Shown here: in pieces, positions 1 through 64,000 of the stretch | Layout: every line of letters begins with the position of its first letter | Position numbering within the stretch: position 1 is the stretch's first letter | Assembly (NCBI GenBank): GCA_044223005.1 | Contig: JBGAML010000022.1 | Location: 3,934 to 67,933 of the forward strand | DNA length: 64,000 nucleotides | Reading direction: 5' to 3' | Source of the DNA: Candidatus Eiseniibacteriota bacterium | GTDB taxonomy: Bacteria > Eisenbacteria > RBG-16-71-46 | Position numbers and translations under genes: made by a program | The notes under the pieces: model-generated | Database searches by the model: none | Told to the model about the DNA's origin: nothing | Seen by the model: only the letters and a program-made list of their open reading frames with translations

Positions 1-281
1 CGCCACGCGGGTGCGAGCCAGGCGAACGGGCCGCGGCGCGACGCGCGCGCCGGGGCGGGCTGCGGTGCCACGAGATCGTCGATGAACGCGTCGAGCCGCG
101 CGCCGGCCTCGGCCGCGTGCGCTTCGGCGGGCAGCACTTCGGGGCGCGTGAACTCGGCGAGCGCCGAACGGCGCGCGCGGCAGCGCGGGCACCGCGCGAC
201 GTGCCGGAGTTCCGGCGCGTCGGCGGGAAGCGAGTCGAGCGCCGCCAGCTGCTCGATGGGGATGCAGTCCGTTCGGTCCAC
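1..281 (-). CDS. Zinc-binding anti-sigma factor (ZAS/zf-HC2-like), 3' end beyond the window edge
   Basis: Not in the ORF track. Manual translation from GTG at 281 (GGGAGG upstream) gives MDRTDCIPIEQLAALDSLPADAPELRHVARCPRCRARR, containing HxxxCxxC. Directly downstream of the ECF sigma; open to base 1. Confidence 0.8.
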   Translation of the reverse strand, partial: MDRTDCIPIEQLAALDSLPADAPELRHVARCPRCRARRSALAEFTRPEVLPAEAHAAEAGARLDAFIDDLVAPQPAPARASRRGPFAWLAPAW

Positions 282-295
282 GCTGCGCCCTCCCG

Positions 296-856
296 TCACC
301 CGTCCAGCGCCGCGCGCAGCTTGCGGCGCGCGGTCTGCAGCATGCCTCGTGCGCCCGAGATGCCGGGCACGCCGAGGACACGCGTGATGTCTTCGATGCT
401 CATCTCCTCGTAGGCCCGCAACCAGAGCGCCGTCTGTTCTTCCGGAGAGAGCACGTCGCGCATCGCGGCGAGCACGCGCTCCTCGTCGAACTTCCGCTCG
501 GTTCGTTCCTCCGGCGTCTCCGCATCGTCGGAGACGCGTTCGGCTTCTTCCCACTCCACGCGCACCGGACGGCTCCGCCGCAGTTCGGACAGGCAGCGAT
601 TCCGCACGATCGCGAACATCCACGACGACACGCGCGCGCGAGGTTCGAAGCCCGGCAGCGCGCGATGGATGAGCACCAGGCAGTCCTGCGCGAGGTCCTC
701 GGCCAGCTCGCGATCGCGCACCATCCGCCAGCACCAGGCGTAGATGGACGCGCGCCAGCGCTTCAGCAACTCCGACGCCGCCTTCCGGGCCATGTCCGAC
801 CCGGCGGCCGACTGGATCCGTTGGACGAGTTCTTCGTCGCTGCGGAGGTCGGTCAT
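296..856 (-). CDS. ECF-family RNA polymerase sigma factor
   Basis: 186 aa; region 2 motifs AEDLAQD and SWMFAIVRN; region 4 LSPEEQTALWLRAYEEMSIEDITRVLG...ARRKLR. Confidence 0.93.
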   Translation of the reverse strand: MTDLRSDEELVQRIQSAAGSDMARKAASELLKRWRASIYAWCWRMVRDRELAEDLAQDCLVLIHRALPGFEPRARVSSWMFAIVRNRCLSELRRSRPVRVEWEEAERVSDDAETPEERTERKFDEERVLAAMRDVLSPEEQTALWLRAYEEMSIEDITRVLGVPGISGARGMLQTARRKLRAALDG

Positions 857-860
857 CGAA

Positions 861-889
861 TTGAACGCGCGGGGCCGGCCGGAATCACA
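861..889 (-). promoter_or_regulatory. Putative autoregulatory ECF promoter TGTGAT-N16-CGTTCAA
   Basis: Minus strand reads TGTGAT tccggccggccccgcg CGTTCAA ttcg ATG. No RBS, so probably leaderless. Same motif and spacing at 10933-10961. Confidence 0.7.
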
Positions 890-957
890 TCGGGGAGCAT
901 GATGCCGCTCATGTTACCGCATGCCCGGGTGCGGTTTCCCCCGCCGGGGCGGCTAAG

Positions 958-3645
958 TCACGGCAGGATCGGCAGGATGGCCGGGCCCCGCGGGCGAACC
1001 GTCACCCGGGCCTCGGGATCGCCCCAGAGGACGAAGGCCGCCCAGGCGGCCGGACTGCGGGTCCCGGGATCGGCCGCGAGTTCGCGCCGGGCCGCGCTCA
1101 GGGCGGCCGCGACCGTCTGGCCGCGCTCCAGCTGGCGGTAGAACGCGCGCGAGAACGCGGCGGCGCCCCGGTCGTCGACCGGCCAGATCGAGGACACGAC
1201 CGCCGGCGCCCCGGCGGCGAGGAACGCCGTCGACAGCCCGGAAGCGCCCTCGTTGCCGAACTTGCCGTAGGCGGTGCCGCTGCACGAGGTGAGCACCACG
1301 AGCTTCGCCGCCAGCGGCTGCCCGGCCAGGTCGCGGGCGGTGAGCTGGGCCTCGTCGCTGTCGCCCTTCCCCAGCAGCAGCGCCGAGCTCCAGGGATCCT
1401 CGCGCGGCACGTCGGCATGAGCGGCGACGTGCAGCACGTCCCCGCGCGCGAGCCACGGCGTCACCTGGCCGAGCGGCCGGTCGCCGCCGTGCACGATCCC
1501 GCGCGCGCCGAAGCGGGCCGCGAGCCAGCGCGTCTCCTCCCGCACGCCGGGCAGTTCGCGCCCGGCGGGGCCGGTGGAGCGCGCGACCTGCACGACGCGC
1601 GCATCGCGCACCTGCACCGAACCGCGCGCGCGCCGATGCGCGAGCCAATTGGCCGAGGGCAGGTAGGCGGTCTCGTGATCGTTCGCGCCCGCGGCCCGGA
1701 AGAGCAGGCCGAAGGGCACGATCCCGACCATCGAGCTCGGCACCACGAGTACGCGACGCGACGCGCACAGCCGCTCGTACGCCGGTCCCGCGAGCGTGCG
1801 GCCGATGGCCTCCGTCACCGCACGATCCGGTCCGGAGTCGCTCGTGCGGACGAGCGCCTGCAGGCGTTCGAGCCGCTCGAGCAACGGACCATCGGCGTCG
1901 ATCCAGTGTGCGATGACGCCGCTCCGGTCCACGACGAACGCCAGCGTCGTGTCGTTGCGCGAGCTGTAGAAATCGATCAGCGCTTCGCCGGGCCGCAGCA
2001 CGCGCCCGCGCAGCTCCGCGGACGTGACGAACGTGGCGCTGGAACCCGCCGACCCCGAATCGCGCGCCGAGAGCCGGAACTGCAACGCCCGCGCCTTGAA
2101 GCGCTGCAGTGCGTCGAACGCGTCGGCGGCGCGCGAGGACTCGGTGCCGCCGCGGCGTGGATCGAGCAGGATTCGCGCGGTCTCGACCGAGAGCGAGCCC
2201 GAGCCGTTGCCGATCACCTCGAGCCAGTCGGCGCTGCGCGTGGCGGCGCGGGCGCGTTCCCACGCGCGCGCGCCTTCGCGGGCGGCGAGCGCCGCACCGT
2301 CGAGGTCTCCCAGCTGGCGGCGGGCACGCGCCCGTTCGACCTCGGCCGTGACCCGCGCGGGATCGCGCAGCCCGGGACGGCCGATCGAGGTCTCGAACGC
2401 GGCGAGCGCCGCCAGCGCCTCGGCCGGATGCCCGCAGCTGTTCTCGGCGCGCGCGCGCACGATGCGCATCGCGTCGACGATCGCGCCGCTCTCGGGCAGC
2501 CGGTAGCGAGCCGGCGCCTCGCGCAGCATCGTCCGGCATTCCTCGGCGCGCCGGGTCTCCAGGAGCACGAGGCCGAGCTGGTTCAGAGCGTTCGCCACCT
2601 CGTCGGCGGCGAGCGAGTCGGCGCGCGCCAGCTGCGCCCGCAGGATCTGCTCGGCTTCCGCGTAGCGGTATTGCGCGCGGCGCGCCACCGCGAGCTGCGT
2701 CCGCAGCTCGTCGCGGGCCTCGGCGTCACCGGGCGAAGCGGGGCGTGCGAGCTCGGTCTCGAGCAGCGACACCGCCTCCTCCGTGCGGCCCTGGTTCACG
2801 AGCAGGATGGCGAGGTTGCCGAGCTGCCTCAGGACCGGCCGGCCGGCGCGCCGGTTGAGCGCGAGCGAGTAGCTCCAGAACGCCGCGGCGTGCGCGGGAT
2901 CGCCGTGCTCGGACTCGATCACGCCGAGGTTGTTCCACGCGTCGGCCTCGTCGTAGAGATCGCCGAGCGCGTGGGCGCGAGCGATCACCTCGCGATAGGC
3001 CGCCTTCGCGCCCGCGAGGTCGTCGAGCACGTAGAGGGCACGCGCCAGCCCGACGCGCGCCGAGAACTCGCTCGCTCGCTCGGGCGAACGCTGGAGCAGC
3101 GCGACGGCAGCGCGGTAGCCGGTGGCCGCGGCGCGCGAGCGGCCGGCCTGGAGGTCGAGGTACGCGAGCCCGAGGCGCGCGTTGCCCTCGAGCCCGGGCT
3201 GGCGCAGGGCGCGTGCGAGCGGCAACAGCTGGCGGTAGACCGGCGCGGCGTCCGCGAACCGCGAGCGGAACGCGTGCGCCCGGCCGATCACGAGCAGCGC
3301 GCGCGCCCACGTGAGCGTGTCGCCCATCGCGCGCGCCGCGGAGATCGCGGTCTGCGCGTCGCGCACGGCGTCGTCGTAGCGGCGGAAGAAGACCCACGCG
3401 CTCGCGCGCCGGACCGTGGCCGCGTTTTCGAGCGCGCGATCGCCGTTCGCGTGCGCCGCCGCCACGAGCGAATCGAGCCGGGCGTTCGCCCGCGCGACCT
3501 GGCCACGCGCGTACAGCGTGTCGACCCCGGCGAGCGACGCCTCGATCGCCGCGCGACCGGTCGCGGCGGAGGCAGGCGGTGCGGAGCCCACGACGGCGAT
3601 CGCGAGCAGGGCGAGACACCCGATGAAGACGGATCGGTGGGACAT
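958..3645 (-). CDS. Exported TPR-repeat CHAT-domain (caspase-like) protease
   Basis: N-terminal signal-like sequence, TPR-like helices (AWNNLGVI, LGNLAILL, ALNQLGLV), C-terminal CHAT with VLHVAAHA (His), LVVLTSC (Cys), GLSTAFLAAGA, SIWPVDD, PAAWAAF. Confidence 0.9.
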   Translation of the reverse strand: MSHRSVFIGCLALLAIAVVGSAPPASAATGRAAIEASLAGVDTLYARGQVARANARLDSLVAAAHANGDRALENAATVRRASAWVFFRRYDDAVRDAQTAISAARAMGDTLTWARALLVIGRAHAFRSRFADAAPVYRQLLPLARALRQPGLEGNARLGLAYLDLQAGRSRAAATGYRAAVALLQRSPERASEFSARVGLARALYVLDDLAGAKAAYREVIARAHALGDLYDEADAWNNLGVIESEHGDPAHAAAFWSYSLALNRRAGRPVLRQLGNLAILLVNQGRTEEAVSLLETELARPASPGDAEARDELRTQLAVARRAQYRYAEAEQILRAQLARADSLAADEVANALNQLGLVLLETRRAEECRTMLREAPARYRLPESGAIVDAMRIVRARAENSCGHPAEALAALAAFETSIGRPGLRDPARVTAEVERARARRQLGDLDGAALAAREGARAWERARAATRSADWLEVIGNGSGSLSVETARILLDPRRGGTESSRAADAFDALQRFKARALQFRLSARDSGSAGSSATFVTSAELRGRVLRPGEALIDFYSSRNDTTLAFVVDRSGVIAHWIDADGPLLERLERLQALVRTSDSGPDRAVTEAIGRTLAGPAYERLCASRRVLVVPSSMVGIVPFGLLFRAAGANDHETAYLPSANWLAHRRARGSVQVRDARVVQVARSTGPAGRELPGVREETRWLAARFGARGIVHGGDRPLGQVTPWLARGDVLHVAAHADVPREDPWSSALLLGKGDSDEAQLTARDLAGQPLAAKLVVLTSCSGTAYGKFGNEGASGLSTAFLAAGAPAVVSSIWPVDDRGAAAFSRAFYRQLERGQTVAAALSAARRELAADPGTRSPAAWAAFVLWGDPEARVTVRPRGPAILPILP

Positions 3646-3961
3646 GGGGACTCGAACGGGGGGGGGACGCGTCGGCGTGGGTCCCGGGCGAGGGGTTGAC
3701 CCACCGGAATCCGATGGAAACTAGCGGCTGCCCGGCCCCTCGGCCAGTCGGGACGAACCGGGGCACCCGACCTTCGTCCGCCGGAGCCGAGAATGGGTCA
3801 CACCCGGGGCTTTCGCGAGTAGTTCCCCCATCGGATGCGCGGCCGAGGGGCCTCCTCGCGGCCGACCCACTCGCGACCGGCCGGGCCCGCAGGCCCTCCC
3901 TGGTCGTCGCTGCCGGCCGGGCGCTGCGCGTGCCCACGCCGGCGTGCTCCCGGAGGACACG

Positions 3962-4831
3962 ATGCGACTGGTTCCGCTGGTTCGGTTCGGCTCCCGGCGC
4001 CGCGGCGCCATCGGCGGCGCCCTCGCGCTCGCCCTCGTGGTCCTGATCGGCATCACGGCCGGCGACGTGCATCGTCGCCGCGCGACCGGCCCGATCGAAT
4101 GCGTCTCGACCCAGGTCGCGGAGGCGGCGTCGCTGCCCGGCGGCCCGGACCGCATGGGCATGGTGGACTGGTTCGCCACGCACCCCGAGAACCGCCCCGC
4201 GGTGCGCGCGAGCGCGAACGCCGCGGTCACGGATTCCTTCCTCGTCCAGGGATTCACGTTCGTGCACGCCACCACCGGCCTGCAGGACACGGCGTTCGTG
4301 TTCGAGGGCGACGGCGTGAAGTGGAACTGGGTCGTGGGTTCGCACACGATCACCGACGGCACCGGCGGGCTCGACCCGAATGCGGGGTTGATGTTCGACG
4401 CGGCCAGCTCGACGTTCGCGCGCTCGTTCACGTTCTTCTTCCCCACCGCCGGCGTGTATCCCTTCTTCTGCCGCATCCACGAGACCTTCGGCATGAAGGG
4501 CGTCGTGGTGGTGAAGCCCCATCCCGCCGGCGTCGCGCCCGGCGCCGCCGGCGGCGAGGGCTTCGCGCGACCGCCATTCCCGAACCCGGCGCGGGGCTCG
4601 TCCAGCTTCCGGCTCGCGATGGCGCGCCCGGGCCGGGTCGCGCTGACGATTCTCGACGCGCAGGGCCGTCGCGTGGCGACCGTGCTCGACGGCGACCACG
4701 CCGCCGGCACGTTCGACGCCACGTGGAACGGGCTCACCGCTGCCGGCCGCACCGCCGCGCCCGGGCGTTACCTCGCCCGGCTCGAGATGCCCGGCCTGAT
4801 GCAGACGCGCGCGCTCACCCTGATTCGCTGA
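3962..4831 (+). CDS. Secreted cupredoxin (type 1 copper) protein with C-terminal FlgD-Ig-like domain
   Basis: GGAGG before ATG 3962; N-terminal hydrophobic segment; GSHTIT...YPFFCRIHETFGMKGVVVV supplies His/Cys/His/Met ligands; PFPNP...ILDAQGRRV...WNG...GRYLARL tail. Confidence 0.8.
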   Translation: MRLVPLVRFGSRRRGAIGGALALALVVLIGITAGDVHRRRATGPIECVSTQVAEAASLPGGPDRMGMVDWFATHPENRPAVRASANAAVTDSFLVQGFTFVHATTGLQDTAFVFEGDGVKWNWVVGSHTITDGTGGLDPNAGLMFDAASSTFARSFTFFFPTAGVYPFFCRIHETFGMKGVVVVKPHPAGVAPGAAGGEGFARPPFPNPARGSSSFRLAMARPGRVALTILDAQGRRVATVLDGDHAAGTFDATWNGLTAAGRTAAPGRYLARLEMPGLMQTRALTLIR

Positions 4832-4887
4832 CCCCCTCACTCACCCGATCGCGCGGGACGGCCGGATGCCGTCCCGCCGGAGGATCC

Positions 4888-6123
4888 ATGCGTTCGATCG
4901 CTCGCGCGCTGGTCGCGCTGGCGCTGTGCTCGATGGTGCTCCCCTGGACCGCACGCCGCGGCGAGGGCCTGCCGCTCTACGCCGCGCGCACGGGCCTCAT
5001 GTGCCAGAGCTGCCACTTCGATCCCAACGGCGGTGGGCCGCGCACCGACTTCGGCTTCGCCTTCGCGAGCCATCGTCACACGATCGAACCCGAGACGACC
5101 GGCACCTGGAAGGACCTCGCGCTCACGAACCGCGTCTCGGAATCGATGCCGGTCTACTTCGGCCTCGACCAGCGATTCATGCTGCTCTCGAACGCGAACG
5201 TCACCTCGTCGCCGGCCGAGCGCGCGGGCTTCTTCAACATGGAGAACGCGCTCTACGTGTCGTTCCAGCCGCACCCGCGGCTGGCCCTCGTCTACAGCCG
5301 CGACGCCTTCAACGACGCGACGCTGGCGCAGGACGCGTTCGGCGTGATCTCGGGCTTCCCGCTCGACGGCTACCTGAAGGCGGGCCGCTTCCGCACGCCG
5401 TTCGGCCTGCGCATGGACGATCACACCGTGGCCACGCGCGAGGGCTACCTGAACCTCACGGGCGGGCCCGCGTTCCTGCCCTATGATCCTCGCTTCCCCG
5501 ACATGGGCGTCGAGATCGGCGGCGACCATGGCAGCGTCTTCGGCCGCGCAGCGTTCACGAACGGCAATTCCAACGTCTTCGGGCCGCAGCCCTTCGCGCA
5601 CACCGCCACCGCCAAGCTCGGCGTCAACCTGCCGTGGGTGCAGACCGCGGTCTCGGTGCACGACGACTACGAGAAGAACGCCAAGTTCCCCTTCCGCCGC
5701 GCACGGCGCTGGAGCACGTACGCGCTCACGCACTGGAAGCGGCTGGTGTTCATCGGCGAAGTGGGCGCGGGCACCGACGACTTCGCGAAGAAGGACATCC
5801 GCGGCGCGCACAACAACCTGCTCGCGGGCTTCGGCGAGATCGACTGGACGGTGAACCGCGCGCTCAACCTGCGCGTGCGCGCCGACCACCTGGAGACCAG
5901 CCGTGACGGCACGGAGTTCACGCGCCCGGACGGCTCGATGGTGTCGATCCAGGACGTGAGCTCGTTCGATCGCTGGTCGCTGGAAGGCGAGATCCTCCCC
6001 GTTCCGTTCGGCGAGATCCGCGCCTCGTACCGCGTCATCTCGCCCGTCGCGAAGACCGACATCGCGGGCGAGAAGGTCCGCACCGAGCGGCAGGGCTACC
6101 TGCAGTTCCACTTCAGCTACTAG
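4888..6123 (+). CDS. Cyc2-like monoheme cytochrome c fused to an outer-membrane beta-barrel
   Basis: GGAGG before ATG 4888; signal peptide, then LPLYAARTGLMCQSCHFDPNGGGPRTDFG with a single CxxCH; remainder is amphipathic beta-strand-like and ends YLQFHFSY (aromatic terminal residue). Confidence 0.72.
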   Translation: MRSIARALVALALCSMVLPWTARRGEGLPLYAARTGLMCQSCHFDPNGGGPRTDFGFAFASHRHTIEPETTGTWKDLALTNRVSESMPVYFGLDQRFMLLSNANVTSSPAERAGFFNMENALYVSFQPHPRLALVYSRDAFNDATLAQDAFGVISGFPLDGYLKAGRFRTPFGLRMDDHTVATREGYLNLTGGPAFLPYDPRFPDMGVEIGGDHGSVFGRAAFTNGNSNVFGPQPFAHTATAKLGVNLPWVQTAVSVHDDYEKNAKFPFRRARRWSTYALTHWKRLVFIGEVGAGTDDFAKKDIRGAHNNLLAGFGEIDWTVNRALNLRVRADHLETSRDGTEFTRPDGSMVSIQDVSSFDRWSLEGEILPVPFGEIRASYRVISPVAKTDIAGEKVRTERQGYLQFHFSY

Positions 6124-6292
6124 GCGGCACTTTCCGCGCTCCACGGGAGTGTCACCCACCGCGGCGCGGCCGGTCTTCGGACCGCGCCGCGCCGTGCGCT
6201 ATCCTGACGGCCGCGTTCCCCCGCCCCGGCGTTCCGGGGCACCACCGTCCGCGCGCTCGCGCGCGCTCACGTGCCGCAGGAGTGTCGCTCGC

Positions 6293-6820
6293 ATGTCCGC
6301 CCCGAATCCCTCGCCGCGTCGCGCCCCGTCTCCCTGGCTCTGGCTGCTGCTCGTCCCGGTCGCGCTGATCCTGGGCCGCGTGGTCGGCGGCATGAACGTC
6401 TCGCCCGTGCATCACGGCACCGCGACCGAGTCGGCGGCGGCCGGCGGCGTGCGCTGGACGTCGCTCGCCGACGCCGAGGCGGAGGCGAAGCGCACGGGCA
6501 AGCCGGTACTCTACGACTTCAACGCCGACTGGTGCCCGCCCTGCCAGGCGATGAAGCACCAGATGTTCGAGAATCCCGCCGACGCGCGCGCGATCGAAGC
6601 GGTGGTCGTGCCCGTCTCGGTCGTGGACCGCTACAAGGAGAATGGCGCCAACCCGCCCGAGATCGAGGCGCTGCAGCAGCGCTTCCAGATCTACGCGTTC
6701 CCGACGCTGATCGTGCTCTCGCCCACCACCGGCCGGTTCGTGAAGCGCGAAGGCTTCGACGGCGCCGCATCGACGCGCGAGTGGATCGCGCAAGCGGCGG
6801 CGAGCCTGAAATCGTCGTAG
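6293..6820 (+). CDS. Membrane-anchored thioredoxin-family protein
   Basis: AGGAG before ATG 6293; N-terminal TM; KPVLYDFNADWCPPCQAM and cis-Pro loop AFPT. Confidence 0.85.
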   Translation: MSAPNPSPRRAPSPWLWLLLVPVALILGRVVGGMNVSPVHHGTATESAAAGGVRWTSLADAEAEAKRTGKPVLYDFNADWCPPCQAMKHQMFENPADARAIEAVVVPVSVVDRYKENGANPPEIEALQQRFQIYAFPTLIVLSPTTGRFVKREGFDGAASTREWIAQAAASLKSS

Positions 6821-6832
6821 CGCGCGGAACGT

Positions 6833-6875
6833 GAAACGGCGCCGGCCCCACGCGGGGCCCGGCGCCGTTTCGTTT
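6833..6875. terminator. Probable bidirectional intrinsic terminator
   Basis: GAAACGGCGCCGGCCCC acgc GGGGCCCGGCGCCGTTTC followed by GTTT, between convergent genes. Confidence 0.75.
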
Positions 6876-6886
6876 CCGCGTCGGGA

Positions 6887-9800
6887 TCAGCGAACGCGCG
6901 TCACGCGCGTGCCGACCTCTCGGCCCATGGCCTCGAGCCGGACGAAGTAGACGCCCGCGGGCGTGGGGACGCCCTGGCCGTCGTTGCCGTCCCAGAGCAG
7001 CTCCTGGGGACCCGCGGGGCGCCAGCCGTCGACCAGCGTGCGCACGCGGCGGCCCTGCACGTCCTGCACGGTGAGCCGCGCCATGCCCCCGTGCGGCAGC
7101 GTGAAGCTGAGCCGGCTGCCGCCGCGCGTGGGATTCGGCGCACCGGGCGCGAGCGCGACCAGTTCCGCGGCGTCGACCGCGGGCTCCACCGCGAGCACGG
7201 GGCCGTTCATGCGGAAGTCGCCTTCGTTGACGCCGTTGCCCGGCATCGAGAACCACGGCGTGCGCGGGAAGTAGGGCGACTTGGAGAGGATCCGCGCGCG
7301 CCAGTGCGACGGATCGTTCACCGCGGCGCTGCTCGCTGCGAGACCCATCGGGAATGGCGCACCGAGATCGGCGAGCCCCCACGCGGTGAGCGTCGTGCCG
7401 CTGCCGTTCATCACCTGGTTGCGACCCTTGAGCTCCATCTGCATGCGCACGCGGCCGCGACCCTTCGCGGTCCACGGCCGCAGCTCGCCATAGATCCCGG
7501 GCGATGCCGCGCGGCCGAGCGTACTGACGGTCGTGAGCAGGCAGAGGCTCGGGCACGCCTGGTACTGGAAGATCTGCCGCGGGATGCCCTGCTGGTTGCC
7601 GAGGTAGAGCGCGGCATGCCCGGCGCGGTAGTCGAAGAAGCTCACGTCGTAGCCCGGCTCGCCCACCATCACGTCGGCGAAGCCGTCACCGTTCACGTCG
7701 CCCGCAGGCGCCACGATGTGGCCGACGTTGCTGTAGGGCGCGAGGCCGTCCACGGTCCACGAGGCGTTGGCCGCGAGGCCGGCCGCGCCGCCGCGGTAGA
7801 GGTAGACGCGCCCGCAGTCGGGACCACCCGCGCCGTCGTGGAAGACCGCGCCCACCAGCAGGTCGGTGAAGCCGTCGTCGTCCACGTCGCCCGCGCTGGA
7901 GATGGCGGCACCGTAGCCGTCGTAGGCTTCGTCGCCGTCGTGGGCCCACGACGCCGTCGCCGGCAGGCCGAAGGCGCCGCCGAAGAAGGCCTCGACGCGG
8001 CCGGCATCGACGATCGACGAATCCCAGCCGTTGAAACCGACCAGAACGTCGGAGAAGCCATCGCCGTTCACGTCCGCCATCGCGGTCGAGGCGCCGAAGA
8101 GCGCGGAGTTCTGGCCCGTCACCGTGTGCGTCCAGCCCACCTCGTGGCGGAGCCCCTTCTCGCCCGCGAGATTGCCGTCGGCGATGCCGTAGTAGAGCGA
8201 GACGCGGCCCGCGTCGGTGTCGGTGCCGTTGTCCCAGCCCGATGCGCCCACCACCAGGTCGCTCAGGCCGTCGCGGTTCACGTCGCCACCACCCGCGACC
8301 GACGAGCCGAACTGCGCGCCCGCCTGGCCACCCGAGTCCGACCACGCGGGCGTCGCCGCAAGCGTGCCGCCCTGGCCGAGGTAGACGCACGCATAGCCCT
8401 GGTCCGTCAGCGTGCCGTCGTAGCCCGACGCGCTGACGAAGATGTCGCCGAGACCGTCGCCGTTCAGGTCACCTGCCGAGCCGCAGCGGTAGCCGAAGTA
8501 GCTCGTGGGCCCGGGGCCGGAGGCGGACCAGATCGCGCTGCCCGCGGGCAGGCCACCGAGGTTGCCCTTCCACATCTGCACGCGGCCGATGTTGTTCCAC
8601 GTGTGCGAGGCGACGAGCAGGTCGCCGTAGCCGTCGTTGTTCACGTCGCCCGCGGGCGCGACGCACACGCCCATGTTCTCGCCCGCCACCGCGCCCAGGC
8701 GCTGCCACGACGGACTCGCCGCCACGCCGGTCGCGTTGCCGTAGTAGACGAACACCGCGCCGCCGTCGGCCGAGCCCGCGTCCCAGCCGGGCGCGCCGAC
8801 GGCCACGTCGCCGTAGCCATCGCCGTTCACGTCGCCGACACCGGACACGGACCAGCCGAGCACGTCCTGCGCGAGCTGGCCGTACGCGTTCCACGTCGCC
8901 GTGGTGGAGATGCCCTGCGAGCCGCCCAGGTAGCAGTAGGCCGCGCCGGACTTGAGCGTCGAGCCGTTGAGGTTCGAGTAGCCGGCGCCGACCAGCACGT
9001 CGCTGAAGCCGTCGCCGTTCACGTCGCCCGCGGTGGCCACCACGTTGGCGAACAGGTCGGTCGTGACCGCGGTCGTGACGCTCCAGATCGGCGATGCGTT
9101 GAACGCGCCGGGGCCACCGCCGTAGACGAACGCGGTGCCGGGGCCGCCGAACACGGGCTCGCCCACGAGCAGGTCCGCGTAGCCGTCGCCGTTCACGTCG
9201 CCCGCGGTGGCGACGCTGCTGCCGAAGTAGGCGTTCGCGACGTTGGATTCGAGCAGCGCGGGCGCGTGGTCGAGGCCGCTGCCGCTGCCATGGTAGATCG
9301 CGATGCGGCCTTCGAACGCCTGGCCACCCGCGAAATTGGGCGCGCCGATGCAGAGGTCCGAGTAGCCGTCGCCGTTCATGTCGCCGATGCCGCAGACCGT
9401 GTAGCCCCACTTGGAATAGATCTGGCCGTCGGTCTCGATCCACGAGGGCGAGAGCGTCGGCAGGTAGGGCGACGCGGCGCTGCCGTGGAACACGTACGTG
9501 TAGCCGATCAGCGTCGGCACCGCCGGCGCGCCGATGAAGACGTCGTCGTAGCCGTCGCCGTTCACGTCGCCGGCGCAACCCACCGACCAGCCGAACTGGA
9601 GCGCGAGGCTGTTCGACTCGAACTGCCACGTCGCCGTGCTCTGCAGCGGCGGGATGGAACCGCCCACGAACAGAAACGCGGCGCCTTCGCGGTCGGTCGG
9701 GTTGGTCCAGTGCGGCGCGCCCACGATCACGTCGGCGAAGCCGTCGCCGTTGACGTCGCCCGCGGTCGAGACGCAGTCGCCGAAGTAGGCGTTGGCGAGT

Positions 9801-10903
9801 CCGCCGCCACGGATCCACGTGGGCGTGGTCGAGAGGCCGCCCGAGCCGCCCAGGTAGGCGAACGCGGCACCCTCGTCCGTGAACGAGACGTCGTAGAGGA
9901 ACGCGCCCACGAGCACGTCGTCGTAGCCGTCGTTGTTGACGTCGCCCGCGGTCGAAACCGACACCCCGTAGCAGGCGCCGAGCTGGTTGCCGCGCTGGAA
10001 CCACGCCGGCGAGGTCGAGAGTCCGTTGGGCCCGCCCAGGTAGACGAACGCCGCGCCCTCGTTGACGAAGGTCTGGTCGTACTGCCACGCGCCCACGATC
10101 ACGTCGCTGTAGCCGTCACCGTTCACGTCGCCGGCCGTGGCCAGCGCCATGCCGAACTGCATGTCGGCCTGCGAGCCCTGCAGCGTGGCCTGCGGCGTGG
10201 TCGCGAGCGGGTCGACGGTGAGCGGGTAGGCCGCGCCCGCATCGTCGACGCGGATCTCGAGACCGCGCGCCGTGCGCGCGAAGGCGGCCGGCACGTCCTC
10301 GCCCGCGGCGTCGATCACGTGCAGCTGCGCGTAGAAGAACGCCGTGGCCCCGTCGGGCGCGTGGAAGGTGGCGCTGCGGCCGTCGGCGGCGACGTCGACC
10401 GCGCCTGCGCCGGAGGCGTCGAGCGCCAGTACGACCGGTTCGCGCCGCGCGCCGGACTCGGGGGCGCGGCGCAGCACGAAGCCCTGCTCGAGGCCCGCGC
10501 GGTCGTTGGCGAACCACTCGGTGGCGTCCAGCGCCTCGCGGTCGGACCACACGCGACCGTTCTCGTGCCGCAGGCGGCCCTCCGGCACGGCGGCCACGTT
10601 CGCGCCGCGGCCGAGCGCGGTCCACGCGAGCCGGATCGAGAAGGCCGAATCACCGCGCGTGCGCGAGGTGAGCGAAGCGCCCGCACGATCGATCGCGACG
10701 CGCAGGTCCTGCGCGCGGTTGGGCGCGGTCCAGCCCTCGCCCGCGGCGGTGAACTCGTATTCACGTGCCAGCAGCGCGGCGCGCGCGGCGGCGGTCCAGC
10801 TGGAATCGGGCGTGACGGCAGCGGGATGGTGCGCGGCCGGCGAGGCGAACGCCGCGGATGCGGCGAGCGACAGGGCGGCGAGGACGGCGGGGATGGTCCG
10901 CAT
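6887..10903 (-). CDS. Large secreted FG-GAP (integrin-alpha-like beta-propeller) protein with C-terminal FlgD-Ig-like domain
   Basis: Signal peptide; N-terminal domain ending YPLTVDP; 14 GDVNGDG-type Ca-binding repeats counted; tail GAPNP...DVQGRRVRTL...WDG...GVYFVRL. Confidence 0.9.
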   Translation of the reverse strand: MRTIPAVLAALSLAASAAFASPAAHHPAAVTPDSSWTAAARAALLAREYEFTAAGEGWTAPNRAQDLRVAIDRAGASLTSRTRGDSAFSIRLAWTALGRGANVAAVPEGRLRHENGRVWSDREALDATEWFANDRAGLEQGFVLRRAPESGARREPVVLALDASGAGAVDVAADGRSATFHAPDGATAFFYAQLHVIDAAGEDVPAAFARTARGLEIRVDDAGAAYPLTVDPLATTPQATLQGSQADMQFGMALATAGDVNGDGYSDVIVGAWQYDQTFVNEGAAFVYLGGPNGLSTSPAWFQRGNQLGACYGVSVSTAGDVNNDGYDDVLVGAFLYDVSFTDEGAAFAYLGGSGGLSTTPTWIRGGGLANAYFGDCVSTAGDVNGDGFADVIVGAPHWTNPTDREGAAFLFVGGSIPPLQSTATWQFESNSLALQFGWSVGCAGDVNGDGYDDVFIGAPAVPTLIGYTYVFHGSAASPYLPTLSPSWIETDGQIYSKWGYTVCGIGDMNGDGYSDLCIGAPNFAGGQAFEGRIAIYHGSGSGLDHAPALLESNVANAYFGSSVATAGDVNGDGYADLLVGEPVFGGPGTAFVYGGGPGAFNASPIWSVTTAVTTDLFANVVATAGDVNGDGFSDVLVGAGYSNLNGSTLKSGAAYCYLGGSQGISTTATWNAYGQLAQDVLGWSVSGVGDVNGDGYGDVAVGAPGWDAGSADGGAVFVYYGNATGVAASPSWQRLGAVAGENMGVCVAPAGDVNNDGYGDLLVASHTWNNIGRVQMWKGNLGGLPAGSAIWSASGPGPTSYFGYRCGSAGDLNGDGLGDIFVSASGYDGTLTDQGYACVYLGQGGTLAATPAWSDSGGQAGAQFGSSVAGGGDVNRDGLSDLVVGASGWDNGTDTDAGRVSLYYGIADGNLAGEKGLRHEVGWTHTVTGQNSALFGASTAMADVNGDGFSDVLVGFNGWDSSIVDAGRVEAFFGGAFGLPATASWAHDGDEAYDGYGAAISSAGDVDDDGFTDLLVGAVFHDGAGGPDCGRVYLYRGGAAGLAANASWTVDGLAPYSNVGHIVAPAGDVNGDGFADVMVGEPGYDVSFFDYRAGHAALYLGNQQGIPRQIFQYQACPSLCLLTTVSTLGRAASPGIYGELRPWTAKGRGRVRMQMELKGRNQVMNGSGTTLTAWGLADLGAPFPMGLAASSAAVNDPSHWRARILSKSPYFPRTPWFSMPGNGVNEGDFRMNGPVLAVEPAVDAAELVALAPGAPNPTRGGSRLSFTLPHGGMARLTVQDVQGRRVRTLVDGWRPAGPQELLWDGNDGQGVPTPAGVYFVRLEAMGREVGTRVTRVR

Positions 10904-10932
10904 GGGGATCCTCCAGGGCAGGGGTACGTGTG

Positions 10933-10961
10933 TTCAACGCCGCATCCCGCTCCGCATCACA
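10933..10961 (-). promoter_or_regulatory. Putative ECF promoter TGTGAT-N16-CGTTGAA
   Basis: Minus strand TGTGAT gcggagcgggatgcgg CGTTGAA, 29 nt upstream of the FG-GAP ATG with GGAGG in between; matches the motif at 861-889. Confidence 0.7.
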
Positions 10962-11046
10962 GATTCGTGACGCGATTCCCGCTCGTTCCCCGATGCACGA
11001 GCGCCGCTGTCGCGTGGTGGCGAACGGCGGCGCCCGGAGTGACGCG

Positions 11047-11925
11047 CTACTCGCGCCCGAGGAAGAGGAACCCGGCCGCCACGATCAACATGGCGCCCGC
11101 GACGCGCGGCACCAGCCGTTCCTCGGCGAAGAGCTTCCCGCCGAACAGCGAGGCGTACACGATGCTCGTGCGCTTGACCGCGAGCACCAGTGCCACCGGT
11201 CCCACGCGCGTGGCCTGCAGCTGGAAGAAGCGGTACCCCAGCGTCAGCACCGCGATCGCCACCAGCAGCGGCCACTGCTCGCGCGCGCCACGGCCCAGCG
11301 CCGCCCACGGCGTGCGGCGCACCGCGAGCACCGCGCCGAACACGAGCGCGTAGACGACGTGCTGGTGGAAGAGCACCACGTTGGGCGGCACCTTCATACC
11401 GCCGACCAGGAGCTTGTCCGCCACCGAGGAGATCGCGAACAGGAGCAGCGCCCCGATCATCCATCGCTGCCGCGGCGCCCAGAGCGCCTCGCCCAGTGCG
11501 CGCGGGCCCGCGACGCCGGCGCGCATCTCGAGCGCCCACGTACCCGCGACCATCAGCGCGAGCCCGATCCACTCGCCGCCGTGGAGACGCTCGCCGATCA
11601 GCAACTGCGCGAGCACGGCGGTGACGGCGGGCGTCAGCCCCATGAGCGGCAGGGCGCCGCTGATGGGGCTGCGCTCCAGCGTCATCATCACGAACAGGAA
11701 CGCGACGCCCCCGAGGACGCTCTTGCCCCACAGCACGCCCAGCGCGCGGGTGCTCAGCGCGAACGCGGGCGTCGTGAACGGCACCCACGCCGAGCACGCC
11801 AGGATCACGAGCGAGACGAGGAACGAGAACTCGAGCGCGTGCAGGCCGCGCAGCGTCTTCTTCTGGGCGATCGCCGCGGCGGCCGAGAGCACCGCCGACA
11901 CGGACGCGAGCGCGATCCAGTTCAT
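11047..11925 (-). CDS. EamA/DMT-family transporter
   Basis: 292 aa, about 10 TM segments in two repeats (GERL..GEWIG; AEERL..RVAG); 10 bp downstream of the TonB-dependent receptor. Confidence 0.88.
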   Translation of the reverse strand: MNWIALASVSAVLSAAAAIAQKKTLRGLHALEFSFLVSLVILACSAWVPFTTPAFALSTRALGVLWGKSVLGGVAFLFVMMTLERSPISGALPLMGLTPAVTAVLAQLLIGERLHGGEWIGLALMVAGTWALEMRAGVAGPRALGEALWAPRQRWMIGALLLFAISSVADKLLVGGMKVPPNVVLFHQHVVYALVFGAVLAVRRTPWAALGRGAREQWPLLVAIAVLTLGYRFFQLQATRVGPVALVLAVKRTSIVYASLFGGKLFAEERLVPRVAGAMLIVAAGFLFLGRE

Positions 11926-11935
11926 GCCGCCTCCC

Positions 11936-14248
11936 TCACCACCCGAACGTCGCCGAGAGCGTCCAGTCCTGCCCGGGCTCGTCCTTCACGAGGCCGCGCA
12001 GCGTGGACAGGTGCAGCCGGTACGAGCGATCGAACACGTTCTCGACGCCCGCGTGCAACTGCAGCGAGCCGCCACCCGCGGCGACGGGCACGCTCGCGAA
12101 GCGCACGGCCCACGTGGTCCAGCCGGCCGTCGCGCTCTCCCCCGCGGCCGGGTTGCCCTGCGTGTGCTGCGCGTCGGCGACCACGCGGAGCGTTCCCGAA
12201 CCGGGTGCGTCCCACGCGAGTTCGGCCTCGCCCGTGAGCGGCGCGACCTGCGGCAGGTTGGCGTGCAGCTTCGTGTCCTCGCCGCGTACGCAGGCGACGG
12301 ACGCGCGCGCCACCAGTCGCCGCGCGAGCCGCTGCTCGGCCGTTCCCTCGAACCCGTAGAGCCGCGCGTGTCCGATGTTCGACTTCACGAACGCCGCGCG
12401 CGACTGGAACGTGCCCGGCGTCTCGGCGACCAGGTTGGTGAGCCGGTTGCCGAACGCGTCCAGCTGCAGCCGCGTACGCTCGGTCTCCAGCCGCGCGCCC
12501 ACGTTCAGCGACACGCTGCGCTCGGGCTGCAGGTCCGGATTGCCCACGTGCAGGCTGCTGCCGAGGTCGAGGTACTGGAAGCGCTCCTCGAGCGTCGGCG
12601 AGCGGAACGCGGTGGCGAGCAGCACCGATGCCGAGAGCGGCTTCGCGAGCGCGACGTGCAGGCCCGTGCTGGCGCTCCACGACGCGTCGTGGGTCGTGCG
12701 CGCGTCCCAGAGCACGCTCTGTCCGGGCACCGGGATCTGCGGGACACCGTTCACGTACAGCGCCTCGGGATTGAGTGTGCGGTCGTTGGTCGTGCGGTTG
12801 CGGTCGTAGCGGCCGCCGATCACCACCCGCGCCCGCTCGGGCACGACGTTCCACTCCTCCTGCAGGTAACCGCCGCCCGACAGGAAGCGGCCGAACGGTA
12901 CGGGGCGTTCCACGAACTCGCGGTGCAGCGCCTTGAGCCAGCGTTCGCGGTGGCTGTCCATGGTGCGCTGCCAGAGATCCGCGCCCACGATGAGCAGGTG
13001 TCCTCGCGCCGGCGCGAGGCGTGCTTCCAGCTCGCCGCTCCACGTGGTGTGCGTCGCGTGCGGCGTCACCGTGACGACGGGCGACTGGATCAGCTCGACG
13101 TCGCGCTCGATCGCGGTGCGCGAGGCGCGCGCGGTGACGAGCGGCACGCGCGACGAGGGGTTCGGCAGCACGTACTCGAGCCCGAACATCTCGCGGCGCG
13201 CGAGCGTGTAGCGCACGGCGGCGGTCGCGCCGAACGGCGAGCCGCCCGGGATGCCGGTGTCCCCGGCCTGCATGCGCTGCCAGAGCGCGGTCAGCGTCTG
13301 GCGGCCGATCGTGCGCAGGGCGAGCGAGGCGTTGCCGCTCGCGTCGTGCCACTGCGAGTGCGGCACGGCGCCGCGCGGCGTCATGGTCTCCGCCGCGCGC
13401 CGCAACCCGCCGCTCACGCGCAGCGCGTGGCGGTCGCCGGCGTGCTCGATCGCCGCCCAGTGCGAGACGCCGTCGTCCACGCTGCTCACGGCCTCGTTCC
13501 ATTCGAGCGAGGCGCGCGTGTGGTCCGAGAACGCCGCGCGGCGCGTCACCATCTGCACCGCACCGCCGAGCGAGCCGGATCCGAAGAGTACCGAGCCGGC
13601 GCCCTTCATGACCTCGATGCGCTCGAGGTCGAGCACGTTGACGAGCGGCAGTGTGCCCGCATGTTCGGTGGAGGTCTCGATGCGCGTGTTGTCCACCAGC
13701 GCGACCACGCTGTTCTTCCCCAGCCCGCGGATCGAGAGCCCCGTGCCCCACGTGCCGTCACGCACGAGCGCGAGTCCCGGCAGATGCGCCGCGGCGTCGG
13801 CCGCGCCGATCGCGGCGCGATCGCGCATCGCGTCGTCGCCCAGCGTGACCGCCGCGTACGGCAGCGTTCGGAGGTCCGCGCTCGAGCGGGCGCTGCGCAC
13901 CACCACCTCGCCCTGGCGATAGAGCGCCGGGCGGAGCTCGAACACGAGCGGCGTGTCGCCGGTCATCGCCACCGTGCGGTCGGCGTCGGCGTAGGCCACG
14001 TGGTGCACGGACACCGTCCACGTGCCCGGGGCGAGCGAGCGGAACGTGAAGCGGCCGTCGGCGTCGGTGCGCACGGCCTGGCCGCTCTCGCGCAGCCGCA
14101 CACGCGTGCCCTCGATCGGGTGGCCGGTCGCGTGATCGACGACGCGGCCCGAGAGCACGGCCGCGAACGCGGTGGATGCCGTGAGCAGCGCGGCCAGCGT
14201 GCCCACGAGCGCCAGTGCGCGCGCGAGCGCCCAGGAGCGGAACGTCAT
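11936..14248 (-). CDS. TonB-dependent outer-membrane receptor
   Basis: Start re-picked at ATG 14248 (MTFRSWALARALAL, GAGG upstream); N-terminal SGRVVD...TDADGRF domain; plug SIRGLG...ERIEVMKGAGSVLFGSGSLGG; GNPDLQPERS, GVENVFDRSY; terminal FGW. Confidence 0.93.
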   Translation of the reverse strand: MTFRSWALARALALVGTLAALLTASTAFAAVLSGRVVDHATGHPIEGTRVRLRESGQAVRTDADGRFTFRSLAPGTWTVSVHHVAYADADRTVAMTGDTPLVFELRPALYRQGEVVVRSARSSADLRTLPYAAVTLGDDAMRDRAAIGAADAAAHLPGLALVRDGTWGTGLSIRGLGKNSVVALVDNTRIETSTEHAGTLPLVNVLDLERIEVMKGAGSVLFGSGSLGGAVQMVTRRAAFSDHTRASLEWNEAVSSVDDGVSHWAAIEHAGDRHALRVSGGLRRAAETMTPRGAVPHSQWHDASGNASLALRTIGRQTLTALWQRMQAGDTGIPGGSPFGATAAVRYTLARREMFGLEYVLPNPSSRVPLVTARASRTAIERDVELIQSPVVTVTPHATHTTWSGELEARLAPARGHLLIVGADLWQRTMDSHRERWLKALHREFVERPVPFGRFLSGGGYLQEEWNVVPERARVVIGGRYDRNRTTNDRTLNPEALYVNGVPQIPVPGQSVLWDARTTHDASWSASTGLHVALAKPLSASVLLATAFRSPTLEERFQYLDLGSSLHVGNPDLQPERSVSLNVGARLETERTRLQLDAFGNRLTNLVAETPGTFQSRAAFVKSNIGHARLYGFEGTAEQRLARRLVARASVACVRGEDTKLHANLPQVAPLTGEAELAWDAPGSGTLRVVADAQHTQGNPAAGESATAGWTTWAVRFASVPVAAGGGSLQLHAGVENVFDRSYRLHLSTLRGLVKDEPGQDWTLSATFGW

Positions 14249-14872
14249 GGAACCTCGGAGTCGCCGCCCGCAAGAGGCGTGGGGATCGTCCGGAGCCCGC
14301 GGAGGGTGCGGTGGTTCGCACGGCGGCGCGGAGGCGCGGCGCGGCGGGCGCTGCGGACGAGGATCGGGGCGGACGGCATGGATGAAAGCCCACGAACGGC
14401 GTGGGAGTCGGTGTCGGAACTCGGGGCCGAATGCACGCACGCGGCCTGCCGATACGCTAACAGAGGCCCCGGAGGAGAACCACCACATGCGTCGCATCAC
14501 ACGCATCCGTCGCGAGCACGCGCGCGAGCGCGCGGATCGTGCGCACCCGCGCCGCGAGCGGTCCGAACGCATGCGCGCCGCCGTGCGACACGTGCGCGCG
14601 ATGTGCACCGACGTTATCCGGCGAGGAACGACGCGACGCATTCCGGCAGGCCTCGCGACCGCGATCCACGCGTTGCGAAACGCGGACCGCGTCAGCGCAG
14701 CGTCAAGCGTGCGGCGCGCGGCTGTGGCGCGCACGTCGCGGGTGCTACGCTCTCTTCGTCGCACTTCCGTGTGCGCGCGGCACGACGCCGCGCGGACGAA
14801 CCTGTCCGCGATCGCGCCTCGCGCGGAGCGCACGTGACGTCGCGACAGGGTGGCGATAAGGGCGAGGATCAC

Positions 14873-16858
14873 GTGGGTTCGTCGTTCATCACGACGGTCA
14901 CCGAGCGTTGCCGCATGTGCTACACGTGCGTGCGCGAGTGCCCGGTCAAGGCGATCCGGATCACCGAGGGACAGGCCAAGGTGATCGGGGATCGCTGCAT
15001 CGCCTGCGGCAACTGCGTGCGCGTCTGCTCGCAGCAAGCCAAGCTCCTGCGCAGCACCGTCGACGAAGTGTGGACGCTGCTCCGTTCCGGCCAGCGCGTC
15101 GCCGCCTGTGTCGCCCCCAGCTTCCCCGCCGAGTTCGTGGACCTGGACGCCGGCGAGCTGGTCGGCATGATCCGGGCGCTGGGCTTCGAGCAGGTGGTCG
15201 AGGTCTCGTTCGGCGCCGACCTCGTCTCGCGCGAGTACGCCGCGCTCTTCCGCGACGAGCCCGAGCAGCGCTTCATCTCCACCACCTGCCCCGCGATCGT
15301 GCGCTACGTCGAGCGGCACGTGCCCGAGATGACCGGCGCGCTCGCGCCCGTGGTCTCGCCCATGGTCGCCATGGCGCGCGCGCTGCACCAGCTGCACGGG
15401 CCGGACCTGAAGCTCGTGTTCATCGGGCCGTGCATCGCCAAGAAGATGGAGGCGAGCGATCCCGAGACCGAGGGCGAGATCGACGAGGTGATCCTCTTCC
15501 CCGAGCTGCGCCAGATGTTCGCCGAGGCCGGGCTCGAGCCGGGCCAGGTCGCGCGTGGCGAGTTCGATCCGCCGCATGGCGGCCTCGGTGGTCTCTACCC
15601 CATCAGCCGCGGCATCCTGCAAGCCTCGAACCTGACCGAGGACCTGATGACCGGCGAGGTCGTCGCGACGCAGGGCCGCAGCCACATGGTCGAGGCGATC
15701 CGCGAGTTCGCTTCGGGCGACCTCGGCGCCCGTCTGCTCGAGGTGCTCTGCTGCGAGGGCTGCATTTCGGGCCCGGGCGTGGTCAGCGACCGTTCGCTGT
15801 TCCATCGCCGGCGCCGCGTGCGCGAACACGTCGGCCGCCGCATGGAGGCGCTGGACCGCGACCGCTGGCAGGAAACGATGGACCAGTTCGCCGACCTGCC
15901 GCTCCGCCGCGGCTACACGGCCTCCGACCAGCGCCTGCCCACGCCCGATCGCTCCGAGATCGAAGCGATCATGCACCGCATGGGCAAGTTCTCGCGCCGC
16001 GACGAGCTCAACTGCGGCGCCTGCGGCTACGACACGTGCGTCGAGCACGCGATCGCGATCAAGGCCAACCTCGCCGAGTGCGAGATGTGCCTGCCGAACA
16101 CGATCGACCAGCTGCGTGGAGCCCTGCGCGAGGTCGAGACGTCGCACGGCGCACTCGCCGAGGCCCAGGAAGCGCTGGTGCAGTCCGAGAAGCTGGCCAG
16201 CATGGGCCAGCTCGCGGCGGGCATCGCGCACGAGGTGAACAACCCGCTCGGCGTGGTGCTCATGTACTCGCACCTCCTGCTCGAAGAGTGCGACCGCAAG
16301 TCGCGCATGCACGAGGACCTCACGCTGATCGCCGAGCAGGCGGACCGCTGCAAGCGGATCGTCTCGGGCCTGCTCCACTTCGCGCGGCAGAACAAGCTCG
16401 CGCGCACCTCCGAGGACCTGGACGCGCTGCTCGAGCACGCGTTGCGCATCCTCCCGGTCCCCGACCGCATCGCGGTGAAGCTCGAACACGGCATGCGGGA
16501 TTCGCACGCCGAGATCGACCGCGACCAGGTGATCCAGGTCCTCACGAACCTCGTGAACAACGCCGTCGCCGCGATTCCGGGCGAGGGCACCATCACCCTG
16601 CGCACGGGCGACGCCGACGGCCGCGTCTGGTTCGCGGTCGCCGACACCGGCACCGGCATCCGTCCCGAGAACCTCGGGCGGATCTTCGACCCCTTCTTCA
16701 CCACCAAACCGATCGGCGTGGGCACCGGCCTGGGACTGGCGGTCACCTACGGGATCGTGAAGATGCACTCGGGCGACATCCGGGTGGAGTCGCAGGCGGA
16801 TCCGTCCGCCGGCCCCACCGGCACCACGTTCACCGTCACGCTCCCGCGCAGCGGGTAG
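14873..16858 (+). CDS. Sensory [FeFe]-hydrogenase (group C1-like) fused to a histidine kinase
   Basis: GTG 14873 after GAGGA; two ferredoxin motifs (CRMCYTCVRECP, CIACGNCVRVC); H-cluster motifs ISTTCPAIV, FIGPCIAKKME, EVLCCEGCISGPG; LNCGACGYDTC...CLP cluster; then AGIAHEVNNP, NLVNNA, DTGTG, FDPFFTTK, GTGLGL. Confidence 0.92.
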   Translation: MGSSFITTVTERCRMCYTCVRECPVKAIRITEGQAKVIGDRCIACGNCVRVCSQQAKLLRSTVDEVWTLLRSGQRVAACVAPSFPAEFVDLDAGELVGMIRALGFEQVVEVSFGADLVSREYAALFRDEPEQRFISTTCPAIVRYVERHVPEMTGALAPVVSPMVAMARALHQLHGPDLKLVFIGPCIAKKMEASDPETEGEIDEVILFPELRQMFAEAGLEPGQVARGEFDPPHGGLGGLYPISRGILQASNLTEDLMTGEVVATQGRSHMVEAIREFASGDLGARLLEVLCCEGCISGPGVVSDRSLFHRRRRVREHVGRRMEALDRDRWQETMDQFADLPLRRGYTASDQRLPTPDRSEIEAIMHRMGKFSRRDELNCGACGYDTCVEHAIAIKANLAECEMCLPNTIDQLRGALREVETSHGALAEAQEALVQSEKLASMGQLAAGIAHEVNNPLGVVLMYSHLLLEECDRKSRMHEDLTLIAEQADRCKRIVSGLLHFARQNKLARTSEDLDALLEHALRILPVPDRIAVKLEHGMRDSHAEIDRDQVIQVLTNLVNNAVAAIPGEGTITLRTGDADGRVWFAVADTGTGIRPENLGRIFDPFFTTKPIGVGTGLGLAVTYGIVKMHSGDIRVESQADPSAGPTGTTFTVTLPRSG

Positions 16859-16887
16859 GCGGCGGGCCCGGGCGCGAAAGAGCCCGC

Positions 16888-18039
16888 ATGGAAACGCTTC
16901 GCATCCTGGTCACCGACGACGAACCCGGCATGCGCCACGGCGTGGCGCGCATCCTCGGCGGCACCACGCTGCGCGTCCCCGACGTGGACGAGGAGTTCAC
17001 GCTCGAGGTCGAACAGTCCGAGACGGGCGAGGCCGCGCTCGAGATCGTGCGCCGGCAGCCCCCGGACATCCTGCTGCTCGACCACAAGATGCCCGGCATG
17101 AGCGGGCTCGACGTGCTCGACGCGCTGGCGGCGATGCGGCTCGACATGCTCACGATCATGATCACCGCGTACGCTTCGATCGAGACCGCGGTGCTCGCGA
17201 CCAAGCGTGGCGCCTACGACTTTCTCGCCAAGCCGTTCACGCCCGAGGAACTCAAGGCAACGCTGCGCAAGACCGCTGCACACCTGCTGCTCGCCAAGCG
17301 CGCGCGCCAGCTGGCCGAGGAACGCCGGCACGTGCGATTCGAGTTCGTGCGCGTGCTCGGGCACGAGCTCAAGTCGCCGCTCGCCGCGGTGACCAGCTAC
17401 GTGGACGTCATGCGCCAGCACGCGCTCGGCGACCAGCTCGCCGACTACGACGACGTACTGAAGCGTTGCCGCACGCGGCTCGAGGGCATGGACAAGATGA
17501 TCCACGACCTGCTGGACCTGACGCGCATCGAGTCCGGGCAGAAGACACGCAGCCTCGCCCCCGTCGATCTCGCGGAACGCGCGCAGGCCGCGCTCGACGG
17601 CGTGCGCGCCACCGCCGCGGCGCGCGGGATCGAGCTGCACTGCCGCGCCGAGGGCGCCGGCACCATGACCGCCGACACGGGCGAGCTCGAGATGATCCTC
17701 AACAACCTGGTCTCCAACGCGGTCAAGTACAACCGCGAGGGCGGACGCGTCGAGGTGGCGATCGTGCGCCGCGCCGGCCGCGTCGAGATCGCGGTCACCG
17801 ACACCGGCATCGGCATGTCCGCCGAAGCGGTCGCCCGGCTGTTCGGCGAGTTCGTGCGCATCCGCACCGCCGACACCGCGCACATCGAGGGCACCGGCCT
17901 GGGACTCTCGATCGTGCGCAAGCTGGCGCAGCTCTACGACGGCCGCGTCGCCGTCGTGAGCGAGCCCGGCCACGGCACCACCGTGACCGTGGTACTGCGC
18001 GACGCCGCCGAGAACGCCGTCGCGACCGAGCCGGCCTGA
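16888..18039 (+). CDS. Hybrid receiver-histidine kinase
   Basis: ATG 16888; REC (LVTDDE, LLDHKMP, AKPF) followed by HELKSPL, NLVSNAVKY, DTGIG, GTGLGL. Confidence 0.92.
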   Translation: METLRILVTDDEPGMRHGVARILGGTTLRVPDVDEEFTLEVEQSETGEAALEIVRRQPPDILLLDHKMPGMSGLDVLDALAAMRLDMLTIMITAYASIETAVLATKRGAYDFLAKPFTPEELKATLRKTAAHLLLAKRARQLAEERRHVRFEFVRVLGHELKSPLAAVTSYVDVMRQHALGDQLADYDDVLKRCRTRLEGMDKMIHDLLDLTRIESGQKTRSLAPVDLAERAQAALDGVRATAAARGIELHCRAEGAGTMTADTGELEMILNNLVSNAVKYNREGGRVEVAIVRRAGRVEIAVTDTGIGMSAEAVARLFGEFVRIRTADTAHIEGTGLGLSIVRKLAQLYDGRVAVVSEPGHGTTVTVVLRDAAENAVATEPA

Positions 18040-18185
18040 GGCCCCGCGCCCCGCGCGGAGAACGCGGGGCGTTCCGCGCCCGCCGTCGCGGTGGGCCTGT
18101 GGCAGGATCGCTCCGCACACCCCGCGCGTTCACCGGACCCTTCGCGCGCGGGTCCGGACACGATCCGGGGAGATCGTCGCTCGCC

Positions 18186-20030
18186 ATGGCACCGGAATCC
18201 CGAGCCGCCGTCGCGCCCGCGCGCCGCCCGCGGCTCACGCTGGTCGAGCAGGAGCTGGCGAACAGCCTGGACTGGCTGGTCTCGCTGCGCTGGCTCGTGG
18301 GCGGTGTCGTGGTACTCGCGGCGCCGCTTGCGACGAGCGCGTTCCGCATGCCGATCCCGGCCGAGGCGCTGACGCTGACCGGCGGCGGCATCCTCGCCTA
18401 CAACTTCGTGCTCTGGTCCGTGCAGCGTGCGATGCGCCGGCACGGCGTCGACGACCCGCGCTGGCACCAGGCCATCGCGCGGATCCAGATCCTGCTCGAC
18501 TGGATCGCGATGGCGGTGCTGATCTCGCTCTCGGGAGGCGCCGAGAGCCCGGCGATCGTCTTCTTCCTGATCCACATCACGATCGCGTCGCTGCTCCTGC
18601 CCCACCACCTTGGCTTCCTCTACGTGAGCCTCGCGCCACTGCTGGTCGCGGGCGTGGCGCTGCTCGAGTACTTCGAGGTGCTGCCGCACGTGGCCGTGGT
18701 CCTGCCGCCCCGCTACCACGAGCCGCTCTTCGTGGGCTTCGCGGTCGGCTTCTTCACGCTCGCCTGCTACATGATGGCCTATGCCTGCATGGCGATCGCG
18801 CGCCGGCTGCGGCGGCGCGAGACCGAGCTCGGCGGCCTCTACGAGAGCGTGCAGGAGATCACCAGCACGCTCGAGCTCGACGCCGTGCTCGACACGATCG
18901 TCGAGGCTGCGGCGCACGTGCTCGGGTGCCGTGCGGCCGCGATCCGGCTGATCGACCTCGCGCGGGCCCAGGTCGAGTTCGCCGCCACCCACGGCCTCTC
19001 CGAGCGCTACCTCGAGGACGTGCCCGAGGACTTCGCGCGCTCGCGGCTGGACCAGGAGACGCTCCGCGCCGGCGTCGTGCACGTGGACGACGTCGAGCGC
19101 GACGACCGCGTCTGGAAGCCCGAGCGCGTGCGCGACGAGGGCATCGCGTCCATGCTCAGCGTCACGATCCACGGCCGCACCGGCCCACTCGGCGTCCTGC
19201 GCGCGTACGGCGCGCCGGGACACCGGTTCACGCACGAGGACGTCACCTACCTGCAGGCCGTGGCGGCGCACGGCGCCGTGGCGATCGAGCATGCGAAGGC
19301 CTACCGGCTGCTCGCCGAACTCGACCGCGACAAGTCGCGCTTCCTGCGCACCACGACGCACGAGCTGCGTTCGCCCGTGCGCGTGACCGAGAGCCTGCTC
19401 GCCACGCTGGCCGACGGCTACGCCGGCCCGCTGCAGGGAGAACAGGGAGAGCTCGTGCGCCGCGCGCAGCGCCGGCTGGCCGCGCTGCACATGTTGATCG
19501 ACGACCTGCTGGCGCTGGCCGCGGGCAAGGCCGACATGGGCGCGCTGCAGCCGCGCCGCTGCGACGTGCGCGGCATCGTCGCCGAGGTCGTGGAGCAGTT
19601 CCGCGCCGTCGCGACCGAGAAACACCTCACGCTCGCACTGTCGTCACCGGGGGAACCGCTCGAAGTCTGGTGCGACCCGGGCGATCTCGAGCGCATCGTG
19701 GCCAACCTCGTGAGCAACGCGGTCAAGTACACGCGCGAGGGCGGCGTCACCGTGACGCTCGCGGGCGAGGACGCGCACGTGCGCCTCACGATCGCCGACA
19801 CCGGCATCGGCATCCCCACGACCGCGCAGCCGCACCTCTTCCAGGAGTTCTACCGCGCGGGCAACGCGCGCCAGGTCGAGGAGTCGGGCACGGGGCTCGG
19901 GTTGTCGATCGTGCGCGCGCTCGTCGAGCGCTACGGCGGCCGCGTCACGTTCGCGAGCGAGGAACATCGCGGCACCACGTTCTCCGTGGAGATGGTTCGC
20001 GCGAGCGGCTTTGGATCGCGGTCCGAGTGA
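18186..20030 (+). CDS. Membrane-bound GAF-domain sensor histidine kinase
   Basis: ATG 18186; about six N-terminal TM helices, GAF (LDAVLDTIV...FTHEDVTYL), HELRSP, NLVSNAVKY, GTGLGL. Confidence 0.9.
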   Translation: MAPESRAAVAPARRPRLTLVEQELANSLDWLVSLRWLVGGVVVLAAPLATSAFRMPIPAEALTLTGGGILAYNFVLWSVQRAMRRHGVDDPRWHQAIARIQILLDWIAMAVLISLSGGAESPAIVFFLIHITIASLLLPHHLGFLYVSLAPLLVAGVALLEYFEVLPHVAVVLPPRYHEPLFVGFAVGFFTLACYMMAYACMAIARRLRRRETELGGLYESVQEITSTLELDAVLDTIVEAAAHVLGCRAAAIRLIDLARAQVEFAATHGLSERYLEDVPEDFARSRLDQETLRAGVVHVDDVERDDRVWKPERVRDEGIASMLSVTIHGRTGPLGVLRAYGAPGHRFTHEDVTYLQAVAAHGAVAIEHAKAYRLLAELDRDKSRFLRTTTHELRSPVRVTESLLATLADGYAGPLQGEQGELVRRAQRRLAALHMLIDDLLALAAGKADMGALQPRRCDVRGIVAEVVEQFRAVATEKHLTLALSSPGEPLEVWCDPGDLERIVANLVSNAVKYTREGGVTVTLAGEDAHVRLTIADTGIGIPTTAQPHLFQEFYRAGNARQVEESGTGLGLSIVRALVERYGGRVTFASEEHRGTTFSVEMVRASGFGSRSE

Positions 20031-20360
20031 CGTTTTGCATGCTGGCGGCGCGGCGCGCGGATGCGACGCCCGCCCGTGGTGCCTACAATCGCATCGTGGT
20101 TTCACACTGTTGGGTTGCATCCTCACGCATCCATTCGCCGGTCGCAGCGCGGGCCGGCAGGAGCAGATCGATCGTTTCCTGAACTTCCCGTCGCGCGTCC
20201 CGCGTGACCGACCCTTCCCACCTTCCGTACCCGTTCGCCCGGCCGTGGTGCCGCACTCCACGGGCCTGCGGCCGCGAGATGAGCACGGTTCCGAGATCGG
20301 CCGTCGCGCCCCACGCGCGCGGGACGTCGTCTCCAGGCAACACTCCCAGGGAGCACGTCC

Positions 20361-20732
20361 ATGGCTCGCATTCTCGTCGTCGACGACGACCCCGATATCA
20401 CCTACGCCGTCTCGCTCTTCCTCCGCAAGGAAGGCTACGAGGTCCAGACGGCGGCCAGCCGCGCCGACGGCATGAAGGCGATCACGGCCTTCAAGCCCGA
20501 CCTCATGATCCTCGACGTCATGATGGAGCAGCCCGACGACGGCATCGCCATGGCGCAGGAACTGCGCCGCAACGGCGTCAAGCTGCCGATCGTCATGCTC
20601 ACGAGCGTCGGCAAGGTCACCGGAATGAGCTTCGACCGGGACAGCGAACTGGTCCCCGTCGACGCCTTCTTCGAGAAACCCGTCAAGCCCGAGGAGCTGC
20701 TCCGCTCGCTCGGCGAGCTGCTTCGCCGCTAG
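20361..20732 (+). CDS. Single-domain response regulator
   Basis: 123 aa; ILVVDDD, ILDVMM, MLTS, EKP; no output domain. Confidence 0.93.
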   Translation: MARILVVDDDPDITYAVSLFLRKEGYEVQTAASRADGMKAITAFKPDLMILDVMMEQPDDGIAMAQELRRNGVKLPIVMLTSVGKVTGMSFDRDSELVPVDAFFEKPVKPEELLRSLGELLRR

Positions 20733-20741
20733 GAGGCGCCC

Positions 20742-21254
20742 ATGCTCGTGAGCCAGCAGCAGCAGGTGCAGGACGAGATCCGCGCACTCGTGGCGAAGCA
20801 CGGCCGCGCGCGCGCGTCGCTGATGCCCATCCTGCAGGACGTGCAGGCCCGCCACGCCGTCGTGTCGGACTTCGCCATGCAGGTGATCGCCGACGAACTC
20901 GGCATCCACCCCGCCGAGGTCTACGGCGTGGTGTCCTTCTACGCGTTCCTCGACCACGAACCCCGGGGACGATTCCAGATCCGCCTCTGCCAGACGCTGT
21001 CGTGCGACCTCGACGGCAAGGCGCGCATCGCGCGCCAGCTCGAGAACGAGCTCGGCATCGCGTTCGGCGAGACGACTCCCGACGGCCGCTTCAGCCTCGA
21101 GTGGGCGAGCTGCCTCGGCATGTGCGACCAGGGCCCGGCCCTGCTCGTGAACGACCGCGTCTACACCCGGGTCACGCCCGACCGGGTCCACGAGATCCTC
21201 GAAGACTGCCGCAAGGTGTTCGGCGCCCACGCCGCACAGCCGGCGCACGCCTGA
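20742..21254 (+). CDS. hydC: NuoE-like [2Fe-2S] subunit of [FeFe]-hydrogenase (HydC)
   Basis: VYGVVSFY, CQTLSC, CLGMCDQGP; AGGAGG RBS. Confidence 0.88.
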   Translation: MLVSQQQQVQDEIRALVAKHGRARASLMPILQDVQARHAVVSDFAMQVIADELGIHPAEVYGVVSFYAFLDHEPRGRFQIRLCQTLSCDLDGKARIARQLENELGIAFGETTPDGRFSLEWASCLGMCDQGPALLVNDRVYTRVTPDRVHEILEDCRKVFGAHAAQPAHA

Positions 21255-21267
21255 GCGGAGGAACGAC

Positions 21268-22485
21268 ATGCATCCCACCGACAGTCGCAGGACGCCGTTG
21301 ACGTTCGACACCATCGCGCCGGGGGCGGGTCTCGCCGCGGCGCTGAAGAAGAGCCGCGCAGACCTGATCGCCGAAGTGGCCGCCTCGAACCTGCGCGGCC
21401 GCGGAGGTGCGGGCTTCCCCACCGGCACCAAGTGGAACCTCGCGGCCGCCGCACGCGTGCAGGCCGGCCAGCACAAGTACGTCGTGTGCAACGCCGACGA
21501 AGGCGAGCCCGGCACGTTCAAGGACCGCGTGCTGCTGCTGGAATACGCGGACCTCGTGTTCGAAGGCATGACGATCGCCGCCCGGGCGATCGGCGCCGTG
21601 AAAGGCATCCTCTACTTGCGCGGCGAGTACCGCTACATGCGGGCGCATCTGGACGGCGTGCTGGCACGGCGCCGCGAGGCGCACCAGCTCGGTCGCGACA
21701 TCCTCGGCACCGCGGGCTTCGAGTTCGACATCGAGATCCGCATGGGCGCCGGGGCCTACGTCTGCGGCGAGGAGACCGCGCTCATCGAGTCGCTCGAAGG
21801 CCACCGCGGTGAGCCTCGCAACCGGCCGCCGTTCCCGGTGGACACCGGCTACCTCGGGCAACCGACGGTCGTGAACAACGTCGAGACGCTCGCATCGGTC
21901 ACCGCGATCCTCGCCAAGGGTGCGGCGTGGTTCAAGGCGATCGGGTCCGAGCGCTCCGCCGGCTTCAAGCTGTTCAGCATCTCGGGCGACTGCAGCAAGC
22001 CGGGCGTCTACGAGTTCCCGCTCGGCCTCACCGTGCGCGAGCTGCTCGAAGCCGTCGGCGGCACGAACGCCAAGGCCGTGCAGGTCGGAGGCGCGTCGGG
22101 CACGTGCGTGCCGGCGTCGGAGTTCGACCGCCGCATCGCGTTCGAGGACGTCGCGACCGGCGGCTCGGTCATCGTGCTCGGGCCCGGGCGCGACATGCTT
22201 CACGTCGCGAAGAACTTCATGGAGTTCTTCGTCGAGGAGTCGTGCGGCCAGTGCACGCCGTGCCGCGTGGGCAACGCCAAGCTGCTCGAGGGGATCGAGA
22301 TGCTCGAGCGCGGCGAGTGCTCCAACGCCTACCTCAAGGAGCTGCTCGCGCTGTGCGAGACGATGCAGCTCGCGTCCAAGTGCGGCCTGGGGCAGTCGAG
22401 CCCCAACGCGTTCGTGTCGATCGTGAAGCATTTCCGGGACGAGATCCTCGGCCGGACGGCCGAGCCGGTGGGAGGTGCGCGATGA
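21268..22485 (+). CDS. hydB: NuoF-like FMN/NADH-binding subunit (short HydB)
   Basis: LRGRGGAGFPTG, NADEGEPGTFKDR, GAYVCGEETAL, GGASG, ESCGQCTPCRVG, CGLG; 405 aa with no C-terminal ferredoxin domain. Confidence 0.9.
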   Translation: MHPTDSRRTPLTFDTIAPGAGLAAALKKSRADLIAEVAASNLRGRGGAGFPTGTKWNLAAAARVQAGQHKYVVCNADEGEPGTFKDRVLLLEYADLVFEGMTIAARAIGAVKGILYLRGEYRYMRAHLDGVLARRREAHQLGRDILGTAGFEFDIEIRMGAGAYVCGEETALIESLEGHRGEPRNRPPFPVDTGYLGQPTVVNNVETLASVTAILAKGAAWFKAIGSERSAGFKLFSISGDCSKPGVYEFPLGLTVRELLEAVGGTNAKAVQVGGASGTCVPASEFDRRIAFEDVATGGSVIVLGPGRDMLHVAKNFMEFFVEESCGQCTPCRVGNAKLLEGIEMLERGECSNAYLKELLALCETMQLASKCGLGQSSPNAFVSIVKHFRDEILGRTAEPVGGAR

Positions 22486-24413
22486 GTTCCGAGATCAGGA
22501 CGGGCGCGGAAGCCCAGCGCGCTCCCAGCAGCCAGATGGTGAAGAAGGTCCCGGTCACGGGCGACGTGTCGCAGATGATCGGCGGGCAGATCACCGTCAC
22601 GATCGACGGCAACGAGGTGAAGGTGCCCATGGGCACCACGATCCTCGAGGCCGCGAAGCACGTCGGCGTGCGGATCCCGACGCTGTGCCATCACCCCGAC
22701 CTCTGCGTCGCCGGCGTCTGCCGAGTCTGCGTGGTCGAGGTCGAGGGCCAGCGCGCGCTGCAGGCCGCCTGCGCATATCCGGTGACGGGTTCGGTCAAGG
22801 TGCGCACGCACACTCGCAAGGTGCGCCAGGCGCGGCGCCACATCCTCGACCTGCTCCTCTCCACGCACTACGGCGAGTGCTACAGCTGCAAGCGGAACAA
22901 CAACTGCGAGCTCCAGTCGCTGGCCAAGGAGTACGGCGTCGACTTCTACCGGTTCGGGCACGTGACCACGTCGCAGGTCCAGAAGGACGAGTCGAGCTAC
23001 TCCGTGATCCGCGACATGGACAAGTGCATCCTCTGCCGTCGCTGCGTCCGCACGTGCATCGACGTGCAGGAGGTCGGCGTGCTCGAAGCCGTCGGCCGCG
23101 GCGACAAGACCCGCATCTCGACCTACCTCGACAAGGCGCTCGGCGACGTCGTCTGCATCAACTGCGGGCAGTGCATCAACCGCTGCCCCACCGGCGCGCT
23201 GCACGCCAACGACACGTCGGACGAGGTGTGGCAGGCGATCGACGATCCGACGAAGCACGTCGTGATCCAGACCGCCCCGAGTCCGCGCGCCGCGATCGGT
23301 GAGTGCTTCGGCTGCGAGCCCGGGACGCCGATGACGTACCAGCTCAACACCGCGCTCAAGCTCGCCGGGTTCGACAAGGTGTTCGACACCAACTTCTCGG
23401 CCGACCTCACGATCCTCGAGGAAGGGACCGAGCTGCTGCTCCGGCTGCAGAAGGCGCTGGTGAAGGGCGAGAAGACGGCCTTCCCGCAGTTCACGAGCTG
23501 TTCGCCGGGCTGGGTGAAGTTCCTCGAGCACTTCTACCCCGAGTACATCCCGAACCTGTCGTCCGCCAAGAGCCCGCAGCAGATGTTCGGCGCGGTGATC
23601 AAGACCTACTACGCGCAGCGCAACGGAATCGACCCGAAGGACATCGTCACGGTCGCCCTGATGCCGTGCTCGGCCAAGAAGTTCGAGTGCAACCGGCCCG
23701 AGATGGCGGACAGCGGCTTCAAGGACGTGGACTACGGCCTCACGACCCGCGAGCTGGCGCAGATGATCCACGAGGCCGGCATCCACCTGCCCGACATGCC
23801 GCGGAGCGATTTCGACGATCCGTTCGGCACGGCCACGGGCTCGGGCGTGATCTTCGGCGCGACGGGCGGCGTGATGGAGGCCGCGCTGCGCACGGTGATC
23901 GAGCTGGTGACCGGGCTCAAGGTCGAGAAGCTCTTCGAGCACGCGAACATCGTTCCCGTCCGCGGGTTCGACGGCGTGCGCTACGTGGAGCTGCCCGTCC
24001 CGCAGGTCGCCGAGGTGCCCGCGATGCTGAAGAGCCTGATCCCCAGCTTCGAGTTCCTGAAGGGCCAGACGCTCAAGGTCGCCGTCGCGCACGGCACCGC
24101 GAACGCGCGGCGGGTGCTCGAGGACATCCAGGCCGGCGGGAAGTTCTCCGAGTGCCACTTCATCGAGTTCATGGGCTGCCCCGGCGGCTGTCTCGGCGGT
24201 GGCGGCCAGCCCATCCCGACATCGCCCGAGATCCGCGCGGCGCGGGCGCGGGCGATCTACGCGGAGGACGCGGACTGCGTCGTGCGCAAGTCGCACGAGA
24301 ACCCGGCGGTGCTGAAGCTCTACCAGGAGTTCTTCACCGACGGTCCGTGCGGGCATCGCAGCCACGAACTCCTGCACACGCACTACACCCCGCGCGGCAA
24401 GCACATCGGCTGA
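22482..24413 (+). CDS. hydA: [FeFe]-hydrogenase catalytic subunit (group A, trimeric complex)
   Basis: ATGA overlap with the hydB stop; [2Fe-2S] motif, HxxxCxxCxxxxxC, two [4Fe-4S] motifs; H-cluster FTSCSPGW, MPCSAKKFE, EFMGCPGGCLGGGGQP; C-terminal RKSHENP...LLHTHY. Confidence 0.95.
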   Translation: MSSEIRTGAEAQRAPSSQMVKKVPVTGDVSQMIGGQITVTIDGNEVKVPMGTTILEAAKHVGVRIPTLCHHPDLCVAGVCRVCVVEVEGQRALQAACAYPVTGSVKVRTHTRKVRQARRHILDLLLSTHYGECYSCKRNNNCELQSLAKEYGVDFYRFGHVTTSQVQKDESSYSVIRDMDKCILCRRCVRTCIDVQEVGVLEAVGRGDKTRISTYLDKALGDVVCINCGQCINRCPTGALHANDTSDEVWQAIDDPTKHVVIQTAPSPRAAIGECFGCEPGTPMTYQLNTALKLAGFDKVFDTNFSADLTILEEGTELLLRLQKALVKGEKTAFPQFTSCSPGWVKFLEHFYPEYIPNLSSAKSPQQMFGAVIKTYYAQRNGIDPKDIVTVALMPCSAKKFECNRPEMADSGFKDVDYGLTTRELAQMIHEAGIHLPDMPRSDFDDPFGTATGSGVIFGATGGVMEAALRTVIELVTGLKVEKLFEHANIVPVRGFDGVRYVELPVPQVAEVPAMLKSLIPSFEFLKGQTLKVAVAHGTANARRVLEDIQAGGKFSECHFIEFMGCPGGCLGGGGQPIPTSPEIRAARARAIYAEDADCVVRKSHENPAVLKLYQEFFTDGPCGHRSHELLHTHYTPRGKHIG

Positions 24414-24430
24414 CGCGAGGCGATCCATGC

Positions 24431-24461
24431 ACGGGGCGGTCCGCGACACGGGCCGCCCCGT
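24431..24461 (+). terminator. GC-rich hairpin after hydA
   Basis: ACGGGGCGGTCC...GGGCCGCCCCGT; no U-tract. Confidence 0.45.
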
Positions 24462-24818
24462 CGCGTTGCCGCTCGCGCGAGTGCGCCCTTCGGCGTACGC
24501 ACTTCCACGGAGGCGCGCGTGCATTCCGCACAGGCACGATACGTGGGCGTGAAATCCGCCATGAAACGTTCACGCGTGCGGGACAATTCTCATCCGACCG
24601 GAGAAGCGCGCGTTGTGCGCGCAACGTGCCGCCGATACCGTCGATGTCGGAGTGGTGCGACGCCACTCGTCTGGGAGGCGCCGCGCCGTGACACCGACGG
24701 GCGCGTTGCCGCACGGCTCGAGCCCGTCATCCGGAAGCGAATCGTACGAACGGCTCGTGCCTGATCCATAGCAGTCGCCGTTCCCGTGCACGGCCCTCGC
24801 GGCCGTGGGGACCGATCG

Positions 24819-26816
24819 ATGGCCAACGTGGTGTACGGAGTGTGGGACGGGGTGGTGCACGATCATCGTGACCCCGCCTCGGAGGCGGGCCCCGAACTGG
24901 CAGGCCTGCAGGGATTCGACGAGTTCAACGCCGGCAACGGCATCCGCGCCTTCTTCGGCGATCGCGGCTTCTTCGTGTTCGATCGCCGCACCAACCTCAC
25001 CGACGCGCTCTGGCGCTACCTGGAGAAGGCGGCCGAGCAGTCGTGCGGCAAGTGCACCCCGTGCCGCGTCGGCACCGTGATCCTGCGCGACGCGCTCGGC
25101 GCGATCCGCCGCGGCGAGCGCGGCACGATGAGCCTCGCGGACATGGAAGCCATCGCCGAACAGATGACGACCACGTCGCTCTGCGGGCTCGGCCAGACCT
25201 GCGCGCGCGCCCTGCTCGCGGCGGTGCGGAACTTCCGCGACGTGCTGGAAGCCGAGGCCGAGAACGCCCCGGGGCCGATCCAGTACGGCATGACGTACAT
25301 GACGGCGCCGTGCATCGAGGCGTGTCCGTCCAAGATCAACGTCCCGCGGTACATCGACTACATCCGCGACGGCAAGCCCGCGCACTCGCTGGGCGTGATC
25401 CTGCAGAAGTACCCGATGGCCGCGACCTGCGGCCGCGTCTGCGTGCGGTTCTGCGAGATGGCCTGCCGCCGCAACCTGGTCGACGAGGCGGTCGGCATCA
25501 AGACGCTCAAGCGCTACGTGGCCGATCAGCAGAAGGGCCCCAATGCCATCGCGTTCACGCGCGACATGATCGCCGACCCGCTCGGGCCGGAGATGCGCGT
25601 CGCGGTCGTGGGCGCCGGTCCCGCGGGCATCTCGTGCGCCTACCACCTGCTGCTGCACGGCTACCACGTCGACGTGCTCGAGGCGATGGAGGTCGCGGGC
25701 GGCATGGCGGCGATCGGGATCCCGAGCTACCGCCTCCCGAAGGACGTGCTCCGCTCCGAGACCGGCATCATCACCGCGCTCGGCGGCCGCGTGCTCTACG
25801 GCCAGGCGCTCGGACGCGACTTCTCGGTCGACGACCTGTTCGCGCGCGGCTACCGAGCGATCTTCCTCGCGCTCGGGTGCCAGCAGGGTTCGCTGCTCGG
25901 CGTCGCGAACGAAGACCCCGACATGCCCGGCTACAAGGCCGGCATCGCGTTCCTGCTCGAGGTACACGACCACGTCGCCGGCCTGCAGAAGACGCCGCTC
26001 GCGGGGCGCGTGATCGTGGTGGGCGGCGGCAACGTCGCGATGGACTGCGCGCGCTCCGCCCTGCGCATGGGCGCCTCGGAGGTGCACGTCGTCTACCGCC
26101 GCACGCGCGACGACATGCCGGCCGACCACGAGGAGGTCGAAGCGGCCGAGAAGGAAGGCATCGTCTTCCACTTCCTCACCAACCCCTCGCGGATCCTCGC
26201 CGAGAACGGCCGCGTGGCCGGCGTCGAGCTGGTGGCGATGGAGCAGACCGAGCCCGACGCGCGCGGCCGGCGCAACGTGAAGCCGGTCGCGGGCAGCGAA
26301 CACGAGTTGCGCGGCGAGATCCTGATCGCCGCGATCGGGCAGCAGGTGCGCCAGGGCGCGCTGGCCGAGCCGGACGGCGTCGACTTCGATCGCTGGAACT
26401 GCCTCGCCACCGACCCGGGCTCGCTCGTCACGTCGCGGCCGGGTGTGTTCGCGGGCGGCGACTGCGCGACCGGGCCGTCCACGCTGATCCACGCGATGGC
26501 GGCCGGCCTGCACGCGGCGCGCAGCATCGACGACTGGATCCGCGAGGGACAGGTGCGGTTCTCGCCCCGCTCGCGCATGCGCAAGCTCCTCAACGAGCAC
26601 CGCATGCTCGCCGCGGACAGCGTGGAGTTCCCGGTGCGGCCGCAGTACCGCGTGCACCATCCCGAACTCGATCCGGAAGTGCGCAAGGGCATGTTCGAGG
26701 AGGTCGAGCAGACGATCGGCGTCGCCGAGGCTTACCACGAGGCCAAGCGCTGCCTTCGCTGCTACCGCGTCTACTCCGTCGTCACCGCGCAGCCCATCCC
26801 GGAAGGAGCGGCCTAG
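24819..26816 (+). CDS. GltD/NfnB-like FAD/NAD(P)H oxidoreductase with N-terminal NuoF-type [4Fe-4S] domain (hydrogenase partner subunit)
   Basis: ATG 24819; QSCGKCTPCRVG...CGLG; APCIEACP, CGRVCVRFCEMAC; GAGPAG; GGGNVAMDCAR; VYRR; FAGGD; EAKRCLRC. Confidence 0.88.
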   Translation: MANVVYGVWDGVVHDHRDPASEAGPELAGLQGFDEFNAGNGIRAFFGDRGFFVFDRRTNLTDALWRYLEKAAEQSCGKCTPCRVGTVILRDALGAIRRGERGTMSLADMEAIAEQMTTTSLCGLGQTCARALLAAVRNFRDVLEAEAENAPGPIQYGMTYMTAPCIEACPSKINVPRYIDYIRDGKPAHSLGVILQKYPMAATCGRVCVRFCEMACRRNLVDEAVGIKTLKRYVADQQKGPNAIAFTRDMIADPLGPEMRVAVVGAGPAGISCAYHLLLHGYHVDVLEAMEVAGGMAAIGIPSYRLPKDVLRSETGIITALGGRVLYGQALGRDFSVDDLFARGYRAIFLALGCQQGSLLGVANEDPDMPGYKAGIAFLLEVHDHVAGLQKTPLAGRVIVVGGGNVAMDCARSALRMGASEVHVVYRRTRDDMPADHEEVEAAEKEGIVFHFLTNPSRILAENGRVAGVELVAMEQTEPDARGRRNVKPVAGSEHELRGEILIAAIGQQVRQGALAEPDGVDFDRWNCLATDPGSLVTSRPGVFAGGDCATGPSTLIHAMAAGLHAARSIDDWIREGQVRFSPRSRMRKLLNEHRMLAADSVEFPVRPQYRVHHPELDPEVRKGMFEEVEQTIGVAEAYHEAKRCLRCYRVYSVVTAQPIPEGAA

Positions 26817-26819
26817 GCC

Positions 26820-28664
26820 ATGAGCGAACTCGTCACGATCGTCGACCCGGCCGCTCCGGTGCACGCCCTCCTCAACGGCGTGGCCGTCGAGTCGCACGCC
26901 GGCGAGACCATTCTGCAGTGCGCGCGCCGGTACGGCGTGCACATCCCCACGCTGTGCGAGATGGACGACATCGACCATGCGCCCGGCACCTGCCGCGTCT
27001 GCCTCGTCGAGGCCGACATCCCGGGCCGCGACGCCACGCTGGTCGTCACCGCGTGCAACACGCCCATGCAGGAGGGCATGGCGATCCACACGCGCACGCG
27101 CAAGGTGCGCGAGATGCAGCGGCTGCAGGTCGAGCTGCTGCTCGCGGACCACGACCAGGACTGCGCCACCTGCATCCGCCACGGCAACTGCGAGCTGCAG
27201 GACGTCGCGCAGTTCGTGGGCCTGCGCACGAACCGCTTCTTCGACGAGGCCCGCGTGGCCGCGCGCCCCGTCGACCGCTCCTCCCCCGCGCTGATCCGCG
27301 ACATGAGCAAGTGCATCCGCTGCCAGCGCTGCATCGCGATCTGCCGCGACGGTCAGGGCGTGGACGCGCTCGTCGTCGCGGGCACGGGCCAGGACACCTC
27401 GGTGGGCCTGCGCTACGGGCTCTCGCAGGCCGACTCGACCTGCGTCACCTGCGGCCAGTGCGTGCTCGTCTGCCCGACCGGCGCGCTCGGCGAGCGCGAC
27501 GAGGTCGAGCGCGTGATCGAGTACCTCAACGATCCGTCCGTGGTCACGGTGTTCCAGTTCGCCCCGGCGCTGCGGGTGGGCTTCGGCGAAGAGTTCGGCA
27601 TGACGCCGGGCACCAACGTCGAGGGCCACATCATCGCCGCGCTGCGGCGGCTGGGCGCCGACATCGTGCTCGACACGAACTTCGCCGCCGACGTCGTGAT
27701 CATGGAGGAAGGAACCGAGCTCCTGCGGCGGCTGAACGAAGGGCACCGGCCCACGTTCACGTCGTGCTGCCCGGCGTGGATCAACTTCGCCGAACGCCAC
27801 TATCCGCAGATCCTGCCGATGCTGTCGTCGACCAAGTCGCCGCAGCAGACGCTCGGGATCATCGCCAAGACCTACCTGCCCGAGAAGATGGGCATCGACC
27901 CCGCGAACGTGCGGGTGATCTCGCTGATGCCCTGCACGGCCAAGAAGGACGAGGCCGTCCGGCCCGCGCTCCAGCACGGCAAGGTGCCCGAGGTCGACGT
28001 CGTGCTCACGACGCGCGAGTTCGTGCGGCTGCTGCGGCGCGAGGGCATCGACCTGCGGGCGCTGGAGCCGTCGACGTTCGACAACCCGTACATGAGCGAC
28101 TACTCGGGCGCCGGCGTCATCTTCGGCACCACGGGCGGCGTCATGGAGGCGGCAGTGCGCACCATGTACCACGCCGTCAACGGACGCGAGCTCGAGCACG
28201 TGGAGCTCGAGCAGCTGCGCGGCTTCGACGGCGTGCGCACGGCGACCGTGGACCTGGGCGGCGCGATCGGCGCCGTGAAGGTGGCCATGTGCCACGGCCT
28301 CAAGCCCACGCGCCAGATCGTGGAGGCCGTGCTCGCGGGCGAGGCCGATCTCGACTTCATCGAGATCATGGCCTGTCCCGGCGGCTGCGTGGACGGCGGC
28401 GGCACGCTGCGGTCCAAGAAGGCGTACCTGCCTCACGCCATGAAGCGCCGCGAGACGCTGTTCGGCATCGACCGGGCGCGGACCGTGCGCCAATCGCACA
28501 ACAACCCGCAGGTACAGAAGCTCTACCGCGACTACCTCGAGCGGCCGTACTCCGAGAAGGCGCACTACCTGCTGCACACGTACTACGCGGACCGCCACGT
28601 CGAGATGAACCGCACCGTGAACCAGATCTGGAACGAGATCACGATGAGCACGATGGTGTACTGA
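26820..28664 (+). CDS. hydA: [FeFe]-hydrogenase catalytic subunit (group A2-like, GltD-linked)
   Basis: Full accessory Fe-S set; H-cluster FTSCCPAW, MPCTAKKDE, EIMACPGGCVDGGG; 3 bp after the GltD-like gene. Confidence 0.93.
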   Translation: MSELVTIVDPAAPVHALLNGVAVESHAGETILQCARRYGVHIPTLCEMDDIDHAPGTCRVCLVEADIPGRDATLVVTACNTPMQEGMAIHTRTRKVREMQRLQVELLLADHDQDCATCIRHGNCELQDVAQFVGLRTNRFFDEARVAARPVDRSSPALIRDMSKCIRCQRCIAICRDGQGVDALVVAGTGQDTSVGLRYGLSQADSTCVTCGQCVLVCPTGALGERDEVERVIEYLNDPSVVTVFQFAPALRVGFGEEFGMTPGTNVEGHIIAALRRLGADIVLDTNFAADVVIMEEGTELLRRLNEGHRPTFTSCCPAWINFAERHYPQILPMLSSTKSPQQTLGIIAKTYLPEKMGIDPANVRVISLMPCTAKKDEAVRPALQHGKVPEVDVVLTTREFVRLLRREGIDLRALEPSTFDNPYMSDYSGAGVIFGTTGGVMEAAVRTMYHAVNGRELEHVELEQLRGFDGVRTATVDLGGAIGAVKVAMCHGLKPTRQIVEAVLAGEADLDFIEIMACPGGCVDGGGTLRSKKAYLPHAMKRRETLFGIDRARTVRQSHNNPQVQKLYRDYLERPYSEKAHYLLHTYYADRHVEMNRTVNQIWNEITMSTMVY

Positions 28665-28753
28665 CCGCGGTCTCCCCCGACGCCGGCATCCCCCGCGGCG
28701 TCCGCGGCGCCCGTTCGCTCCGGCGAGCGGGCGTTCGCGTCTCCGGCCGCGTC

Positions 28754-29062
28754 TCAGTCCGCGAGCCGCAGCCGCACGAGCGTCGCGCCCCAGTGCCCGC
28801 GTCCGGCCGGTGCGTCGGCGTACGACTCCACCTCCGGGTGCGCCGCGAGCAGCGAACGCACGCGCTCGCGCTGGACGCCGATCCCCTTGCCGTGGATCAG
28901 CCGTACCTCGCGGAAGCCCGCCGCGCGCGCCGCGTCGAGGTAGTCGCGCACGACGTCCGGCACGTCGCGCGGCCGGAACGAGTGCAGGTCGAGCGCGTCC
29001 TCGATCGGGAGCTCGTGCGGGGCGCCGCCGTCGTCCCTTTCGTCCTCGGGGTCGCCGCTCAC
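28754..29062 (-). CDS. Smr/MutS2-domain small protein
   Basis: LDLHSF...RLIHGKGIG...GHWGATLV. Confidence 0.9.
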   Translation of the reverse strand: MSGDPEDERDDGGAPHELPIEDALDLHSFRPRDVPDVVRDYLDAARAAGFREVRLIHGKGIGVQRERVRSLLAAHPEVESYADAPAGRGHWGATLVRLRLAD

Positions 29063-29066
29063 GGCC

Positions 29067-30650
29067 TCACCAGTCCACGGGGCGATAGTCCTTCAGGAAC
29101 TTGCCCCACAGGTGCTCACCGGTGTTGCAGCCCGCGATGATCGGGTCGACGATCCGCGCCGCGCCGTCGACGATGTCGAGCGGCGGGTGAAAGCGGTGTT
29201 CGAGCCGCTTGCGCTCCGCGATCTCGGCCGGGTCCTCGTCGGTCACCCAGCCCGTGTCGACGGCGTTCATGTGGATGCCGTCGCGCACGTAGTCGGCCGC
29301 GGCCGTGCGCGTCATCATGTTGAGCGACGCCTTGGCCATGTTGGTGTGCGGGTGCCGCGTCGTCTTGGTGCGCCGGTAGAACTGGCCCTCGACGGCGGAC
29401 ACGTTGACCACGTGCTTGTCGCGCTCCGGAGTGCGCAGCATGAGCGGCTTGAGCCGCGCGTTCAGCACGAACGGCGCGACCGCGTTCACGAGGTGCACCT
29501 CGAGCAGCTCCACGGTGGGCACCTCGGCCATGTGCATCCGCCACGAATTGCGGTCGCGCAGGTCCACCTGCTGCAGGTCCTGGTCGAGCCGGCCCTGCGG
29601 GAACAGGTGCTTCTGCGCCTCGCGCTCCTCCTCGAGCAACCGCAGCTGCGAGAGTTCGGCGGCGTGCGTGAGTCCGGCGAGTTCGGGGAGCGACGGCAGC
29701 GCCGGGGCCTCGCCCGTGCCCCCTTCCGGCAGCAGGTGGTAGCCGCGCAGGCCCGCCCAGCGGCCCAGCACGCGCTGCACCTCCGGCGCCGCGTCGCGCA
29801 GCGCGCCCGTCTCGCCCTCCATCATGTGGGCGTAGAACTCCGGCGGCCGCCGCACGGTCTGGCACGCGTTGTTGACGATGAAATCGAGCCGCGGCTGGGT
29901 CTCGAGCAGCAGCCGGCAGAACGCCTCGACGCTCGGCGTGTGCCGCAGGTCGAGCCCGTAGATCTCGAGCCGGTCCGCCCACTCGGCGAAGTCGGGCTCG
30001 CCCGCGTACCGCGCGGCCGCGTCGCGCGGGAAGCGCGTGCTCACGATCAGCTTCGCGCCGCAGCGCAGGAGCTTCAAGCCCGCCTGGTAGCCGATCTTGA
30101 CCCGCGCTCCGGTCACGAGCGCCACGCGGCCGCGCAGGTCCGCGAGCTCGGTGCGCTTGGCGTAGTTGAACGCCGCGCACTCCGGGCACATCTGGTCGTA
30201 GAAGTGGTGCACCTCGGTGTAGTCGCGCTTGCAGACGTAGCAGTTCTGTTCGCGGACGGCCTCGCCCGCCGAGTCGGGCGCGTCGTCCACATCCACCGTG
30301 CGCTCGCCCTCCAGCGACGCCGGCGACGGCAGGAGCGTCACGGTCGGGAACACGGGCGCCCGCCGCAGCTCGCGGATGCCGGTGGATTCCAGCATGCGCT
30401 CGTCGCGCGCGATCCGGCCCTGGCGGCGGAGCTTGAGCGTCTCCTTCACCAGGTTGCGCCGGGCGGCCGGATCGGGGTGGTACACCTCGCCGGCGGCGCG
30501 GATCAGGCGCTGGCGCTCGTCGGCGCTGAGGTGCGCGAGGGTGCGGCGGTTGCGGGCGGCGAGCTCGAGCGCCTCGGTCGCGGCCAGCAGCCGCGCCCGC
30601 AGCGCCTCGTCGCGAGGTTCGTCGGGGGTCGCATCCTTCAGGGTGGTCAT
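29067..30650 (-). CDS. Extended short-chain dehydrogenase/reductase
   Basis: ALVTGARVKIG, VNNACQT, VNVSAVEG, HPHTNMAKA, AVDTGWV; N-terminal CYVC...CPEC. Confidence 0.85.
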   Translation of the reverse strand: MTTLKDATPDEPRDEALRARLLAATEALELAARNRRTLAHLSADERQRLIRAAGEVYHPDPAARRNLVKETLKLRRQGRIARDERMLESTGIRELRRAPVFPTVTLLPSPASLEGERTVDVDDAPDSAGEAVREQNCYVCKRDYTEVHHFYDQMCPECAAFNYAKRTELADLRGRVALVTGARVKIGYQAGLKLLRCGAKLIVSTRFPRDAAARYAGEPDFAEWADRLEIYGLDLRHTPSVEAFCRLLLETQPRLDFIVNNACQTVRRPPEFYAHMMEGETGALRDAAPEVQRVLGRWAGLRGYHLLPEGGTGEAPALPSLPELAGLTHAAELSQLRLLEEEREAQKHLFPQGRLDQDLQQVDLRDRNSWRMHMAEVPTVELLEVHLVNAVAPFVLNARLKPLMLRTPERDKHVVNVSAVEGQFYRRTKTTRHPHTNMAKASLNMMTRTAAADYVRDGIHMNAVDTGWVTDEDPAEIAERKRLEHRFHPPLDIVDGAARIVDPIIAGCNTGEHLWGKFLKDYRPVDW

Positions 30651-30707
30651 GCGGGAAGCGTAAACGACCGGGGCGCCCGGCGCACCGTGCCCGGCGACGG
30701 CCCGGGG

Positions 30708-31199
30708 TCAGCCGCCGGTCTCTTCGAACCGGCCCGTCGCGCGATTCTTGCGCACGTTGTTCCAGTGGAACGCGCGGCCGTTCATGGCCACGTAGACGCC
30801 GTGCGGGAGCGACTGGGCGAAGGCGAGTGCACTGCCGAGGTTGAAGAGCCCGTCGGAGCTGCCGAACGTGTACGGCACCATCGCACCCGTGAGCACGATC
30901 GTCTGGTTCTTCACGCGCTCGCCGAGGAACCGGGCCGTGTCGGTCATGGTGTCCGTGCCGTGCGTGATCACCACCCGATCCTCGCCCGCGTCGGAGCAGC
31001 TTTTCAGGATCAGCTCGCGATCGACGTCGGTCATCTCGGTGCTGTCGATCATCATCAGCACCCGGACGTCGAGCTCGAGTTGGCTGCGCCCCAGCTTGAG
31101 CATCTCGCGCAGGTGGGTGTCCTTGAAGAACAGCGAGCCCGAGAGCTCGTTGTATTCCTTGTCGAACGTGCCGCCGGTGACCAGGACGCGGATCTTCAC
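30708..31199 (-). CDS. Short single-domain L-asparaginase
   Basis: VTGGTFDK, IDS, HGTDTM, VLTGAMVP, SDGLFNL; 163 aa. Confidence 0.88.
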   Translation of the reverse strand: MKIRVLVTGGTFDKEYNELSGSLFFKDTHLREMLKLGRSQLELDVRVLMMIDSTEMTDVDRELILKSCSDAGEDRVVITHGTDTMTDTARFLGERVKNQTIVLTGAMVPYTFGSSDGLFNLGSALAFAQSLPHGVYVAMNGRAFHWNNVRKNRATGRFEETGG

Positions 31200-31443
31200 G
31201 TCAGCGTTCCTCCCATGCTGGACTTCTCGGCGAACCGGGCGGTGGTGTCAAGCCCGCCGGCCTCGCGCCGGGAATCGCCCCCGGCGCAGGCGCCGGCGCC
31301 GAGGGCCCGGGGCCCGGGAGGCTCGCCCCGGAGCCCCGGGAGCACGTCGCAATGCCCCCTCCCCCCGGGAATCGGCGTGCGCGTGCGTTTTGTCCCCCTG
31401 GCGACGTTATGGATTTGATCGTCCAACCTCGGGAGACCCCACC

Positions 31444-33099
31444 ATGCGCCACCCCGGCCTTCTCCTCGCCGTATCGCTTCTCGCCGCCACGCTCTCGCCC
31501 CGGACCGCCCGGGCCCAGTGGTCGGCGACCACCACCGTCGACAACATGGTCTGCAACGCCCTTGGCGCCCAGACCGCCCCGGCGATCGTCCCCGACGGCT
31601 CCGGTGGCTTCATCGCGGCATGGATCGACCGCCGGATCGGTACCCGGTACGACATCTACGCCCAGCGTTTCGACGCGGACGGATACGCCCAGTGGGCGGC
31701 GAACGGCATCCTCGCGGACACGACGACCGGCAGCCTGGCGAAGATCGTCGCCTGCCCCGACGATTCGGGCGGCGTGATCCTCGCCTGGTATCGCACTTCC
31801 GGCACGACGACGAACCGGATCATGGCTCAGCGCATCGACCGCTTCGGGCAGGCGCGCTGGGGCATCGGCGGCGTGCGCATCAGCCTCGCCGAGGTGTCGC
31901 AGCAACTCCCGAACATCGTCCGCGACCAGTCTGGCGGCGGCATCGTCGTCTACACGCACAACGGCGGCACGATCGCGGCGAACGTCTACGGCCAGCGACT
32001 CGACCGCAACGGCGCGCGACTGTGGGGCGCAAGCGGCGATTCGCTCGCCGAGCGTGGGGAGATCCGCACACTCGTCGCGGCGGAACGTCCGGGCGGCGGC
32101 GTGTACTTCGGGTTCTGGCGCACGTACGGCGTGATCAGCGCATTCGGGGTGGACGGCAACGCGAACAGCCTGTGGGCGCACTGGGACTCCATCACGACGG
32201 TCCCGATGGCGACGTCTCCCCCGGGGATCGGCGTCACCACCACCACCGACGGCGCGGTCTTCTGGAGCGGTGACGGCACCAAGCTGGTGGCGCGCAAGTT
32301 CGGCGACAACGGCGCGGTGTGGTCCTCGTCGCGCTGGGTCGCCACGCACGCGTACGGCAAGTCCGTGCCGCAGATCTGCTCCGACAACGCCGGCGGCGCG
32401 ATCCTCGCGTGGCGGGACGGACAGCCCGCCGCCGTCTTCACGGCATACCTGCAGCGCATGCTCGCCGACGGCACGCCCGCGTGGGGCGTGAACGGCGTCC
32501 CGGCGGGCACGACGATCTGGTTGAACGGCGGTGGCCTCGAGATCTGCCCCGACGACGCCAACGGTGCGTGGATCGTGACGAGCGGCTACCCCGGCATCTG
32601 GGCGCAGCATTTCAGCGGCGCCGGCGTGCCGTGGCTGCCGGCGGGTGGCGTCGGCGTCTCCGAGACCCAGATGAGCATGAGCTACAACGGCGGCGAACTC
32701 CTGCCCGGCAAGGACGCGAGCCACACGCTGGTCTGGCAGGACCCGGGCGTCCCCACGACGAGCATCGACATCCGCGCGCGCCACTTCTCGGCGTTCGGCA
32801 CCCCGGGCACGACGGACGCCGCGCCGCCGGCCGCACCCGCGACGCTCGCACTGGCCGTGGGCCCCAACCCCGCGGGCGGCCGCACGACGCTGCGATTCAC
32901 GCTGCCGCAGGCGGACGACGTGACGCTGGAGGTCTTCGGGCTGCGCGGCGAACGCGTCGCGACGCTGGCGCAGGGCGCGCTGCCCCCGGGCGCGCACGCG
33001 CGCGACCTGGCGCTGGACGGCCTCGCGCCGGGCGTCTACCTCGCTCGGCTCGTCACCGCGCGCGGCACCGCGACCGCGCGTATCGCGCACGTGCGGTGA
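31444..33099 (+). CDS. Secreted beta-propeller-like repeat protein with FlgD/T9SS-like C-terminal domain
   Basis: ATG 31444 after GGGAG; signal peptide ending ARA-Q; repeated DGSGGxIxAW...IYAQRxDxxG units; tail GPNP...GERVATL...GVYLARL. Confidence 0.8.
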   Translation: MRHPGLLLAVSLLAATLSPRTARAQWSATTTVDNMVCNALGAQTAPAIVPDGSGGFIAAWIDRRIGTRYDIYAQRFDADGYAQWAANGILADTTTGSLAKIVACPDDSGGVILAWYRTSGTTTNRIMAQRIDRFGQARWGIGGVRISLAEVSQQLPNIVRDQSGGGIVVYTHNGGTIAANVYGQRLDRNGARLWGASGDSLAERGEIRTLVAAERPGGGVYFGFWRTYGVISAFGVDGNANSLWAHWDSITTVPMATSPPGIGVTTTTDGAVFWSGDGTKLVARKFGDNGAVWSSSRWVATHAYGKSVPQICSDNAGGAILAWRDGQPAAVFTAYLQRMLADGTPAWGVNGVPAGTTIWLNGGGLEICPDDANGAWIVTSGYPGIWAQHFSGAGVPWLPAGGVGVSETQMSMSYNGGELLPGKDASHTLVWQDPGVPTTSIDIRARHFSAFGTPGTTDAAPPAAPATLALAVGPNPAGGRTTLRFTLPQADDVTLEVFGLRGERVATLAQGALPPGAHARDLALDGLAPGVYLARLVTARGTATARIAHVR

Positions 33100-33136
33100 G
33101 TTCGCGACGCCCGACCGGCCGGTGCGTGCCGGCCGG

Positions 33137-33652
33137 TCAGGCGTCCGCGCCCGCGGGTGGCACGTCCGCGATCACTTCGAACACGCCGCAGACGACCGGC
33201 ATGTCCTCCGCCGGCTCGCGCCCGATGCGCGCGCACTCGCGCGAGAAGAACGCCCAGTGGCCACGGCGCCAGTGCTCGAGCGAGAGGTCGCCCTCGCCTT
33301 CCATCGCCGCGTACTCCGCCGTCACGTCTCGGAACGGCACCACGTCCACCGACGTGTATCGCACGAGCAGCGCGGGCTCCCACGTGTGATCGACCACGAT
33401 CTCCACCTGACCGCGTTCGGGCGGGCGCTCGCCATCGTGCTCGTACGACCATGCCAGCGCCGCGGTCGCGCGCTTGCGACCCGAGCGCACGAGACCGATG
33501 AGCTTTCGGGCCAGCTCGGCCGAGTCGCCCATCTCGCCGACGCTCACGAGCCCCGGCGGAACCTCCACGCCACGCGCGCGGATCGCGGCGAGGATCTCGG
33601 TCACGGTTGGGTGCGGCGCATGCGCCGACGAATCGCCGTCACTCGGTGCCAT
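33137..33652 (-). CDS. ASCH-domain protein
   Basis: ATG 33652 after GGAGG; LVRSGRKRATA, EGEGDLSLEHWRRGHWAFF. Confidence 0.85.
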   Translation of the reverse strand: MAPSDGDSSAHAPHPTVTEILAAIRARGVEVPPGLVSVGEMGDSAELARKLIGLVRSGRKRATAALAWSYEHDGERPPERGQVEIVVDHTWEPALLVRYTSVDVVPFRDVTAEYAAMEGEGDLSLEHWRRGHWAFFSRECARIGREPAEDMPVVCGVFEVIADVPPAGADA

Positions 33653-33711
33653 GCTTCCTCCCGATCGCCGGATCGCCTGCAGGAAGGCGCCCCCCGACGC
33701 ACGCGACGAGA

Positions 33712-34203
33712 CTACTCCCCACCGGGAACCGCGCCGTGGAACATCTGCCACTTCCACGTGTGGCCGCGCCGGATCATCGCGACCGAGAATCGGTACGGGC
33801 GGCGGGTCGCCGGCCGGCCCGGCCTCGCGTAGATCATGTTCCCGTCGACGTAGGCCCAGCCACTGGCGCCGTCGGCGCCCAGTGTCACGGCGGCGAGATC
33901 GAACGAGAACGTGAAGGGCATCGCGAAGAGGAACCGGCGGAAGGTCCGTACTCCTGCACGGCCATGGAACACCTCGCCCGAGTCCGAGCCCGCGAAGAGC
34001 ACGCGGTCGTCGTCGTCGAAGAGTGCGTCGAAGGCGACACTGTCGCGCCGCGCGCAGGCGGCGTTCAGCGAATCGAGCGTCGCGCGGATCGCGGTCGAGT
34101 CGGCGGGCGCGGTGCGGCGCGCCGCAGCGAACGCGGCGCCCGGTGCGATGAGTCCGGCGAGGATGGCAAGCAGTGCCGCCGCGCGGGTGAACGTGCGAAC
34201 CAT
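33712..34203 (-). CDS. Exported SnoaL/NTF2-like protein
   Basis: Signal peptide; AFDALF...GSDSGE...YRFSVAMIRRGHTWKWQMFHG. Confidence 0.75.
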   Translation of the reverse strand: MVRTFTRAAALLAILAGLIAPGAAFAAARRTAPADSTAIRATLDSLNAACARRDSVAFDALFDDDDRVLFAGSDSGEVFHGRAGVRTFRRFLFAMPFTFSFDLAAVTLGADGASGWAYVDGNMIYARPGRPATRRPYRFSVAMIRRGHTWKWQMFHGAVPGGE

Positions 34204-34264
34204 CGGGGGAACTCCTTTGATCCACGAGGCACGATGGCTGGCCGCGCCGGTTCGTGCGTGATGC

Positions 34265-34298
34265 GAAACGGCCCGCGCCGGGCGTCCGGCGCGGGCCG
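34265..34298 (-). terminator. Intrinsic terminator after acnA
   Basis: CGGCCCGCGCCGG-4 nt loop-CCGGCGCGGGCCG followed by TTT on the minus strand. Confidence 0.7.
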
Positions 34299-34316
34299 CT
34301 CGCGTGACGGCTCTTC

Positions 34317-37025
<2,709 letters not shown>

Positions 37026-37203
37026 GACGCGTCCTTTCCGGATGCGACGGCACACAGGGCCGTCGGGGAGAACGGTCGGCCACACAGGGGCCGAGGTGAA
37101 CGGGCTTCACTATAGAACATCGGCCCGGGAGCGGACAGGCCGGAGTGCGGCCGCGGATCTGGCCGCATCGCGGGCAGTTGCGCCGGTCGTGCAGCGCGAA
37201 TTG

Positions 37204-37237
37204 GAACGGGGCCCGGGATCCCTCCTGGGCCCCGTTC
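37204..37237 (-). terminator. Hairpin after ompW-family gene
   Basis: GAACGGGGCCCGGGA...TCCTGGGCCCCGTTC. Confidence 0.55.
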
Positions 37238-37260
37238 GCGTGCGGCCGTACGCGTGCCGA

Positions 37261-37917
37261 CTAGAAGCGGATGCCGACGCCCGCGCCGATCAGCCACGGG
37301 TCGAGCGACACGTGCGAGACCTTGCTGCCACCGATCTCGACGTCACTGTGGATGAACACCTTCTTCACGTCGATGTTGGCGTACCAGTTCTTCTGGATCG
37401 GGAAGTCCGCGCCGATCTGGCCGGCCGGCCCGACGCTGCTGCTGCTCAGGTCGAGGTCCGCGGCGCCCGGCGTCGAGTGCAGCGAGACGTTCGAGATCAG
37501 CGTCAGGTTGACGCCCGCGCCGATGTACGGCTGCACCTTGCCCGTGGGCAGGAAGCGGTACTGGAGCAGCAGCGTCGGCGGCAGGTGCTTGAACGTGCCG
37601 ATCTCCTCCTTCAGGGGACCGTTCTCGACCGTGACCGTCTGCTCCTGCGGATAGGTCAGCACGAGTTCGGCGGAGACGTTCGGCGTGAAGAAGTAGCTCA
37701 CGTTCACGTCCGGAATCACCTTGTCGTTGACGGACACGGCGTCTTCGGGCAGCAGCGTCGCGTTGAGGGCGCCGCTGCCGGCGTCGGACACGTTCGACAT
37801 CAGCAGGTCGACCGCGCGCAGCCGCACCATCCACTTGGCGTCGGCAGCCGACGCGACGGCCGCGACGGCGACGAGCGCGAGCAGCGCGAGCGACACGACC
37901 CGGGTGACTCGCTTCAT
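37261..37917 (-). CDS. ompW: OmpW-family outer-membrane protein
   Basis: ATG 37917 after GGAGG; SYFFTPNVSAEL, KHLPPTLLLQY, PYIGAG, LDPWLIGAGVGIRF. Confidence 0.9.
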   Translation of the reverse strand: MKRVTRVVSLALLALVAVAAVASAADAKWMVRLRAVDLLMSNVSDAGSGALNATLLPEDAVSVNDKVIPDVNVSYFFTPNVSAELVLTYPQEQTVTVENGPLKEEIGTFKHLPPTLLLQYRFLPTGKVQPYIGAGVNLTLISNVSLHSTPGAADLDLSSSSVGPAGQIGADFPIQKNWYANIDVKKVFIHSDVEIGGSKVSHVSLDPWLIGAGVGIRF

Positions 37918-38143
37918 GAAGCACCTCCGTGAGGGGTGAGTGTGGTGGCCGCGCGCGCGCCGCTCCGACGAGATGGCAGAATCACCTGTCAACACGACAG
38001 GCCCGGGCAAAGTCCCGGCCCCCTCGGAACGCGTCGTTGCGGCCGATCGGCGATGAATGCGGGATGGACGCGCCGGGCATTGCAGCCGCCGTGCCGCGAG
38101 TGGAGGGCACGCACGAGCGCGAAGTGGCTCCCTCGCTCGCGCG

Positions 38144-38911
38144 CTACATCAGTTCGCGCAGGCGCGCGTAGCCGCTGCGGCTCACGGGGAGTTCGCGGCC
38201 GTCGCGCAGGATCGCGACGCGGCTGTCCTTGGCGTACAGCTCGAGGCGCGCGATGCGGTCGACGGGCACCACATATGAACGGTGCACGCGCACGAAGCGC
38301 GACGGGTCGAGACCGGACGCGACCTCGGCCAGCGTCGCGTGCTTGAGCCATGTCTTCCCGCCCGCGTGCACCGCGACGTAGTCGTCCTGGGCCTCGAGCA
38401 GATCGAGCGCATCGAGCGTCACCACGTGCACGTTCGCGCCGTCGCGCACCAGCAGCCGCTCGGCGAAGCGGCCTTCCGGCCGGGCCGCGGCGGCGAGCGC
38501 CGCAGGCGACGGGACCGCGGCCGCCGGCGTCCCCGCGGCGCGCCGGCGCTCGCGGACGCGGGTGAGCGCGTCGGCGAGCCTCTCGCGCCCGAAGGGCTTG
38601 AGCAGGTAGTCGGCCGCGTTCACCTCGAATGCCTTGAGGGCGTACTCGTCGTACGCCGTGCAGAAGACGACATGCGGACGCGGCTCGAGCAGCTCGAGCA
38701 CTTCGAAGCCGTCGAGCTTGGGCATCTGGATGTCGAGGAACACGAGATCGGGCGCGTGCTCGGCGGCGGCCTTCACGGCCTCGAAGCCGTTCGCGCACTC
38801 GGCGACGATCGTCACGTCCGGATGCGACCCGAGGTACTCGCGCAGCAGCGCCCGCGCCGGGGCTTCGTCGTCCACGAGCATCGCCCGCAGGACCGTCGTC
38901 TCGCTCGTCAC
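38144..38911 (-). CDS. LytTR-family response regulator
   Basis: GTGA overlap with the kinase stop; VDDEAPAR, FLDIQMP, DYLLKPF, FVRVHRSY, PVSRS. Confidence 0.93.
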   Translation of the reverse strand: MTSETTVLRAMLVDDEAPARALLREYLGSHPDVTIVAECANGFEAVKAAAEHAPDLVFLDIQMPKLDGFEVLELLEPRPHVVFCTAYDEYALKAFEVNAADYLLKPFGRERLADALTRVRERRRAAGTPAAAVPSPAALAAAARPEGRFAERLLVRDGANVHVVTLDALDLLEAQDDYVAVHAGGKTWLKHATLAEVASGLDPSRFVRVHRSYVVPVDRIARLELYAKDSRVAILRDGRELPVSRSGYARLRELM

Positions 38912-39984
38912 TCCTGCTCCTCCCCCGTGCGCGCCGGCACGCGCAGCGTCACCGTGAACCGCTCGTCCTCGCGCACCGCGTCGAGCCGCGCCGCGCGTGC
39001 CCCGAACGCGTCCAGCCGCCGGCGCACGTTCTCCAGCCCCACGCCGGCGCCGCGCGGCGTGACGGTCTCGGGATCGACCGGGTTCTCGATCGCGATCACG
39101 AGCGCCCCACCGCGCACGTCCGCCACCAGCCGCAGCGTACCGCCTTCGACGCATCCCGCCACGCCGTGCTTGACCGCGTTCTCCACGAGCGGCTGCAGCA
39201 GCAGTGGCGGGACGCGGCACGCCGCGGCCTGCGGCGAGATCACGCGCTCGACGGCCAGCCGCGCGCCGAAGCGCACCTGCTCGATCTGCAGGTAGCGATC
39301 GACCAGCTCCAGTTCCTCGGCGAGCGCCACGTCGTCACGCGCCCCCAGCGCGAGCGTGCGCCGGAGGAAGTCCCCGAGGCCCTCGCACATGCGGCGCGCG
39401 CCCTCGGGGTCGCTGCCGACCAGGGCGTTGATCGAGTTGAGGCTGTTGAAGAGGAAGTGCGGGTTGAGCTGCGCGCGCAGTGCGCGCAGTTCGGCCTCGC
39501 GGCCGGCGACCTCGGCCTCCAGCAGGCGCGTCTCGGCGTCGTGCGTGGCCTCGAAGCCGAGCACGAGGTAGTGCACGATCGCCGACAGGAGCCACGCGAG
39601 CAGCCCGAGCGCGAGCGGCACGAGCGGCCACTCGCGCCCGAACGCCGCGAGCGCCGCCGGGTCGTGCCGCAGCCCGCGCAGCACCACGACGCCCCACGCG
39701 CCGGTGATCGCGGCCCACGCGGCCGCCATCGCCGCGGCGGCCTGCAGCTGCACCGACACCGCGCGGCCGACGCGCCCCTCCTGGAGCGGATTCGCGCGGC
39801 AGAGCCACCACGCCGAGAGCACCGACATCCCGAGCACGACCGCCGGCGGCACCGCGAGCAGCCACGCGAACGGCCGCGGCTGCGGCACTGCGAGCCGGCC
39901 GAGTTCGCCGAGCAGGATGCCGGCCGCGATCCACGCGAGCGCGTAGAGCGCGAGCCCGAACCGGCGGCCGAAGAGCGGATGCAT
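38908..39984 (-). CDS. LytS-family sensor histidine kinase
   Basis: TM N-terminus; LRAQLNPHFLFNSLN, IEQVRF, LQPLVENAVKHG, GVGLENV. Confidence 0.93.
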   Translation of the reverse strand: MHPLFGRRFGLALYALAWIAAGILLGELGRLAVPQPRPFAWLLAVPPAVVLGMSVLSAWWLCRANPLQEGRVGRAVSVQLQAAAAMAAAWAAITGAWGVVVLRGLRHDPAALAAFGREWPLVPLALGLLAWLLSAIVHYLVLGFEATHDAETRLLEAEVAGREAELRALRAQLNPHFLFNSLNSINALVGSDPEGARRMCEGLGDFLRRTLALGARDDVALAEELELVDRYLQIEQVRFGARLAVERVISPQAAACRVPPLLLQPLVENAVKHGVAGCVEGGTLRLVADVRGGALVIAIENPVDPETVTPRGAGVGLENVRRRLDAFGARAARLDAVREDERFTVTLRVPARTGEEQE

Positions 39985-39987
39985 GGA

Positions 39988-40872
39988 TCAGTGCGTGTCC
40001 GTCGGGGACGCGCCACCGCTCTCGGGCGAGCCGCCGCTGGCGTCGTCCTCGTCGCGGCCGCCGCGGCGCGTGCGGATGATGGTGATGCCGTCACGCGTGA
40101 CGTGCACCTCCTCGCGCCGGCGGCGGCGCGAGCCGCGCACGTGCACGCCTACGTGCGTCCGGTGCATGGACGGCGTGTCGGTGATCGTGACGCCGCCCAT
40201 CATCGCCAGGCCACGCACGACCAGCGTCGCGGTCGGCGTCACGCCCGGCGGTACGCGGCGCTGGTCGTCGATCGCGCCGAGGACCGCCGCGGACTCGACT
40301 TCGACCGCCCACGATTCCGGCACCACGATCTCGATCCCGCCCCACATCACGAACGCGTCGACGACCACGCGCTCGCTCGCGGGCTTCGCCTCGCGCAGGT
40401 CCAGGCTGACCGCACCCATCACCGCGGAGAGTTCGCCGCCGCGCAGCGCGCCGCTCTGGCTGCGCCGGCGCTCCGAACCCACCAGCGCGAATGCGCGGAT
40501 CCAGTCCTCCGCGCCCTCGCCCTCGTGCGCCCCGTCCGAGAGATGCGACTGGCGCACGAGCACGTTCACGCCCGCGAAGATCAGGCAGAGGGGCCAGAAC
40601 AGCCCCCAGCCGAACCGCAGCCAGCCGAGGTGGTTCGCGAGCAGCACGCTGCCGAGCAGGACGAAGAACGAACCCGTGATCGTGTTTCGGCCGAGCCCCA
40701 GGCCCGTGACCTTGGCGACGCCGTACGCGAGCATCACGACCGGCCACCAGCCGAGGATCGACGCCAGCTGCGAGTAGCCGAGATTGTCGAGCGTCCACGC
40801 GACGCCGAAGACCACGAGCAGCACCCCGAGCAGCGCGCGCGTGCCAAAACGGTTCGGACGATCGGCGATCAT
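39988..40872 (-). CDS. LiaF-like membrane protein (DUF5668 + DUF2154-like)
   Basis: ATG 40872 after GGAGG; two WWP/FWP TM hairpins, then GGELSAVMGAVSLDLREA...GGIEIVVPESW. Confidence 0.85.
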   Translation of the reverse strand: MIADRPNRFGTRALLGVLLVVFGVAWTLDNLGYSQLASILGWWPVVMLAYGVAKVTGLGLGRNTITGSFFVLLGSVLLANHLGWLRFGWGLFWPLCLIFAGVNVLVRQSHLSDGAHEGEGAEDWIRAFALVGSERRRSQSGALRGGELSAVMGAVSLDLREAKPASERVVVDAFVMWGGIEIVVPESWAVEVESAAVLGAIDDQRRVPPGVTPTATLVVRGLAMMGGVTITDTPSMHRTHVGVHVRGSRRRRREEVHVTRDGITIIRTRRGGRDEDDASGGSPESGGASPTDTH

Positions 40873-41168
40873 GCGGGACCTCCGTTCGAACGCCGCAGGG
40901 CGTGCGCACGGTGCGCGGCGCGCCCCGCCGCGAGACCCGCGACCAGGAAGAGGGCGGGCAGCAGCCACAGCGGCGTCATCATGGCGAGCGCCGCGCGCAG
41001 CACCGGCGCCGCGGCAGCCGCGGCCGGCGCGGGGCCGAGCGCGAGCACGAGCACGAGCAACACGGCGTTCTCGATCACGAGCCACGCGACGCAGAGCCCG
41101 AGGCACGCCACGCCCGCGTGGCGCCACGCGCGGCGGCGGTGGCGGCGGCGAACGTCAAACCTGTTCAT
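40869..41168 (-). CDS. Small membrane protein
   Basis: Overlaps both neighbours in the operon; GGAG RBS; hydrophobic segments. Confidence 0.6.
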   Translation of the reverse strand: MNRFDVRRRHRRRAWRHAGVACLGLCVAWLVIENAVLLVLVLALGPAPAAAAAAPVLRAALAMMTPLWLLPALFLVAGLAAGRAAHRAHALRRSNGGPA

Positions 41169-41550
41169 CGCGCTCCTCCACGATCACGCGCACGCGGTCC
41201 GGCATGAACCGCGACGCCACCGCCCGCACCAGCTGGCCGAGGCCGATCGCGACGAACGAGAGCGGCCAGCTCTTCCGCCAGTCGAGCCCGTACCAGCCGT
41301 GCAGCGAGACCAGCAGCCACGCTCCGACGAGCAGCATGGTGACGGCACCACCCAGCGCCCGCGCGCTGCGCGCCGTCGCGAGCTTGGCCGCGCCCAGCAC
41401 GATCATGATCACCGGCCAGCCCGTGGCCCACTCGAACCACGGCAGCCGCCCCGAGACCTGGAGCATCAGCGCCACGCCGACCAGGATGAGCGTGATGCCC
41501 CAGAAGAACCCTCCGCCCCGGTGCTCGTCTTCGATGTCCCAGCGCCTCAT
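41155..41550 (-). CDS. LiaI/LiaF-like four-TM protein (DUF5668-like)
   Basis: GITLILVGVALML...GWPVIMIVLG...SWPLSFVAIG; GGAGG RBS. Confidence 0.8.
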   Translation of the reverse strand: MRRWDIEDEHRGGGFFWGITLILVGVALMLQVSGRLPWFEWATGWPVIMIVLGAAKLATARSARALGGAVTMLLVGAWLLVSLHGWYGLDWRKSWPLSFVAIGLGQLVRAVASRFMPDRVRVIVEERDEQV

Positions 41551-41636
41551 CGTCTCCTCCGGTGGGCCCGCGTTCCGCGCGGAGCCCTTCGACCTGCAGG
41601 ACGTTACGGCGCGCCCGCGGCCGCGGCGCGGGGCAT

Positions 41637-41669
41637 TCGGCCAACGGCGGCGGCGGGTCGGTGAACGGC
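41637..41669 (-). promoter_or_regulatory. Putative LytTR binding direct repeat
   Basis: Minus strand GCCGTTCACCGA and GCCGTTGGCCGA with 21-bp period upstream of the operon encoding the LytTR regulator. Confidence 0.65.
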
Positions 41670-41694
41670 GGCGGCGCCCGGCCGGTGGCCGGGC

Positions 41695-42414
41695 TCAGGC
41701 GCCCTTCGCCCCCCGCTCGCGGCGCAGCACGAACAGCCAGCCGGCGAGGAATGCGGCCGCGAAGAGGAACCACTGGACCGCATACGAGAGATGCCCCAGC
41801 GACTGCGGCGGCTCGGGCGTGAGGCGCTCGGGCAGAGGCGGCGCCGACGGATCCGGCAGCGCGCGCAGCAGCCACGGTGCGAACGTCATCGGGGCATGCG
41901 CCGTGAGCGAGTCGAGGCCCAGCGCGCGCACGGACCAGACGACCGCCGCCTCGTCGGGCAGGCGCTCCCATGCCGCGCCCTTCGCGTGCTCGGGCAGGCG
42001 CTCGAGCAACCCGGTGATCTGCACCTCGCCGGACTCGCCGTAGTCCTGGAGCCGCGCGTGGATGCCGTCGGTGGACGGCAGGCCGCCGCGATCGACGAGC
42101 ACCAGCGCTCCGCCGCGCAGCCGCATCGGCGTGAGCAGCTCGACGGCCGCACTGTCGCCGCGCCAGCGATCGCACAGCGTCACCTGCCAGCGCGCGTCGT
42201 AGGTGCCGCGCGCGATCACGCGCCGGGCGCCGACGCCACCCCACGCGCCGGGCGACGCGGGCAGCGGCACCGGTGGCGCGGCGAGCGCGGCGCGGTACGC
42301 GTCGGCGAGGTGGCGCTTCTCGCTCCAGCGCGAGAGCTGCCAGATGCCCATCCGCGCGCACATCGCCGCGAGCACGATCGCGACGACGGCGACGACGACG
42401 GGCCCCGGGCGCAC
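41695..42414 (-). CDS. SURF1-family protein
   Basis: MGIWQLSRWSEK, LTPMRL, VLVDRG, HLSYAVQWF. Confidence 0.9.
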   Translation of the reverse strand: MRPGPVVVAVVAIVLAAMCARMGIWQLSRWSEKRHLADAYRAALAAPPVPLPASPGAWGGVGARRVIARGTYDARWQVTLCDRWRGDSAAVELLTPMRLRGGALVLVDRGGLPSTDGIHARLQDYGESGEVQITGLLERLPEHAKGAAWERLPDEAAVVWSVRALGLDSLTAHAPMTFAPWLLRALPDPSAPPLPERLTPEPPQSLGHLSYAVQWFLFAAAFLAGWLFVLRRERGAKGA

Positions 42415-42424
42415 GCGCAGGTTC

Positions 42425-42670
42425 CTAGGGAGCGGGCTTCGGCTTGGGCGCGGGCGGGCGGCACTCGCTCGCGGCGATCACCGACTGGAAGCCGCAGCGC
42501 TTGTGGGCGCCGTCGCAGAAAGGCTTGTTCTCGGACTGCCCGCAGCGACAGAGCGAGATCCGCTCGACACCCGCGAGCGGGACGACGTTGCCGTCCTGGT
42601 CGACGAGCTCGAAATCGCCCTCGACCCGGACCGAACCATTGTTGTGCACCGTGAGCCGCGTCGCTGCCAT
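42425..42670 (-). CDS. CDGSH iron-sulfur domain protein
   Basis: ATG 42670 after GGAGG; LCRCGQSENKPFCDGAH. Confidence 0.9.
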   Translation of the reverse strand: MAATRLTVHNNGSVRVEGDFELVDQDGNVVPLAGVERISLCRCGQSENKPFCDGAHKRCGFQSVIAASECRPPAPKPKPAP

Positions 42671-42755
42671 GGGGAAGCCTCCCGAAACCGATGTCCGAAA
42701 CGCAGTTGCGGGAGCGACTCTAGCAGCGGCCCCCGGAGGGCGCGAGCGGCCACGC

Positions 42756-42782
42756 TGCAACCCCGCCGGGTGCGTTCGCGTA
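42756..42782 (+). promoter_or_regulatory. Putative ECF promoter TGCAAC-N17-CGTA
   Basis: TGCAAC cccgccgggtgcgttcg CGTA, 80 nt upstream of the small membrane protein gene. Confidence 0.5.
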
Positions 42783-42862
42783 GAAGGGACATGCGCCGGG
42801 AATCCCGGCGCCGCGGGCATCGCCCGCGAGCCCGGTCGGCAGTCCCTTTCCGGAGGTCGTAC

Positions 42863-43159
42863 GTGATCGAGCTGCTCGTGTTCGGTGCGCTCGCGTTCGC
42901 CGCGATGACGGTGATCGGCGTCCTGGTCGCGGTGGCGAGCTTCATGGGTTTCGTGATCGCTCTTCCCTTCCGCATCATCGGCTGGTCGCTGCGCCTGCTC
43001 GGCCTGCTGATCGCGCTCCCCTTCATGCTGCTGGCCGGCGTGCTCGGCGTGGGCGCGCTGCTGCTGCCGCTGGCGCCGGTGATCGCGCTCGTGTGGCTCG
43101 CGTGGTGGCTGCTGCGCGACCGCAAGCCGCAGCGCTCGCAGGCCACCGTCGTGTCGTGA
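42863..43159 (+). CDS. Small hydrophobic membrane protein (PspG/LiaI-like)
   Basis: GGAGG + GTG 42863; MIELLVFGALAF..., almost entirely hydrophobic with a basic tail; the PspG resemblance is by eye only. Confidence 0.65.
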   Translation: MIELLVFGALAFAAMTVIGVLVAVASFMGFVIALPFRIIGWSLRLLGLLIALPFMLLAGVLGVGALLLPLAPVIALVWLAWWLLRDRKPQRSQATVVS

Positions 43160-43383
43160 CGCACTTCGCCTGACCGGGCGAATCGCGAGGCGGCTTCCGG
43201 GATCCCTCCCTCCGGAACGCCGCCTTTCGCGTTTCCAGGGGCCGCTGGCAGGGCTCCCGGCCGCCTTGAGCGATCGCGCGGGATCGGTCATCCTGCCGCG
43301 TTCACGACCGTCCACCGACCGTCCGCCGTCGTCGAACCGCCCCTCGGGCGGCTCCGCGGCACCTTCCGCTCGCAAGGAAACCG

Positions 43384-45060
43384 ATGCCCGATTTCATCTA
43401 CACCATGAAGGACCTCCGCAAGGTGGTCCCTCCCAAGCGCGAGATCCTCAAGGGGATCTGGCTCTCGTTCTTCTACGGCGCCAAGATCGGCGTCCTGGGC
43501 CTGAACGGCGCCGGCAAGAGCTCGCTGCTCAAGATCATGGCCGGCATCGATCCCGACTTCATCGGCGAGGCCTTCCTCGGCAAGGGCTACACCGTCGGCT
43601 ATCTCGAGCAGGAGCCGAAGCTCGATCCGGCCAAGACCGTGTTCGAGAACGTGGCCGAAGGCGTCGGCGAGAAGATGCGGATCAAGCGCCGCTGGGACGA
43701 GATCGCCGCGCGCTTCGCCGAGCCGATGGAAGACGACGAGATGAACAAGCTGATCGAGGAGCAGGGCAAGCTCCAGGACGCCATGGACGCGGGCAACCTG
43801 TGGGAGCTCGAGCGGCAGATCGAGATCGCGATGGACGCGCTCCGCTGCCCGCCCGGCGAGTCGACCGTCACGACGCTGTCGGGTGGCGAGCGCCGCCGCG
43901 TCGCGCTCTGCCGGCTGCTGCTCTCGCATCCCGACCTGCTGCTGCTCGATGAGCCCACGAACCACCTCGACGCCGAATCCGTCGACTGGCTGGAGCGATT
44001 CCTCAAGGACTACACGGGAACGGTCGTCGCGGTGACGCACGACCGCTACTTCCTCGACAACGTCGCCGGCTGGATCCTCGAGCTCGACCGCGGTGCGGGC
44101 ATTCCGTGGGAAGGCAACTACACCTCGTGGCTCGAGCAGAAGAAGAACCGGCTCGCGCAGGAAGAAAAGACCGAGTCCGCGCGCCAGAAGACGCTCGAGC
44201 GCGAGTTCGAGTGGGTCAAGATGGCGCCGCGTGCACGCCAGGCCAAGAGCAAGGCGCGTCTCGCCGCGTACGAGAAGATGCTCGCCGAGGAGGGTGCGGA
44301 GCGGATCGAGAACATCGAGATCTACATCCCGCCCGGACCGCGCCTCGGCAACGTCGTGATCGAGACGCAGAACCTGCGCAAGGGCTACGGCGACACGCTG
44401 CTGATCGACGATCTGTCGTTCAAGCTGCCGCCCGCCGGGATCGTCGGCGTGATCGGCCCCAACGGCGCCGGCAAGACGACGCTCTTCCGCATGCTCGTGG
44501 GCGCCGAGAAGCCGGATTCGGGCTCGCTGCGCGTGGGCGAGACGGTGAAGATCGCCTACGTGGACCAGAGCCGCGAATCGCTCGCGGGCGAGAAGACCGT
44601 CTGGGAGGAGATCTCCGGCGGCAACGACCTGCTCATGCTGGGCAAGCGCGAGGTGAACTCGCGCGCGTACGCGTCGTGGTTCAACTTCCGCGGCGCCGAC
44701 CAGCAGAAGCGCGTGAAGGACCTCTCGGGCGGCGAGCGCAACCGGCTCCACATGGCCAAGCTGCTGCAGAGCGGCGGCAACCTGCTGCTGCTCGATGAGC
44801 CCACCAACGATCTCGACGTCGATACGTTGCGGGCGCTCGAAGACGCGCTGCTCGCGTTCGCCGGCTGCGCCGTGGTGATCTCGCACGACCGCTGGTTCCT
44901 CGACCGCATCGCGACGCACATCCTCGCGTTCGAGGGCGATTCGCAGGTCACCTTCTTCGAGGGCAACTACCAGGACTACGAGAAGGTGCGCCACGAACGG
45001 CTCGGCGCCGAGGCCGACACGCCGCACCGGATCCGCTACAAGCCGCTCGTGCGCAGCTAG
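43384..45060 (+). CDS. ettA: Energy-dependent translational throttle protein (ABC-F)
   Basis: [20 protein letters not shown], two ABC cassettes, [14 protein letters not shown]-terminal PHRIRYKPL. Confidence 0.96.
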
Positions 45061-45077
45061 GGCACGCGACCGGCCCA

Positions 45078-45116
45078 CGGGGCGCCCGCGCACGCGCGGG
45101 TGCCCCGGTTCGTTTT
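45078..45116 (+). terminator. Intrinsic terminator after ettA
   Basis: CGGGGCGCCCGCGC/GCGCGGGTGCCCCG followed by GTTCGTTTT. Confidence 0.7.
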
Positions 45117-45167
45117 CGCGACGGGCGTCTCTGGCCGAATGCGCCCCGCGTCGGATAACGTCGCGGC

Positions 45168-47042
45168 ATGCTGGCCGACCGGACTGCTCCCGCCCGCCCC
45201 GTCGCGATCGCCACGCTCGGCGCGTTCGCGCTCACGTTGCCCGCGTACCTCGCGACCATGAACCGCGGCATCGGGTTCATCGACCGCGGCGAACTCGCGG
45301 CCGTGGCGGCGACGCTCGGGATCGCACACCCGACCGGCTATCCGCTCTTCACGCTGCTCGGCAACGTCCTCGCGCGGCTCGCCCCGGGCCACGTGGTGCT
45401 GGCGCTCAACGGGGCGGCCGCGGTGCTCACGGCCGCGGGCGCGGCGGTGCTGGTACCGCTCTACGACGAGTGGCTGCGGCGCACCGATCCCGGCGCGGCG
45501 CCGGCCGAGCGCGCGCCGTTCGCGCTGCTCGGCGCGCTCGTCACGGCCTCGGGCTCGGTGTGGTGGCAGCAGGCGAACGGCTGGGAGGTCTACGCGCTGC
45601 ACGCCCTGCTCGCGCCGCTGGCGCTGCTCGCGGCGGCGCGCTGGCTGCGCACGGGCGGGACCGCGGCCGCCGCGTTCGCGGGCCTCGCGCTCGGGCTCGC
45701 GTTCACGAACCACCTGACGACGGTGCTGCTCGTGCCCGCGCTCGCCATCCTGCTGCTGCTCGATCCCCGCCGCGGCGAGCGCGTGCGCGAACTGCCCGCG
45801 GCGGTCGTGGCGGGCGTGCTGGCGCTCGGGACCTACGCCTACCTGCCGCTGCGCACGGCGCAGCACCCGGCGCTCGACTGGGGCGAGCCGACGACGGCCG
45901 CGCGATTCGTCGCGCACGTCGGCGCGCGCGAGTTCCGCTCGTGGATGTTCTCGGACGCCGCCGAGTTCGCCGGCCAGGCGCGCTACGTCGCGATCCGGCT
46001 CCCGGCCGATCTCGCGTGGGCGGGTGCGGCGCTGGCACTCGCCGGACTCGCCGTCGCGTGGCGCCGCGATCGCCGCGTGGCGCTCGCCACGCTGGTGCTC
46101 TTCGGCGGGTGCGTGCTCTACGCCTGCGGCTACGGCATCCGCGACATCGACGCCTACCTGCTCGCGGCCGGCATCGCGACGGGCGCGTGGGTCGCGTGCG
46201 CGCTGCTCGCGTTGCGGCGCCGCGGCGCGAGGAGCGCGGCGATCGCCCTCGCCGTGGCGCTGGTGGCGGGCAACGCGTGGCTGCATCACGGCGAGTGCGA
46301 CGAGTCGCGACTGAACCTGCCCGAGGACTTCGCGCGCCAGCAGCTCGCCGCGCTTCCCGCGCGCGCGGTGCTGATGGACGCGCAGTGGGACTACACGCTC
46401 TCGCCATCGCTGGCGCTGCAGGCGATCGAGCACGTGCGCCCGGACGTCACCGTGATCGGCGCGCACCTGCTCAAGCACCCGTGGTACGTGCGCGCGCTGC
46501 GCCGCCGCGATCCCGCGCTGGTGGCGCCGGCGGCGCGCGAGTGCGACGCATTCCTCGAGGCCGCGCGTCCGTACGAGGAAGGCCGCACATACGACGCCGC
46601 GCAAGTGGGCCGACGCTGGCTCGCGTTCGTCACCGCCCTGCGCGAGCGCGCGCTCGCGTCGCGCCCCGTGTGCCTCACGGCCGGCGTCGGCCCCGAGCTC
46701 GCGGGCGAGCGGCCGCAGGTGCCGCTGGGCCTCTGCTGGCAGCTCGCGGTGGACACCGCCTACGTCGCCGCACCCGCGCCGCCCAGCTTCCGGCCGTGGA
46801 CCGAGCGCGAGGATCCCTGGGTCGCCTCGACCAGCCTGCTGCGTGCCCGCGCGGCGCTCGCCCGCGCCGACTACGAGTGGCGGCACGGCCACGCCGCCGC
46901 AGCCGCCGCGTGGTTCGGGGCCGCGCGGGCCTGCGATCCACACTTCGACCCGGCTCGCGTCCCGGTGCTGCCGCTGGACGGCGCCGACCTGGTACGCGAA
47001 AGCGCGACGTTCTTCGAGCGGCTCCGCTCGGTCCACGGCTGA
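45168..47042 (+). CDS. DUF2723/TMEM260-like GT-C membrane glycosyltransferase
   Basis: DRGELAAVAATLGIAHPTGYPLFTLLG, EVYALH, TNHLT, YLPLR, LDWGEP, RPDV. Confidence 0.82.
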   Translation: MLADRTAPARPVAIATLGAFALTLPAYLATMNRGIGFIDRGELAAVAATLGIAHPTGYPLFTLLGNVLARLAPGHVVLALNGAAAVLTAAGAAVLVPLYDEWLRRTDPGAAPAERAPFALLGALVTASGSVWWQQANGWEVYALHALLAPLALLAAARWLRTGGTAAAAFAGLALGLAFTNHLTTVLLVPALAILLLLDPRRGERVRELPAAVVAGVLALGTYAYLPLRTAQHPALDWGEPTTAARFVAHVGAREFRSWMFSDAAEFAGQARYVAIRLPADLAWAGAALALAGLAVAWRRDRRVALATLVLFGGCVLYACGYGIRDIDAYLLAAGIATGAWVACALLALRRRGARSAAIALAVALVAGNAWLHHGECDESRLNLPEDFARQQLAALPARAVLMDAQWDYTLSPSLALQAIEHVRPDVTVIGAHLLKHPWYVRALRRRDPALVAPAARECDAFLEAARPYEEGRTYDAAQVGRRWLAFVTALRERALASRPVCLTAGVGPELAGERPQVPLGLCWQLAVDTAYVAAPAPPSFRPWTEREDPWVASTSLLRARAALARADYEWRHGHAAAAAAWFGAARACDPHFDPARVPVLPLDGADLVRESATFFERLRSVHG

Positions 47043-47142
47043 GCTGGCGCCGGGCCCGCCGGGGCCGCGGCGATTCGCGCCGGAATCCCCGCCGAGTCCC
47101 GTGGCTCTCACGGGGTGAACCCGCAGGCGAGGAGTCCACCCG

Positions 47143-47949
47143 ATGAGCACCACGCACGACGTCACCGATTTCCGGTCCGAAGTCCTCGATCGCAGTCGCA
47201 CCGCGCCCGTCCTCGTCGATTTCTGGGCACCGTGGTGCGGACCCTGCCGCACGCTCGGGCCCACGCTCGAGCGGCTCGCGAATCAGTCCGGTGATCGCTG
47301 GACGCTCGTGAAGGTCAATACCGAGGAGTACCCGGAACTCGCCTCCTCGTTCGGCGTGATGAGCATTCCCAATGTGAAGCTCTTCCGCGACGGCGAGGTG
47401 ATCGACGAGTTCGTGGGCGCCCTGCCCGAGTCGGAGATCCGCCGCTGGCTCGACCTGCGCCTGCCGGCCTCCGAATCGCCGCGCGTCGCGGCGGCGCGTG
47501 CGCTCGCCGAGGCGGGCGACGTCGACGGCGCGATCGCCGCACTCGAGCGCGAGACCGTGGCGGCGCCGCACGACGCGGCGACGCGCCTCGCGCTCGCGGA
47601 GTTGCTGTTGCGCCGCGCGCCCGAGCGCGTGCACGCGACGCTCGCGCCCCTCGGTGACGAGCACGCGGACAAGGTCGAGGCGCTACGCGTCCTCGCGGGC
47701 TGGCTGCTGCGCGCAGGGATGCTGCCCGAGGGCGAGGCGCGCGAGCCGTTCGCAGCGGCGCTGGCCGCGATCCGCGCGGGCGACTGGGACGCCGCGCTCG
47801 CGGCCGACGTCGAAGCGCTGCGCCGCCAGCGCCGCTGGGCGGACGGTGCGGCACGCGAACTCGGCCGCGCGCTGTTCATCCACCTGGGCGTCGTCCACCC
47901 CGTGTGCGAGAAGCACTACCGGGCGTTCGCGAGCGCGCTGCACGTCTGA
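47143..47949 (+). CDS. Thioredoxin with C-terminal TPR region (CnoX/YbbN-like)
   Basis: VLVDFWAPWCGPC, SIPNV, C-terminal helical repeats ending YRAFASAL. Confidence 0.88.
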   Translation: MSTTHDVTDFRSEVLDRSRTAPVLVDFWAPWCGPCRTLGPTLERLANQSGDRWTLVKVNTEEYPELASSFGVMSIPNVKLFRDGEVIDEFVGALPESEIRRWLDLRLPASESPRVAAARALAEAGDVDGAIAALERETVAAPHDAATRLALAELLLRRAPERVHATLAPLGDEHADKVEALRVLAGWLLRAGMLPEGEAREPFAAALAAIRAGDWDAALAADVEALRRQRRWADGAARELGRALFIHLGVVHPVCEKHYRAFASALHV

Positions 47950-47966
47950 GACGAGTCGCGCGCCGC

Positions 47967-48398
47967 TCAGGTGCGCGTGCGCCTCGCGGCCAGCGCGGCC
48001 AGCGTGGTCAGCCCGATGTTCTCGGCGAACTTCTTCGCGCCGATCGCGCTCGCCCCCACCTTGCCGAAGCAGCCGCAGCGGAAGTCCAGCCCGCGTGCCC
48101 ATGCGGCCGCCACGGCGACCGTGAACACGAGCATCATCACGAGCGCCAGCGCCGCGCCGGCGCGCGCGCGCACGCCGAGCACCAGCGCGAGGCCGGCGAC
48201 GAGCTCGATCCACGGCATCGTCATCGCCAGTGCGTGCTCACTCCAGGACGGCGTGAGCCGGTAGTTGTGCAGTTCCTGCGCGAACCAGTTGAGGTCGCCG
48301 ATCTTGCCCAGCGCGGCGATCACGAACACGAGACCGATCGCGATGCGCGTGATGCGCATCACCGCGGGCGACGCGAGCCAGTCGAGCGCGGGCTTCAT
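47967..48398 (-). CDS. MauE/DoxX-family membrane protein
   Basis: ATGA overlap with the rhodanese stop; AALGKI, PWIEL, ARGLDFRCGCFG. Confidence 0.88.
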   Translation of the reverse strand: MKPALDWLASPAVMRITRIAIGLVFVIAALGKIGDLNWFAQELHNYRLTPSWSEHALAMTMPWIELVAGLALVLGVRARAGAALALVMMLVFTVAVAAAWARGLDFRCGCFGKVGASAIGAKKFAENIGLTTLAALAARRTRT

Positions 48399-49168
48399 GG
48401 CTGCGCCCCCGTGCGGACCGGCTCGCCGGCCGTCTTCCACGCGGGCAGGCCGCCGGTGAACACGACCACGCGATGGTACCCGGCGTCGAGCAGCGTGAAC
48501 GCGAGGTTGCGCGAGAGCTCGCAGTCGCCGCCGCCGCAGTAGACGACGATCGGGCGGCCCCTGGGGTCGAGCGACTTGGCGAGCGCGGGCTTCTTGAACA
48601 CGTCGTCGAAGGGCAGGTTGGTCGCGCCCGCGATGTGCTCCTCGGCGAACTCTTCGGCCGAGCGCGCGTCCACGAACAGCGCCGCGCCGGCGGCGTACAG
48701 TTTGCCGACCACCTCGACGCCGGCCTGGATCGGGTCGCGCGAATCCGGGATCACGGGCACGTCGGCCGCGGCGGGCGCGGTTGCCGTCGGCGCGGTGGCG
48801 GTCGCGGGCGTCGTCGCCGGGGCGGTCGCCGCGGGCGTCGCGCCGGGCTTCGCCGCGTGCGCCGCCGGCTTCGCGTGCGCGGAGTCGCGCGACGCGGGCG
48901 TCGCCGTTGTGGCGGGCGCCGGCGCGGGGGCCGGATCGGGCGTCGTCGCCGCGACGGGCGCCGGCGCGGTGGACTGCGGCGCCGGCGAGACCTGCTCGAG
49001 CGACACCACCTTGCGCTCGCCCTTCACCCACGTGAGCGCGCGGCTCGGGTCGGCCGAGAGCTGAAGCACGTTGAAGAGGACGCCCAGTGCGGCGCCCGCG
49101 ATCACGATCGTCAGCACGTCGCGCGCCCGCAGGCCGTCGTCGTGCGGAGTGTTGTCGGTCATCGGCAT
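48395..49168 (-). CDS. Membrane-anchored rhodanese-domain protein
   Basis: N-terminal TM, Ala/Pro/Thr linker, FVDARS..EF...HIAGA, VYCGGGDCELS, GGLPAW. Start may be 49162. Confidence 0.88.
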   Translation of the reverse strand: MPMTDNTPHDDGLRARDVLTIVIAGAALGVLFNVLQLSADPSRALTWVKGERKVVSLEQVSPAPQSTAPAPVAATTPDPAPAPAPATTATPASRDSAHAKPAAHAAKPGATPAATAPATTPATATAPTATAPAAADVPVIPDSRDPIQAGVEVVGKLYAAGAALFVDARSAEEFAEEHIAGATNLPFDDVFKKPALAKSLDPRGRPIVVYCGGGDCELSRNLAFTLLDAGYHRVVVFTGGLPAWKTAGEPVRTGAQP

Positions 49169-49305
49169 GGGTCCCGGATGCAGGTGCGATTCCGGCGCGC
49201 AGTGCACCGCGCGCGAGTCTCGAGTCGATCAAGGATACCGCGCCGCGCGAGCGCGGGAGAAGCGGCGCGTGACCCGTGCGGCGTCCGGGGCGTAAAGTCG
49301 TTGTC

Positions 49306-50580
49306 ATGGCCGCACCGCGCTTCGATCCGCTCGCCTACCGCGAGCCGCGCCCCGTGCCCGCACTGATCCACGCGCTCGGGCCGGTCAACCGCCATCTCAT
49401 GCTGCGCGCGCTGCTGCGGCTCGCGCGCTTCGAGATCCCGGCGCCGGACCTGGCGCGGCTGCGCGCGGCCGTGAACCGCGACACCGCGGCGTTCCTCGGG
49501 CCCAACCATCCCGAGTTCATGACCGACTGGCTGATCGACAAGGAGATCTCGCGGCTCGTCTCGCCACTCATGGCGCACTGGGCGTCGTACGAGATCGTCA
49601 ACGGCTCGCCGTTCACGCAGCGCTTCTGGCTCGCGAACAACCTGATCTCCAATGCGCCCGGTGGCGGCGGCAAGGCCTACTCGGTCGAGTGGGCGCTGCG
49701 CGGTCACGGCGTGCTGCTGCACCCCGAGGGCACCGCGACGTGGCAGGCGCAGCGCGTCTCGGCACTGCTGCCGGGCATCGTCGACATGGCGTGGGAGACC
49801 GCGAAGCGCGTGCGCGAATCGGGCGGCACGCGGCCCGTGTTCGTGGTGCCGCTCAACTGGTCGCTGCACTTCACCGGTGACGCGGGCCCGGCGCTCGCGC
49901 GCGAGATCGCGCACGTGGAACGCGCGCTCGCGCTGCCGCCCACGCGCGGGCCGGTCGAGGCGCGCTTCGGCGAGCTGCTCGCGAACGTGCTGCTGCACCA
50001 GTGCGCTCGGCTCGGCCTCGAGGCGCCGCGCGAGCCGCAGGGCGCGGGCTACTTCGCGGCGCAGCAGGCTGCCCGCGCGGCCATCGTGGCGCGGCTCGAA
50101 GCGGCGCACGGCGCGCTGGACCCCGATCCCGTGCGCGCGCAGCACCAGGTGCGGCGCGCGATCCGCCGCCGCGCGAAGGACGATCCCGAGGGCGCGCGCC
50201 GCGACCGCGCCCTGGTCGGCGAACTGCAGCGGCTCGTGTCGTTCGACCCGGCGCTCTACGACCAACCCTCGCTCACGCAGGAGCAGATGGCCGAGACGCT
50301 CAAGCGCACGCGCACCTCGCTGGTGACGCGCGGACTCGCGAACGCGATCCACAACGTGATCCCGATCGCCGTGGCGCCGCGTGCGGTGCACGTGCGCGTG
50401 CCCGAGCCGCTCGACGTGGGCGCGGCACTGGCGGCGGGCGGCGATCCCGACGCGGCGCGGGCGGAGCTGCTGCAGGAGCTGCACGCGCGGCTGCAGGCGG
50501 GTGTCGACGCCCTGCGCGCCGAGGGCGCCCCGGTGACCGACCGGCACCGCCGCCCGAATCCCCTGCATTCGCGCGCGTAA
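49306..50580 (+). CDS. PlsC-like acyltransferase-fold protein
   Basis: GPNHPEFMTD, LLHPEG, VFVVPL, HVRVPEPL resemble glycerolipid acyltransferase blocks. Confidence 0.6.
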   Translation: MAAPRFDPLAYREPRPVPALIHALGPVNRHLMLRALLRLARFEIPAPDLARLRAAVNRDTAAFLGPNHPEFMTDWLIDKEISRLVSPLMAHWASYEIVNGSPFTQRFWLANNLISNAPGGGGKAYSVEWALRGHGVLLHPEGTATWQAQRVSALLPGIVDMAWETAKRVRESGGTRPVFVVPLNWSLHFTGDAGPALAREIAHVERALALPPTRGPVEARFGELLANVLLHQCARLGLEAPREPQGAGYFAAQQAARAAIVARLEAAHGALDPDPVRAQHQVRRAIRRRAKDDPEGARRDRALVGELQRLVSFDPALYDQPSLTQEQMAETLKRTRTSLVTRGLANAIHNVIPIAVAPRAVHVRVPEPLDVGAALAAGGDPDAARAELLQELHARLQAGVDALRAEGAPVTDRHRRPNPLHSRA

Positions 50581-50601
50581 GCCGCGGGCCCCGCCGCGGC
50601 A

Positions 50602-50628
50602 TCAAGGCCTTTCCTGCGCGTCCGAGAC
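50602..50628 (+). promoter_or_regulatory. Putative sigma28 (FliA)-like promoter TCAAG-N14-TCCGAGAC
   Basis: Same architecture as 51981-52007; upstream of the HDOD gene. Confidence 0.55.
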
Positions 50629-50722
50629 TCGTGGGAGCAGCTCTCGGCCGGTTCCCTCCCGGCATCCGGACTTCCGGCAGGCGGTTCCGGACTCCCTCGC
50701 GGCCGAAACTGGGGACATCGTC

Positions 50723-51913
50723 ATGAAGCGCATCCTCTGTGTCCATCCCGATGCCGGCGTGCTCGAAGCGCACCGGCGCACGCTGCTGGAGCGTGCGCGG
50801 GAATGGGAAGTGCGGCTGGAGCGCACCACCGCGACCGGCGTCGCGGCCTTCCAGTCGTGGCGTCCCGACGCCGTGCTCGCGGCGATCGCGCCTCCCGACG
50901 TGGACGGCGTCGCACTGCTCATGCAGGTCCGCGACGAGGAACCCGAGACGATCCGGATCGCGTTGGGTGACGACGCCCCGAACGATGCCACGCTCCGCAG
51001 CCTGCGGATCGCGCACCGCGTGCTGCCGGGCTCGGTGCCGCCCGGCGAGCTGAGCGAGGCCGTGCGCCGCGCGCTGCTGCTGCGTGACCTGGTCGCGGGC
51101 CCGGAGTTGCGCCGGCTGCTCGGCGACGTGGGCCCGCTGCCCGCCGTGCCGCGCGTCTACTCCGAGCTCACGCGCCGCCTCGCCGATCCGTCGGTGTCGG
51201 TGATCGAACTGGCCGAACTGGTGTCGGAAGACCCCGCGCTGGCCGCGCAGGTGCTGCGCATGGCGAACAGCGCGTTCTTCGGCCGCGACCGCGCCGTGTC
51301 GGGACTCGCCGACGCCGCCGCGCGCCTCGGCACGCGGCTGCTGCGGAGCCTCGTGCTCCACGCCGAGCTCTACGGCGGCTTCCCGCTGCCGCCCGCCGAG
51401 GTGGGCCGGATCGAGGCGTTCCAGCGGCACTCGGCGCTCGTGGCACGCATCGCGTCGGGCCTCGAACCGCGGGCGCCGTGGCTGGACGACGCGTTCTCCG
51501 CGGGCCTGCTGCACGACCTGGGCAAGCTCGTGCTGCTCTCGCGGCTGCCCAAGCGCTACGAGGCGATCGAGGCCGAGGCACTGCGCAGCGGCCGCGAACT
51601 GCACGTGGTCGAGGCCGAGCAGCTGGGCGCGCACCACGGCACGATCGGCGCCTGCCTGCTCGGCATGTGGGGCCTGCCGAGCGTGATCCTGGAAGCCGTG
51701 CACGGCCACCACGGGATGCCCGTCGAGGCGACGCCACGCCTCGACGCCGTGCGCGCCGTTGCGCTCGCCGACCGCCTCGCGCACGACGTCACGGATCCGG
51801 ACGACGTGCGCAAGCGAAGGCCGGCGCTGCCGCTCGCGCTCGTGACCGATCCGCGCTGGGGCTGGTGGCGCGAGATGGCCGAGCAGCTCGCCGAGGAGTG
51901 CAGCACGGTCTGA
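50723..51913 (+). CDS. HDOD-domain protein with degenerate N-terminal receiver
   Basis: LPAVP, EDPALAAQVLRMANSAFFG, HS, AGLLHDLGKL, H..IGA.LL..WGLP, HH. Confidence 0.9.
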   Translation: MKRILCVHPDAGVLEAHRRTLLERAREWEVRLERTTATGVAAFQSWRPDAVLAAIAPPDVDGVALLMQVRDEEPETIRIALGDDAPNDATLRSLRIAHRVLPGSVPPGELSEAVRRALLLRDLVAGPELRRLLGDVGPLPAVPRVYSELTRRLADPSVSVIELAELVSEDPALAAQVLRMANSAFFGRDRAVSGLADAAARLGTRLLRSLVLHAELYGGFPLPPAEVGRIEAFQRHSALVARIASGLEPRAPWLDDAFSAGLLHDLGKLVLLSRLPKRYEAIEAEALRSGRELHVVEAEQLGAHHGTIGACLLGMWGLPSVILEAVHGHHGMPVEATPRLDAVRAVALADRLAHDVTDPDDVRKRRPALPLALVTDPRWGWWREMAEQLAEECSTV

Positions 51914-51980
51914 GCGCCGCCGGCGAAAACGCGGCGCGCACGCGCGCTGCGGGTCGCCCCGGCCTCGTGAGGCCGCCTCC

Positions 51981-52007
51981 TCAAGAGTCCGGACCGCGCT
52001 CCGATAC
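51981..52007 (+). promoter_or_regulatory. Putative sigma28 (FliA)-like promoter TCAAG-N14-TCCGATAC
   Basis: Close to the TCAAG-N14-GCCGATA type consensus; upstream of the response regulator. Confidence 0.6.
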
Positions 52008-52109
52008 TTCCGGGCGTGACCCGCTTCGCCGACGCCGGGCCCGCTGGGGCGCGCCGTCGGCGGCCGCGGTGGCGTTCCCTCGACGCCGGCAGACCCACCG
52101 GAGGCGACC

Positions 52110-52748
52110 GTGAACCCGACCCTGAAGACGGCGAACCCGCGCGAAGTGATCGTCGCGGACGACGACCGCACGATGCGCAAGATCATCGGGACGATCCTCG
52201 AGGAGAACGGCTACGTCGTGAGCACCGCGGTGAGCGGCCTGCAGCTGCTCGACCGGCTGCGCCGCGGCACGCTGCCCTCGCTCGTGGTCACGGACTGGGA
52301 GATGCCGGGCGCGTCGGGCGTCGACGTCTGCCACAAGATCCGCAACCATCCGGATGGCGACCGCTACTACATGATCGTCGTCACCGCGGGCACCACCGAG
52401 GAGCACCTGCTGACCGCGCTCAACGAAGGCGCCGACGACTACCTGCCCAAGCCCTTCCGCGTGCCCGAGCTGCTCGCGCGCGTGCGCGCCGGAGCCCGCG
52501 TGCTCGAGATGCGCGAGCGGCTCGCGCGCAAGGTCGAGGCGCTGGAGAAGACGCTCGCGGGCGCGCCCTCCGCCTCGCCGACGATCCCGCTCTGCCCCTA
52601 CTGCCAGCGCGTGCGCTCGGGTCCGCACGAGTGGCAGACGGTCGAGGAGTACCTCGAAGCGCACGCAGGTCCCTCGACGCCGGAAGCGGCGTGCGAGGAG
52701 TGCGCCGAGGCGCTGCGCCGCGAAGCCGAGGACGAGCGCGCCGCCTGA
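52110..52748 (+). CDS. Response regulator with C-terminal four-Cys domain
   Basis: VADDD, VTDWEMP, GADDYLPKPF; tail IPLCPYCQRVR...W..VEEYL...CEEC. Confidence 0.88.
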   Translation: MNPTLKTANPREVIVADDDRTMRKIIGTILEENGYVVSTAVSGLQLLDRLRRGTLPSLVVTDWEMPGASGVDVCHKIRNHPDGDRYYMIVVTAGTTEEHLLTALNEGADDYLPKPFRVPELLARVRAGARVLEMRERLARKVEALEKTLAGAPSASPTIPLCPYCQRVRSGPHEWQTVEEYLEAHAGPSTPEAACEECAEALRREAEDERAA

Positions 52749-52766
52749 GCGGGGCCGTGCGGCGCG

Positions 52767-53450
52767 TCAGCGCGGGCGCGTGCGCTCGCGCAGCCACGCC
52801 GCGAGCGCGTGGTGGCCGCGTTCGTCGGCGACGTCCGCCGCGGCGCGGCCGTCGTCGGTGCGCGCGTGGGGGTCGGCGCCCGCTGCGAGCAGCTGCTCGG
52901 CGAGCGCGCGGTCGTCCTGCTGCGCCGCCGCCATGAGCGGCGTGTAGCCGCCCGCCTGGCGCGCGTCGGGCGGCGCGCCGCGCTCGAGCAGCGCCGCGAC
53001 GCTGGCCAGGTCGCGCGCCGCGGCCGCGCTGTGGAGCGGCTGCAGCGCGGAGCCGTTGGTCGCGACCGCCGCCGGTTCGGCGCCCGCCGCGAGCAGCTCG
53101 GCGACCAGCGCCGGGTGTGCGAAGTACGCGGCGAGGTGGAGCGCGGTGAAGCCGTCGTGCGAGAACGCCCGCACCGCCTGGGGATCGCGCGCCAGGTGCG
53201 CGCGGACGGCGGCGGCATCACCCACCGCGGCGGCCTCGAAGAGATCGAGCGCCGGCCGCTCGGCGAGCAGCCGGTCGCGTACCGCCAGCTGCCGCGCGTA
53301 GCACGCCCACGTCACCGCCGAATGCCGGGAGGCGTTGCGCGCCGAGGCGAGCGCCGGGCGCGCGCGCAGCATGCGGTCGACCGCGTCCACGTCACCCGCA
53401 CGAATCGCGGCGAACAGTGCGTCGATCTCGTCGCTCAGCGGCATGGCCAC
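52767..53450 (-). CDS. Ankyrin-repeat protein
   Basis: DGFTALHLAAYF, QPLHSAAA, GYTPLMAAA. Confidence 0.9.
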   Translation of the reverse strand: MAMPLSDEIDALFAAIRAGDVDAVDRMLRARPALASARNASRHSAVTWACYARQLAVRDRLLAERPALDLFEAAAVGDAAAVRAHLARDPQAVRAFSHDGFTALHLAAYFAHPALVAELLAAGAEPAAVATNGSALQPLHSAAAARDLASVAALLERGAPPDARQAGGYTPLMAAAQQDDRALAEQLLAAGADPHARTDDGRAAADVADERGHHALAAWLRERTRPR

Positions 53451-53464
53451 CTCCGGATGGACGA

Positions 53465-53495
53465 ACGGCCTCCAGGGACTCGCCCCGGAGGCCGT
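53465..53495 (-). terminator. Hairpin after outer-membrane protein gene
   Basis: ACGGCCTCC...GGAGGCCGT. Confidence 0.45.
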
Positions 53496-53513
53496 CGCGT
53501 GTTCGTGCAGCGA

Positions 53514-54089
53514 CTAGTTCATCAGCCAGCCGTAGCGCAGCGCGACCGAGATCATGTTCGCGGAGTCGCCACCGTCGCTCGAGATGCTGTGGTACAGCAC
53601 CTCGGCGCCCCACGTGGTCTTGTCGTTGATCTTCCAGTCGGCGCCCGCGCCCACGTTGAAGCCGAAGTTCGTGTCCGTGACCTTGACCGAGCCGAGGCCG
53701 GTGGTGGTGCCCTTCACGGACGTCGAATACATGCCGAGGCCGACCTTCAGGTACGGCATCTCGTTCGTCTTCAGCTTGACGAAGTACTTGCCGTGCACGC
53801 CGTACGACACGAAGCTGGCTTCGCTGCTGGACGTCGTGCTCAGGATCGTGACGTCCTTCTTGCCGAACTTGTAGTAATTGATGTCACCGCCCACGCCGAA
53901 CATCTCGTTCACGTGGTACGTGTACGTGCCACCGCCGAAGTAGCCGGTGCCGGCGGCGTCCGACAGGTCGCCGGTCGGCAGCGCCACGCCGGCGTTCAGG
54001 CCGAACTCGCCCTTGACGTCGGCCGCGTGAGCGGCGATAGCACCCATCGCAACCAGCATCAGTGCAGCAACGAGAACGCGGAACTTCAT
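53514..54089 (-). CDS. Small outer-membrane beta-barrel protein (OmpA/PagP-type 8-stranded)
   Basis: ATG 54089 after GGAGG; signal peptide; PYLKVGLG, FGFNVGAG, ISVALRY. Confidence 0.8.
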   Translation of the reverse strand: MKFRVLVAALMLVAMGAIAAHAADVKGEFGLNAGVALPTGDLSDAAGTGYFGGGTYTYHVNEMFGVGGDINYYKFGKKDVTILSTTSSSEASFVSYGVHGKYFVKLKTNEMPYLKVGLGMYSTSVKGTTTGLGSVKVTDTNFGFNVGAGADWKINDKTTWGAEVLYHSISSDGGDSANMISVALRYGWLMN

Positions 54090-54314
54090 GAGACCTCCAT
54101 GGTCGGGGAGAAGTGGATTCGGGACGTGCGCCCGTTCACTTTCGCTCGGCTCGGGGCCAAGGCGGGCGGTTGGATGACGTCGTCCCACGAAGCGATTCGG
54201 CCGGCGAGTGCCGCCAGGCCGCGGGAACGCCTCTGCGCAGGACTATAGCCAAAGGCGCTTGCGCGGCAAGGCCCGGGCGCTCCCGAGCCGCGCAAACCGT
54301 ATCGGCAACGGAGT

Positions 54315-54343
54315 TTGACGCTGCGCTCGCCCCGGCCTAGCTT
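54315..54343 (+). promoter_or_regulatory. Sigma70-type promoter for leaderless ispG
   Basis: TTGACG-N17-TAGCTT, then 6 nt to ATG 54350. Confidence 0.65.
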
Positions 54344-54349
54344 CGCCCC

Positions 54350-55591
<1,242 letters not shown>

Positions 55592-55599
55592 CTGACGTC

Positions 55600-57543
55600 T
55601 CAGCCCAGCGTCGCCAGCACGTCCTTCGCGAAGGCCGTGAGCGACGGGTCGCGCGCGCCCATCACGAGCACGAGATCGCCCGGCTGCGCCACCTCGGCGA
55701 GCCGCGCGGCGAGCCACTCGCGCGAGGGCGCGAACTCGGCGTCGGCGCCGCGCGCGACCATCTCGCGGACGAGATCGGCCGCGGAGAAGTCGCGCACGGC
55801 GGTGCCGCCGGCGTAGAAGACCTCGAGCAGCCACGCGCGGTCGGTGGGCCGCAGCTCGGTGGCGAAGGTCTCGACGAGATCCTCGCGCAGGAAGCGCGTC
55901 GGGCCGTAGCCGTGCGGCTGGTAGATCGCGAGCACGCGCTTCGCGCGCAGGCGCGCCGTGGCGAGCGCGGCGCGGATCTTGGCCGGGTTGTGCGCGAAGT
56001 CGTCCACCACCTCGACGCCGCGCGCGACGCCCAGCGACTGGAAGCGGCGCGAGACGCCGCGGAAGCCCGCGAGCGGCGCCACCATCTCGGCGAGCGGCAC
56101 GCCGACCGCACGGCACGTGGCGATCGCGGCGAGCGCGTTCTCGACGTTGTGCCGCCCCGGCACCGGCAGCGTGAACGCGACGCCGTCGACGGCGAAGCGG
56201 CTGGCGCTCGGACCCAGCTCCACCCCCGTGCCGCGCACCGTGGCCCGCTCGCCGAAGCCGAACACGATCGCGCCGTCGCGCAGCGCCCCCAGCGCGTCCT
56301 CCTCGCCGCAGACGAACGCCTCGCGCGTGCGCGCGCGCAGCGTGGCGAACATGCCCGCGACTTCGGATTCCGGCCGGTGGTCGCGCGACAGGTTGAGCGC
56401 CACGCCCACCGCGGGCGCGTAGCGCACCAGCGAGCCGTCGCTCTCGTCGGCCTCGACCACGAGCAGGTCGGACTTGCCCGCCCACGCGTTGCCCCAGAGA
56501 CCTTCCGATTGCAGCGCGACCAGGTCGCCGCCCGTGATGACGGACGGATCGCGCCCGGCGCCGCGCAGGATCTCGAACACCATCGCCACCACGGTCGACT
56601 TGCCGCTCGTGCCCGCGATCGCGAGCGAGCGGAACGCGCCCACCCAGTGCGCGAGCAGCTCGGAGCGGTGCACGATCGGCAGGCCGTGGCGGCGCGCCTC
56701 GGCGACGTCCGGCACCGTGTCCTCGACCGCCGTGCTCGCCACCACCGCCGCGCAGTCGCCGCGCGCGCCGGTGCCGTCCTGCGGCACCACCTGCACGCCC
56801 AGAGCCTCCAGCTGCGCGCGCGCCTCGGGCCGCTCGCCGCGATCGAAACCGCGATCGCTGCCGCTCGCCCGCCCGCCGCGCATCGCCTGGAACTGCGCGA
56901 GCGCGCTCATGCCGCTGCCGCCCACGCCCGCGTAGTGGAAGCGCGCCGTGGCCGTGAGCGGATCCGGCATCGGCGCCGGCTCGGGCGCCACGACGACGAC
57001 CGGATCGCCCGGCTCGACGCGATCGAAGAGCGCGAGCACGTCGGCGTTGGAGAGCCGCACGCAGCCGTGCGAGGCGGGCCGACCGAGCGCGCCCTCGTGG
57101 TTGGTACCGTGCAGGTAGATGTAGCGCTCGAGCGAGTCGCGCCCGGGGCCGCGGTTGACGCCGTCCTCGAGCCCTTCGAGCGTCAGGATGCGCGTCAGGA
57201 TCAGGTCGTCGTCGCGCGTCTCGCCCCGCCAGACCTCGCCCGTGGGTTCGCGGCTCGTGAACACCGTGCCCGCTTCGGCGCCCTCGCCCACCTTGCGGTG
57301 AACGCGGTGCCAGCCCGGCGGCGTCTTGAACGAGCCGCTCTCGCCGCCGATGCCGTTGGCGGCCGTGGAGACCGGCCATTCGCCCGCGACCTCGCCGTCC
57401 TCGAGCAGGTAGGCGCGCTGACCGCTCACGTCGACGAGCACCATGCGGCGCGGCGCCTCGCGGAACGGCGAGCGCGCGCGCGCGAGCGCCGCGGCGAGCA
57501 GCGGGGAAACGACGGGATCGGACGCAGCGGTGCGGTGGGCCAT
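55600..57543 (-). CDS. L,D-transpeptidase (YkuD) domain fused to a MurC/Mpl-type Mur ligase
   Basis: ATG 57543; VSTA, KTPPG, IYLHGT...ASHGCVRL; then HYAGVGGSGMSALA, GSD, GTSGKST, VEADESD, DH, HNVENA, RRF, DDFAHNP, YQPH in one frame. Confidence 0.88.
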   Translation of the reverse strand: MAHRTAASDPVVSPLLAAALARARSPFREAPRRMVLVDVSGQRAYLLEDGEVAGEWPVSTAANGIGGESGSFKTPPGWHRVHRKVGEGAEAGTVFTSREPTGEVWRGETRDDDLILTRILTLEGLEDGVNRGPGRDSLERYIYLHGTNHEGALGRPASHGCVRLSNADVLALFDRVEPGDPVVVVAPEPAPMPDPLTATARFHYAGVGGSGMSALAQFQAMRGGRASGSDRGFDRGERPEARAQLEALGVQVVPQDGTGARGDCAAVVASTAVEDTVPDVAEARRHGLPIVHRSELLAHWVGAFRSLAIAGTSGKSTVVAMVFEILRGAGRDPSVITGGDLVALQSEGLWGNAWAGKSDLLVVEADESDGSLVRYAPAVGVALNLSRDHRPESEVAGMFATLRARTREAFVCGEEDALGALRDGAIVFGFGERATVRGTGVELGPSASRFAVDGVAFTLPVPGRHNVENALAAIATCRAVGVPLAEMVAPLAGFRGVSRRFQSLGVARGVEVVDDFAHNPAKIRAALATARLRAKRVLAIYQPHGYGPTRFLREDLVETFATELRPTDRAWLLEVFYAGGTAVRDFSAADLVREMVARGADAEFAPSREWLAARLAEVAQPGDLVLVMGARDPSLTAFAKDVLATLG

Positions 57544-57916
57544 CGGCGCAGGATGCCACACGGTGCGAACGCGCGCGCATGGAGAACGGGGACCCACCCG
57601 AAGGCGAGTCCCCGCCTCGTCCCGCGAGCGGCCCGCGGGTGAAATCGTATGGCGGTGTGCGCGCGCCGGGTGGCCCGTGGCGGGCAGTTGCAGTCGCGCT
57701 GGGCTTCCGGCCCGGTCGCCCCGAGCGCTGCGGCGCAAGGGCCTGCAGGGCTCCGGAGCGCGAACCCGTCAACGTGACGACAATGTCAAATCTGACCGCA
57801 CATTGTCAAGTAGAAGCGATCCGAGGATGGGGGTTCGATCCCCTGTACAGGGGGCGGCCGCATCCTCGATGAAATCTCGCCACTTCATGAACGCGGAGTC
57901 GGAGCTCCGGCTCGCC

Positions 57917-58234
57917 TCAGGGAATGAAATCCACCTTCCATCGGATCCCCCGGCTGCTGAGCGCTTTGCCAACTCGCTCAACAGCACGCTGGCGCAGCTT
58001 GGCCTCGATGGGCATTCGGCGTCCCTCCCGATCGACATAAGAGATCTCGTCCCTTTGAACGATGCGTTCGAATGGACCCATCAGCATCTCCGACTCGATC
58101 AAGACCATCCCAGGGTCACCGTCCTCCTCGTAGGTCATGTGCGAGCGAGTCCACGAGATCGTGTAGGGCGCGTTCGGCATTCCATTGAAGAGCTTCCGGA
58201 TTGCTCGGTGCAACTTGCTCGAGGGCTTTGGCAT
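57917..58234 (-). CDS. Small protein of unknown function in a lower-GC patch, possibly an Imm74-like immunity protein
   Basis: Start re-picked at ATG 58234 (AGGTG upstream); protein-like composition unlike GC shadow ORFs; YTISWTRSHMTY...IESEML resembles Imm74-type proteins from memory only. Confidence 0.5.
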   Translation of the reverse strand: MPKPSSKLHRAIRKLFNGMPNAPYTISWTRSHMTYEEDGDPGMVLIESEMLMGPFERIVQRDEISYVDREGRRMPIEAKLRQRAVERVGKALSSRGIRWKVDFIP

Positions 58235-58408
58235 TTCACCTGCCTCGCACTTCACGGTGATCAGGAAAGCAGGACGTCGGCCCAACATGAATCGCACGTC
58301 ACTGAAACGCCCTCGGTCCGCGGGTCATGGCCGTAACGAGCGGGCGCCTTCGACTCCAGGGCCCACCGCCACGCGCGAGTCCCGTATGGCCACCTCATGC
58401 CCGCTCCC

Positions 58409-59158
58409 CTACAACTCCACGTCGCGGTGCACGTCCTTGTAGTAGAGGTACCGCGCGGGCACGGCGCCGGTCGCGTAGAAGGACTGCGGCACGTAGGGGC
58501 CCATCCAGATGAAGTCGCTCGCGTCGACTTCCATCCACTCGCGGCCCAGGTAGTAGACGCCCTGGCCCTGCAGCATCACGAGCCCGTGCTCCATCACGTG
58601 CGTCTCGGTGATGGGCAGCGACGAGCCGGACGGGAACGTGAAGATGTTCATCGCCATGTCCCACGCGGGCTCTGCGGGCAGCAACGTCTTCAGGATCACG
58701 CCCTCGATCCCCATGTACGTCTCGCCCGCGATCTGGCGCTCGTTGCCCACCACGTCGTGGGGCGGGTTCGGCCCCCACGGCACGTAGCGCTTGCGCAGCC
58801 AGAGCAGGTGCGCGCCCTGCGCGCCGGTGTGGATCTCGAACTTCGATCCCGGGTGCATGTACGCGAATCCCCCTGGCGTCAGCGTGTAGCCCATGCCGTT
58901 CAGGTCGAGCTTGATCTCGCCTTCCTGCACGAACACGAACGCCTCGATCGCGGGATCGAGCGCCTGCTCGGTGCCGCCGCGCGGCGTGAGCACCAGGTCG
59001 TACTGCGCGAACTTCGCGCCCATGGCGGGCGCGGCGAGGATCTTCGCCGTCGTCTCCTGCCAGTCGGGCAGCACGCTGTCGGCCATGCCGGCCATGGTCA
59101 GCAGCGCCCAGTTCCGCTCCACCCGCGACCGGTTCCCCACCAGCCCCTGCCGTGACAT
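58409..59158 (-). CDS. allE: (S)-ureidoglycine aminohydrolase
   Basis: ATG 59158 after GGAGGA; bicupin with GAKFAQY, ETHVMEHG, FIWMGPYVPQ, YLYYKDVHR. Confidence 0.92.
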   Translation of the reverse strand: MSRQGLVGNRSRVERNWALLTMAGMADSVLPDWQETTAKILAAPAMGAKFAQYDLVLTPRGGTEQALDPAIEAFVFVQEGEIKLDLNGMGYTLTPGGFAYMHPGSKFEIHTGAQGAHLLWLRKRYVPWGPNPPHDVVGNERQIAGETYMGIEGVILKTLLPAEPAWDMAMNIFTFPSGSSLPITETHVMEHGLVMLQGQGVYYLGREWMEVDASDFIWMGPYVPQSFYATGAVPARYLYYKDVHRDVEL

Positions 59159-59275
59159 GCTCGATGATCCTCCGGGAGATGACGCCGGGAGCGCCGCTTC
59201 GCTGCTGCGCGCCCGGCCGGAACCGACTACATTCGGCGCCCGTTCGACCCGCACCGTCCAGGAGACCGCCGTAAG

Positions 59276-60715
59276 ATGCGACTCACCGACGACCTCACCC
59301 GCGACGTCCTGGCGCGCCTCGGCGCCGCCAACCGCGCGTTCGCCGCAGACTACCCCGGCGATCCGATCGACCGCCAGCCCGTGCACACGGTCTACGGCGG
59401 CGCTCACCTGTTCGGCGCGGACACGATCGCCAAGCTGGGCGCGGGCGCCCGGCGCTCGCTCGAGGAGTATGCGCCCGACTTCTCGACCTTCGCGCGCGCG
59501 CTGGGGCTGCCCGGCGCGGACAAGCTGCCCAGCGTGCCGGCCGAACGGGCCCGGCTCGAGGCCCGGTTCGCGGCCGATGCCGCGGCCGTGCGGCGCGCCG
59601 AGCCGCAGGCCGCCACGGCCTTCGCGGTGTACGCGCGCGTGCGCGAGAAGCTGGAGCGCGAGGCGGTCGAGGACTTCCGGATCGATTTCGAGGACGGCTA
59701 CGGCAACCGCCCCGACGCCGAGGAGGACGGCCACGCGGTGGCCGACGCCGAGGCCACGGCCGCGGCGATGGCGGCCGGGACGCTCTCGCCCTTCTTCGGC
59801 ATCCGCATCAAGCCCTTCACCGAGGAGCTGCGCGAGCGCGGCATCCGCACGCTGGATCTCTACCTCGCCACGCTGCTCGGCAAATCCGGCGGCAGGCTGC
59901 CGGCGAACTTCGTGGTCACGCTGCCCAAGGTGACGATCCCCGAGCAGGTCGAGACGCTGGTCGCGCTCTTCGAGCTGCTCGAGCGCGAGCACGGCCTCGC
60001 CCCCGGCACGTTGCGCTGCGAGCTGATGGTCGAGACGCCGCAGTCGGTGATCGGGCCCGACGGGCGCGTGCCGCTGCGCGCCCTGGTGGCCGCGGCGAAA
60101 GGCCGTTGCCGGGGCGCGCACCTGGGCGTCTACGACTACACCGCGTCGTGCAACGTGACCGCGCTGCACCAGAATCCCGAGCACCCCGCGTGTGCGTTCG
60201 CGCGCCAGGTGATGCAGGTGGCGCTCGCGGGCACCGGGGTCACGGTCTCCGACGGCGCGGTGACGGTGATGCCGGTCGCGCCGCACCGCGCGCCGGCGGG
60301 CGGGGCTCTGACGCCCGCGCAGGCGGAGGCGAACCGCACCGCCGTGCACGGCGCGTGGAAGACGCACTATGACGCGGTGCGCCGCGCGCTGCGCGAGGCC
60401 TACTACCAGGGCTGGGACCTGCACCCCGGCCAGCTGCCCACGCGGCACGCGGCGGTGATCGCGTTCTTCCTCGAGGGCCGCGACGAGGCCTCGGAGCGGC
60501 TGCGGCTGTTCGTCCAGAAGGCGGCGCAGGCGACGCTGCTCGGCAACGTGTTCGACGACGCGGCGACCGGGCAGGGGCTCTTGAACTTCTTCCTGCGCGG
60601 CATGGCCTGCGGCGCGCTCACCGAGGCCGAGGCGCTGGAGACGGGTCTCACGCTGGAGGAGCTGCGCGGGCGCAGCTTCGTCAAGATCCTCGCGGGCCGG
60701 CGCGCTCGCGGCTGA
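59276..60715 (+). CDS. DUF6986-like HpcH/HpaI aldolase/citrate-lyase-fold protein
   Basis: RQPVHTVYGGAH, EDFRIDFEDGYG, TLPKV, ELMVETP, GVYDYTA, SDGA, YQGWDLHPGQL. Confidence 0.75.
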   Translation: MRLTDDLTRDVLARLGAANRAFAADYPGDPIDRQPVHTVYGGAHLFGADTIAKLGAGARRSLEEYAPDFSTFARALGLPGADKLPSVPAERARLEARFAADAAAVRRAEPQAATAFAVYARVREKLEREAVEDFRIDFEDGYGNRPDAEEDGHAVADAEATAAAMAAGTLSPFFGIRIKPFTEELRERGIRTLDLYLATLLGKSGGRLPANFVVTLPKVTIPEQVETLVALFELLEREHGLAPGTLRCELMVETPQSVIGPDGRVPLRALVAAAKGRCRGAHLGVYDYTASCNVTALHQNPEHPACAFARQVMQVALAGTGVTVSDGAVTVMPVAPHRAPAGGALTPAQAEANRTAVHGAWKTHYDAVRRALREAYYQGWDLHPGQLPTRHAAVIAFFLEGRDEASERLRLFVQKAAQATLLGNVFDDAATGQGLLNFFLRGMACGALTEAEALETGLTLEELRGRSFVKILAGRRARG

Positions 60716-60726
60716 CGCGAAACGAC

Positions 60727-60758
60727 GACGCCCCGCGCGGTGCGCCGCGCGGGGCGTC
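60727..60758. terminator. Hairpin between convergent genes
   Basis: GACGCCCCGCGCGG tgcg CCGCGCGGGGCGTC, a perfect 14-bp stem. Confidence 0.7.
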
Positions 60759-60772
60759 TGCGTGCCCGGCGG

Positions 60773-61114
60773 TCAGCTGCCGCGGTAGGTCGAGAAGCCG
60801 AACGGGCTCAGCAGCAGCGGCACGTGATGGTGCTGCGCGGCGTCGAACACCTCGAACGTGATGACGACGTGCGGCAGGAACGTGCGCGTCCCGGAGGCCG
60901 CGAAGTACTCGCCGGTCGCGAACGCGAGCCGCCAGAGCCCGGCGGCCAGCGTGCCCGGCGCGAGCAGGTCCTTCACGCGGCCGTCGGCGTCGGTCTGCCG
61001 CGTGGCCACGTCGGACCACGCACCGGACGCGTCGCGCCGCGCGAGCGCGACGCCGATGCCCGCGGCGGGACGGCCGGTGGAAAGATCCAGCACGTGGGTG
61101 GTGATGGCGCTCAT
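60773..61114 (-). CDS. uraH: 5-hydroxyisourate hydrolase
   Basis: ITTHVLD, TDADGR, HVPLLLSPFGFSTYRGS. Confidence 0.95.
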   Translation of the reverse strand: MSAITTHVLDLSTGRPAAGIGVALARRDASGAWSDVATRQTDADGRVKDLLAPGTLAAGLWRLAFATGEYFAASGTRTFLPHVVITFEVFDAAQHHHVPLLLSPFGFSTYRGS

Positions 61115-61623
61115 GAGCCCTCCTCGAGCAGCTTGTCCAGCCGCAGGTGCGTGATCATCAGCTGCTGCGCCGCGGCGGCGCGCAGCTCCTCCTCGGGTGC
61201 GTTCTCCATCCGCGCGCGCAGGATCGCGAGCATCTCGGCCGCCGAGCGGCCGGTGGCGCAGACGATGAACGTGCGCCCGTACTTCGCGGTGTAGGCCTCG
61301 TTGCCCTCGGCCAGCGCGGTGAGCGTGGCCTCGTCGGCCTCCGCGGCGCCCTGCTGCTCGCGGCCGGCCCACGCGGCGGTGGTGCGGAACTTCGCGCGCA
61401 GCGCGTCGCGATCGCCGATGCGCGGATGGTGCGCGAACGCCTCCTCCCACGCCTCGGCAGGAAGCGCGTCCCACGTGCGCGCCGCGAGCGCGTGCAGCGC
61501 CTCGCGGTCGGCGTAAGGCCGCGCAGCGAGCATGGCAGCGACCCACGCGCGCGCGCCGCAGCAGCGCTCGAGCGCGACGGCGGCCTCTTCGGTGGGAGCG
61601 GCGTTCAGCTCCGCGAGCGTCAC
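61111..61623 (-). CDS. uraD: OHCU decarboxylase
   Basis: GTGA overlap; HHPRIG, EQ, N..Y..KYG..FIVCATG, ITHLRL. Confidence 0.93.
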   Translation of the reverse strand: MTLAELNAAPTEEAAVALERCCGARAWVAAMLAARPYADREALHALAARTWDALPAEAWEEAFAHHPRIGDRDALRAKFRTTAAWAGREQQGAAEADEATLTALAEGNEAYTAKYGRTFIVCATGRSAAEMLAILRARMENAPEEELRAAAAQQLMITHLRLDKLLEEGS

Positions 61624-62861
61624 GCGGCGCCTCCCGCCCACGCGCCGAGCAGCTCGCGCGCGAAGGCGACGCCGGTCCAGAGCGCGGCCGCGTCGGTGTG
61701 TTCCTCGGGCGCGTGGCTCACGCCGCCCACGCTCGGGACGAACAGCATGAGCGTCTCGGCGCCCGCCTGCGCGAATGCCATCGTGTCGTGGCCCGCGCCG
61801 CTCGCCATGACGCGGTGCTTCAGGCCCCGCGCGCGCGCCATCGCCTCGGCTTCCGCGGCGAGCGCGGTCGAAAGCGGCGTCGGCGCTTCGCCGGCGTCCA
61901 GCGCGACCTCGAGCGCGACGCCACGCCGGGCGGCGATCGCGGTGATGCGTTCGCCGAGCGCGGCGGCGAGCCGGTCGAGCCCGGCGGGGTCGGTGTGCCG
62001 CACCTCGAGCCCCAACGTGCAGCGGCCGGGCACCACGTTGAAGAGCCCGGGCGCGACCTGCGCGAACCCCGCGGTCGCGACCGCGGGCGGGCCGGTCTCG
62101 CGCGCGAGCGCTTCGGCCGCGAGCGTCATCTCGGCCGCGGCGGCGAACGCGTCGCGGCGGCGGTCCATGGGCGTCGTGCCGGCGTGGCGCGGCTCGCCCG
62201 CGATCTCGGCGCGCATGCGGCGATAGCCGGCGATGCGGTCCACGATCCCGAGCGCTTCGCCCGCGGCTTCCAGCACGGGGCCCTGCTCGATGTGCAGCTC
62301 CAGCTCGCGCACGGCGCGGAAGCGCCGCGGCACGGGCGCGCCGTCCGCGGGCGCGGGCGCGGCCCCGCCGCGCGCGCGCACGCGCTCCAGCGCGTCCGCC
62401 CAGCGCACACCGTCACGATCGCGCAGGTCCGCGAGCGCCGAAGGCACCAGCTCGCCCAGCAGCCCGCGCACGCCGGTCAGCGCGGCCGGGAAGCGGCTGC
62501 CCTCCTCCTCGCAGGTGACGAACGCCGCCACGGGCGTCTTCGCGCCCTTCAGCGCCGCCGCGAGCATGAGCCCGGCGATCGTGCCGTAGCCGCCGTCGTA
62601 GGCGCCGCCGCGCGTCACTGTGTCCAGGTGCGAGCCGACGGCGATCACCTGGGCGCCCGCGGGCAGGCCCGGCGGATGCAGCCACAGGTTGCCGATCGCA
62701 TCGGGCGTGGCCTCGAGCCCGAGCGCGGCCGCTTCGGCGCGCAGCCAGGCCTGCGCCTCGCACCACGCGTCGTCGTAGACGAGGCGCGTGACGCCGGGGC
62801 CGGGGCCACGGAACGAGGCGAGCCGCTCGAGGTAAGCCGCGAGAGTGGGCGCGTCGAACAT
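61620..62861 (-). CDS. allC: Allantoate amidohydrolase (M20 hydantoinase/carbamoylase family)
   Basis: ATG 62861; GSHLDTV..GG.YDG, EEEGSRF, ELHIEQGP, HAGTTPM, SGAGHD, GVSH; substrate inferred from context. Confidence 0.85.
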   Translation of the reverse strand: MFDAPTLAAYLERLASFRGPGPGVTRLVYDDAWCEAQAWLRAEAAALGLEATPDAIGNLWLHPPGLPAGAQVIAVGSHLDTVTRGGAYDGGYGTIAGLMLAAALKGAKTPVAAFVTCEEEGSRFPAALTGVRGLLGELVPSALADLRDRDGVRWADALERVRARGGAAPAPADGAPVPRRFRAVRELELHIEQGPVLEAAGEALGIVDRIAGYRRMRAEIAGEPRHAGTTPMDRRRDAFAAAAEMTLAAEALARETGPPAVATAGFAQVAPGLFNVVPGRCTLGLEVRHTDPAGLDRLAAALGERITAIAARRGVALEVALDAGEAPTPLSTALAAEAEAMARARGLKHRVMASGAGHDTMAFAQAGAETLMLFVPSVGGVSHAPEEHTDAAALWTGVAFARELLGAWAGGAA

Positions 62862-62872
62862 GGCGAGAAACG

Positions 62873-64000
62873 CTACGCGAAGGCCTGCGCCGGGTCCACC
62901 GGCGGCGCGCCGTGGCGCAGCCAGAGCCCCGAGGGCTCGCCCACGGGTGCGCCGTCGGCGTAGACGGGGGCGCCGCGCAGCCAGGTGGTGAGCACGCGGC
63001 CCGTCAGCGTGCGGCCGGCGTAGGGCGTCACGGGATGCCGCTGCCGCAGCGCGGACGCGTCGACGGTCCACGTGGCGTCGGGATCGAACGCGACGAGGTC
63101 GGCGTCGTGCCCGCGGATGATCGCGCCCTTGCGCCCCGAGAGCCCCGCGAGCCGTGCGGGCCCCGTGGCCATGGCGGCCGCCACCGTGGCGAGCGGCGTG
63201 CCCAGCTCGCGCAGCGCGGTCCACGTGGCCGCGAGCGAGAGCTCGAGCGAGGCGATGCCGCCCCAGGCGGCGGCGAAGTCGCCCGAATCGAGCGCCTTGA
63301 GCGACGCCGGCGCGGGCGAATGGTCGCTCGCCACCACGCCCAGCTCGGCGTCGTGCACCGCCTCGCGCAGCGCGCGCCGCTCGGCCGCGCCGCGGATCGG
63401 CGGGGCGCACTTGAATGCGGTCGCGCCGTCGGCGATCTCGTCCGCGGCGAACGCGAGGTAGTGCGGGCAGGTCTCGGCGGTGAGCATGGCGTGCGCGGCG
63501 TGCGTGCGCAGGATGGCGTCGAAGCCCTCGCGCACGGCCTGCACCGCGGCCGCCGACGCCACGTGCACGATGTGCACGTGCACGTCGAACTCGGCCGCGA
63601 GCGCGGCGAGCAGCGCGATCGCCTGCACCTCGGCCTCGGGCGGACGGCTCGCGAGCCAGTCGGCGTGGCGGCGCGTCGGCCCCGCGAATGGCCGCAGCGC
63701 CGCGGGCCACTCGGCATGCGCGAGCAGCGGCAGGTGCAGCGCCGCGATCTCGGGCATCGCCTCGCGCAGGTCGGCCTCGCCCACGTGCTCGAACTCGTCG
63801 ACGCCCGAGGGCGAGAGGAAGCACTTGAAGCCCAGCGCACCGACCGCCGCGAGCCCGGCCAGGGCGCTCGCGTTGCCCGGCACGACGCCGCCCCAGAGCC
63901 CGGCGTCCACCTGCAGCGCGCCCGCCATGGCGGCCACCTTGGCGCGCAGCGCGGCGGCATCGGTGGTCGCGGGAATGCTGTTGAGCGGCATGTCGACGAT
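62873..64000 (-). CDS. allB: Allantoinase, 5' end beyond the window edge
   Basis: DMPLNSIP, GFKCFL, HAE, HIVH, ETCPHYL, KCAPPIR, SDHSP, WGGI. Confidence 0.93.
   Translation of the reverse strand: MVDMPLNSIPATTDAAALRAKVAAMAGALQVDAGLWGGVVPGNASALAGLAAVGALGFKCFLSPSGVDEFEHVGEADLREAMPEIAALHLPLLAHAEWPAALRPFAGPTRRHADWLASRPPEAEVQAIALLAALAAEFDVHVHIVHVASAAAVQAVREGFDAILRTHAAHAMLTAETCPHYLAFAADEIADGATAFKCAPPIRGAAERRALREAVHDAELGVVASDHSPAPASLKALDSGDFAAAWGGIASLELSLAATWTALRELGTPLATVAAAMATGPARLAGLSGRKGAIIRGHDADLVAFDPDATWTVDASALRQRHPVTPYAGRTLTGRVLTTWLRGAPVYADGAPVGEPSGLWLRHGAPPVDPAQAFA

Follow-up and report, generated by a model that had tools for sequence, protein, structure and literature searches.

E. coli RpoE/RseA, acting with DegS and RseP, is a classical ECF system controlled by RIP. 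Systems of this type are summarised in sections of a paper on the DdvS/DdvA pair of Myxococcus xanthus (PMC11506125), in which an ECF sigma factor is paired with a transmembrane anti-sigma factor that carries a periplasmic TPR-CHAT part (PMC6061681; PMC11506125). In those sections, fused proteins like DdvA are reported only from Myxococcota and one Comamonas, and CHAT-mediated cleavage is considered verifiable only after the activating signal has been found (PMC11506125). A further coupling of this kind is described for the Type III-E craspase, where Cas7-11 with the TPR-CHAT protein Csx29 cleaves Csx30 and in this way controls an ECF-type sigma factor (PMC10028731; sections of PMC11506125). 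No description of a CHAT-linked sigma family or of a TGTGAY promoter was found in literature searches on ECF, CHAT, TPR-CHAT and Eisenbacteria topics. In its main text, the ECF reclassification paper mentions neither CHAT nor TGTGA nor leaderless, and its supplements may list such a group (PMC7826278).

The locus analysed here belongs to a 4.52-Mb genome of a Candidatus Eiseniibacteriota bacterium and lies in a window of 64,000 nt, the whole stretch of DNA that was analysed (Table 1). Judged by its sequences, the CHAT-sigma system is a split relative of DdvS/DdvA. As far as the latter is described in the sections cited above, the two have in common an ECF sigma factor and a single-pass anti-sigma factor with a cytoplasmic, N-terminal Cys-His-Cys-Cys zinc-type motif, a periplasmic TPR-CHAT part whose His/Cys dyad is intact, a cut of the juxtamembrane linker by CHAT that is proposed to initiate RIP, and an autoregulated promoter (predicted here) that has a CGT -10 behind a 16-nt spacer. 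In DdvA, TPR-CHAT is fused to the anti-sigma factor, whereas here it is a separate exported protein of 895 aa, and cleavage would be in trans. The DdvS promoter reads GTAA-N16-CGT and its regulon is a CBASS/CRISPR defence island, whereas the -35 here is TGTGAY and the predicted output consists of FG-GAP and other secreted proteins. The taxa differ as well, because records of the family studied here come from Eisenbacteria, Krumholzibacteriota and Latescibacteria.

With the craspase, as described in the same sources, the locus shares the genetic coupling of TPR-CHAT to an ECF sigma factor and a proposed release by cutting of a sequestering partner. However, the craspase is cytoplasmic and RNA-guided, whereas the N-terminus of the CHAT protein here resembles a signal peptide and the partner is a membrane anti-sigma factor; annotation of neighbouring genes showed no cas genes. 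With RpoE/RseA it shares a sigma/anti-sigma pair that is predicted here to be co-transcribed and autoregulated and, as proposed here, a periplasmic site-1 cut followed by an intramembrane cut. The site-1 enzyme of RpoE/RseA is a serine protease, whereas here the module itself encodes the candidate, a caspase-like CHAT enzyme, and the sigma mRNA, unlike that of RpoE/RseA, would be leaderless.

The reading favoured here, with a probability of about 0.8, is that TGTGAT-N16-CGTT is a promoter read by the sigma factor encoded at 296-856 (-), that the FG-GAP gene is one of its outputs and that a path from CHAT to the anti-sigma factor lies upstream.

Two copies of a bipartite motif

Table 1. Genes and predicted promoter elements in the window
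Feature	Position	Strand	Remarks
Anti-sigma gene, N-terminal part	1..299	-	Whole gene G000:C2:3558-4232(-), 224 aa, extends past window start
ECF sigma factor gene, 186 aa	296..856	-	Sigma70_r2, TIGR02937; N-terminus aligned with orthologues
-10 element CGTTCAA, predicted sigma promoter	861..867, core CGTT 867-864	-	Ends 4 nt before ATG
-35 element TGTGAT, predicted sigma promoter	884..889	-	YGTGAY at equal ATG distance in orthologues and paralogues
Exported TPR-CHAT protease gene, 895 aa	958..3645	-	Directly upstream of sigma gene; Pfam CHAT and TPR
FG-GAP repeat protein gene, 1338 aa	6887..10903	-	FG-GAP, FlgD_ig; signal-peptide-like N-terminus; predicted regulon member
GGAGGA ribosome-binding site in predicted leader (about 27 nt) of FG-GAP gene	10909..10914	-	GGAGG also before ATG of orthologues
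-10 element CGTTGAA, predicted FG-GAP promoter	10933..10939, core CGTT 10939-10936	-	Orthologues: C(G/A)TTCCA after 16-nt spacer
-35 element TGTGAT, predicted FG-GAP promoter	10956..10961	-	Counterpart upstream of FG-GAP orthologues in G003, G013, G006, G005, G004

The original prediction had placed one copy of TGTGAT-N16-CGTT before the sigma gene and one before the FG-GAP gene, and both lie exactly at the positions and in the orientation given, with 16-nt spacers of unrelated sequence. The sigma copy (889-864, minus strand) is 7 nt from the ATG; its spacer is TCCGGCCGGCCCCGCG, and CGTTCAA is followed by TTCG and the ATG at 856. The FG-GAP copy (10961-10936, minus strand) is 33 nt from the ATG; its spacer is GCGGAGCGGGATGCGG, and 29 nt separate CGTTGAA from the ATG at 10903.

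The motif is commoner than chance would allow. The 2 matches in the window compare with 0.01 expected, and 2 were reached in 0 of 100 shuffles; the genome holds 6 matches and none of the reversed control pattern. Five of the six lie in non-coding DNA, which makes up about 9.4% of the genome. This share comes from the authors' own codon-usage caller, which replaced two GC3-based ones and gives 3515 genes and 90.6% coding sequence; gene calls and start codons are those of this simple caller, and visual inspection or a crude rule served to assign signal peptides and the membrane span. For TGTGAT-Nx-CGT, spacers of 13 to 20 nt gave 4, 3, 7, 13, 9, 8, 8 and 7 matches in the genome, with the maximum at 16. 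Among all 60 letter permutations of the hexamer combined with N16-CGTT, TGTGAT gave the most gene-upstream sites (4, against 2 for the second and a mean of 0.18). More general forms are likewise concentrated outside genes: 13 of the 19 genomic matches to TGTGAY-N16-17-NGTYNNA are non-coding, as are 23 of the 55 matches to TGTGAY-N16-17-NGTY (binomial p 2e-10 against 9.4%).

Scanning the surroundings of the two window sites returned no sigma-70 promoter and no intrinsic terminator. Of 22 sequencing-run rows, DNA runs X1-X13, from communities of bioreactors or sludge, contain at least half of the sampled words. One row is RNA (X20), with 0.05 of sampled words; its contigs, which are blind to 5' ends and strand and may include DNA carry-over, gave three small full-length pieces at 2602-2752, 3252-3479 and 10547-10809.

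The sigma factor and its probable own promoter

The sigma protein matches Pfam Sigma70_r2 (1.5e-13; 50.7 bits, cut-off 24) and NCBIfam TIGR02937 sigma70-ECF (81.5 bits, cut-off 42.9), while Sigma70_r4_2 stays slightly below its cut-off (23.3 against 25.7 bits). By these Pfam and NCBIfam matches and a length of 186 aa, it has regions 2 and 4 only, as in ECF (group 4) sigma factors, and a PDB sequence search with it returned generic ECF sigmas. The ATG at 856 is the earliest start that the frame allows and the predicted promoter is close to it, so the mRNA would be leaderless or nearly leaderless. The same arrangement recurs in orthologues and paralogues, which carry YGTGAY-N16-(C/G)GTY 3-7 nt ahead of the first start codon. 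This position implies, as far as sequence can tell, a leaderless and self-regulated ECF promoter.

Among 30 sigma homologues fetched from relatives, 27 show the two boxes directly before the ATG by eye; the boxes were not seen in the other 3, which are the most distant (33-41% identity). Across the wider loci, sampled by GTDB species, YGTGAY-N15-17-NGTY with an in-frame start at most 9 nt downstream is present in 35 of 79 usable loci (background 0.014 per 140 nt) and was not recognised in the other 44, and the strict form TGTGAY-N16-CGTY is present in 22 of the 79 (background 0.0015). In the sigma tree, the window's sigma factor falls into a clade of seven with those of G003, G013, G006, G004, G005 and G023 (support 93/91). 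All seven have a (C/A)GTT -10, and other clades have GGTC(A/T)CA or ACTC; the -10 variant follows the sigma clade. The -35, TGTGAY, is without the AAC that sections of PMC6061681 describe as common to many ECF promoters. Both sequence and conservation fit an ECF-type autoregulated bipartite promoter with a CGT-type -10.

The FG-GAP gene and its probable promoter

The protein encoded 10 kb away contains multiple FG-GAP repeats (Pfam FG-GAP 1e-89 over 14 stretches; FG-GAP_3 7.5e-39) and a C-terminal FlgD Ig-like domain (FlgD_ig, residues 1262-1326; 33.9 bits, cut-off 27), the two marks of the FG-GAP/FlgD_ig class. Proteins of G013, G003, G006, G012, G005 and G004 have it as their best match (472-501 bits; next 214-274) and are its reciprocal best hits. 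Five of these six orthologues carry YGTG.C-N16-C(G/A)TTCCA 70-110 nt before the ATG, where the background is 0.0003-0.001 per 250 nt. Since G004 is closely related to G005 and G013 to G006, this footprint stands for about four lineages. In MAFFT alignment of the six upstream regions the boxes are out of register, and the regions are otherwise dissimilar and not alignable.

The orthologues sit on contigs other than that of the sigma gene, and their -10 matches that of the C2-clade sigma (the window's clade) in the same genome. In G005 and G004 the two promoters share an extended CGTTCCATCC, and the G003 site has CATT instead of CGTT. The sixth orthologue, in G012, has no motif, and G012 also lacks a close sigma orthologue (best 42% identity). 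No motif was seen at FG-GAP in G023. Family-type boxes precede FG-GAP genes in more distant genomes as well, namely TGTGAT-N15-GTCTCCA in G018 and TGTGAC-N16-CGTTCCC in G019.

Paralogous modules and further copies

The genome encodes four paralogous CHAT-linked sigma modules, on C2 (the window), C21, C23 and C33, all with a similar YGTGAY -35. The C21 sigma promoter reads TGTGAC-N17-GGTCTCA, and a gene for a 1715-aa FG-GAP/FlgD_ig protein right after the C21 anti-sigma gene is preceded by TGTGAT-N17-GGTCCCA. The C21 module repeats the logic of sigma and FG-GAP with a motif variant of its own. Genome-wide, YGTGAY-N16-17-GGTCYMA occurs at 4 sites, all mostly non-coding: three of the C21 form (TGTGAY, N17), at the C21 sigma gene, its FG-GAP gene and C15:7941, and the C23 sigma promoter, which has GGTGAC and N16 (GGTGAC-N16-GGTCCAA).

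Besides the two window copies, three exact TGTGAT-N16-CGTT copies precede genes for other secreted proteins with signal-peptide-like N-termini; one exact copy lies directly after the anti-sigma gene of the C33 module. A loose pattern, YGTGNY-N16-CGTTCC, was applied to G003, G013, G006, G005 and G004 and set aside as too unspecific (11-20 matches per genome against 4-11 reversed); TGTGAC sites from that scan gave two more secreted-protein targets, L146 and L152.

These comparisons bear on what the original prediction had made of the motif. That it serves sigma autoregulation is supported by its fixed position before orthologous and paralogous sigma starts, and that the FG-GAP gene is an output is supported by the clade-matching motif in five of six reciprocal-best orthologues and by the similar C21 module; the sigma factor very probably has its own promoter in this motif, with the surface protein as one output. 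The 10-kb proximity of the two genes is not conserved: an FG-GAP gene lies in the flanks of only 1 of 80 wider sigma loci, and the FG-GAP link to the sigma family is not general. The enrichment of FlgD tails among targets is modest and varies with the pattern; with the strict TGTGAY-N16-CGT neither FlgD tails (1 of 7 targets, p 0.34) nor signal peptides (4 of 7, p 0.25) are significantly enriched.

Alternative readings

The TGTGA of the first box resembles a CRP half-site. The boxes could accordingly be a site for another regulator of the CRP/FNR type or some other non-promoter element, and one palindromic TGTGAC-N17-GTCACA does exist elsewhere in the genome (C5:73884). However, a palindromic partner is missing at both window sites; the element consists of two boxes, the second of CGT type, separated by a constant 16 nt whose sequence is unrelated between copies, its distance to the sigma start codon stays at 3-7 nt across phyla, and its second box co-varies with the sigma clade, all of which makes such a site very improbable. 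Chance coincidence of two copies with no common function is harder still to credit. The pattern has just 10 specified bases and was spotted by eye in one window, but the window and genome counts, the non-coding position of five of the six sites and the retention of both sites at orthologous positions in other genomes speak otherwise, and the comparative data disfavour it.

A third possibility accepts a real ECF-type promoter and assigns the FG-GAP copy to one or more of the paralogous sigma factors of C21, C23 and C33. The presence of four modules, their common YGTGAY -35 and the exact copy after the C33 anti-sigma gene give this some weight. Yet it is unlikely, because the -10 core and spacer differ in C21 (N17-GGTCYCA) and C23, because among the sigma promoters only that of C2 has TGTGAT-N16-CGTT as at the FG-GAP gene, and because the FG-GAP -10 of relatives matches that of their own C2-clade sigma. 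From these sequence comparisons we infer that transcription starts at the motif and that the C2 sigma factor, rather than a paralogue, reads it.

The anti-sigma factor and the CHAT protease

The anti-sigma gene overlaps the sigma stop codon by 4 nt, and the sigma factor thus has a co-encoded cognate anti-sigma, as ECF sigmas do. The anti-sigma protein had no curated family match above its cut-off. In an alignment of 62 rows, C37, C40, R128 and W151 are invariant and C12 and H33 are kept in at least 90%, which gives a putative Cys-His-Cys-Cys zinc-type site of C12/H33/C37/C40. One hydrophobic span was recognised by eye at about residues 101-117, leaving about 105 periplasmic residues.

The CHAT protein combines Pfam CHAT (4.6e-44) with TPR and a signal-peptide-like N-terminus (by eye), and H739, H743 and C788, including the His/Cys dyad H743/C788, are invariant in 27 of 27 aligned rows. 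Of 80 loci, 64 link a CHAT domain to the sigma gene, with the genes arranged in either of two orders. A TGTGAC-N16-CGGA sequence 134 nt before the window's CHAT gene was rejected as its promoter because none of 26 homologous CHAT genes has a sigma-type motif within 220 nt upstream.

CHAT residues 30-895 and anti-sigma residues 118-224 were modelled as a complex, which scored 0.64, and the best of 3 controls scored 0.00. Of solved complexes, 58 of 80 reach the mark for this score, as do 2 of 110 mismatched pairs; these counts apply only roughly, because the alignments were the authors' own. Between runs, at least 96% of contacts are the same, with a partner pLDDT of at least 80. Among the residues of the modelled interface are CHAT 741-746 and 786-788 and anti-sigma 126-132, and the invariant Leu-Arg-Gly of the anti-sigma is placed beside the His/Cys dyad. 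Resemblance to solved TPR-CHAT/substrate structures (DdvA, craspase) may account for part of this result. When the CHAT protein was searched against PDB sequences, only TPR proteins and no CHAT structure were returned, and phmmer against PDB gave no DdvA chain at E 0.01 or better.

Proposed mechanism and implications

From the modelled docking and the conserved residues, we infer that CHAT cleaves the anti-sigma factor. The exported TPR-CHAT protease, encoded just upstream of the sigma gene and predicted to be outside the control of the TGTGAT-N16-CGTT promoter, would bind the single-pass zinc anti-sigma at its periplasmic part and, acting in trans as the site-1 protease, cut it near the invariant Leu127-Arg128-Gly129; the sigma factor would then be set free by intramembrane proteolysis. 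Through the copy in the CHAT-sigma intergenic space, the sigma factor would positively autoregulate the sigma/anti-sigma transcript, and through the second copy it would drive the gene for the FG-GAP/FlgD_ig surface protein 10 kb away. The three genes that separate CHAT from FG-GAP are encoded on the opposite strand, which rules out a single operon for the two loci.

A wider picture can be offered only tentatively. There may be a widespread, undescribed ECF family in Eisenbacteria, Krumholzibacteriota and Latescibacteria in which a stand-alone periplasmic caspase-like TPR-CHAT protease acts in trans on a single-pass zinc anti-sigma, cutting it at a juxtamembrane Leu-Arg-Gly that is invariant, the sigma factor amplifies itself from a leaderless TGTGAY-N16-CGTY promoter and, in this genus, integrin-like FG-GAP surface proteins are switched on.

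The analysis offers a concrete, testable candidate regulon and promoter code for an ECF family in candidate phyla without cultured members. The leaderless, autoregulated sigma genes with their clade-specific -10 variants would form a natural collection of sigma/promoter pairs that may be orthogonal. It also provides a two-protein version of the TPR-CHAT/anti-sigma idea, in which protease and presumed substrate are separate and a docking site is predicted; because they are separate, cleavage could be tested in vitro independently of finding the signal inside a fused protein. If true, the system would correspond to the DdvA autoproteolysis model in split form and be amenable to biochemical work.

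Paired promoter-like boxes before the sigma and FG-GAP genes

The ECF sigma gene and the FG-GAP gene are each preceded by a bipartite motif, TGTGAT-N16-CGTT, with the layout of −35 and −10 boxes. The coordinates, orientation, spacer length and unrelated spacer sequences of the two sites are exactly as the original prediction described them. In the window, the two matches compare with 0.01 expected, and none of 100 shuffles attained two. The 4.52-Mb genome (72% G+C) contains six matches and none of the control pattern read backwards. When TGTGAT-Nx-CGT was scanned for x = 13–20, the count peaked at x = 16 (13 sites, with 3–9 at other spacers), and among 60 permutations of the hexamer letters joined to N16-CGTT, TGTGAT gave the most gene-upstream sites (four under an automatic rule; mean 0.18). 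The motif is real, non-random and, as detailed below, conserved.

Genes were called with a codon-usage log-odds caller trained on long ORFs of high GC3, in favour of which two earlier GC3-based callers were discarded; it returned 3515 genes and 90.6% coding sequence, leaving 9.4% non-coding. Because of the order and strands of the genes, with three plus-strand genes (3944–6820) between them, the sigma locus and the FG-GAP gene are separate transcription units, and the motif is the sole link between the two. An EamA-family transporter gene lies directly upstream of the FG-GAP gene.

Features of the locus (window coordinates)
Feature	Position	Strand	Remarks
Anti-sigma	-375 to 299	-	224 aa; overlaps sigma stop by 4 nt
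ECF sigma	296 to 856	-	186-aa ORF; Sigma70_r2 1.5e-13; TIGR02937 81.5 bits (cut-off 42.9)
Sigma site	889 to 861	-	TGTGAT, 16 nt, CGTTCAA, then TTCG and ATG at 856
TPR-CHAT protein	958 to 3645	-	CHAT 4.6e-44
TGTGAC-N16-CGGA (rejected)	3779 to 3756	-	134 nt before CHAT gene
FlgD_ig-tailed, cupredoxin-like protein	3944 to 4831	+	cupredoxin match weak
411-aa protein	4888 to 6123	+	no family match
Thioredoxin-like protein	6293 to 6820	+	
FG-GAP protein	6887 to 10903	-	1338-aa ORF; 14 repeats, 1e-89; FlgD_ig tail 33.9 bits
FG-GAP site	10961 to 10933	-	TGTGAT, 16 nt, CGTTGAA; 29 nt, with GGAGGA, to ATG at 10903
EamA transporter	11047 to 11925	-	

Distribution of the motif in the genome

Five of the six exact sites are non-coding, compared with 9.4% of the genome; the sixth falls within a 957-aa gene on contig C24. 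The three further non-coding sites all precede ORFs with signal-peptide-like N-termini. On C4, a row of four tandem paralogous genes (L008, G000:C4:290251-294603; 363–364 aa each, all with signal-peptide-like starts) begins 109 nt after one of these sites, and its first gene, the one scanned, gave no Pfam match. The second C4 site is followed 47 nt later by a 133-aa ORF (L003, G000:C4:234409-234008) that is Arg-rich beyond about 100 residues and looks frameshifted; a similar 489-aa protein of the relative G003 is likewise downstream of TGTGAC-N16-CGTTCC. The C33 site, which directly follows the anti-sigma gene of a paralogous module, is 55 nt before a 190-aa ORF.

Relaxed patterns were compared with the gene map, FlgD tails being assigned with an iterated HMM built on the tail, which picks out a C-terminal FlgD_ig-like domain in 203 of the 3515 proteins (Pfam FlgD_ig gave 139 matches on genome DNA). 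In the genome scan that the original prediction called for, enrichment at non-coding, gene-upstream positions is robust (p 2e-7 and 2e-10 for two of the patterns); the enrichment of FlgD tails among the targets is suggestive only (p 0.0012–0.34).

Genome-wide counts for relaxed motif patterns (signal peptides by a crude rule)
Pattern	Hits	Non-coding	Upstream genes	FlgD tail	Signal peptide
TGTGAY-N16-CG	75	23 (p 2e-7)	15	5 (p 0.0012)	11 (p 0.006)
TGTGAY-N16-17-NGTY	55	23 (p 2e-10)	17	5 (p 0.002)	9 (p 0.15)
TGTGAY-N16-CGT	25	10	7	1 (p 0.34)	4 (p 0.25)

Two other elements on C5 recall the motif. A 499-aa gene is preceded, at G000:C5:257986-258740, by at least 11 tandem units of 45–48 bp, each with GGTGAY-N16-CGTTCGA; despite the likeness of the unit to the promoter pattern, this is a repeat array. 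A perfect palindrome, TGTGAC-N17-GTCACA (G000:C5:73884-73913), lies between divergent genes, one of them FlgD-tailed, and looks more like the site of a dimeric regulator than a sigma promoter.

The genome carries four CHAT–sigma–anti-sigma modules (C2, C23, C33 and C21; sigma E-values 2e-43 or better). On C33, a second EamA-family gene (G000:C33:48070-48924(+)) lies directly upstream of the CHAT gene. The C21 sigma promoter reads TGTGAC-N17-GGTCTCA, and a 1715-aa FG-GAP/FlgD_ig gene directly after the C21 anti-sigma is preceded by TGTGAT-N17-GGTCCCA. The corresponding pattern, YGTGAY-N16-17-GGTCYMA, matches at four places genome-wide, each mostly in non-coding sequence. The C21 form accounts for three of them (the C21 sigma, its FG-GAP gene and C15:7941); the remaining one, the promoter of the C23 sigma, has GGTGAC and N16. 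The sigma and FG-GAP logic recurs in the C21 module, with a promoter variant of its own.

Conservation in relatives

The sigma protein was matched at E 1e-20 or better in 22 of 41 genomes (its own included); nothing claimed here depends on the unpublished genome G026. Judged by eye, 27 of 30 fetched sigma loci have the two boxes within 45 nt before the start codon, as the original prediction required of orthologous promoters; boxes were not seen before the three most distant of the 30 (33–41% identity). In the closest orthologues the order is TGTGAC or TGTGCC, N16, CGTTCCA and then 3–4 nt and ATG. In a tree of 29 sigmas, the window's sigma falls in a seven-member clade (with those of G003, G013, G006, G004, G005 and G023; support 93/91) in which all seven have a (C/A)GTT −10, and the other clades have GGTC(A/T)CA, ACTC or CGTC. 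GTDB species genomes were also scanned with the sigma alignment; 575 relatives were found, and the 80 best carry mostly the labels Candidatus Eisenbacteria, Krumholzibacteriota or Latescibacteria. Of 79 usable loci among these 80, 35 have YGTGAY-N15-17-NGTY with an in-frame start at most 9 nt later (mode 7 nt; background 0.014 per 140 nt) and 44 do not, and the strict TGTGAY-N16-CGTY occurs in 22 (background 0.0015). Since no start codon of the sigma frame precedes the ATG at 856 and the N-terminus aligns with those of orthologues, this geometry implies that the sigma mRNA is leaderless or nearly so.

The FG-GAP protein has matches at E 1e-50 or better in 19 of 26 genomes and reciprocal best hits in six (G013, G003, G006, G012, G005 and G004), where the genes are on contigs other than the sigma's. 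Upstream lie TGTGAC-N16-CATTCCA (G003), CGTGTC-N16-CGTTCCA (G013), CGTGAC-N16-CGTTCCA (G006) and, in G005 and G004, TGTGAC-N16-CGTTCCATCC, whose extended −10 is identical to that of their own sigma promoters. G012 has no boxes, and a close sigma orthologue is also absent (best 42%). A degenerate pattern spanning all variants has a background of 0.0003–0.001 per 250 nt, and no alignable sequence was found outside the boxes in these upstream regions. Because G004/G005 and G013/G006 are close pairs, the footprint represents about four independent lineages. Elsewhere, TGTGAT-N15-GTCTCCA precedes the G018 orthologue (44% identity) and TGTGAC-N16-CGTTCCC a G019 FG-GAP gene; no boxes were seen for G023. 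Two more TGTGAC-N16-CGTTCC sites, in G003 and G005, are upstream of secreted-protein genes.

With boxes kept before both sets of orthologues, the autoregulated promoter with an FG-GAP output that was originally proposed is the best explanation. We put at roughly 0.8 the probability that the motif serves the CHAT-linked ECF sigma as its own leaderless promoter, for autoregulation, and that the FG-GAP protein belongs to its regulon as a conserved member in this genus.

Relation to known systems and the sensor side

The closest described system is DdvS/DdvA of M. xanthus. There the anti-sigma DdvA crosses the membrane once and combines a CHCC zinc domain with a TPR-CHAT fused to it on the periplasmic side. 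The authors of that work propose that DdvA cuts its own linker as the site-1 step, with validation possible only once the signal is found; the fused homologues that they report are confined to Myxococcota and a single Comamonas (PMC11506125). DdvS promoters have GTAA-N16-CGT (PMC6061681). The present module differs in its separate TPR-CHAT gene, its TGTGAT-type −35, its outputs and its phyla. A PDB sequence search with the CHAT protein gave no match to DdvA. The craspase Csx29/Csx30/sigma module is the cytoplasmic analogue. In the literature searched, which included the main text of the ECF reclassification paper, we found no description of the CHAT-linked sigma family or of a TGTGA-type ECF promoter.

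The CHAT protein and 26 extracted homologues have signal-peptide-like N-termini (by eye), and all 27 aligned rows share H739, H743 and C788. The anti-sigma conserves Cys12, His33, Cys37 and Cys40 and has a single hydrophobic span (about 101–117), 11 residues past which lies an invariant Arg128 inside Leu-Arg-Gly. A model of CHAT residues 30–895 with anti-sigma residues 118–224 scored 0.64 (best of three controls 0.00). In a comparison that is approximate, since alignments made for this analysis were used, 58 of 80 solved complexes scored that high, as did 2 of 110 mismatched pairs. Runs have 96% or more of their contacts in common, the partner's pLDDT is 80 or higher, and the interface joins CHAT 741–746 and 786–788 to anti-sigma 126–132. 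The model supports a predicted binding of CHAT to the periplasmic part of the anti-sigma; its pass may owe something to likeness, because TPR-CHAT/substrate structures have already been solved. A cut of the anti-sigma at Leu-Arg-Gly by the exported protease is a well-motivated proposal, at slightly less than even odds.

A CHAT domain adjoins the sigma in 64 of 80 loci. In 40 of 73 loci with enough flank, it is upstream of the sigma on the same strand, and most others have it downstream of the anti-sigma. Since the motif is absent from the 220 nt upstream of all 26 upstream CHAT genes, the protease in this gene order would be outside sigma control. The candidate before the window's CHAT gene lacks a CGT second box and is probably a chance match, given that no such motif precedes the 26 homologues. 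The second gene order runs sigma, anti-sigma and TPR-CHAT, the CHAT domain lying some 3 kb further downstream on that strand (loci L074, L076, L089, L102, L110, L118, L121, L128, L129, L131, L133, L136-L138 and others), and here the transcript from the sigma promoter would include the protease gene.

Follow-up and report, generated by a model that had tools for sequence, protein, structure and literature searches.

What might a gene for a blue-copper protein be doing immediately upstream of a gene that encodes a c-type cytochrome fused to an outer-membrane porin, and does the thioredoxin gene behind them belong with the pair? We examined these questions for three genes of a Candidatus Eiseniibacteriota bacterium that lie near one end of the window, by which we mean the whole 64,000-nucleotide stretch of DNA that was analysed. 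Metagenome surveys take Cyc2, a cytochrome-porin, as the marker gene of iron oxidation at neutral pH, and Cyc2 homologues recur in heterotrophs, with no established role there (passages of PMC6344600 and PMC9769843).

Gene order and transcription signals

Reading of the sequence places genes 1, 2 and 3 on the plus strand (table 1), co-oriented just as the initial annotation had described them. The start of gene 3 given in the table was preferred on GC3 grounds and is most likely the true one, rather than an upstream GTG at 6149.

Table 1. Features of the locus, in window coordinates.
Feature	Position	Strand	Description
gene 1	3962..4831	+	blue-copper (type 1 Cu) protein, 289 aa; ATG behind GGAGGA
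copper ligand codons	4343..4495	+	H128 (4343), C170 (4469), H173 (4478), M178 (4493)
gene 1 C-terminal domain	4571..4828	+	likely type IX secretion sorting domain; Pfam FlgD_ig, genome recurrence, PorU
gene 1–gene 2 spacer	4832..4887	+	56 nt; GGAGGA ahead of the gene 2 ATG
gene 2	4888..6123	+	predicted monohaem cytochrome c fused to a 16-strand outer-membrane porin, 411 aa; ATG
haem module signature P29–R52	4972..5043	+	PLYAARTGLMCQSCHFDPNGGGPR; CxxCH at 5002–5016
porin barrel, residues 88–411	5149..6120	+	AlphaFold2 strands; conserved alignment columns
hairpin directly 3' of gene 2	6160..6197	+	stable
gene 3	6293..6820	+	membrane-anchored thioredoxin-fold protein, 175 aa; CPPC at 6533–6544
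GC-rich hairpin 3' of gene 3	6832..6872	.	A-run and U-run flanks; convergent genes either side

Are the three genes closed by one terminator, as had been proposed? The hairpin that follows gene 3 is strong (−51.6 kcal/mol, z −5.4, with none of 200 shuffles equally good) and is probably a two-way terminator; to that extent the proposal stands. But a second stable hairpin lies right after gene 2, so that closure of all three genes by a single terminator is not established, and a consensus scan of positions 3600–7000 for promoters and terminators returned no site, leaving the hairpin behind gene 3 uncalled as well. Folded whole, as a segment of 175 nt, the spacer between genes 2 and 3 reaches −100.1 kcal/mol (z −3.7). 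In a metatranscriptome library a single contig, 222 nt long, is identical to positions 4785–5006 (0 differences) and spans the junction of genes 1 and 2, a weak hint that these two share a transcript; the library covers those positions only, and the uncovered remainder carries no information. The four sequencing runs were compared as contigs, which give neither depth nor strand nor transcript ends. The DNA runs show joints and loose ends that seem to come from other strains or organisms.

The neighbouring products are an ECF sigma factor, a CHAT-TPR protein, a thioredoxin, an FG-GAP protein and an EamA transporter, with no cyc1-type cytochrome c4 or cox gene among the neighbours of the gene pair. 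Elsewhere in the genome there are two COX1 genes (contigs C8 and C11) and, on contig C30, the cytochrome c assembly genes.

The initial annotation counted the thioredoxin as part of the module, possibly aiding attachment of haem to the porin-cytochrome. Gene 3 does follow gene 2 in the same orientation; its product is membrane-anchored and has a thioredoxin fold (Pfam Thioredoxin_7, 44.2 bits) with a CPPC motif. But the DsbE/CcmG models score far below their cut-offs (19.5 against 359; 18.3 against 123), gene 3 has paralogues at other places in the genome, and the assembly genes are on another contig. A tblastn search found no gene 3 homologue beside the porin in any of 146 related loci, among them the closest with 2–3.5 kb of downstream sequence (L071, L073 and L001), and the 169-nt spacer that separates it from gene 2 bears the stable hairpin. 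This is the weakest of the readings considered here, and we regard it as very improbable. We conclude that gene 3 is a bystander, a neighbour outside the conserved unit.

Gene 2 and the Cyc2 superfamily

The N-terminus of gene 2 reads MRSIARALVALALCSMVLPWTARRGEG-LPLYAARTGLMCQSCH. By eye it has the charged start, hydrophobic run and small-residue end of a signal peptide, a pattern shared by all 25 aligned orthologues. The single CxxCH is CQSCH (C39–H43), set in a haem module signature that is invariant or nearly so across the orthologue alignment, and the protein ends in HFSY. Among 90 full-length cluster representatives all retain the N-terminal CxxCH (at residues 27–74), five have a second one, and nearly all have an aromatic C-terminal residue. 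From this motif the protein is predicted to carry covalently attached haem.

The AlphaFold2 model has 16 long strands, spread over residues 88–410, with pLDDT mostly 70–93 in the barrel and below 50 in the haem module (residues 17–84). Foldseek matched the model to 16-strand porins, namely VhChiP, OmpT, OprP (2o4v, E 4.4e-11), OprO (4rjw, E 2.8e-9) and OmpF, with a best E of 1.9e-12. The signal peptide, CxxCH and barrel-like region noted earlier are thus all present, and the structure prediction that had been suggested as a check returned a 16-strand porin fold. A porin-cytochrome complex of the 26-strand MtrB/PioB type was considered and set aside, gene 2 having a 16-strand barrel with the haem module in the same chain. 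The barrel has a conserved loop, PFGLRxDDHT, which includes H179 (5422); that residue, M118 (5239) and H408 (6109) may be considered as candidates for the second haem ligand. Gene 2 matched no Pfam or NCBIfam family at E up to 0.1, and its family profile no PDB sequence at E up to 10; relatives in the ESM Atlas fall into clusters automatically named ‘porin family protein’ or ‘hypothetical’, without Pfam.

If gene 2 is built like a Cyc2, is it one? Keffer et al. 2021 (PMC8406198) define Cyc2 by a signal peptide, CXXCH, PXFAR[Q/K][T/Y], PXL, a 16-strand OprO/OprP-like porin and a length of at least 365 aa. Gene 2 has the signal peptide, a lone N-terminal CXXCH, a 16-strand porin of the OprO/OprP kind and 411 aa. 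The architecture that the initial annotation had likened to Cyc2, a monohaem cytochrome c fused to a porin, is therefore what we find. The motifs are another matter. In gene 2 the first is replaced by PLYAART, and none of 293 haem-bearing relatives has PXFAR[Q/K][T/Y] upstream of the haem site; none of the same 293 has PXL behind it (CxxCH-x(3-5)-PxL), gene 2 reading CH-FDPNGGGPR. What they have is CxxCHxxPxGG (269 of 293), in a post-haem segment, invariant F/V-D/N-P-x-G-G-G-x-R, that is three residues longer than that of Cyc2. A position-by-position motif census was made over 121 cluster representatives. The earlier hunch that FDPNGGG marks a separate family has thus held up.

The profile comparison complements the motif census. 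Aligned with hhalign, the superfamily profile and a profile of motif-bearing proteins matched at 99.4% (E 1.4e-21, 345 columns), taking in the haem module and the barrel, i.e. the whole length; the motif-bearing profile comprises six proteins of the same phylum with strict Cyc2 motifs, a set defined by motif and not validated by experiment. This homology to motif-bearing Cyc2-type proteins is clear over the full length despite the failure of the motifs. From sequence comparison we take gene 2 to represent a variant branch within the Cyc2 superfamily. By analogy with Cyc2 it might oxidize Fe(II); our literature search found no experimental study of any member of the branch.

Motif-bearing Cyc2-type genes occur at 39 places in 35 of the 201 sampled genomes of the phylum, and a search of the window's own genome gave no match to them. 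NCBIfam has no match for the three such proteins that were scanned. Run against a large protein collection, the superfamily profile retrieved, among the 120 matches listed, only close Eisenbacteria relatives with uninformative names.

The blue-copper protein and its linkage to the porin

Gene 1 has the complete set of type 1 copper ligands that had been claimed for it: H128, C170, H173 and M178, with the spacing C-x2-H-x4-M, invariant in 12 of 12 aligned relatives. A hydrophobic N-terminal signal or anchor is followed by the cupredoxin (about residues 66–195) and by an Ig-like, sorting-type domain (about 204–289). Pfam Copper-bind scores 20.7 bits against a cut-off of 21.2; among PDB sequences the family profile finds plastocyanin (E 1.1e-6), amicyanin and pseudoazurin (E about 1e-3 for the last two), and the source record of one relative calls it plastocyanin. 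The AlphaFold2 model of the cupredoxin part is of low confidence (pLDDT about 45–66), and Foldseek found no cupredoxin match for it.

Does the copper protein go with the porin? In the window's clade (SH-aLRT 95–99) a cupredoxin of the gene 1 type adjoins the porin in 6 of 6 testable loci, with differing flanking genes. In a second clade the partner is a cupredoxin of a different type, a small lipoprotein with a visible lipobox that the gene 1 probe does not match, again in 6 of 6 testable loci; at one of these (L077) a further cupredoxin lies 4 nt downstream. In a third clade (L025, L098, L144) a gene 1-type cupredoxin lies downstream of the porin, and in a distant clade a small monohaem cytochrome c stands directly downstream in 4 of 4 loci. 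Redox carriers thus recur beside the porin. On the porin tree the presence or absence of a cupredoxin changes at least four times. A genome search found the cupredoxin domain in 74 of 201 genomes (a word-based search had returned 6 proteins only, an under-count), while the two genes are adjacent, among the sampled species genomes, only in the window's own and two others (G000, G181, G121).

The synteny that the initial annotation had asked to see is therefore present in the window's clade and in two others, but it is no general feature: in 73 of 106 judgeable rows the porin gene sits behind hydantoinase A/B genes and ahead of GH3, with no cupredoxin or other redox partner near. The link is real but clade-limited. 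A complex prediction of porin residues 26–411 with cupredoxin residues 62–190, run without controls, scored 0.00 and speaks neither way on binding. A functional tie to the hydantoinase genes was considered and dropped; we read that arrangement as conserved gene order only.

The same distribution invites a more prosaic explanation. The gene 2 family is found in 169 of 201 sampled genomes of the phylum (102 of the 121 of high quality), its public relatives are mostly titled Candidatus Eisenbacteria, and it is single-copy in the window's genome. To our knowledge the phylum is not known for iron oxidation, and near-universal presence there fits a housekeeping role as well: a general channel, whose haem would be structural, sensing or protective (against Fe(II) or peroxide, for example). 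The cupredoxin neighbour would then be a by-product of relocation, and the porin gene has indeed moved, since its ancestral slot between hydantoinase and GH3 now holds a lipoprotein gene. The dominant context is non-redox, and three genomes of the same genus (G008, G048, G095) carry both genes on different contigs. A mere by-product, though, does not sit well with adjacency in three clades involving at least two cupredoxin types and the repeated changes of state, with a pair that stays together while its flanks change, or with a monohaem cytochrome c in the same place in a distant clade. We consider a housekeeping haem-porin an unlikely explanation of the pair.

What of the rest of gene 1? The initial annotation overlooked its C-terminal domain of about 85 residues. 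Pfam FlgD_ig scores 37.4 bits there (cut-off 27); TIGR04183 reaches 15.1, below its cut-off of 23, and matches of the gene 1 profile to gingipain C-terminal domains are weak (E 0.012–0.022). All Foldseek matches of the gene 1 model are Ig-like or PorU-type and are driven by this domain, the best being PorU itself (6za2). Its 94 other matches in the genome all sit at the extreme C-terminus of their frame, and every full-length relative of gene 1 has it. In the genome the models of PorU (490.9 bits, cut-off 420) and SprA both score above their thresholds, and about 45 other frames match the C-terminal part of the PorU model itself. Taken as a sorting signal of the type IX secretion kind, the domain suggests that the gene 1 protein is probably exported to the cell surface. 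An analogy with the periplasmic rusticyanin is weakened by that domain. In our literature search no paper described a cytochrome-porin neighboured by a blue-copper protein that carries a type IX secretion signal.

Might the pair then form a conduit at the surface, with copper outside and haem inside? An exported, surface-anchored cupredoxin would meet extracellular donors or acceptors (iron, manganese, humic quinones, oxidants) and relay electrons by way of the porin haem. The strictly C-terminal domain, its retention in all full-length relatives and the PorU and SprA genes favour this, as does the lipoprotein nature of the second clade's cupredoxin; lipoproteins of this superphylum can also be surface-exposed. 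But export of gene 1 is a prediction, weakened by the sub-threshold TIGR04183 and faint gingipain scores. In a porin the N-terminus is expected to face the periplasm (parts of PMC13692758), and the haem module with it; a surface protein would be a long way off unless the haem lies deep in the barrel, and the position of the haem is not readable from the gene 2 model. Such a conduit strikes us as improbable. Equally doubtful is a wider proposal that joins it to the family evidence: in a lineage of Eisenbacteria the displayed cupredoxin wired to the haem porin would be a two-metal conduit, copper outside and haem in the membrane, whose partners outside the cell would be iron, manganese, humic matter or oxidants, and the branch would be a phylum-wide sister family of Cyc2, so far unnamed, defined by CH-x-x-P-x-GGG-x-R together with PFGLRxDDHT and having its own haem environment.

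A possible redox unit and its known counterparts

How, then, might genes 1 and 2 work together? The haem of Cyc2 exchanges electrons with small dissolved species that enter the pore. Starting from the Cyc2-type architecture, fold and homology of gene 2, the conserved copper ligands of gene 1 and the clade-level linkage, we lean towards a two-gene redox unit, in which a Cyc2-superfamily haem porin is paired with a type-1 copper electron partner. The gene 2 haem would exchange electrons with dissolved species in the pore, with Fe(II) the likeliest substrate by analogy; the gene 1 protein would be its electron partner, and electrons would pass on to the aerobic respiratory chain, for which the genome encodes two haem-copper oxidases. 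The pair would thus serve iron oxidation or some other electron transfer. The constancy of the pair in 6 of 6 loci of its clade amid differing flanks supports this reading, as do the COX1 and cytochrome c assembly genes. Against it count the lack of both published Cyc2 motifs, the many orthologues (73 of 106) that lack a nearby redox partner and the few genomes with adjacent genes, and the lack of cyc1- or cox-type neighbours. The sorting domain, too, implies a surface location, unlike that of a rusticyanin-style periplasmic shuttle, and the haem module and cupredoxin domain are both low-confidence models.

The branch is of interest whichever reading holds. It would be discarded by the published motif screen, yet some five in six of the sampled genomes carry it, in a phylum widespread in soil and wastewater, and it lies repeatedly beside copper or haem electron carriers. 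Should it oxidize iron, surveys that use the screen would overlook it. Otherwise the cytochrome-porin design has further uses, a caution against taking every Cyc2-like match as iron oxidation. A type IX-secreted blue-copper protein beside a cytochrome-porin, if true, would represent a surface redox component of a new kind.

Which known systems does the pair most resemble? The Cyc2 iron oxidases of Acidithiobacillus ferrooxidans (Cyc2), Mariprofundus (Cyc2PV-1) and Ghiorsea (Cyc2TAG1_1) have, according to sections of PMC8406198 and PMC13692758, the same signal peptide, lone CXXCH, 16-strand barrel and length of about 400 aa. Gene 2 differs from them in having PLYAART for PXFAR[Q/K][T/Y], no PXL, and a PFGLRxDDHT loop of its own. 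The published Cyc2 tree, as described in part of PMC8406198, left out sequences without the motif. Closer to hand are the motif-bearing genes of the same phylum (L148–L153), which share with gene 2 their length, their architecture, whole-length homology at about 17% identity and a pattern A-x-P-x-aromatic-A...R...G at equal distance from the first Cys; in 5 of these 6 loci the preceding gene encodes a di- or pentahaem cytochrome c, not a cupredoxin.

The porins OprP, OprO, VhChiP and OmpF (PDB 2o4v, 4rjw, 5mdq and 1opf) have the same 16-strand fold (E 1.9e-12 to 2.8e-9), but share only 7–12% identity with gene 2 and have no haem module; OprP and OprO are reported as structural relatives of Cyc2 too (PMC8406198, in part). 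The rus operon of Acidithiobacillus, with the order cyc2-cyc1-cup-coxBACD-rus (excerpts of PMC10654088), likewise encodes an outer-membrane cytochrome-porin with a blue-copper protein. Here, in contrast, cyc1 and cox genes do not adjoin the pair, the copper protein is plastocyanin-like rather than a rusticyanin and bears a sorting domain, and the source is an uncultured wastewater bacterium of neutral pH. Outside the acidophiles a Cyc2 homologue and a cupredoxin are discussed together, in connection with extracellular electron uptake, for the biocathode organism ‘Candidatus Tenderia electrophaga’ (parts of PMC5371394).

Haem-porin architecture and relation to Cyc2

How does the haem-porin encoded by gene 2 compare with Cyc2? 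The protein has 411 residues and a signal-peptide-like start; its only CxxCH lies in the stretch LPLYAARTGLMCQSCHFDPNGGGPR and its C-terminus is HFSY. It has no family match in Pfam or NCBIfam, and the profile of its family matched none of the PDB sequences. AlphaFold2, run with 25 orthologues, predicts 16 long strands forming a barrel (residues 88–410, pLDDT mostly 70–93), preceded by a haem module (residues 17–84) at pLDDT below 50. In Foldseek the barrel matches porins with 16 strands, namely VhChiP (1.9e-12), OprP (4.4e-11), OprO (2.8e-9) and OmpF, so that the barrel proposed in the initial annotation is borne out at the level of prediction. PMC8406198 names OprO and OprP as structural relatives of Cyc2.

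A word-based search returned 558 relatives, every one unnamed or ‘hypothetical’. An exhaustive search of cluster representatives (50% identity) gave 585 clusters at E ≤ 0.001, 171 at 1e-10 and 29 at 1e-30; gene neighbourhoods were compared for the Eisenbacteria part of this CxxCHxxPxGG superfamily only. Among the 150 representatives listed, 90 are 340–450 residues long; within these listed matches the N-terminal CxxCH (residues 27–74) is present in 90 of 90, and an aromatic last residue with His four positions earlier in nearly all. From 121 representatives we derived the haem signature A-[LV]-P-x-[YF]-A-x-R-x-G-x-x-C-x-x-C-H-[VF]-[ND]-P-x-G-G-G-x-R-x-x-[FY]-G; a second conserved stretch, G-x-F-x-x-P-[FY]-G-L-R-x-D-D-H-T, lies downstream. 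One Met, M118, and two His, H408 and H179, the latter part of the DDHT loop, are nearly invariant. Scanning species genomes with patterns specific to the gene 2 branch gave 69 loci, 49 with Candidatus Eisenbacteria titles, five with other phylum names and 15 with no name. The family is matched in 169 of 201 sampled genomes of the window’s phylum (102 of the 121 of high quality), and the window’s genome has a single copy. The 201-genome tallies for haem-porin, cupredoxin domain and Cyc2-motif pattern take in one unpublished genome (G014), on which alone no claim rests. Three other c-type cytochromes of the window’s genome, one with five CxxCH sites, one large multihaem and one dihaem, start with a haem module resembling the porin N-terminus and have no barrel.

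In the definition of Keffer et al., Cyc2 proteins are 365 residues or longer and combine a signal peptide and only one CXXCH with a 16-strand porin; AXPXFAR[Q/K][T/Y] precedes the haem site and PXL follows it. Sequences without the upstream motif were taken out of their tree (PMC8406198). The gene 2 protein has this architecture but lacks both motifs. Neither motif occurs in any of the 293 haem-bearing relatives collected, 269 of which carry CxxCHxxPxGG, and the earlier suspicion that FDPNGGG marks a separate family holds in the form of a distinct branch.

Does the phylum also contain motif-bearing genes? We searched the same 201 genomes with the degenerate DNA pattern PxFAR[QK][TY]-x3-5-CxxCH, using the reversed pattern as control. 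The pattern was found at 39 places in 35 genomes and its reverse at none; the window’s genome has no match. Six motif-bearing proteins examined are 397–439 residues long, carry PXL, end in an aromatic residue or Leu, and typically start I-P-V-F-A-R-K-Y-G-F-N-C-T-M-C-H-S-N-M-P-R-L-N-D-F-G. At the motif-bearing loci L148–L153 (genomes G163, G088, G154, G182, G032 and G002), a dihaem (~345 residues) or pentahaem cytochrome c lies immediately ahead in five of six. The profile alignment of the gene 2 superfamily with the six proteins spans 345 columns (probability 99.4%, E 1.4e-21, 17% identity), from the signal peptide through the last strands, with a three-residue gap at GGG. Because this alignment is full-length, we conclude that the two groups are homologous across haem module and barrel. 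Judged by sequence, the gene 2 protein is part of a separate branch, present in the phylum alongside motif-bearing Cyc2-type genes. The FeGenie ‘Cyc2’ matches reported in Eisenbacteria genomes (PMC9769843) may be of either branch.

The flanking genes

The genome holding the window comprises 4.5 Mb in 35 contigs. The window has a G+C content of about 72%, and DNA nearly identical to it is present in bioreactor, wastewater and sludge metagenomes of several studies. Genes 1 and 2 are separated by 56 nt, genes 2 and 3 by 169 nt. The initial annotation described three co-oriented genes closed by one terminator; the co-orientation stands, but the single terminator is doubtful, since the spacer after gene 2 also folds into a stable hairpin and a consensus terminator scan made no call, despite a very strong hairpin that separates gene 3 from the convergent FG-GAP gene.

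Features of the window and of related sequences (window coordinates unless a contig, C, of its genome or a related locus, L, is named)
Feature	Position	Strand	Remark
ECF sigma factor	296–856	-	
CHAT-TPR protein	958–3645	-	895 aa; divergent from genes 1–3
Gene 1, cupredoxin	3962–4831	+	ATG, GGAGGA ahead
RNA-library contig	4785–5006		222 nt
Gene 2, haem-porin	4888–6123	+	ATG, GGAGGA ahead
Gene 3, thioredoxin-fold	most likely 6293–6820	+	
Hairpin	6832–6872		-51.6 kcal/mol, z -5.4
FG-GAP repeat protein	6887–10903	-	1338 aa; convergent on genes 1–3
EamA transporter	11047–11925		
TonB-dependent receptor	11936–14401	-	
Hydrogenase-like kinase (candidate)	14873–16858	+	661 aa
Second thioredoxin	C2:2384–2947		~1 kb before window start
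Cytochrome c assembly match	C30:84554–85120	-	in-frame TGA
Barrel-less cytochromes	C16:183277–188304; C18:2906–5692; C4:42194–44026		
Hydantoinase B–GH3 slot	C5:297822–303774		
Monohaem cytochrome c	L053:5203–5670; L058:6139–6585; L059:6139–6600; L060:3511–3957		beside distant paralogues
Secreted protein, 166–177 aa	L071:4860–5393; L072:1920–2450; L073:4821–5348; L117:702–1202	-	

One sludge metatranscriptome contig is identical to the end of gene 1, the spacer and the start of gene 2. The expression data are at contig level only; since DNA can be present in libraries of this kind, and one contig is no proof that both genes are on one transcript, this is at most a weak hint of co-transcription. 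The ECF sigma factor and TPR-CHAT genes upstream do not recur beside the porin in related loci; the one exception is a weak ECF-sigma match in L068, the most distant of the compared loci, where it lies 2.5 kb upstream. Farther downstream in the window, a TonB-dependent receptor with an N-terminal carboxypeptidase-regulatory-like domain adjoins the EamA transporter gene. A further protein combines two 4Fe-4S motifs, the iron-only-hydrogenase large-subunit domain Fe_hyd_lg_C (153 bits), HisKA and HATPase_c; its domain composition suggests a hydrogenase-like histidine kinase with a sensory role.

In the gene 1 product (289 residues) a hydrophobic stretch at the N-terminus is followed by a cupredoxin domain, which scores 20.7 bits against Pfam Copper-bind (cut-off 21.2). 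The family profile, built from 12 relatives, matches plastocyanin (1.1e-6), amicyanin and pseudoazurin. In the alignment of these relatives H128, C170, H173 and M178 are invariant, confirming the complete set of type 1 copper ligands first noted. The structure model of the cupredoxin part is too uncertain for use.

What is the C-terminal domain of gene 1? Pfam FlgD_ig recognises the last ~85 residues (37.4 bits). At least 94 more copies of the domain are encoded in the genome, 94 of 94 ending at the stop codon expected of a strictly C-terminal domain, which points to a large set of type IX cargo proteins. The type IX components PorU (490.9 bits, cut-off 420) and SprA (above cut-off) are present, the PorU model, in its C-terminal part, also recognises dozens of the genome’s sorting-type tails, and PorU is the best structural match of the gene 1 model; on the other side, TIGR04183 scores below cut-off on the domain. 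We suggest that this is a type IX sorting domain. Because of the strictly C-terminal copies, the machinery and both kinds of match to PorU, the cupredoxin is likelier to be type IX cargo than not. The neighbouring FG-GAP repeat protein carries the same domain.

The thioredoxin-fold protein encoded by gene 3 is membrane-anchored and contains a CPPC motif (Thioredoxin_7, 44.2 bits); it is closer to the DsbD C-terminal domain and DsbH than to CcmG. Its orientation had placed it in a three-gene module, possibly aiding haem attachment. Against this, tblastn found a gene 3 homologue beside the porin in none of 146 loci, including the closest relatives with 2–3.5 kb of downstream sequence; gene 3 has paralogues elsewhere in the genome, and the genes for cytochrome c assembly are on a different contig. 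Such a module is highly improbable, and we treat gene 3 as a neighbour only. The window’s own contig carries another thioredoxin of this type, 43% identical to gene 3, and further paralogues lie on contig C23. Of the two cytochrome c assembly matches, one has an in-frame TGA; the cause could be a frameshift, an assembly error or the presence of two genes.

Linkage of cupredoxin and haem-porin

Is the pairing of genes 1 and 2 conserved? The comparison took in 68 related loci of species genomes and 78 of metagenome contigs, 146 in all, and 122 full-length porins were placed on a tree. In the majority context hydantoinase A and B lie directly upstream of the porin (73 of 106 rows with a judgeable upstream flank), a convergent GH3 gene usually lies downstream and no cupredoxin is nearby. 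Most relatives have the porin gene between hydantoinase B and GH3. In the window’s genome a 222-residue lipoprotein gene, on the opposite strand, fills this ancestral slot, and we conclude that the porin gene has relocated.

The window’s clade on the tree also contains L001, L071, L072 and L073 (SH-aLRT 95–99); the partial loci L117 and L141, which share 76–80% identity with the window protein, were left out of the tree because of their short length. A gene-1-type cupredoxin lies directly upstream of the porin, 36–124 nt away, in all six loci of the clade with enough flank, while the outer flanks vary (FtsK, BNR and acyl-CoA dehydrogenase genes versus CHAT and FG-GAP genes). In a neighbouring clade of eight rows (SH-aLRT 100) a different type, a lipoprotein cupredoxin of 126–129 residues, is divergently upstream in six of six testable loci; those of L080 and L139 exceed the Pfam cut-off. 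L077 has a third kind 4 nt downstream (Cupredoxin_1, 37.8 bits). The third clade (L025, L098, L144) has a gene-1-type cupredoxin downstream of the porin. At least four changes of cupredoxin state are required on the tree. A clade of distant paralogues (35–38% identity) has instead a monohaem cytochrome c of 148–155 residues directly downstream (4/4 loci), 1 nt away in L053, L058 and L059 by our own gene calls. In four relatives the cupredoxin–porin pair is accompanied by a conserved secreted protein, which has no Pfam match and no homologue in the window’s genome.

On the other hand, several observations speak against tight coupling. The cupredoxin domain occurs in only 74 of 201 genomes; among sampled species genomes it adjoins the porin only in the window’s own, G181 (L001) and G121 (L025); and the same-genus genomes G008, G048 and G095 carry the two genes on different contigs. 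The cupredoxin linkage holds for the window’s clade and two others, but not for the majority context. Might gene 2 be a housekeeping haem-porin with an incidental cupredoxin neighbour? The majority context and the loose coupling fit such a role, the recurrent pairing in three clades speaks against it, and we consider it rather unlikely.

A possible redox pair and known systems

We lean slightly towards genes 1 and 2 forming a redox pair, in which the haem-porin, a member of the Cyc2 superfamily, would exchange electrons with a dissolved species, the copper protein would be its partner and the electrons would pass to an aerobic chain; the genome has two COX1 genes. By analogy the likeliest dissolved species would be Fe(II); iron oxidation specifically, granted the redox pair, is possible rather than probable. 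The type IX signals would also accommodate a copper–haem conduit formed by the two proteins at the surface; this seems to us improbable.

How does the proposed redox pair compare with what is known? Cyc2-like genes in diverse heterotrophs (PMC6344600, PMC9769843) and a Cyc2–rusticyanin operon (PMC10654088) are already in print. Among the matches listed, our literature search found neither the motif-variant branch nor a type IX-sorted cupredoxin partner described. Two points appear to be new: the definition, from sequence, of a motif-variant, phylum-wide branch shown to be homologous to motif-bearing proteins of the Cyc2 type, and a cupredoxin partner whose C-terminal domain is of the type IX sorting kind. 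Rusticyanin works in the periplasm; the gene 1 cupredoxin, if type IX cargo, would be on the cell surface.

Follow-up and report, generated by a model that had tools for sequence, protein, structure and literature searches.

In the regulatory system of [NiFe] hydrogenases, HoxBC-HoxJ-HoxA, a hydrogenase sensor is joined to a histidine kinase and a response regulator, and the regulator binds DNA. [FeFe]-hydrogenases normally require three enzymes, HydE, HydF, and HydG, to build their cofactor. HydDB recognizes a 'histidine kinase-linked' [NiFe] class (2b), [FeFe] classes C1-C3, and a 'glutamate synthase-linked (putative)' [FeFe] group, A2, of 'undetermined role' (PMC5037454). Putative sensory enzymes include the HydS proteins of T. 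maritima (group C, M2f) and T. mathranii (group D, M2e) (Land et al. 2020; PMC8163306), and a protein with a histidine-kinase domain has been named 'BfuT' (PMC11406978). Non-bifurcating, NADH-dependent enzymes are represented by S. wolfei Hyd1ABC and S. aciditrophicus HydAB (Losey et al. 2017, 2020; PMC7311640), while 'sub-type II BfuABC' is reported from Hydrogenedentota, Acidobacteriota, Actinomycetota, and Planctomycetota (Zheng and Huang 2024; PMC11406978). GltD-like NADPH modules are present in StnC and NfnB (PMC10482914). Finally, [FeFe]-hydrogenases occur without HydEFG in most archaeal carriers, Giardia, and Entamoeba (Greening et al. 2024; PMC11216029), and the cultured Heliomicrobium and Heliophilum have a hydA homologue without hydEFG, which was taken to mean that no functional enzyme is formed (PMC9147875).

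The window considered here, that is, the whole stretch of 64,000 nucleotides analysed, comes from an uncultured wastewater bacterium that its nearest records place in Ca. Eisenbacteria. GC3 frame analysis and Pfam place nine genes, all on the + strand, at 14873-28664, in agreement with the coordinates of the first-pass annotation. Its description of a co-oriented locus of about 14 kb, with a sensor-kinase, three signalling genes, hydCBA, and a GltD-like gene with a second hydA, is borne out, as is its recognition of three kinds of [FeFe]-hydrogenase gene: a kinase-fused sensory type, a NuoEF-linked trimer, and a GltD-linked dimer. All four cluster-binding cysteines are kept in each of the three H-domains (HydS-HK, HydA1, and HydA2). 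Because the same gene order is found in another MAG (L010), and because contigs from four further studies cover the locus (30 of 30 bins at no less than 95% identity) and bridge both 19187-21528 and 22238-25945 with single pieces, an assembly artefact is ruled out as the source of this order.

The first gene (14873..16858, +; alternative GTG start at 14834) encodes HydS-HK, a sensory-type [FeFe]-hydrogenase joined to a histidine kinase (Pfam Fer4, Fe_hyd_lg_C at 1.1e-44, FeS PF04060, HisKA, and HATPase_c). In its translation, the H-cluster motifs read STTCPAI, GPCIAKKME, and EVLCCEGC. By its predicted features, HydS-HK matches the sensory subclass of Land et al. 2020 (PMC8163306): an N-terminal 2x[4Fe-4S] region precedes the H-domain, the proton-relay Cys (C299) is replaced by Thr, the Met353 and Met497 positions are changed, a C-terminal Cx2Cx4Cx16C motif follows, and the gene adjoins group A hydrogenases. 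The changed residues are mixed, with Gly at 353 as in the T. maritima protein and Leu at 497 as in that of T. mathranii. Unlike the known sensory HydS proteins, HydS-HK has no PAS domain detectable by Pfam, and the HisKA-HATPase kinase is fused directly after the C-terminal Fe-S motif. Next come a hybrid kinase with an N-terminal receiver (16888..18039, +; Pfam REC-HisKA-HATPase), which accompanies HydS-HK in L071, L072, L074, L075, and L080 (48-52% identity), and a membrane histidine kinase (18186..20030, +, read from an ATG; Pfam 6TM_PilS-GAF-HisKA-HATPase). The latter lies directly upstream of the receiver gene REC in six Eisenbacteria-clade loci (the window, L010, L012, L013, L014, and L066) and also in four from Acidobacteriota (L017, L068, L083, and L085).

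REC itself (20361..20732, +; Pfam) is a lone receiver of 123 aa and the first gene of a REC-hydCBA unit. Its D52, T81/S82, and K106 are conserved across 49 sequences, and Pfam detects no output domain. There is no transcription factor or other DNA-binding regulator in the locus, and the lone receiver is its sole response regulator. Consequently, the earlier claim that the sensor system controls expression has no identified output, and transcriptional control is unsupported. As in HoxBC-HoxJ-HoxA, a hydrogenase-like sensor would set a two-component relay governing catalytic hydrogenases, but here the sensor family is unrelated, and the only regulator is a receiver without a DNA-binding domain, which must therefore work through protein binding. 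Only a weak fit of the receiver to HydBC is predicted.

The remainder of this unit encodes HydC, a NuoE-like [2Fe-2S] subunit (20742..21254, +; Pfam 2Fe-2S_thioredx 1.3e-47; NCBIfam NuoE 143.8 bits, cut-off 141), HydB, a short NuoF-like FMN/NADH subunit of 405 aa (21268..22485, +; Pfam Complex1_51K-SLBB-NADH_4Fe-4S), and the catalytic subunit HydA1 (22482..24413, +; Pfam Fer2_4, NADH-G_4Fe-4S_3, Fer4, Fe_hyd_lg_C at 4.2e-84, and Fe_hyd_SSU). HydB consists of FMN, SLBB, and one [4Fe-4S] domain only; Pfam finds neither an N-terminal [2Fe-2S] domain nor C-terminal 2x[4Fe-4S] domains. Bifurcating HydB proteins carry A-or-E/M, F, and GGPSG at diagnostic sites (Losey 2020; PMC7311640), whereas HydB of this locus has T/K, Y, and GGASG there, within the stretches CNADEGEPGTFKDR, GAGAYVCGEE, and GGASG; K85, Y164, and A276 do not vary among 49 relatives, and T83 hardly does. 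The best solved relative of HydB is the NAD-reducing hydrogenase 5xf9_A. HydA1 has 2Fe-2S and 3x[4Fe-4S] accessory domains, a fused small-subunit domain, and the motifs FTSCSPGW, MPCSAKKFE, and EFMGCPGGC; it scores 607.6 bits against 7q4v_A and passes NCBIfam NF040763, 'NADH-dependent [FeFe] hydrogenase, group A6' (801.9, cut-off 765). The residues of HydB, judged by the published criteria, thus support a predicted non-bifurcating, NADH-dependent HydABC trimer, and the NADH linkage proposed in the first-pass annotation stands. Like Hyd1ABC and sub-type II BfuABC, the trimer combines HydA with a short NuoF-like HydB, which has the diagnostic T/K and Y but no extra Fe-S domains and no GGPSG, and a NuoE-like HydC. 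Unlike sub-type II BfuABC as published, the operon begins with a lone receiver gene, both in this locus and in 52 of the 69 relatives that could be assessed; for 'response regulator', 'receiver', and 'CheY', a count of terms in Zheng and Huang 2024 (PMC11406978) gives 0 in each case. Just 3' of the hydA1 stop, a GC-rich hairpin (24429..24464, +; -39.6 kcal/mol, z -3.51, 1 of 200 shuffles as good), followed by a spacer of about 350 nt, probably marks the end of the REC-hydCBA transcription unit.

Beyond the spacer, a GltD/NfnB-like flavoprotein gene (24819..26816, +; ATG 24819, alternative GTG 24786; Pfam NADH_4Fe-4S, Fer4_20, and Pyr_redox_2; NCBIfam) is followed by HydA2, a second full catalytic HydA (26820..28664, +; Pfam Fe_hyd_lg_C 1.1e-85 plus SSU). 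HydA2 has the canonical motifs FTSCCPAW, MPCTAKKDE, and EIMACPGGC, scores about 500 bits against 7q4v_A and 8a6t_A, and falls just under the NCBIfam group A6 cut-off (717 vs 765). Some GltD-like proteins use NADH. The best PDB matches of the flavoprotein (9bov_A, 9n5u_A, 8oh5_C, and 4ylf_B) belong to StnC, NfnABC, and NfnB, whose GltD-like modules bind NADPH, and the NADPH linkage claimed earlier for this second enzyme is plausible from such relatedness. Like the group A2 enzymes, HydA2 has a flavoprotein partner, one that resembles the GltD-like modules of StnC and NfnB in its 2x[4Fe-4S] (DPD_II), FAD, and nicotinamide sites; the best solved relatives of this partner oxidise NADPH. Unlike in group A2, the flavoprotein gene lies upstream of hydA2 rather than downstream, and unlike in all three, the GltD-like protein includes, in addition, the C-terminal [4Fe-4S] domain of the NuoF type, with no FMN domain found by domain profiles. 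The hydA2 gene and the Smr gene converge, and the gap separating them holds a second hairpin (28703..28739, +; 96-nt stretch at -57 kcal/mol, z -3.55, 1 of 200 shuffles as good), probably a terminator. Neither a sigma-70-like promoter nor a sigma-54 motif was found at the locus.

The cluster had been presented as something special, a view that the synteny comparison does not sustain. Among 80 loci, 69 could be assessed for REC next to HydC, and in the 52 noted above, which span many phyla, REC lies at most 150 nt upstream of HydC. HydS-HK is found in 18 of the 80, mostly alongside a second hydrogenase; in 14 of these 18 (L012, L030-L032, L035-L037, L039, L057, L071, L072, L074, L075, and L080), one or more subunit genes of that hydrogenase immediately precede the gene for the sensor. 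This is a horizontally mobile, widespread module whose arrangement is common in other phyla. HydA1 is 81-89% identical to homologues in Eisenbacteria MAGs and 88-89% identical to those in Vicinamibacterales/Acidobacteriota MAGs, together forming one clade (SH-aLRT 99%); this phylogeny indicates that the locus has been exchanged between Ca. Eisenbacteria and Acidobacteriota. Two Hydrogenedentota loci (L060 and L079) belong to the same HydA1 family (70-75% identity). The gltD-hydA2 pair is downstream in the window and L010 and upstream of hydS in L012 and L013, hydA2 always adjoining the GltD-like gene.

Given these genes, it was unexpected that the genus seemingly lacks HydE, HydF, and HydG. 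A profile search of the host genome (G000; 99.33% complete, 35 contigs) gave no match to them above cut-off, tblastn with the proteins of the closest Acidobacteriota genome gave nothing above 51 bits, and none was found in any of the 16 genomes of the genus, nine of which carry the locus (PF02906). As a positive control, HydG was recovered in four of five genomes reached via related loci, the fifth being an Eisenbacteria genome. It might be supposed that this is an ordinary locus with canonical maturation, and that hydE, hydF, and hydG lie on a plasmid, or on a genomic island whose coverage or composition departs from the rest, and are lost in each binning. All genus genomes are metagenome bins of 30 to 930 contigs, maturase genes can be tens of kb from hydA (in G045, hydG is about 47 kb from hydA1), and the selection pattern and intact motifs described below are as expected of a normally matured enzyme. 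We nevertheless regard this explanation as unlikely. Six of the nine carriers, G000 among them, are at least 91% complete (the others, 78-79%), and among phylum-sample genomes with a strong group-A HydA, HydG was binned in 7/7 outside the genus, all of other families and the same kind of data, vs 0/6 within it. Furthermore, the nearest Acidobacteriota relatives have chromosomal hydF-hydE 3-5 kb downstream of hydA1, yet no maturase is present in the corresponding flanks of six Eisenbacteria-clade loci; the Pfam-scanned downstream genes of L010 and L012 are unrelated. A real absence of the canonical maturases is thus favoured over a binning artefact. Either the maturases escape binning, or the genus has some non-canonical manner of maturing or employing these proteins, and HydS-HK, HydA1, and HydA2 of this host may consequently lack the H-cluster. 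A HydS without this cluster could respond to redox state, though not to H2.

In having no detectable HydEFG, the host differs from those of Hyd1ABC and sub-type II enzymes. It resembles the known HydEFG-less hosts in having hydA with intact cluster ligands and none of the three maturases detectable; unlike them, it belongs to a genus of bacteria and has regulators alongside three genes for H-domain proteins, its locus is 88-89% identical to that of a maturase-bearing lineage, and within-genus selection data are available. Within the genus, dN/dS of the hydrogenase subunits is 0.16-0.33, at a synonymous divergence between species of about 0.3-0.8. The genes are under purifying selection despite the undetected maturases. 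For HydA1, pN/pS is 0.20-0.46 (median 0.34) in the genus vs 0.12-0.39 (median 0.20) in maturase-bearing Acidobacteriota, a somewhat higher value, so that a mild relaxation of selection is possible. It might then be argued that the locus is recent, unused cargo decaying in a host unable to mature it, a view to which its patchy distribution (9 of 16 genus genomes, but none of the family's 9 other genera) and the splitting of hydA2 into two frames in L013 would also point. This seems highly improbable to us. The L013 split may stem from decay or from an error in long-read assembly. The window and L010 each retain nine intact genes, and L012 retains eight, its gltD-like gene running off the edge of the sequence retrieved; dN/dS is well below 1 at considerable synonymous divergence, and the gltD-hydA2 pair has changed position without gene loss.

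Eukaryotic Nar1/NARF, in which the fold is kept but the cofactor is not, provides an analogy for another view. Here, the proteins would work without the di-iron subcluster, HydS-HK as a redox sensor and the 'hydrogenases' as regulators or as NAD(P)H-linked electron-transfer proteins with another acceptor. Persistent purifying selection without detectable maturases would fit, as would the heliobacterial precedent (PMC9147875). Still, the H-cluster motifs are identical in 7/7 Eisenbacteria-clade HydA1 and 4/4 HydA2, every residue of the three motifs is as in the maturase-bearing Acidobacteriota relatives, including contacts made to the di-iron site only, and there is neither visible drift to a new function nor an evident alternative substrate site. 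We judge this view to be quite improbable.

Taken together, these results lead us to lean towards a mobile, three-unit module of H2 metabolism, comprising a sensor relay, a non-bifurcating NADH trimer, and gltD-hydA2, in a genus from which the canonical maturases are truly absent. In this model, the signalling unit would consist of the cytoplasmic HydS-HK, the receiver-gated hybrid kinase, and the membrane GAF kinase. Kinase activity would be set by the H-domain of HydS according to its redox or H2 state, phosphate would pass to the lone receiver directly or via the hybrid kinase, the GAF kinase would supply a second input, and the receiver would act by binding a protein. The second unit would be this receiver, co-transcribed with an NADH-linked trimer of the Hyd1ABC or 'sub-type II' kind, and the third a two-subunit hydrogenase with a flavoprotein akin to NADPH-binding NfnB/StnC modules. 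We infer H2 sensing, the phosphotransfer partners, the direction of catalysis, and the NADH or NADPH specificity of the two enzymes from the predicted proteins. The idea in the first-pass annotation that the two pools could trade reducing equivalents by way of H2 is speculative. Elsewhere in the window, the earlier reports of SURF1 (41695-42414, minus strand) and of urate-pathway genes (HIUase at 60773-61114 and OHCU decarboxylase at 61111-61641, both minus) were correct, and a facultative host is supported by SURF1 together with two COX1 hits and a single [NiFe] large subunit.

The gene calls for the locus at 14873-28664, made from third-position G+C (the window has a G+C content of ~72%) and checked with Pfam and NCBIfam, place nine genes there, all on the plus strand. 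The first encodes HydS-HK, a sensory-type [FeFe]-hydrogenase fused to a histidine kinase (14873-16858; Fer4, Fe_hyd_lg_C, the PF04060 Fe-S motif, HisKA, and HATPase_c), and it is followed by genes for a hybrid kinase (16888-18039; REC-HisKA-HATPase), a membrane kinase (18186-20030; 6TM-GAF-HisKA-HATPase), and a lone receiver of 123 aa (20361-20732). Next come hydC (20742-21254; NuoE-like), hydB (21268-22485; NuoF-like, 405 aa), and hydA1, for the catalytic subunit (22482-24413; 643 aa), and then a gene for a GltD/NfnB-like flavoprotein with a NuoF C-terminal [4Fe-4S] domain and no FMN domain (about 24819-26816) and hydA2, for a second catalytic subunit (26820-28664; 614 aa). The first-pass annotation had described this locus and its limits correctly, and the SURF1, HIUase, and OHCU-decarboxylase genes that it named are all found in the window. 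The gene order is independently supported, since it is identical in L010, a related locus from another MAG, and since contigs of four runs, from four studies other than the possible source, match 13500-29500 in all of its 30 bins (identity ≥95%), with single contig pieces bridging 19187-21528 and 22238-25945. Short contig "joints" in this coverage check, whose sides were 20-26 letters, were read as noise from other organisms.

REC-hydCBA and gltD-hydA2 are probably separate transcription units, because GC-rich hairpins lie 3' of both the hydA1 and the hydA2 stop codons (each with z of about -3.5 and 1/200 shuffles equal) and a spacer of ~350 nt lies between hydA1 and the GltD-like gene. This division agrees with the position of the gltD-hydA2 pair in the related loci L012 and L013, in which it stands upstream of hydS. 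A hairpin after the REC-HK stop codon (18036-18080) was not distinct from shuffled sequence (z -1.3, 19/200). Scanning of 14200-29200 gave 0 sigma-70-type promoters, with 0.5 expected, and a sigma-54 consensus had 0 matches in the window at ≤1 mismatch, versus 3.1 expected; no promoter can be named. In the same 15-kb scan, the number of terminator-like sites was 1, versus 3.9 expected, and this site lay on the wrong strand. Between the GAF kinase gene and the receiver gene there is a non-coding spacer of 330 nt (20031-20360), which is ~370 nt in L010, whereas the two genes are just ~24 nt apart in L012 and L013. Because of this difference in spacing, the transcription units probably vary between species.

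The class labels of the hydrogenases rest on domains, neighbours, and the published HydDB rules (PMC5037454). HydA1 has the motifs FTSCSPGW, MPCSAKKFE, and EFMGCPGGC, and its best solved relative, the HydA1 chain of PDB 7q4v (607.6 bits), has the same Ser in the first motif; the motifs of HydA2 are canonical (FTSCCPAW, MPCTAKKDE, and EIMACPGGC). For HydB, residue criteria are available that separate bifurcating from non-bifurcating beta subunits (Losey 2020, PMC7311640). Bifurcating enzymes have Ala/Glu and Met at the NADH site, Phe near the FMN, and GGPSG in the SLBB region, whereas in non-bifurcating HydABC enzymes the residues that correspond to T. maritima HydB 232 and 234 are Thr/Ser and Lys/Ser/Ala, the residue that corresponds to 367, close to the FMN, is Tyr and not Phe, the SLBB region is devoid of GGPSG, and HydB has fewer Fe-S domains (Losey 2020, PMC7311640). 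The HydB of this locus has Thr and Lys at the NADH site (CNADEGEPGTFKDR versus CNADEGDPGAFMDR of the bifurcating A. woodii HydB), Tyr near the FMN (GAGAYVCGEE versus GAGAFVCGEE), and GGASG rather than GGPSG, and its Pfam domains are Complex1_51K (FMN), SLBB, and one NADH_4Fe-4S, with nothing more. Furthermore, among 49 HydB relatives, K85, Y164, and A276 are invariant and T83 is nearly so. The best solved relative of HydB is 5xf9_A, the diaphorase chain of an NAD-reducing hydrogenase. The trimer is consequently predicted, from the agreement of its sequence with the Losey 2020 residue and domain criteria, to be a non-bifurcating NADH-dependent HydABC. It shares its short HydB with the "sub-type II" form, which is without clusters B3-B5 and was likewise predicted to be non-bifurcating (Zheng and Huang 2024, PMC11406978).

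The first-pass annotation had also proposed that the two catalytic enzymes are linked to NADH and to NADPH, respectively. The NADH side fits the HydB residues and the score of HydA1 against the NCBIfam model "NADH-dependent [FeFe] hydrogenase, group A6" (801.9 versus a cut-off of 765; HydA2 lies just below, at 717.1). The NADPH side fits the homology of the GltD-like protein, which is closest to the GltD-like modules 9bov_A, 9n5u_A ("NfnA"), and 8oh5_C and to NfnB (4ylf_B); the GltD-like module of StnC has been demonstrated to oxidise NADPH (PMC10482914). Given these relatives and the HydB and HydA1 criteria, use of NADH by the one enzyme and of NADPH by the second may reasonably be inferred, although not taken as a result. 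The HydDB rule for group A2 (glutamate synthase-linked) asks that the protein encoded directly downstream of hydA have a GltA/GltD-type domain, not NuoF (PMC5037454). Here, the GltD-like gene lies upstream of hydA2, whose downstream neighbour is a convergent Smr gene, and the NuoF C-terminal domain of the GltD-like protein is detected by both Pfam and NCBIfam.

In HydS-HK, Fer4 families match residues 9-56 and Fe_hyd_lg_C residues 75-301 (Pfam), and the cysteines of the motifs STTCPAI, GPCIAKKME, and EVLCCEGC are all in place. Thr, Gly, and Leu stand at the positions of Cys299, Met353, and Met497 (CpI numbering, matched by motif, not structure), and a C-terminal Cx2Cx4Cx16C motif (CGACGYDTC, 16 residues, and C) coincides with PF04060 at 379-408. 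These features are like those listed for the putative sensory subclasses (M2e/M2f, groups C/D), namely, an N-terminal di-cluster domain, an unconserved proton-relay Cys299, replacement of Met353 and Met497, and a C-terminal four-Cys motif (Land 2020, PMC8163306). A PAS domain is the defining feature of M2f, group C (Land 2020, PMC8163306); in contrast, no PAS domain was detected in HydS-HK (Pfam, E ≤ 0.001), and HisKA begins at residue 444, directly after the Fe-S motif. Sensors of the HydS kind that bear a histidine kinase are already in HydDB (PMC5037454) and have been noted in Hydrogenedentota (PMC11406978). Judged from its sequence, HydS-HK is a putative sensor, and because HydE, HydF, and HydG were not found, it is doubtful that it binds an H-cluster and responds to H2 in this host.

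It had been postulated that this system controls the hydrogenases. As classical two-component transcriptional control, this is unsupported, since Pfam finds no response regulator with a DNA-binding output in the locus; its sole stand-alone regulator is the 123-aa receiver, whose phospho-acceptor pocket is intact. The nearest DNA-binding regulator is a REC-LytTR protein ~9.5 kb away (38144-38911, minus strand), which has its own kinase. Consequently, the lone receiver must act via a protein partner. Modelled as a complex, the receiver, HydC, and HydB gave a median ipSAE of 0.57 (0.00 for the best of three controls), in a benchmark range, ≤0.60, that contains just 7/80 solved complexes plus both of the mismatches that passed; the ipSAE mark itself was passed by 58/80 solved complexes and 2/110 mismatched pairs. 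The prediction runs had ≥92% of contacts in common, with a partner pLDDT of ≥83. The model thus lends weak support to docking on HydBC, which is to be treated as a lead. If so, the lone receiver could be a subunit under control by phosphorylation, one that would bind the NADH-oxidising HydBC module and tune its activity directly instead of its transcription. The identity of the module is well supported; its regulation is inferred. The module has a conserved wiring, in which a lone receiver is probably co-transcribed with hydCBA and would be fed by up to three kinases. Such receiver-first wiring is not mentioned in the article text of the one comparative study searched for it (Zheng and Huang 2024, PMC11406978). 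With this wiring, the sensory role that has long been assumed for HydS-type proteins becomes open to test. In L012 (12341-14505) and L013 (12260-14420), in which the gltD-hydA2 pair precedes hydS, a conserved HD-domain gene (238 aa) and a TPR gene come after hydA1 on its strand and may also take part in the signalling of this locus.

A scan with HydA1, using one genome per species, yielded 80 loci, which were compared in tblastn searches that used 12 proteins of the window as queries. The conserved core consists of REC-hydC-hydB-hydA: the receiver gene ends ≤150 nt from hydC in 52 of the 69 loci with enough upstream sequence, whereas the other 11 of the 80 loci have no qualifying HydC match or are cut too near HydC. 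Homologues of HydS-HK that cover the kinase part occur in 18/80 loci, from Ignavibacteriota, Rifleibacteriota, Thermoleophilia, and Eisenbacteria, and directly upstream of the sensor gene there are one or more subunit genes of a second hydrogenase in 14 of these 18; the partner of that second hydrogenase is GltD-like in L072 and L074. A GAF kinase immediately before the receiver is found in the Eisenbacteria-clade loci (the window, L010, L012, L013, L014, and L066) and in four Acidobacteriota loci, and the two kinase modules are combined in this genus. Given these counts, three classes of hydrogenase in one locus, which the first-pass annotation had singled out, represent a recurring design, not a rarity. 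Its finding is real and its annotation largely right, and the cluster is another copy of a widespread, horizontally mobile module whose parts are all of described kinds and common across phyla. The interest lies instead in the conserved receiver-first operon and in the host's apparent lack of canonical maturation.

The nearest records titled Ca. Eisenbacteria (L010-L013 and L066) have a HydA1 that is 81-89% identical, and Vicinamibacterales/Acidobacteriota MAGs are equally near (L017, L083, and L085; 88-89%). In a 77-sequence HydA1 tree (quick maximum-likelihood, midpoint-rooted), the Eisenbacteria and these Acidobacteriota form one clade with 99% SH-aLRT, three Acidobacteriota being nested among Eisenbacteria and two others being sisters; the tree gives no direction of transfer. 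Within the host's family, an H-domain is present in 8/15 other genomes of the genus and in 0/9 genomes of its 9 other genera. The host genome itself (G000) has two haem-copper oxidase matches, one [NiFe] large subunit (C16:143445-144983; ~740 bits), and five 2-oxoacid:ferredoxin oxidoreductase matches, which support the facultative lifestyle suggested previously. The 8.3-kb stretch at 20361-28664 is present in wastewater, sludge, and bioreactor metagenomes, and none of the datasets listed for it is an RNA dataset.

HydE, HydF, and HydG are the canonical builders of the H-cluster. In G000 (99.33% complete, 35 contigs), the best HydF match has 76.5 bits, to the GTPase part only (NCBIfam cut-off, 325.55), the best HydE match has 31.1 bits (cut-off, 254.6), and HydG has no match at E ≤ 0.001 (cut-off, 312.15); a tblastn search of this genome that took HydE/F/G from the closest Acidobacteriota genome as queries reached 51 bits at best. 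None of the 16 genomes of the genus has HydE/F/G over the NCBIfam cut-offs, and 9 of them carry an H-domain. It could be argued that a systematic gap in binning has hidden the maturases, which we consider fairly unlikely. The searches do work on comparable data, since HydG was recovered at 480-538 bits in 4/5 genomes reached via related loci, the Eisenbacteria one having none. In a phylum sample, 8 of the 151 genomes have HydG. In that sample, genomes with a strong group-A HydA have HydG in 7/7 cases outside the genus and in 0/6 within it. In the two Acidobacteriota genomes among the five reached via related loci, hydF-hydE is situated 3-5 kb downstream of hydA1, and maturase genes are present in the fetched flanks of 11/80 loci and of 0/6 Eisenbacteria-clade loci. 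Eight genomes from other families of the phylum (G029, G052, G054, G095, G107, G113, G124, and G152), none with HydG over the cut-off, have weak Fe_hyd_lg_C matches (80-95 bits) in open frames of ~430-580 aa; these may be a different H-domain-like family.

No radical-SAM or GTPase substitute was found by Pfam in seven L012 genes downstream of hydA1 and three L010 genes downstream of hydA2, which instead encode HD-domain, TPR, KARI, zinc peptidase, beta-eliminating lyase, CDP-alcohol phosphatidyltransferase, rhomboid, GH57, and multihaem cytochrome proteins. The [NiFe] large subunit is present in 5/9 locus-bearing genomes of the genus (G000, G006, G008, G009, and G014) and in 0/7 others, a comparison among kin that are not independent; thus, H2 genes are concentrated in one part of the genus. 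[NiFe] maturation as a required helper was rejected because the large subunit is missing from four locus carriers.

Another explanation is that the locus is unused cargo. In L013 (900-2749), hydA2 lies in two overlapping frames, with the N-terminal Fe-S domains in 900-1784 and the H-domain and small-subunit domain in 1661-2749, which is either frameshift/decay or a long-read assembly error. Within the genus, where synonymous divergence is ~0.3-0.8, dN/dS is 0.16-0.33 for HydA1, HydA2, HydB, HydC, and the GltD-like gene and 0.23-0.66 for the kinases, ratios that are inflated because a third-position G+C of ~95% caps synonymous change. HydA1 pN/pS is 0.20-0.46 (median 0.34, 15 pairs) in the Eisenbacteria clade and 0.12-0.39 (median 0.20, 10 pairs) in maturase-bearing Acidobacteriota, overlapping ranges of which the former is somewhat higher. 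Across the clade, the three H-cluster motifs do not vary among HydA1 proteins (7/7) or among HydA2 proteins (4/4). In light of these values, we regard unused cargo as very improbable. The module is thus present in a facultative aerobe from activated sludge, in a genus where canonical maturases were not detected and where the genes are nevertheless preserved by selection.

Real absence of the maturases, with either an unknown route to the active site or a role for which no active site is required, is the reading that we tentatively favor, while according it a little less than even weight. A more specific version, in which the genus makes working H-clusters for three proteins without HydE/F/G via an unknown route and the receiver tunes HydBC, is possible but, taken jointly, rather doubtful. 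The same kind of route has been proposed for archaea and some protists that have hydA without hydEFG (Greening 2024, PMC11216029). In cultured heliobacteria, a hydA without hydEFG has been read as non-functional (PMC9147875). Among the matches listed in full-text literature searches, none dealt with [FeFe]-hydrogenases of Eisenbacteria or with a sensor-equipped bacterial multi-hydrogenase locus that lacks maturases. If the absence is real, the question of HydEFG-independent maturation would extend from archaea and protists to bacteria, and the genus would allow a comparison within bacteria, since its sister genomes with and without the hydrogenases could be mined for alternative maturation genes.

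Other features of the window lie outside the locus. At 38144-42414 on the minus strand, SURF1, two LiaF-like membrane proteins, a small ORF, a further LiaF-like protein, a His_kinase (PF06580), and the REC-LytTR regulator are encoded, an envelope-stress-type two-component cluster that adjoins a cytochrome oxidase assembly gene. At 58409-63991, the genes for HIUase and OHCU decarboxylase have as neighbours those for an M20 peptidase, an amidohydrolase, a cupin, and a large protein with DUF6986 (59276-60715; 592 bits), which may be part of purine breakdown. Finally, the region at 958-10933 encodes, on the minus strand, a CHAT-domain protein with TPR repeats (958-3645) and a 1348-aa FG-GAP repeat protein (6887-10933) with a C-terminal FlgD_ig domain, which is also present in a neighbouring 295-aa protein (3944-4831) and may serve this phylum as a tag for sorting or surface display.
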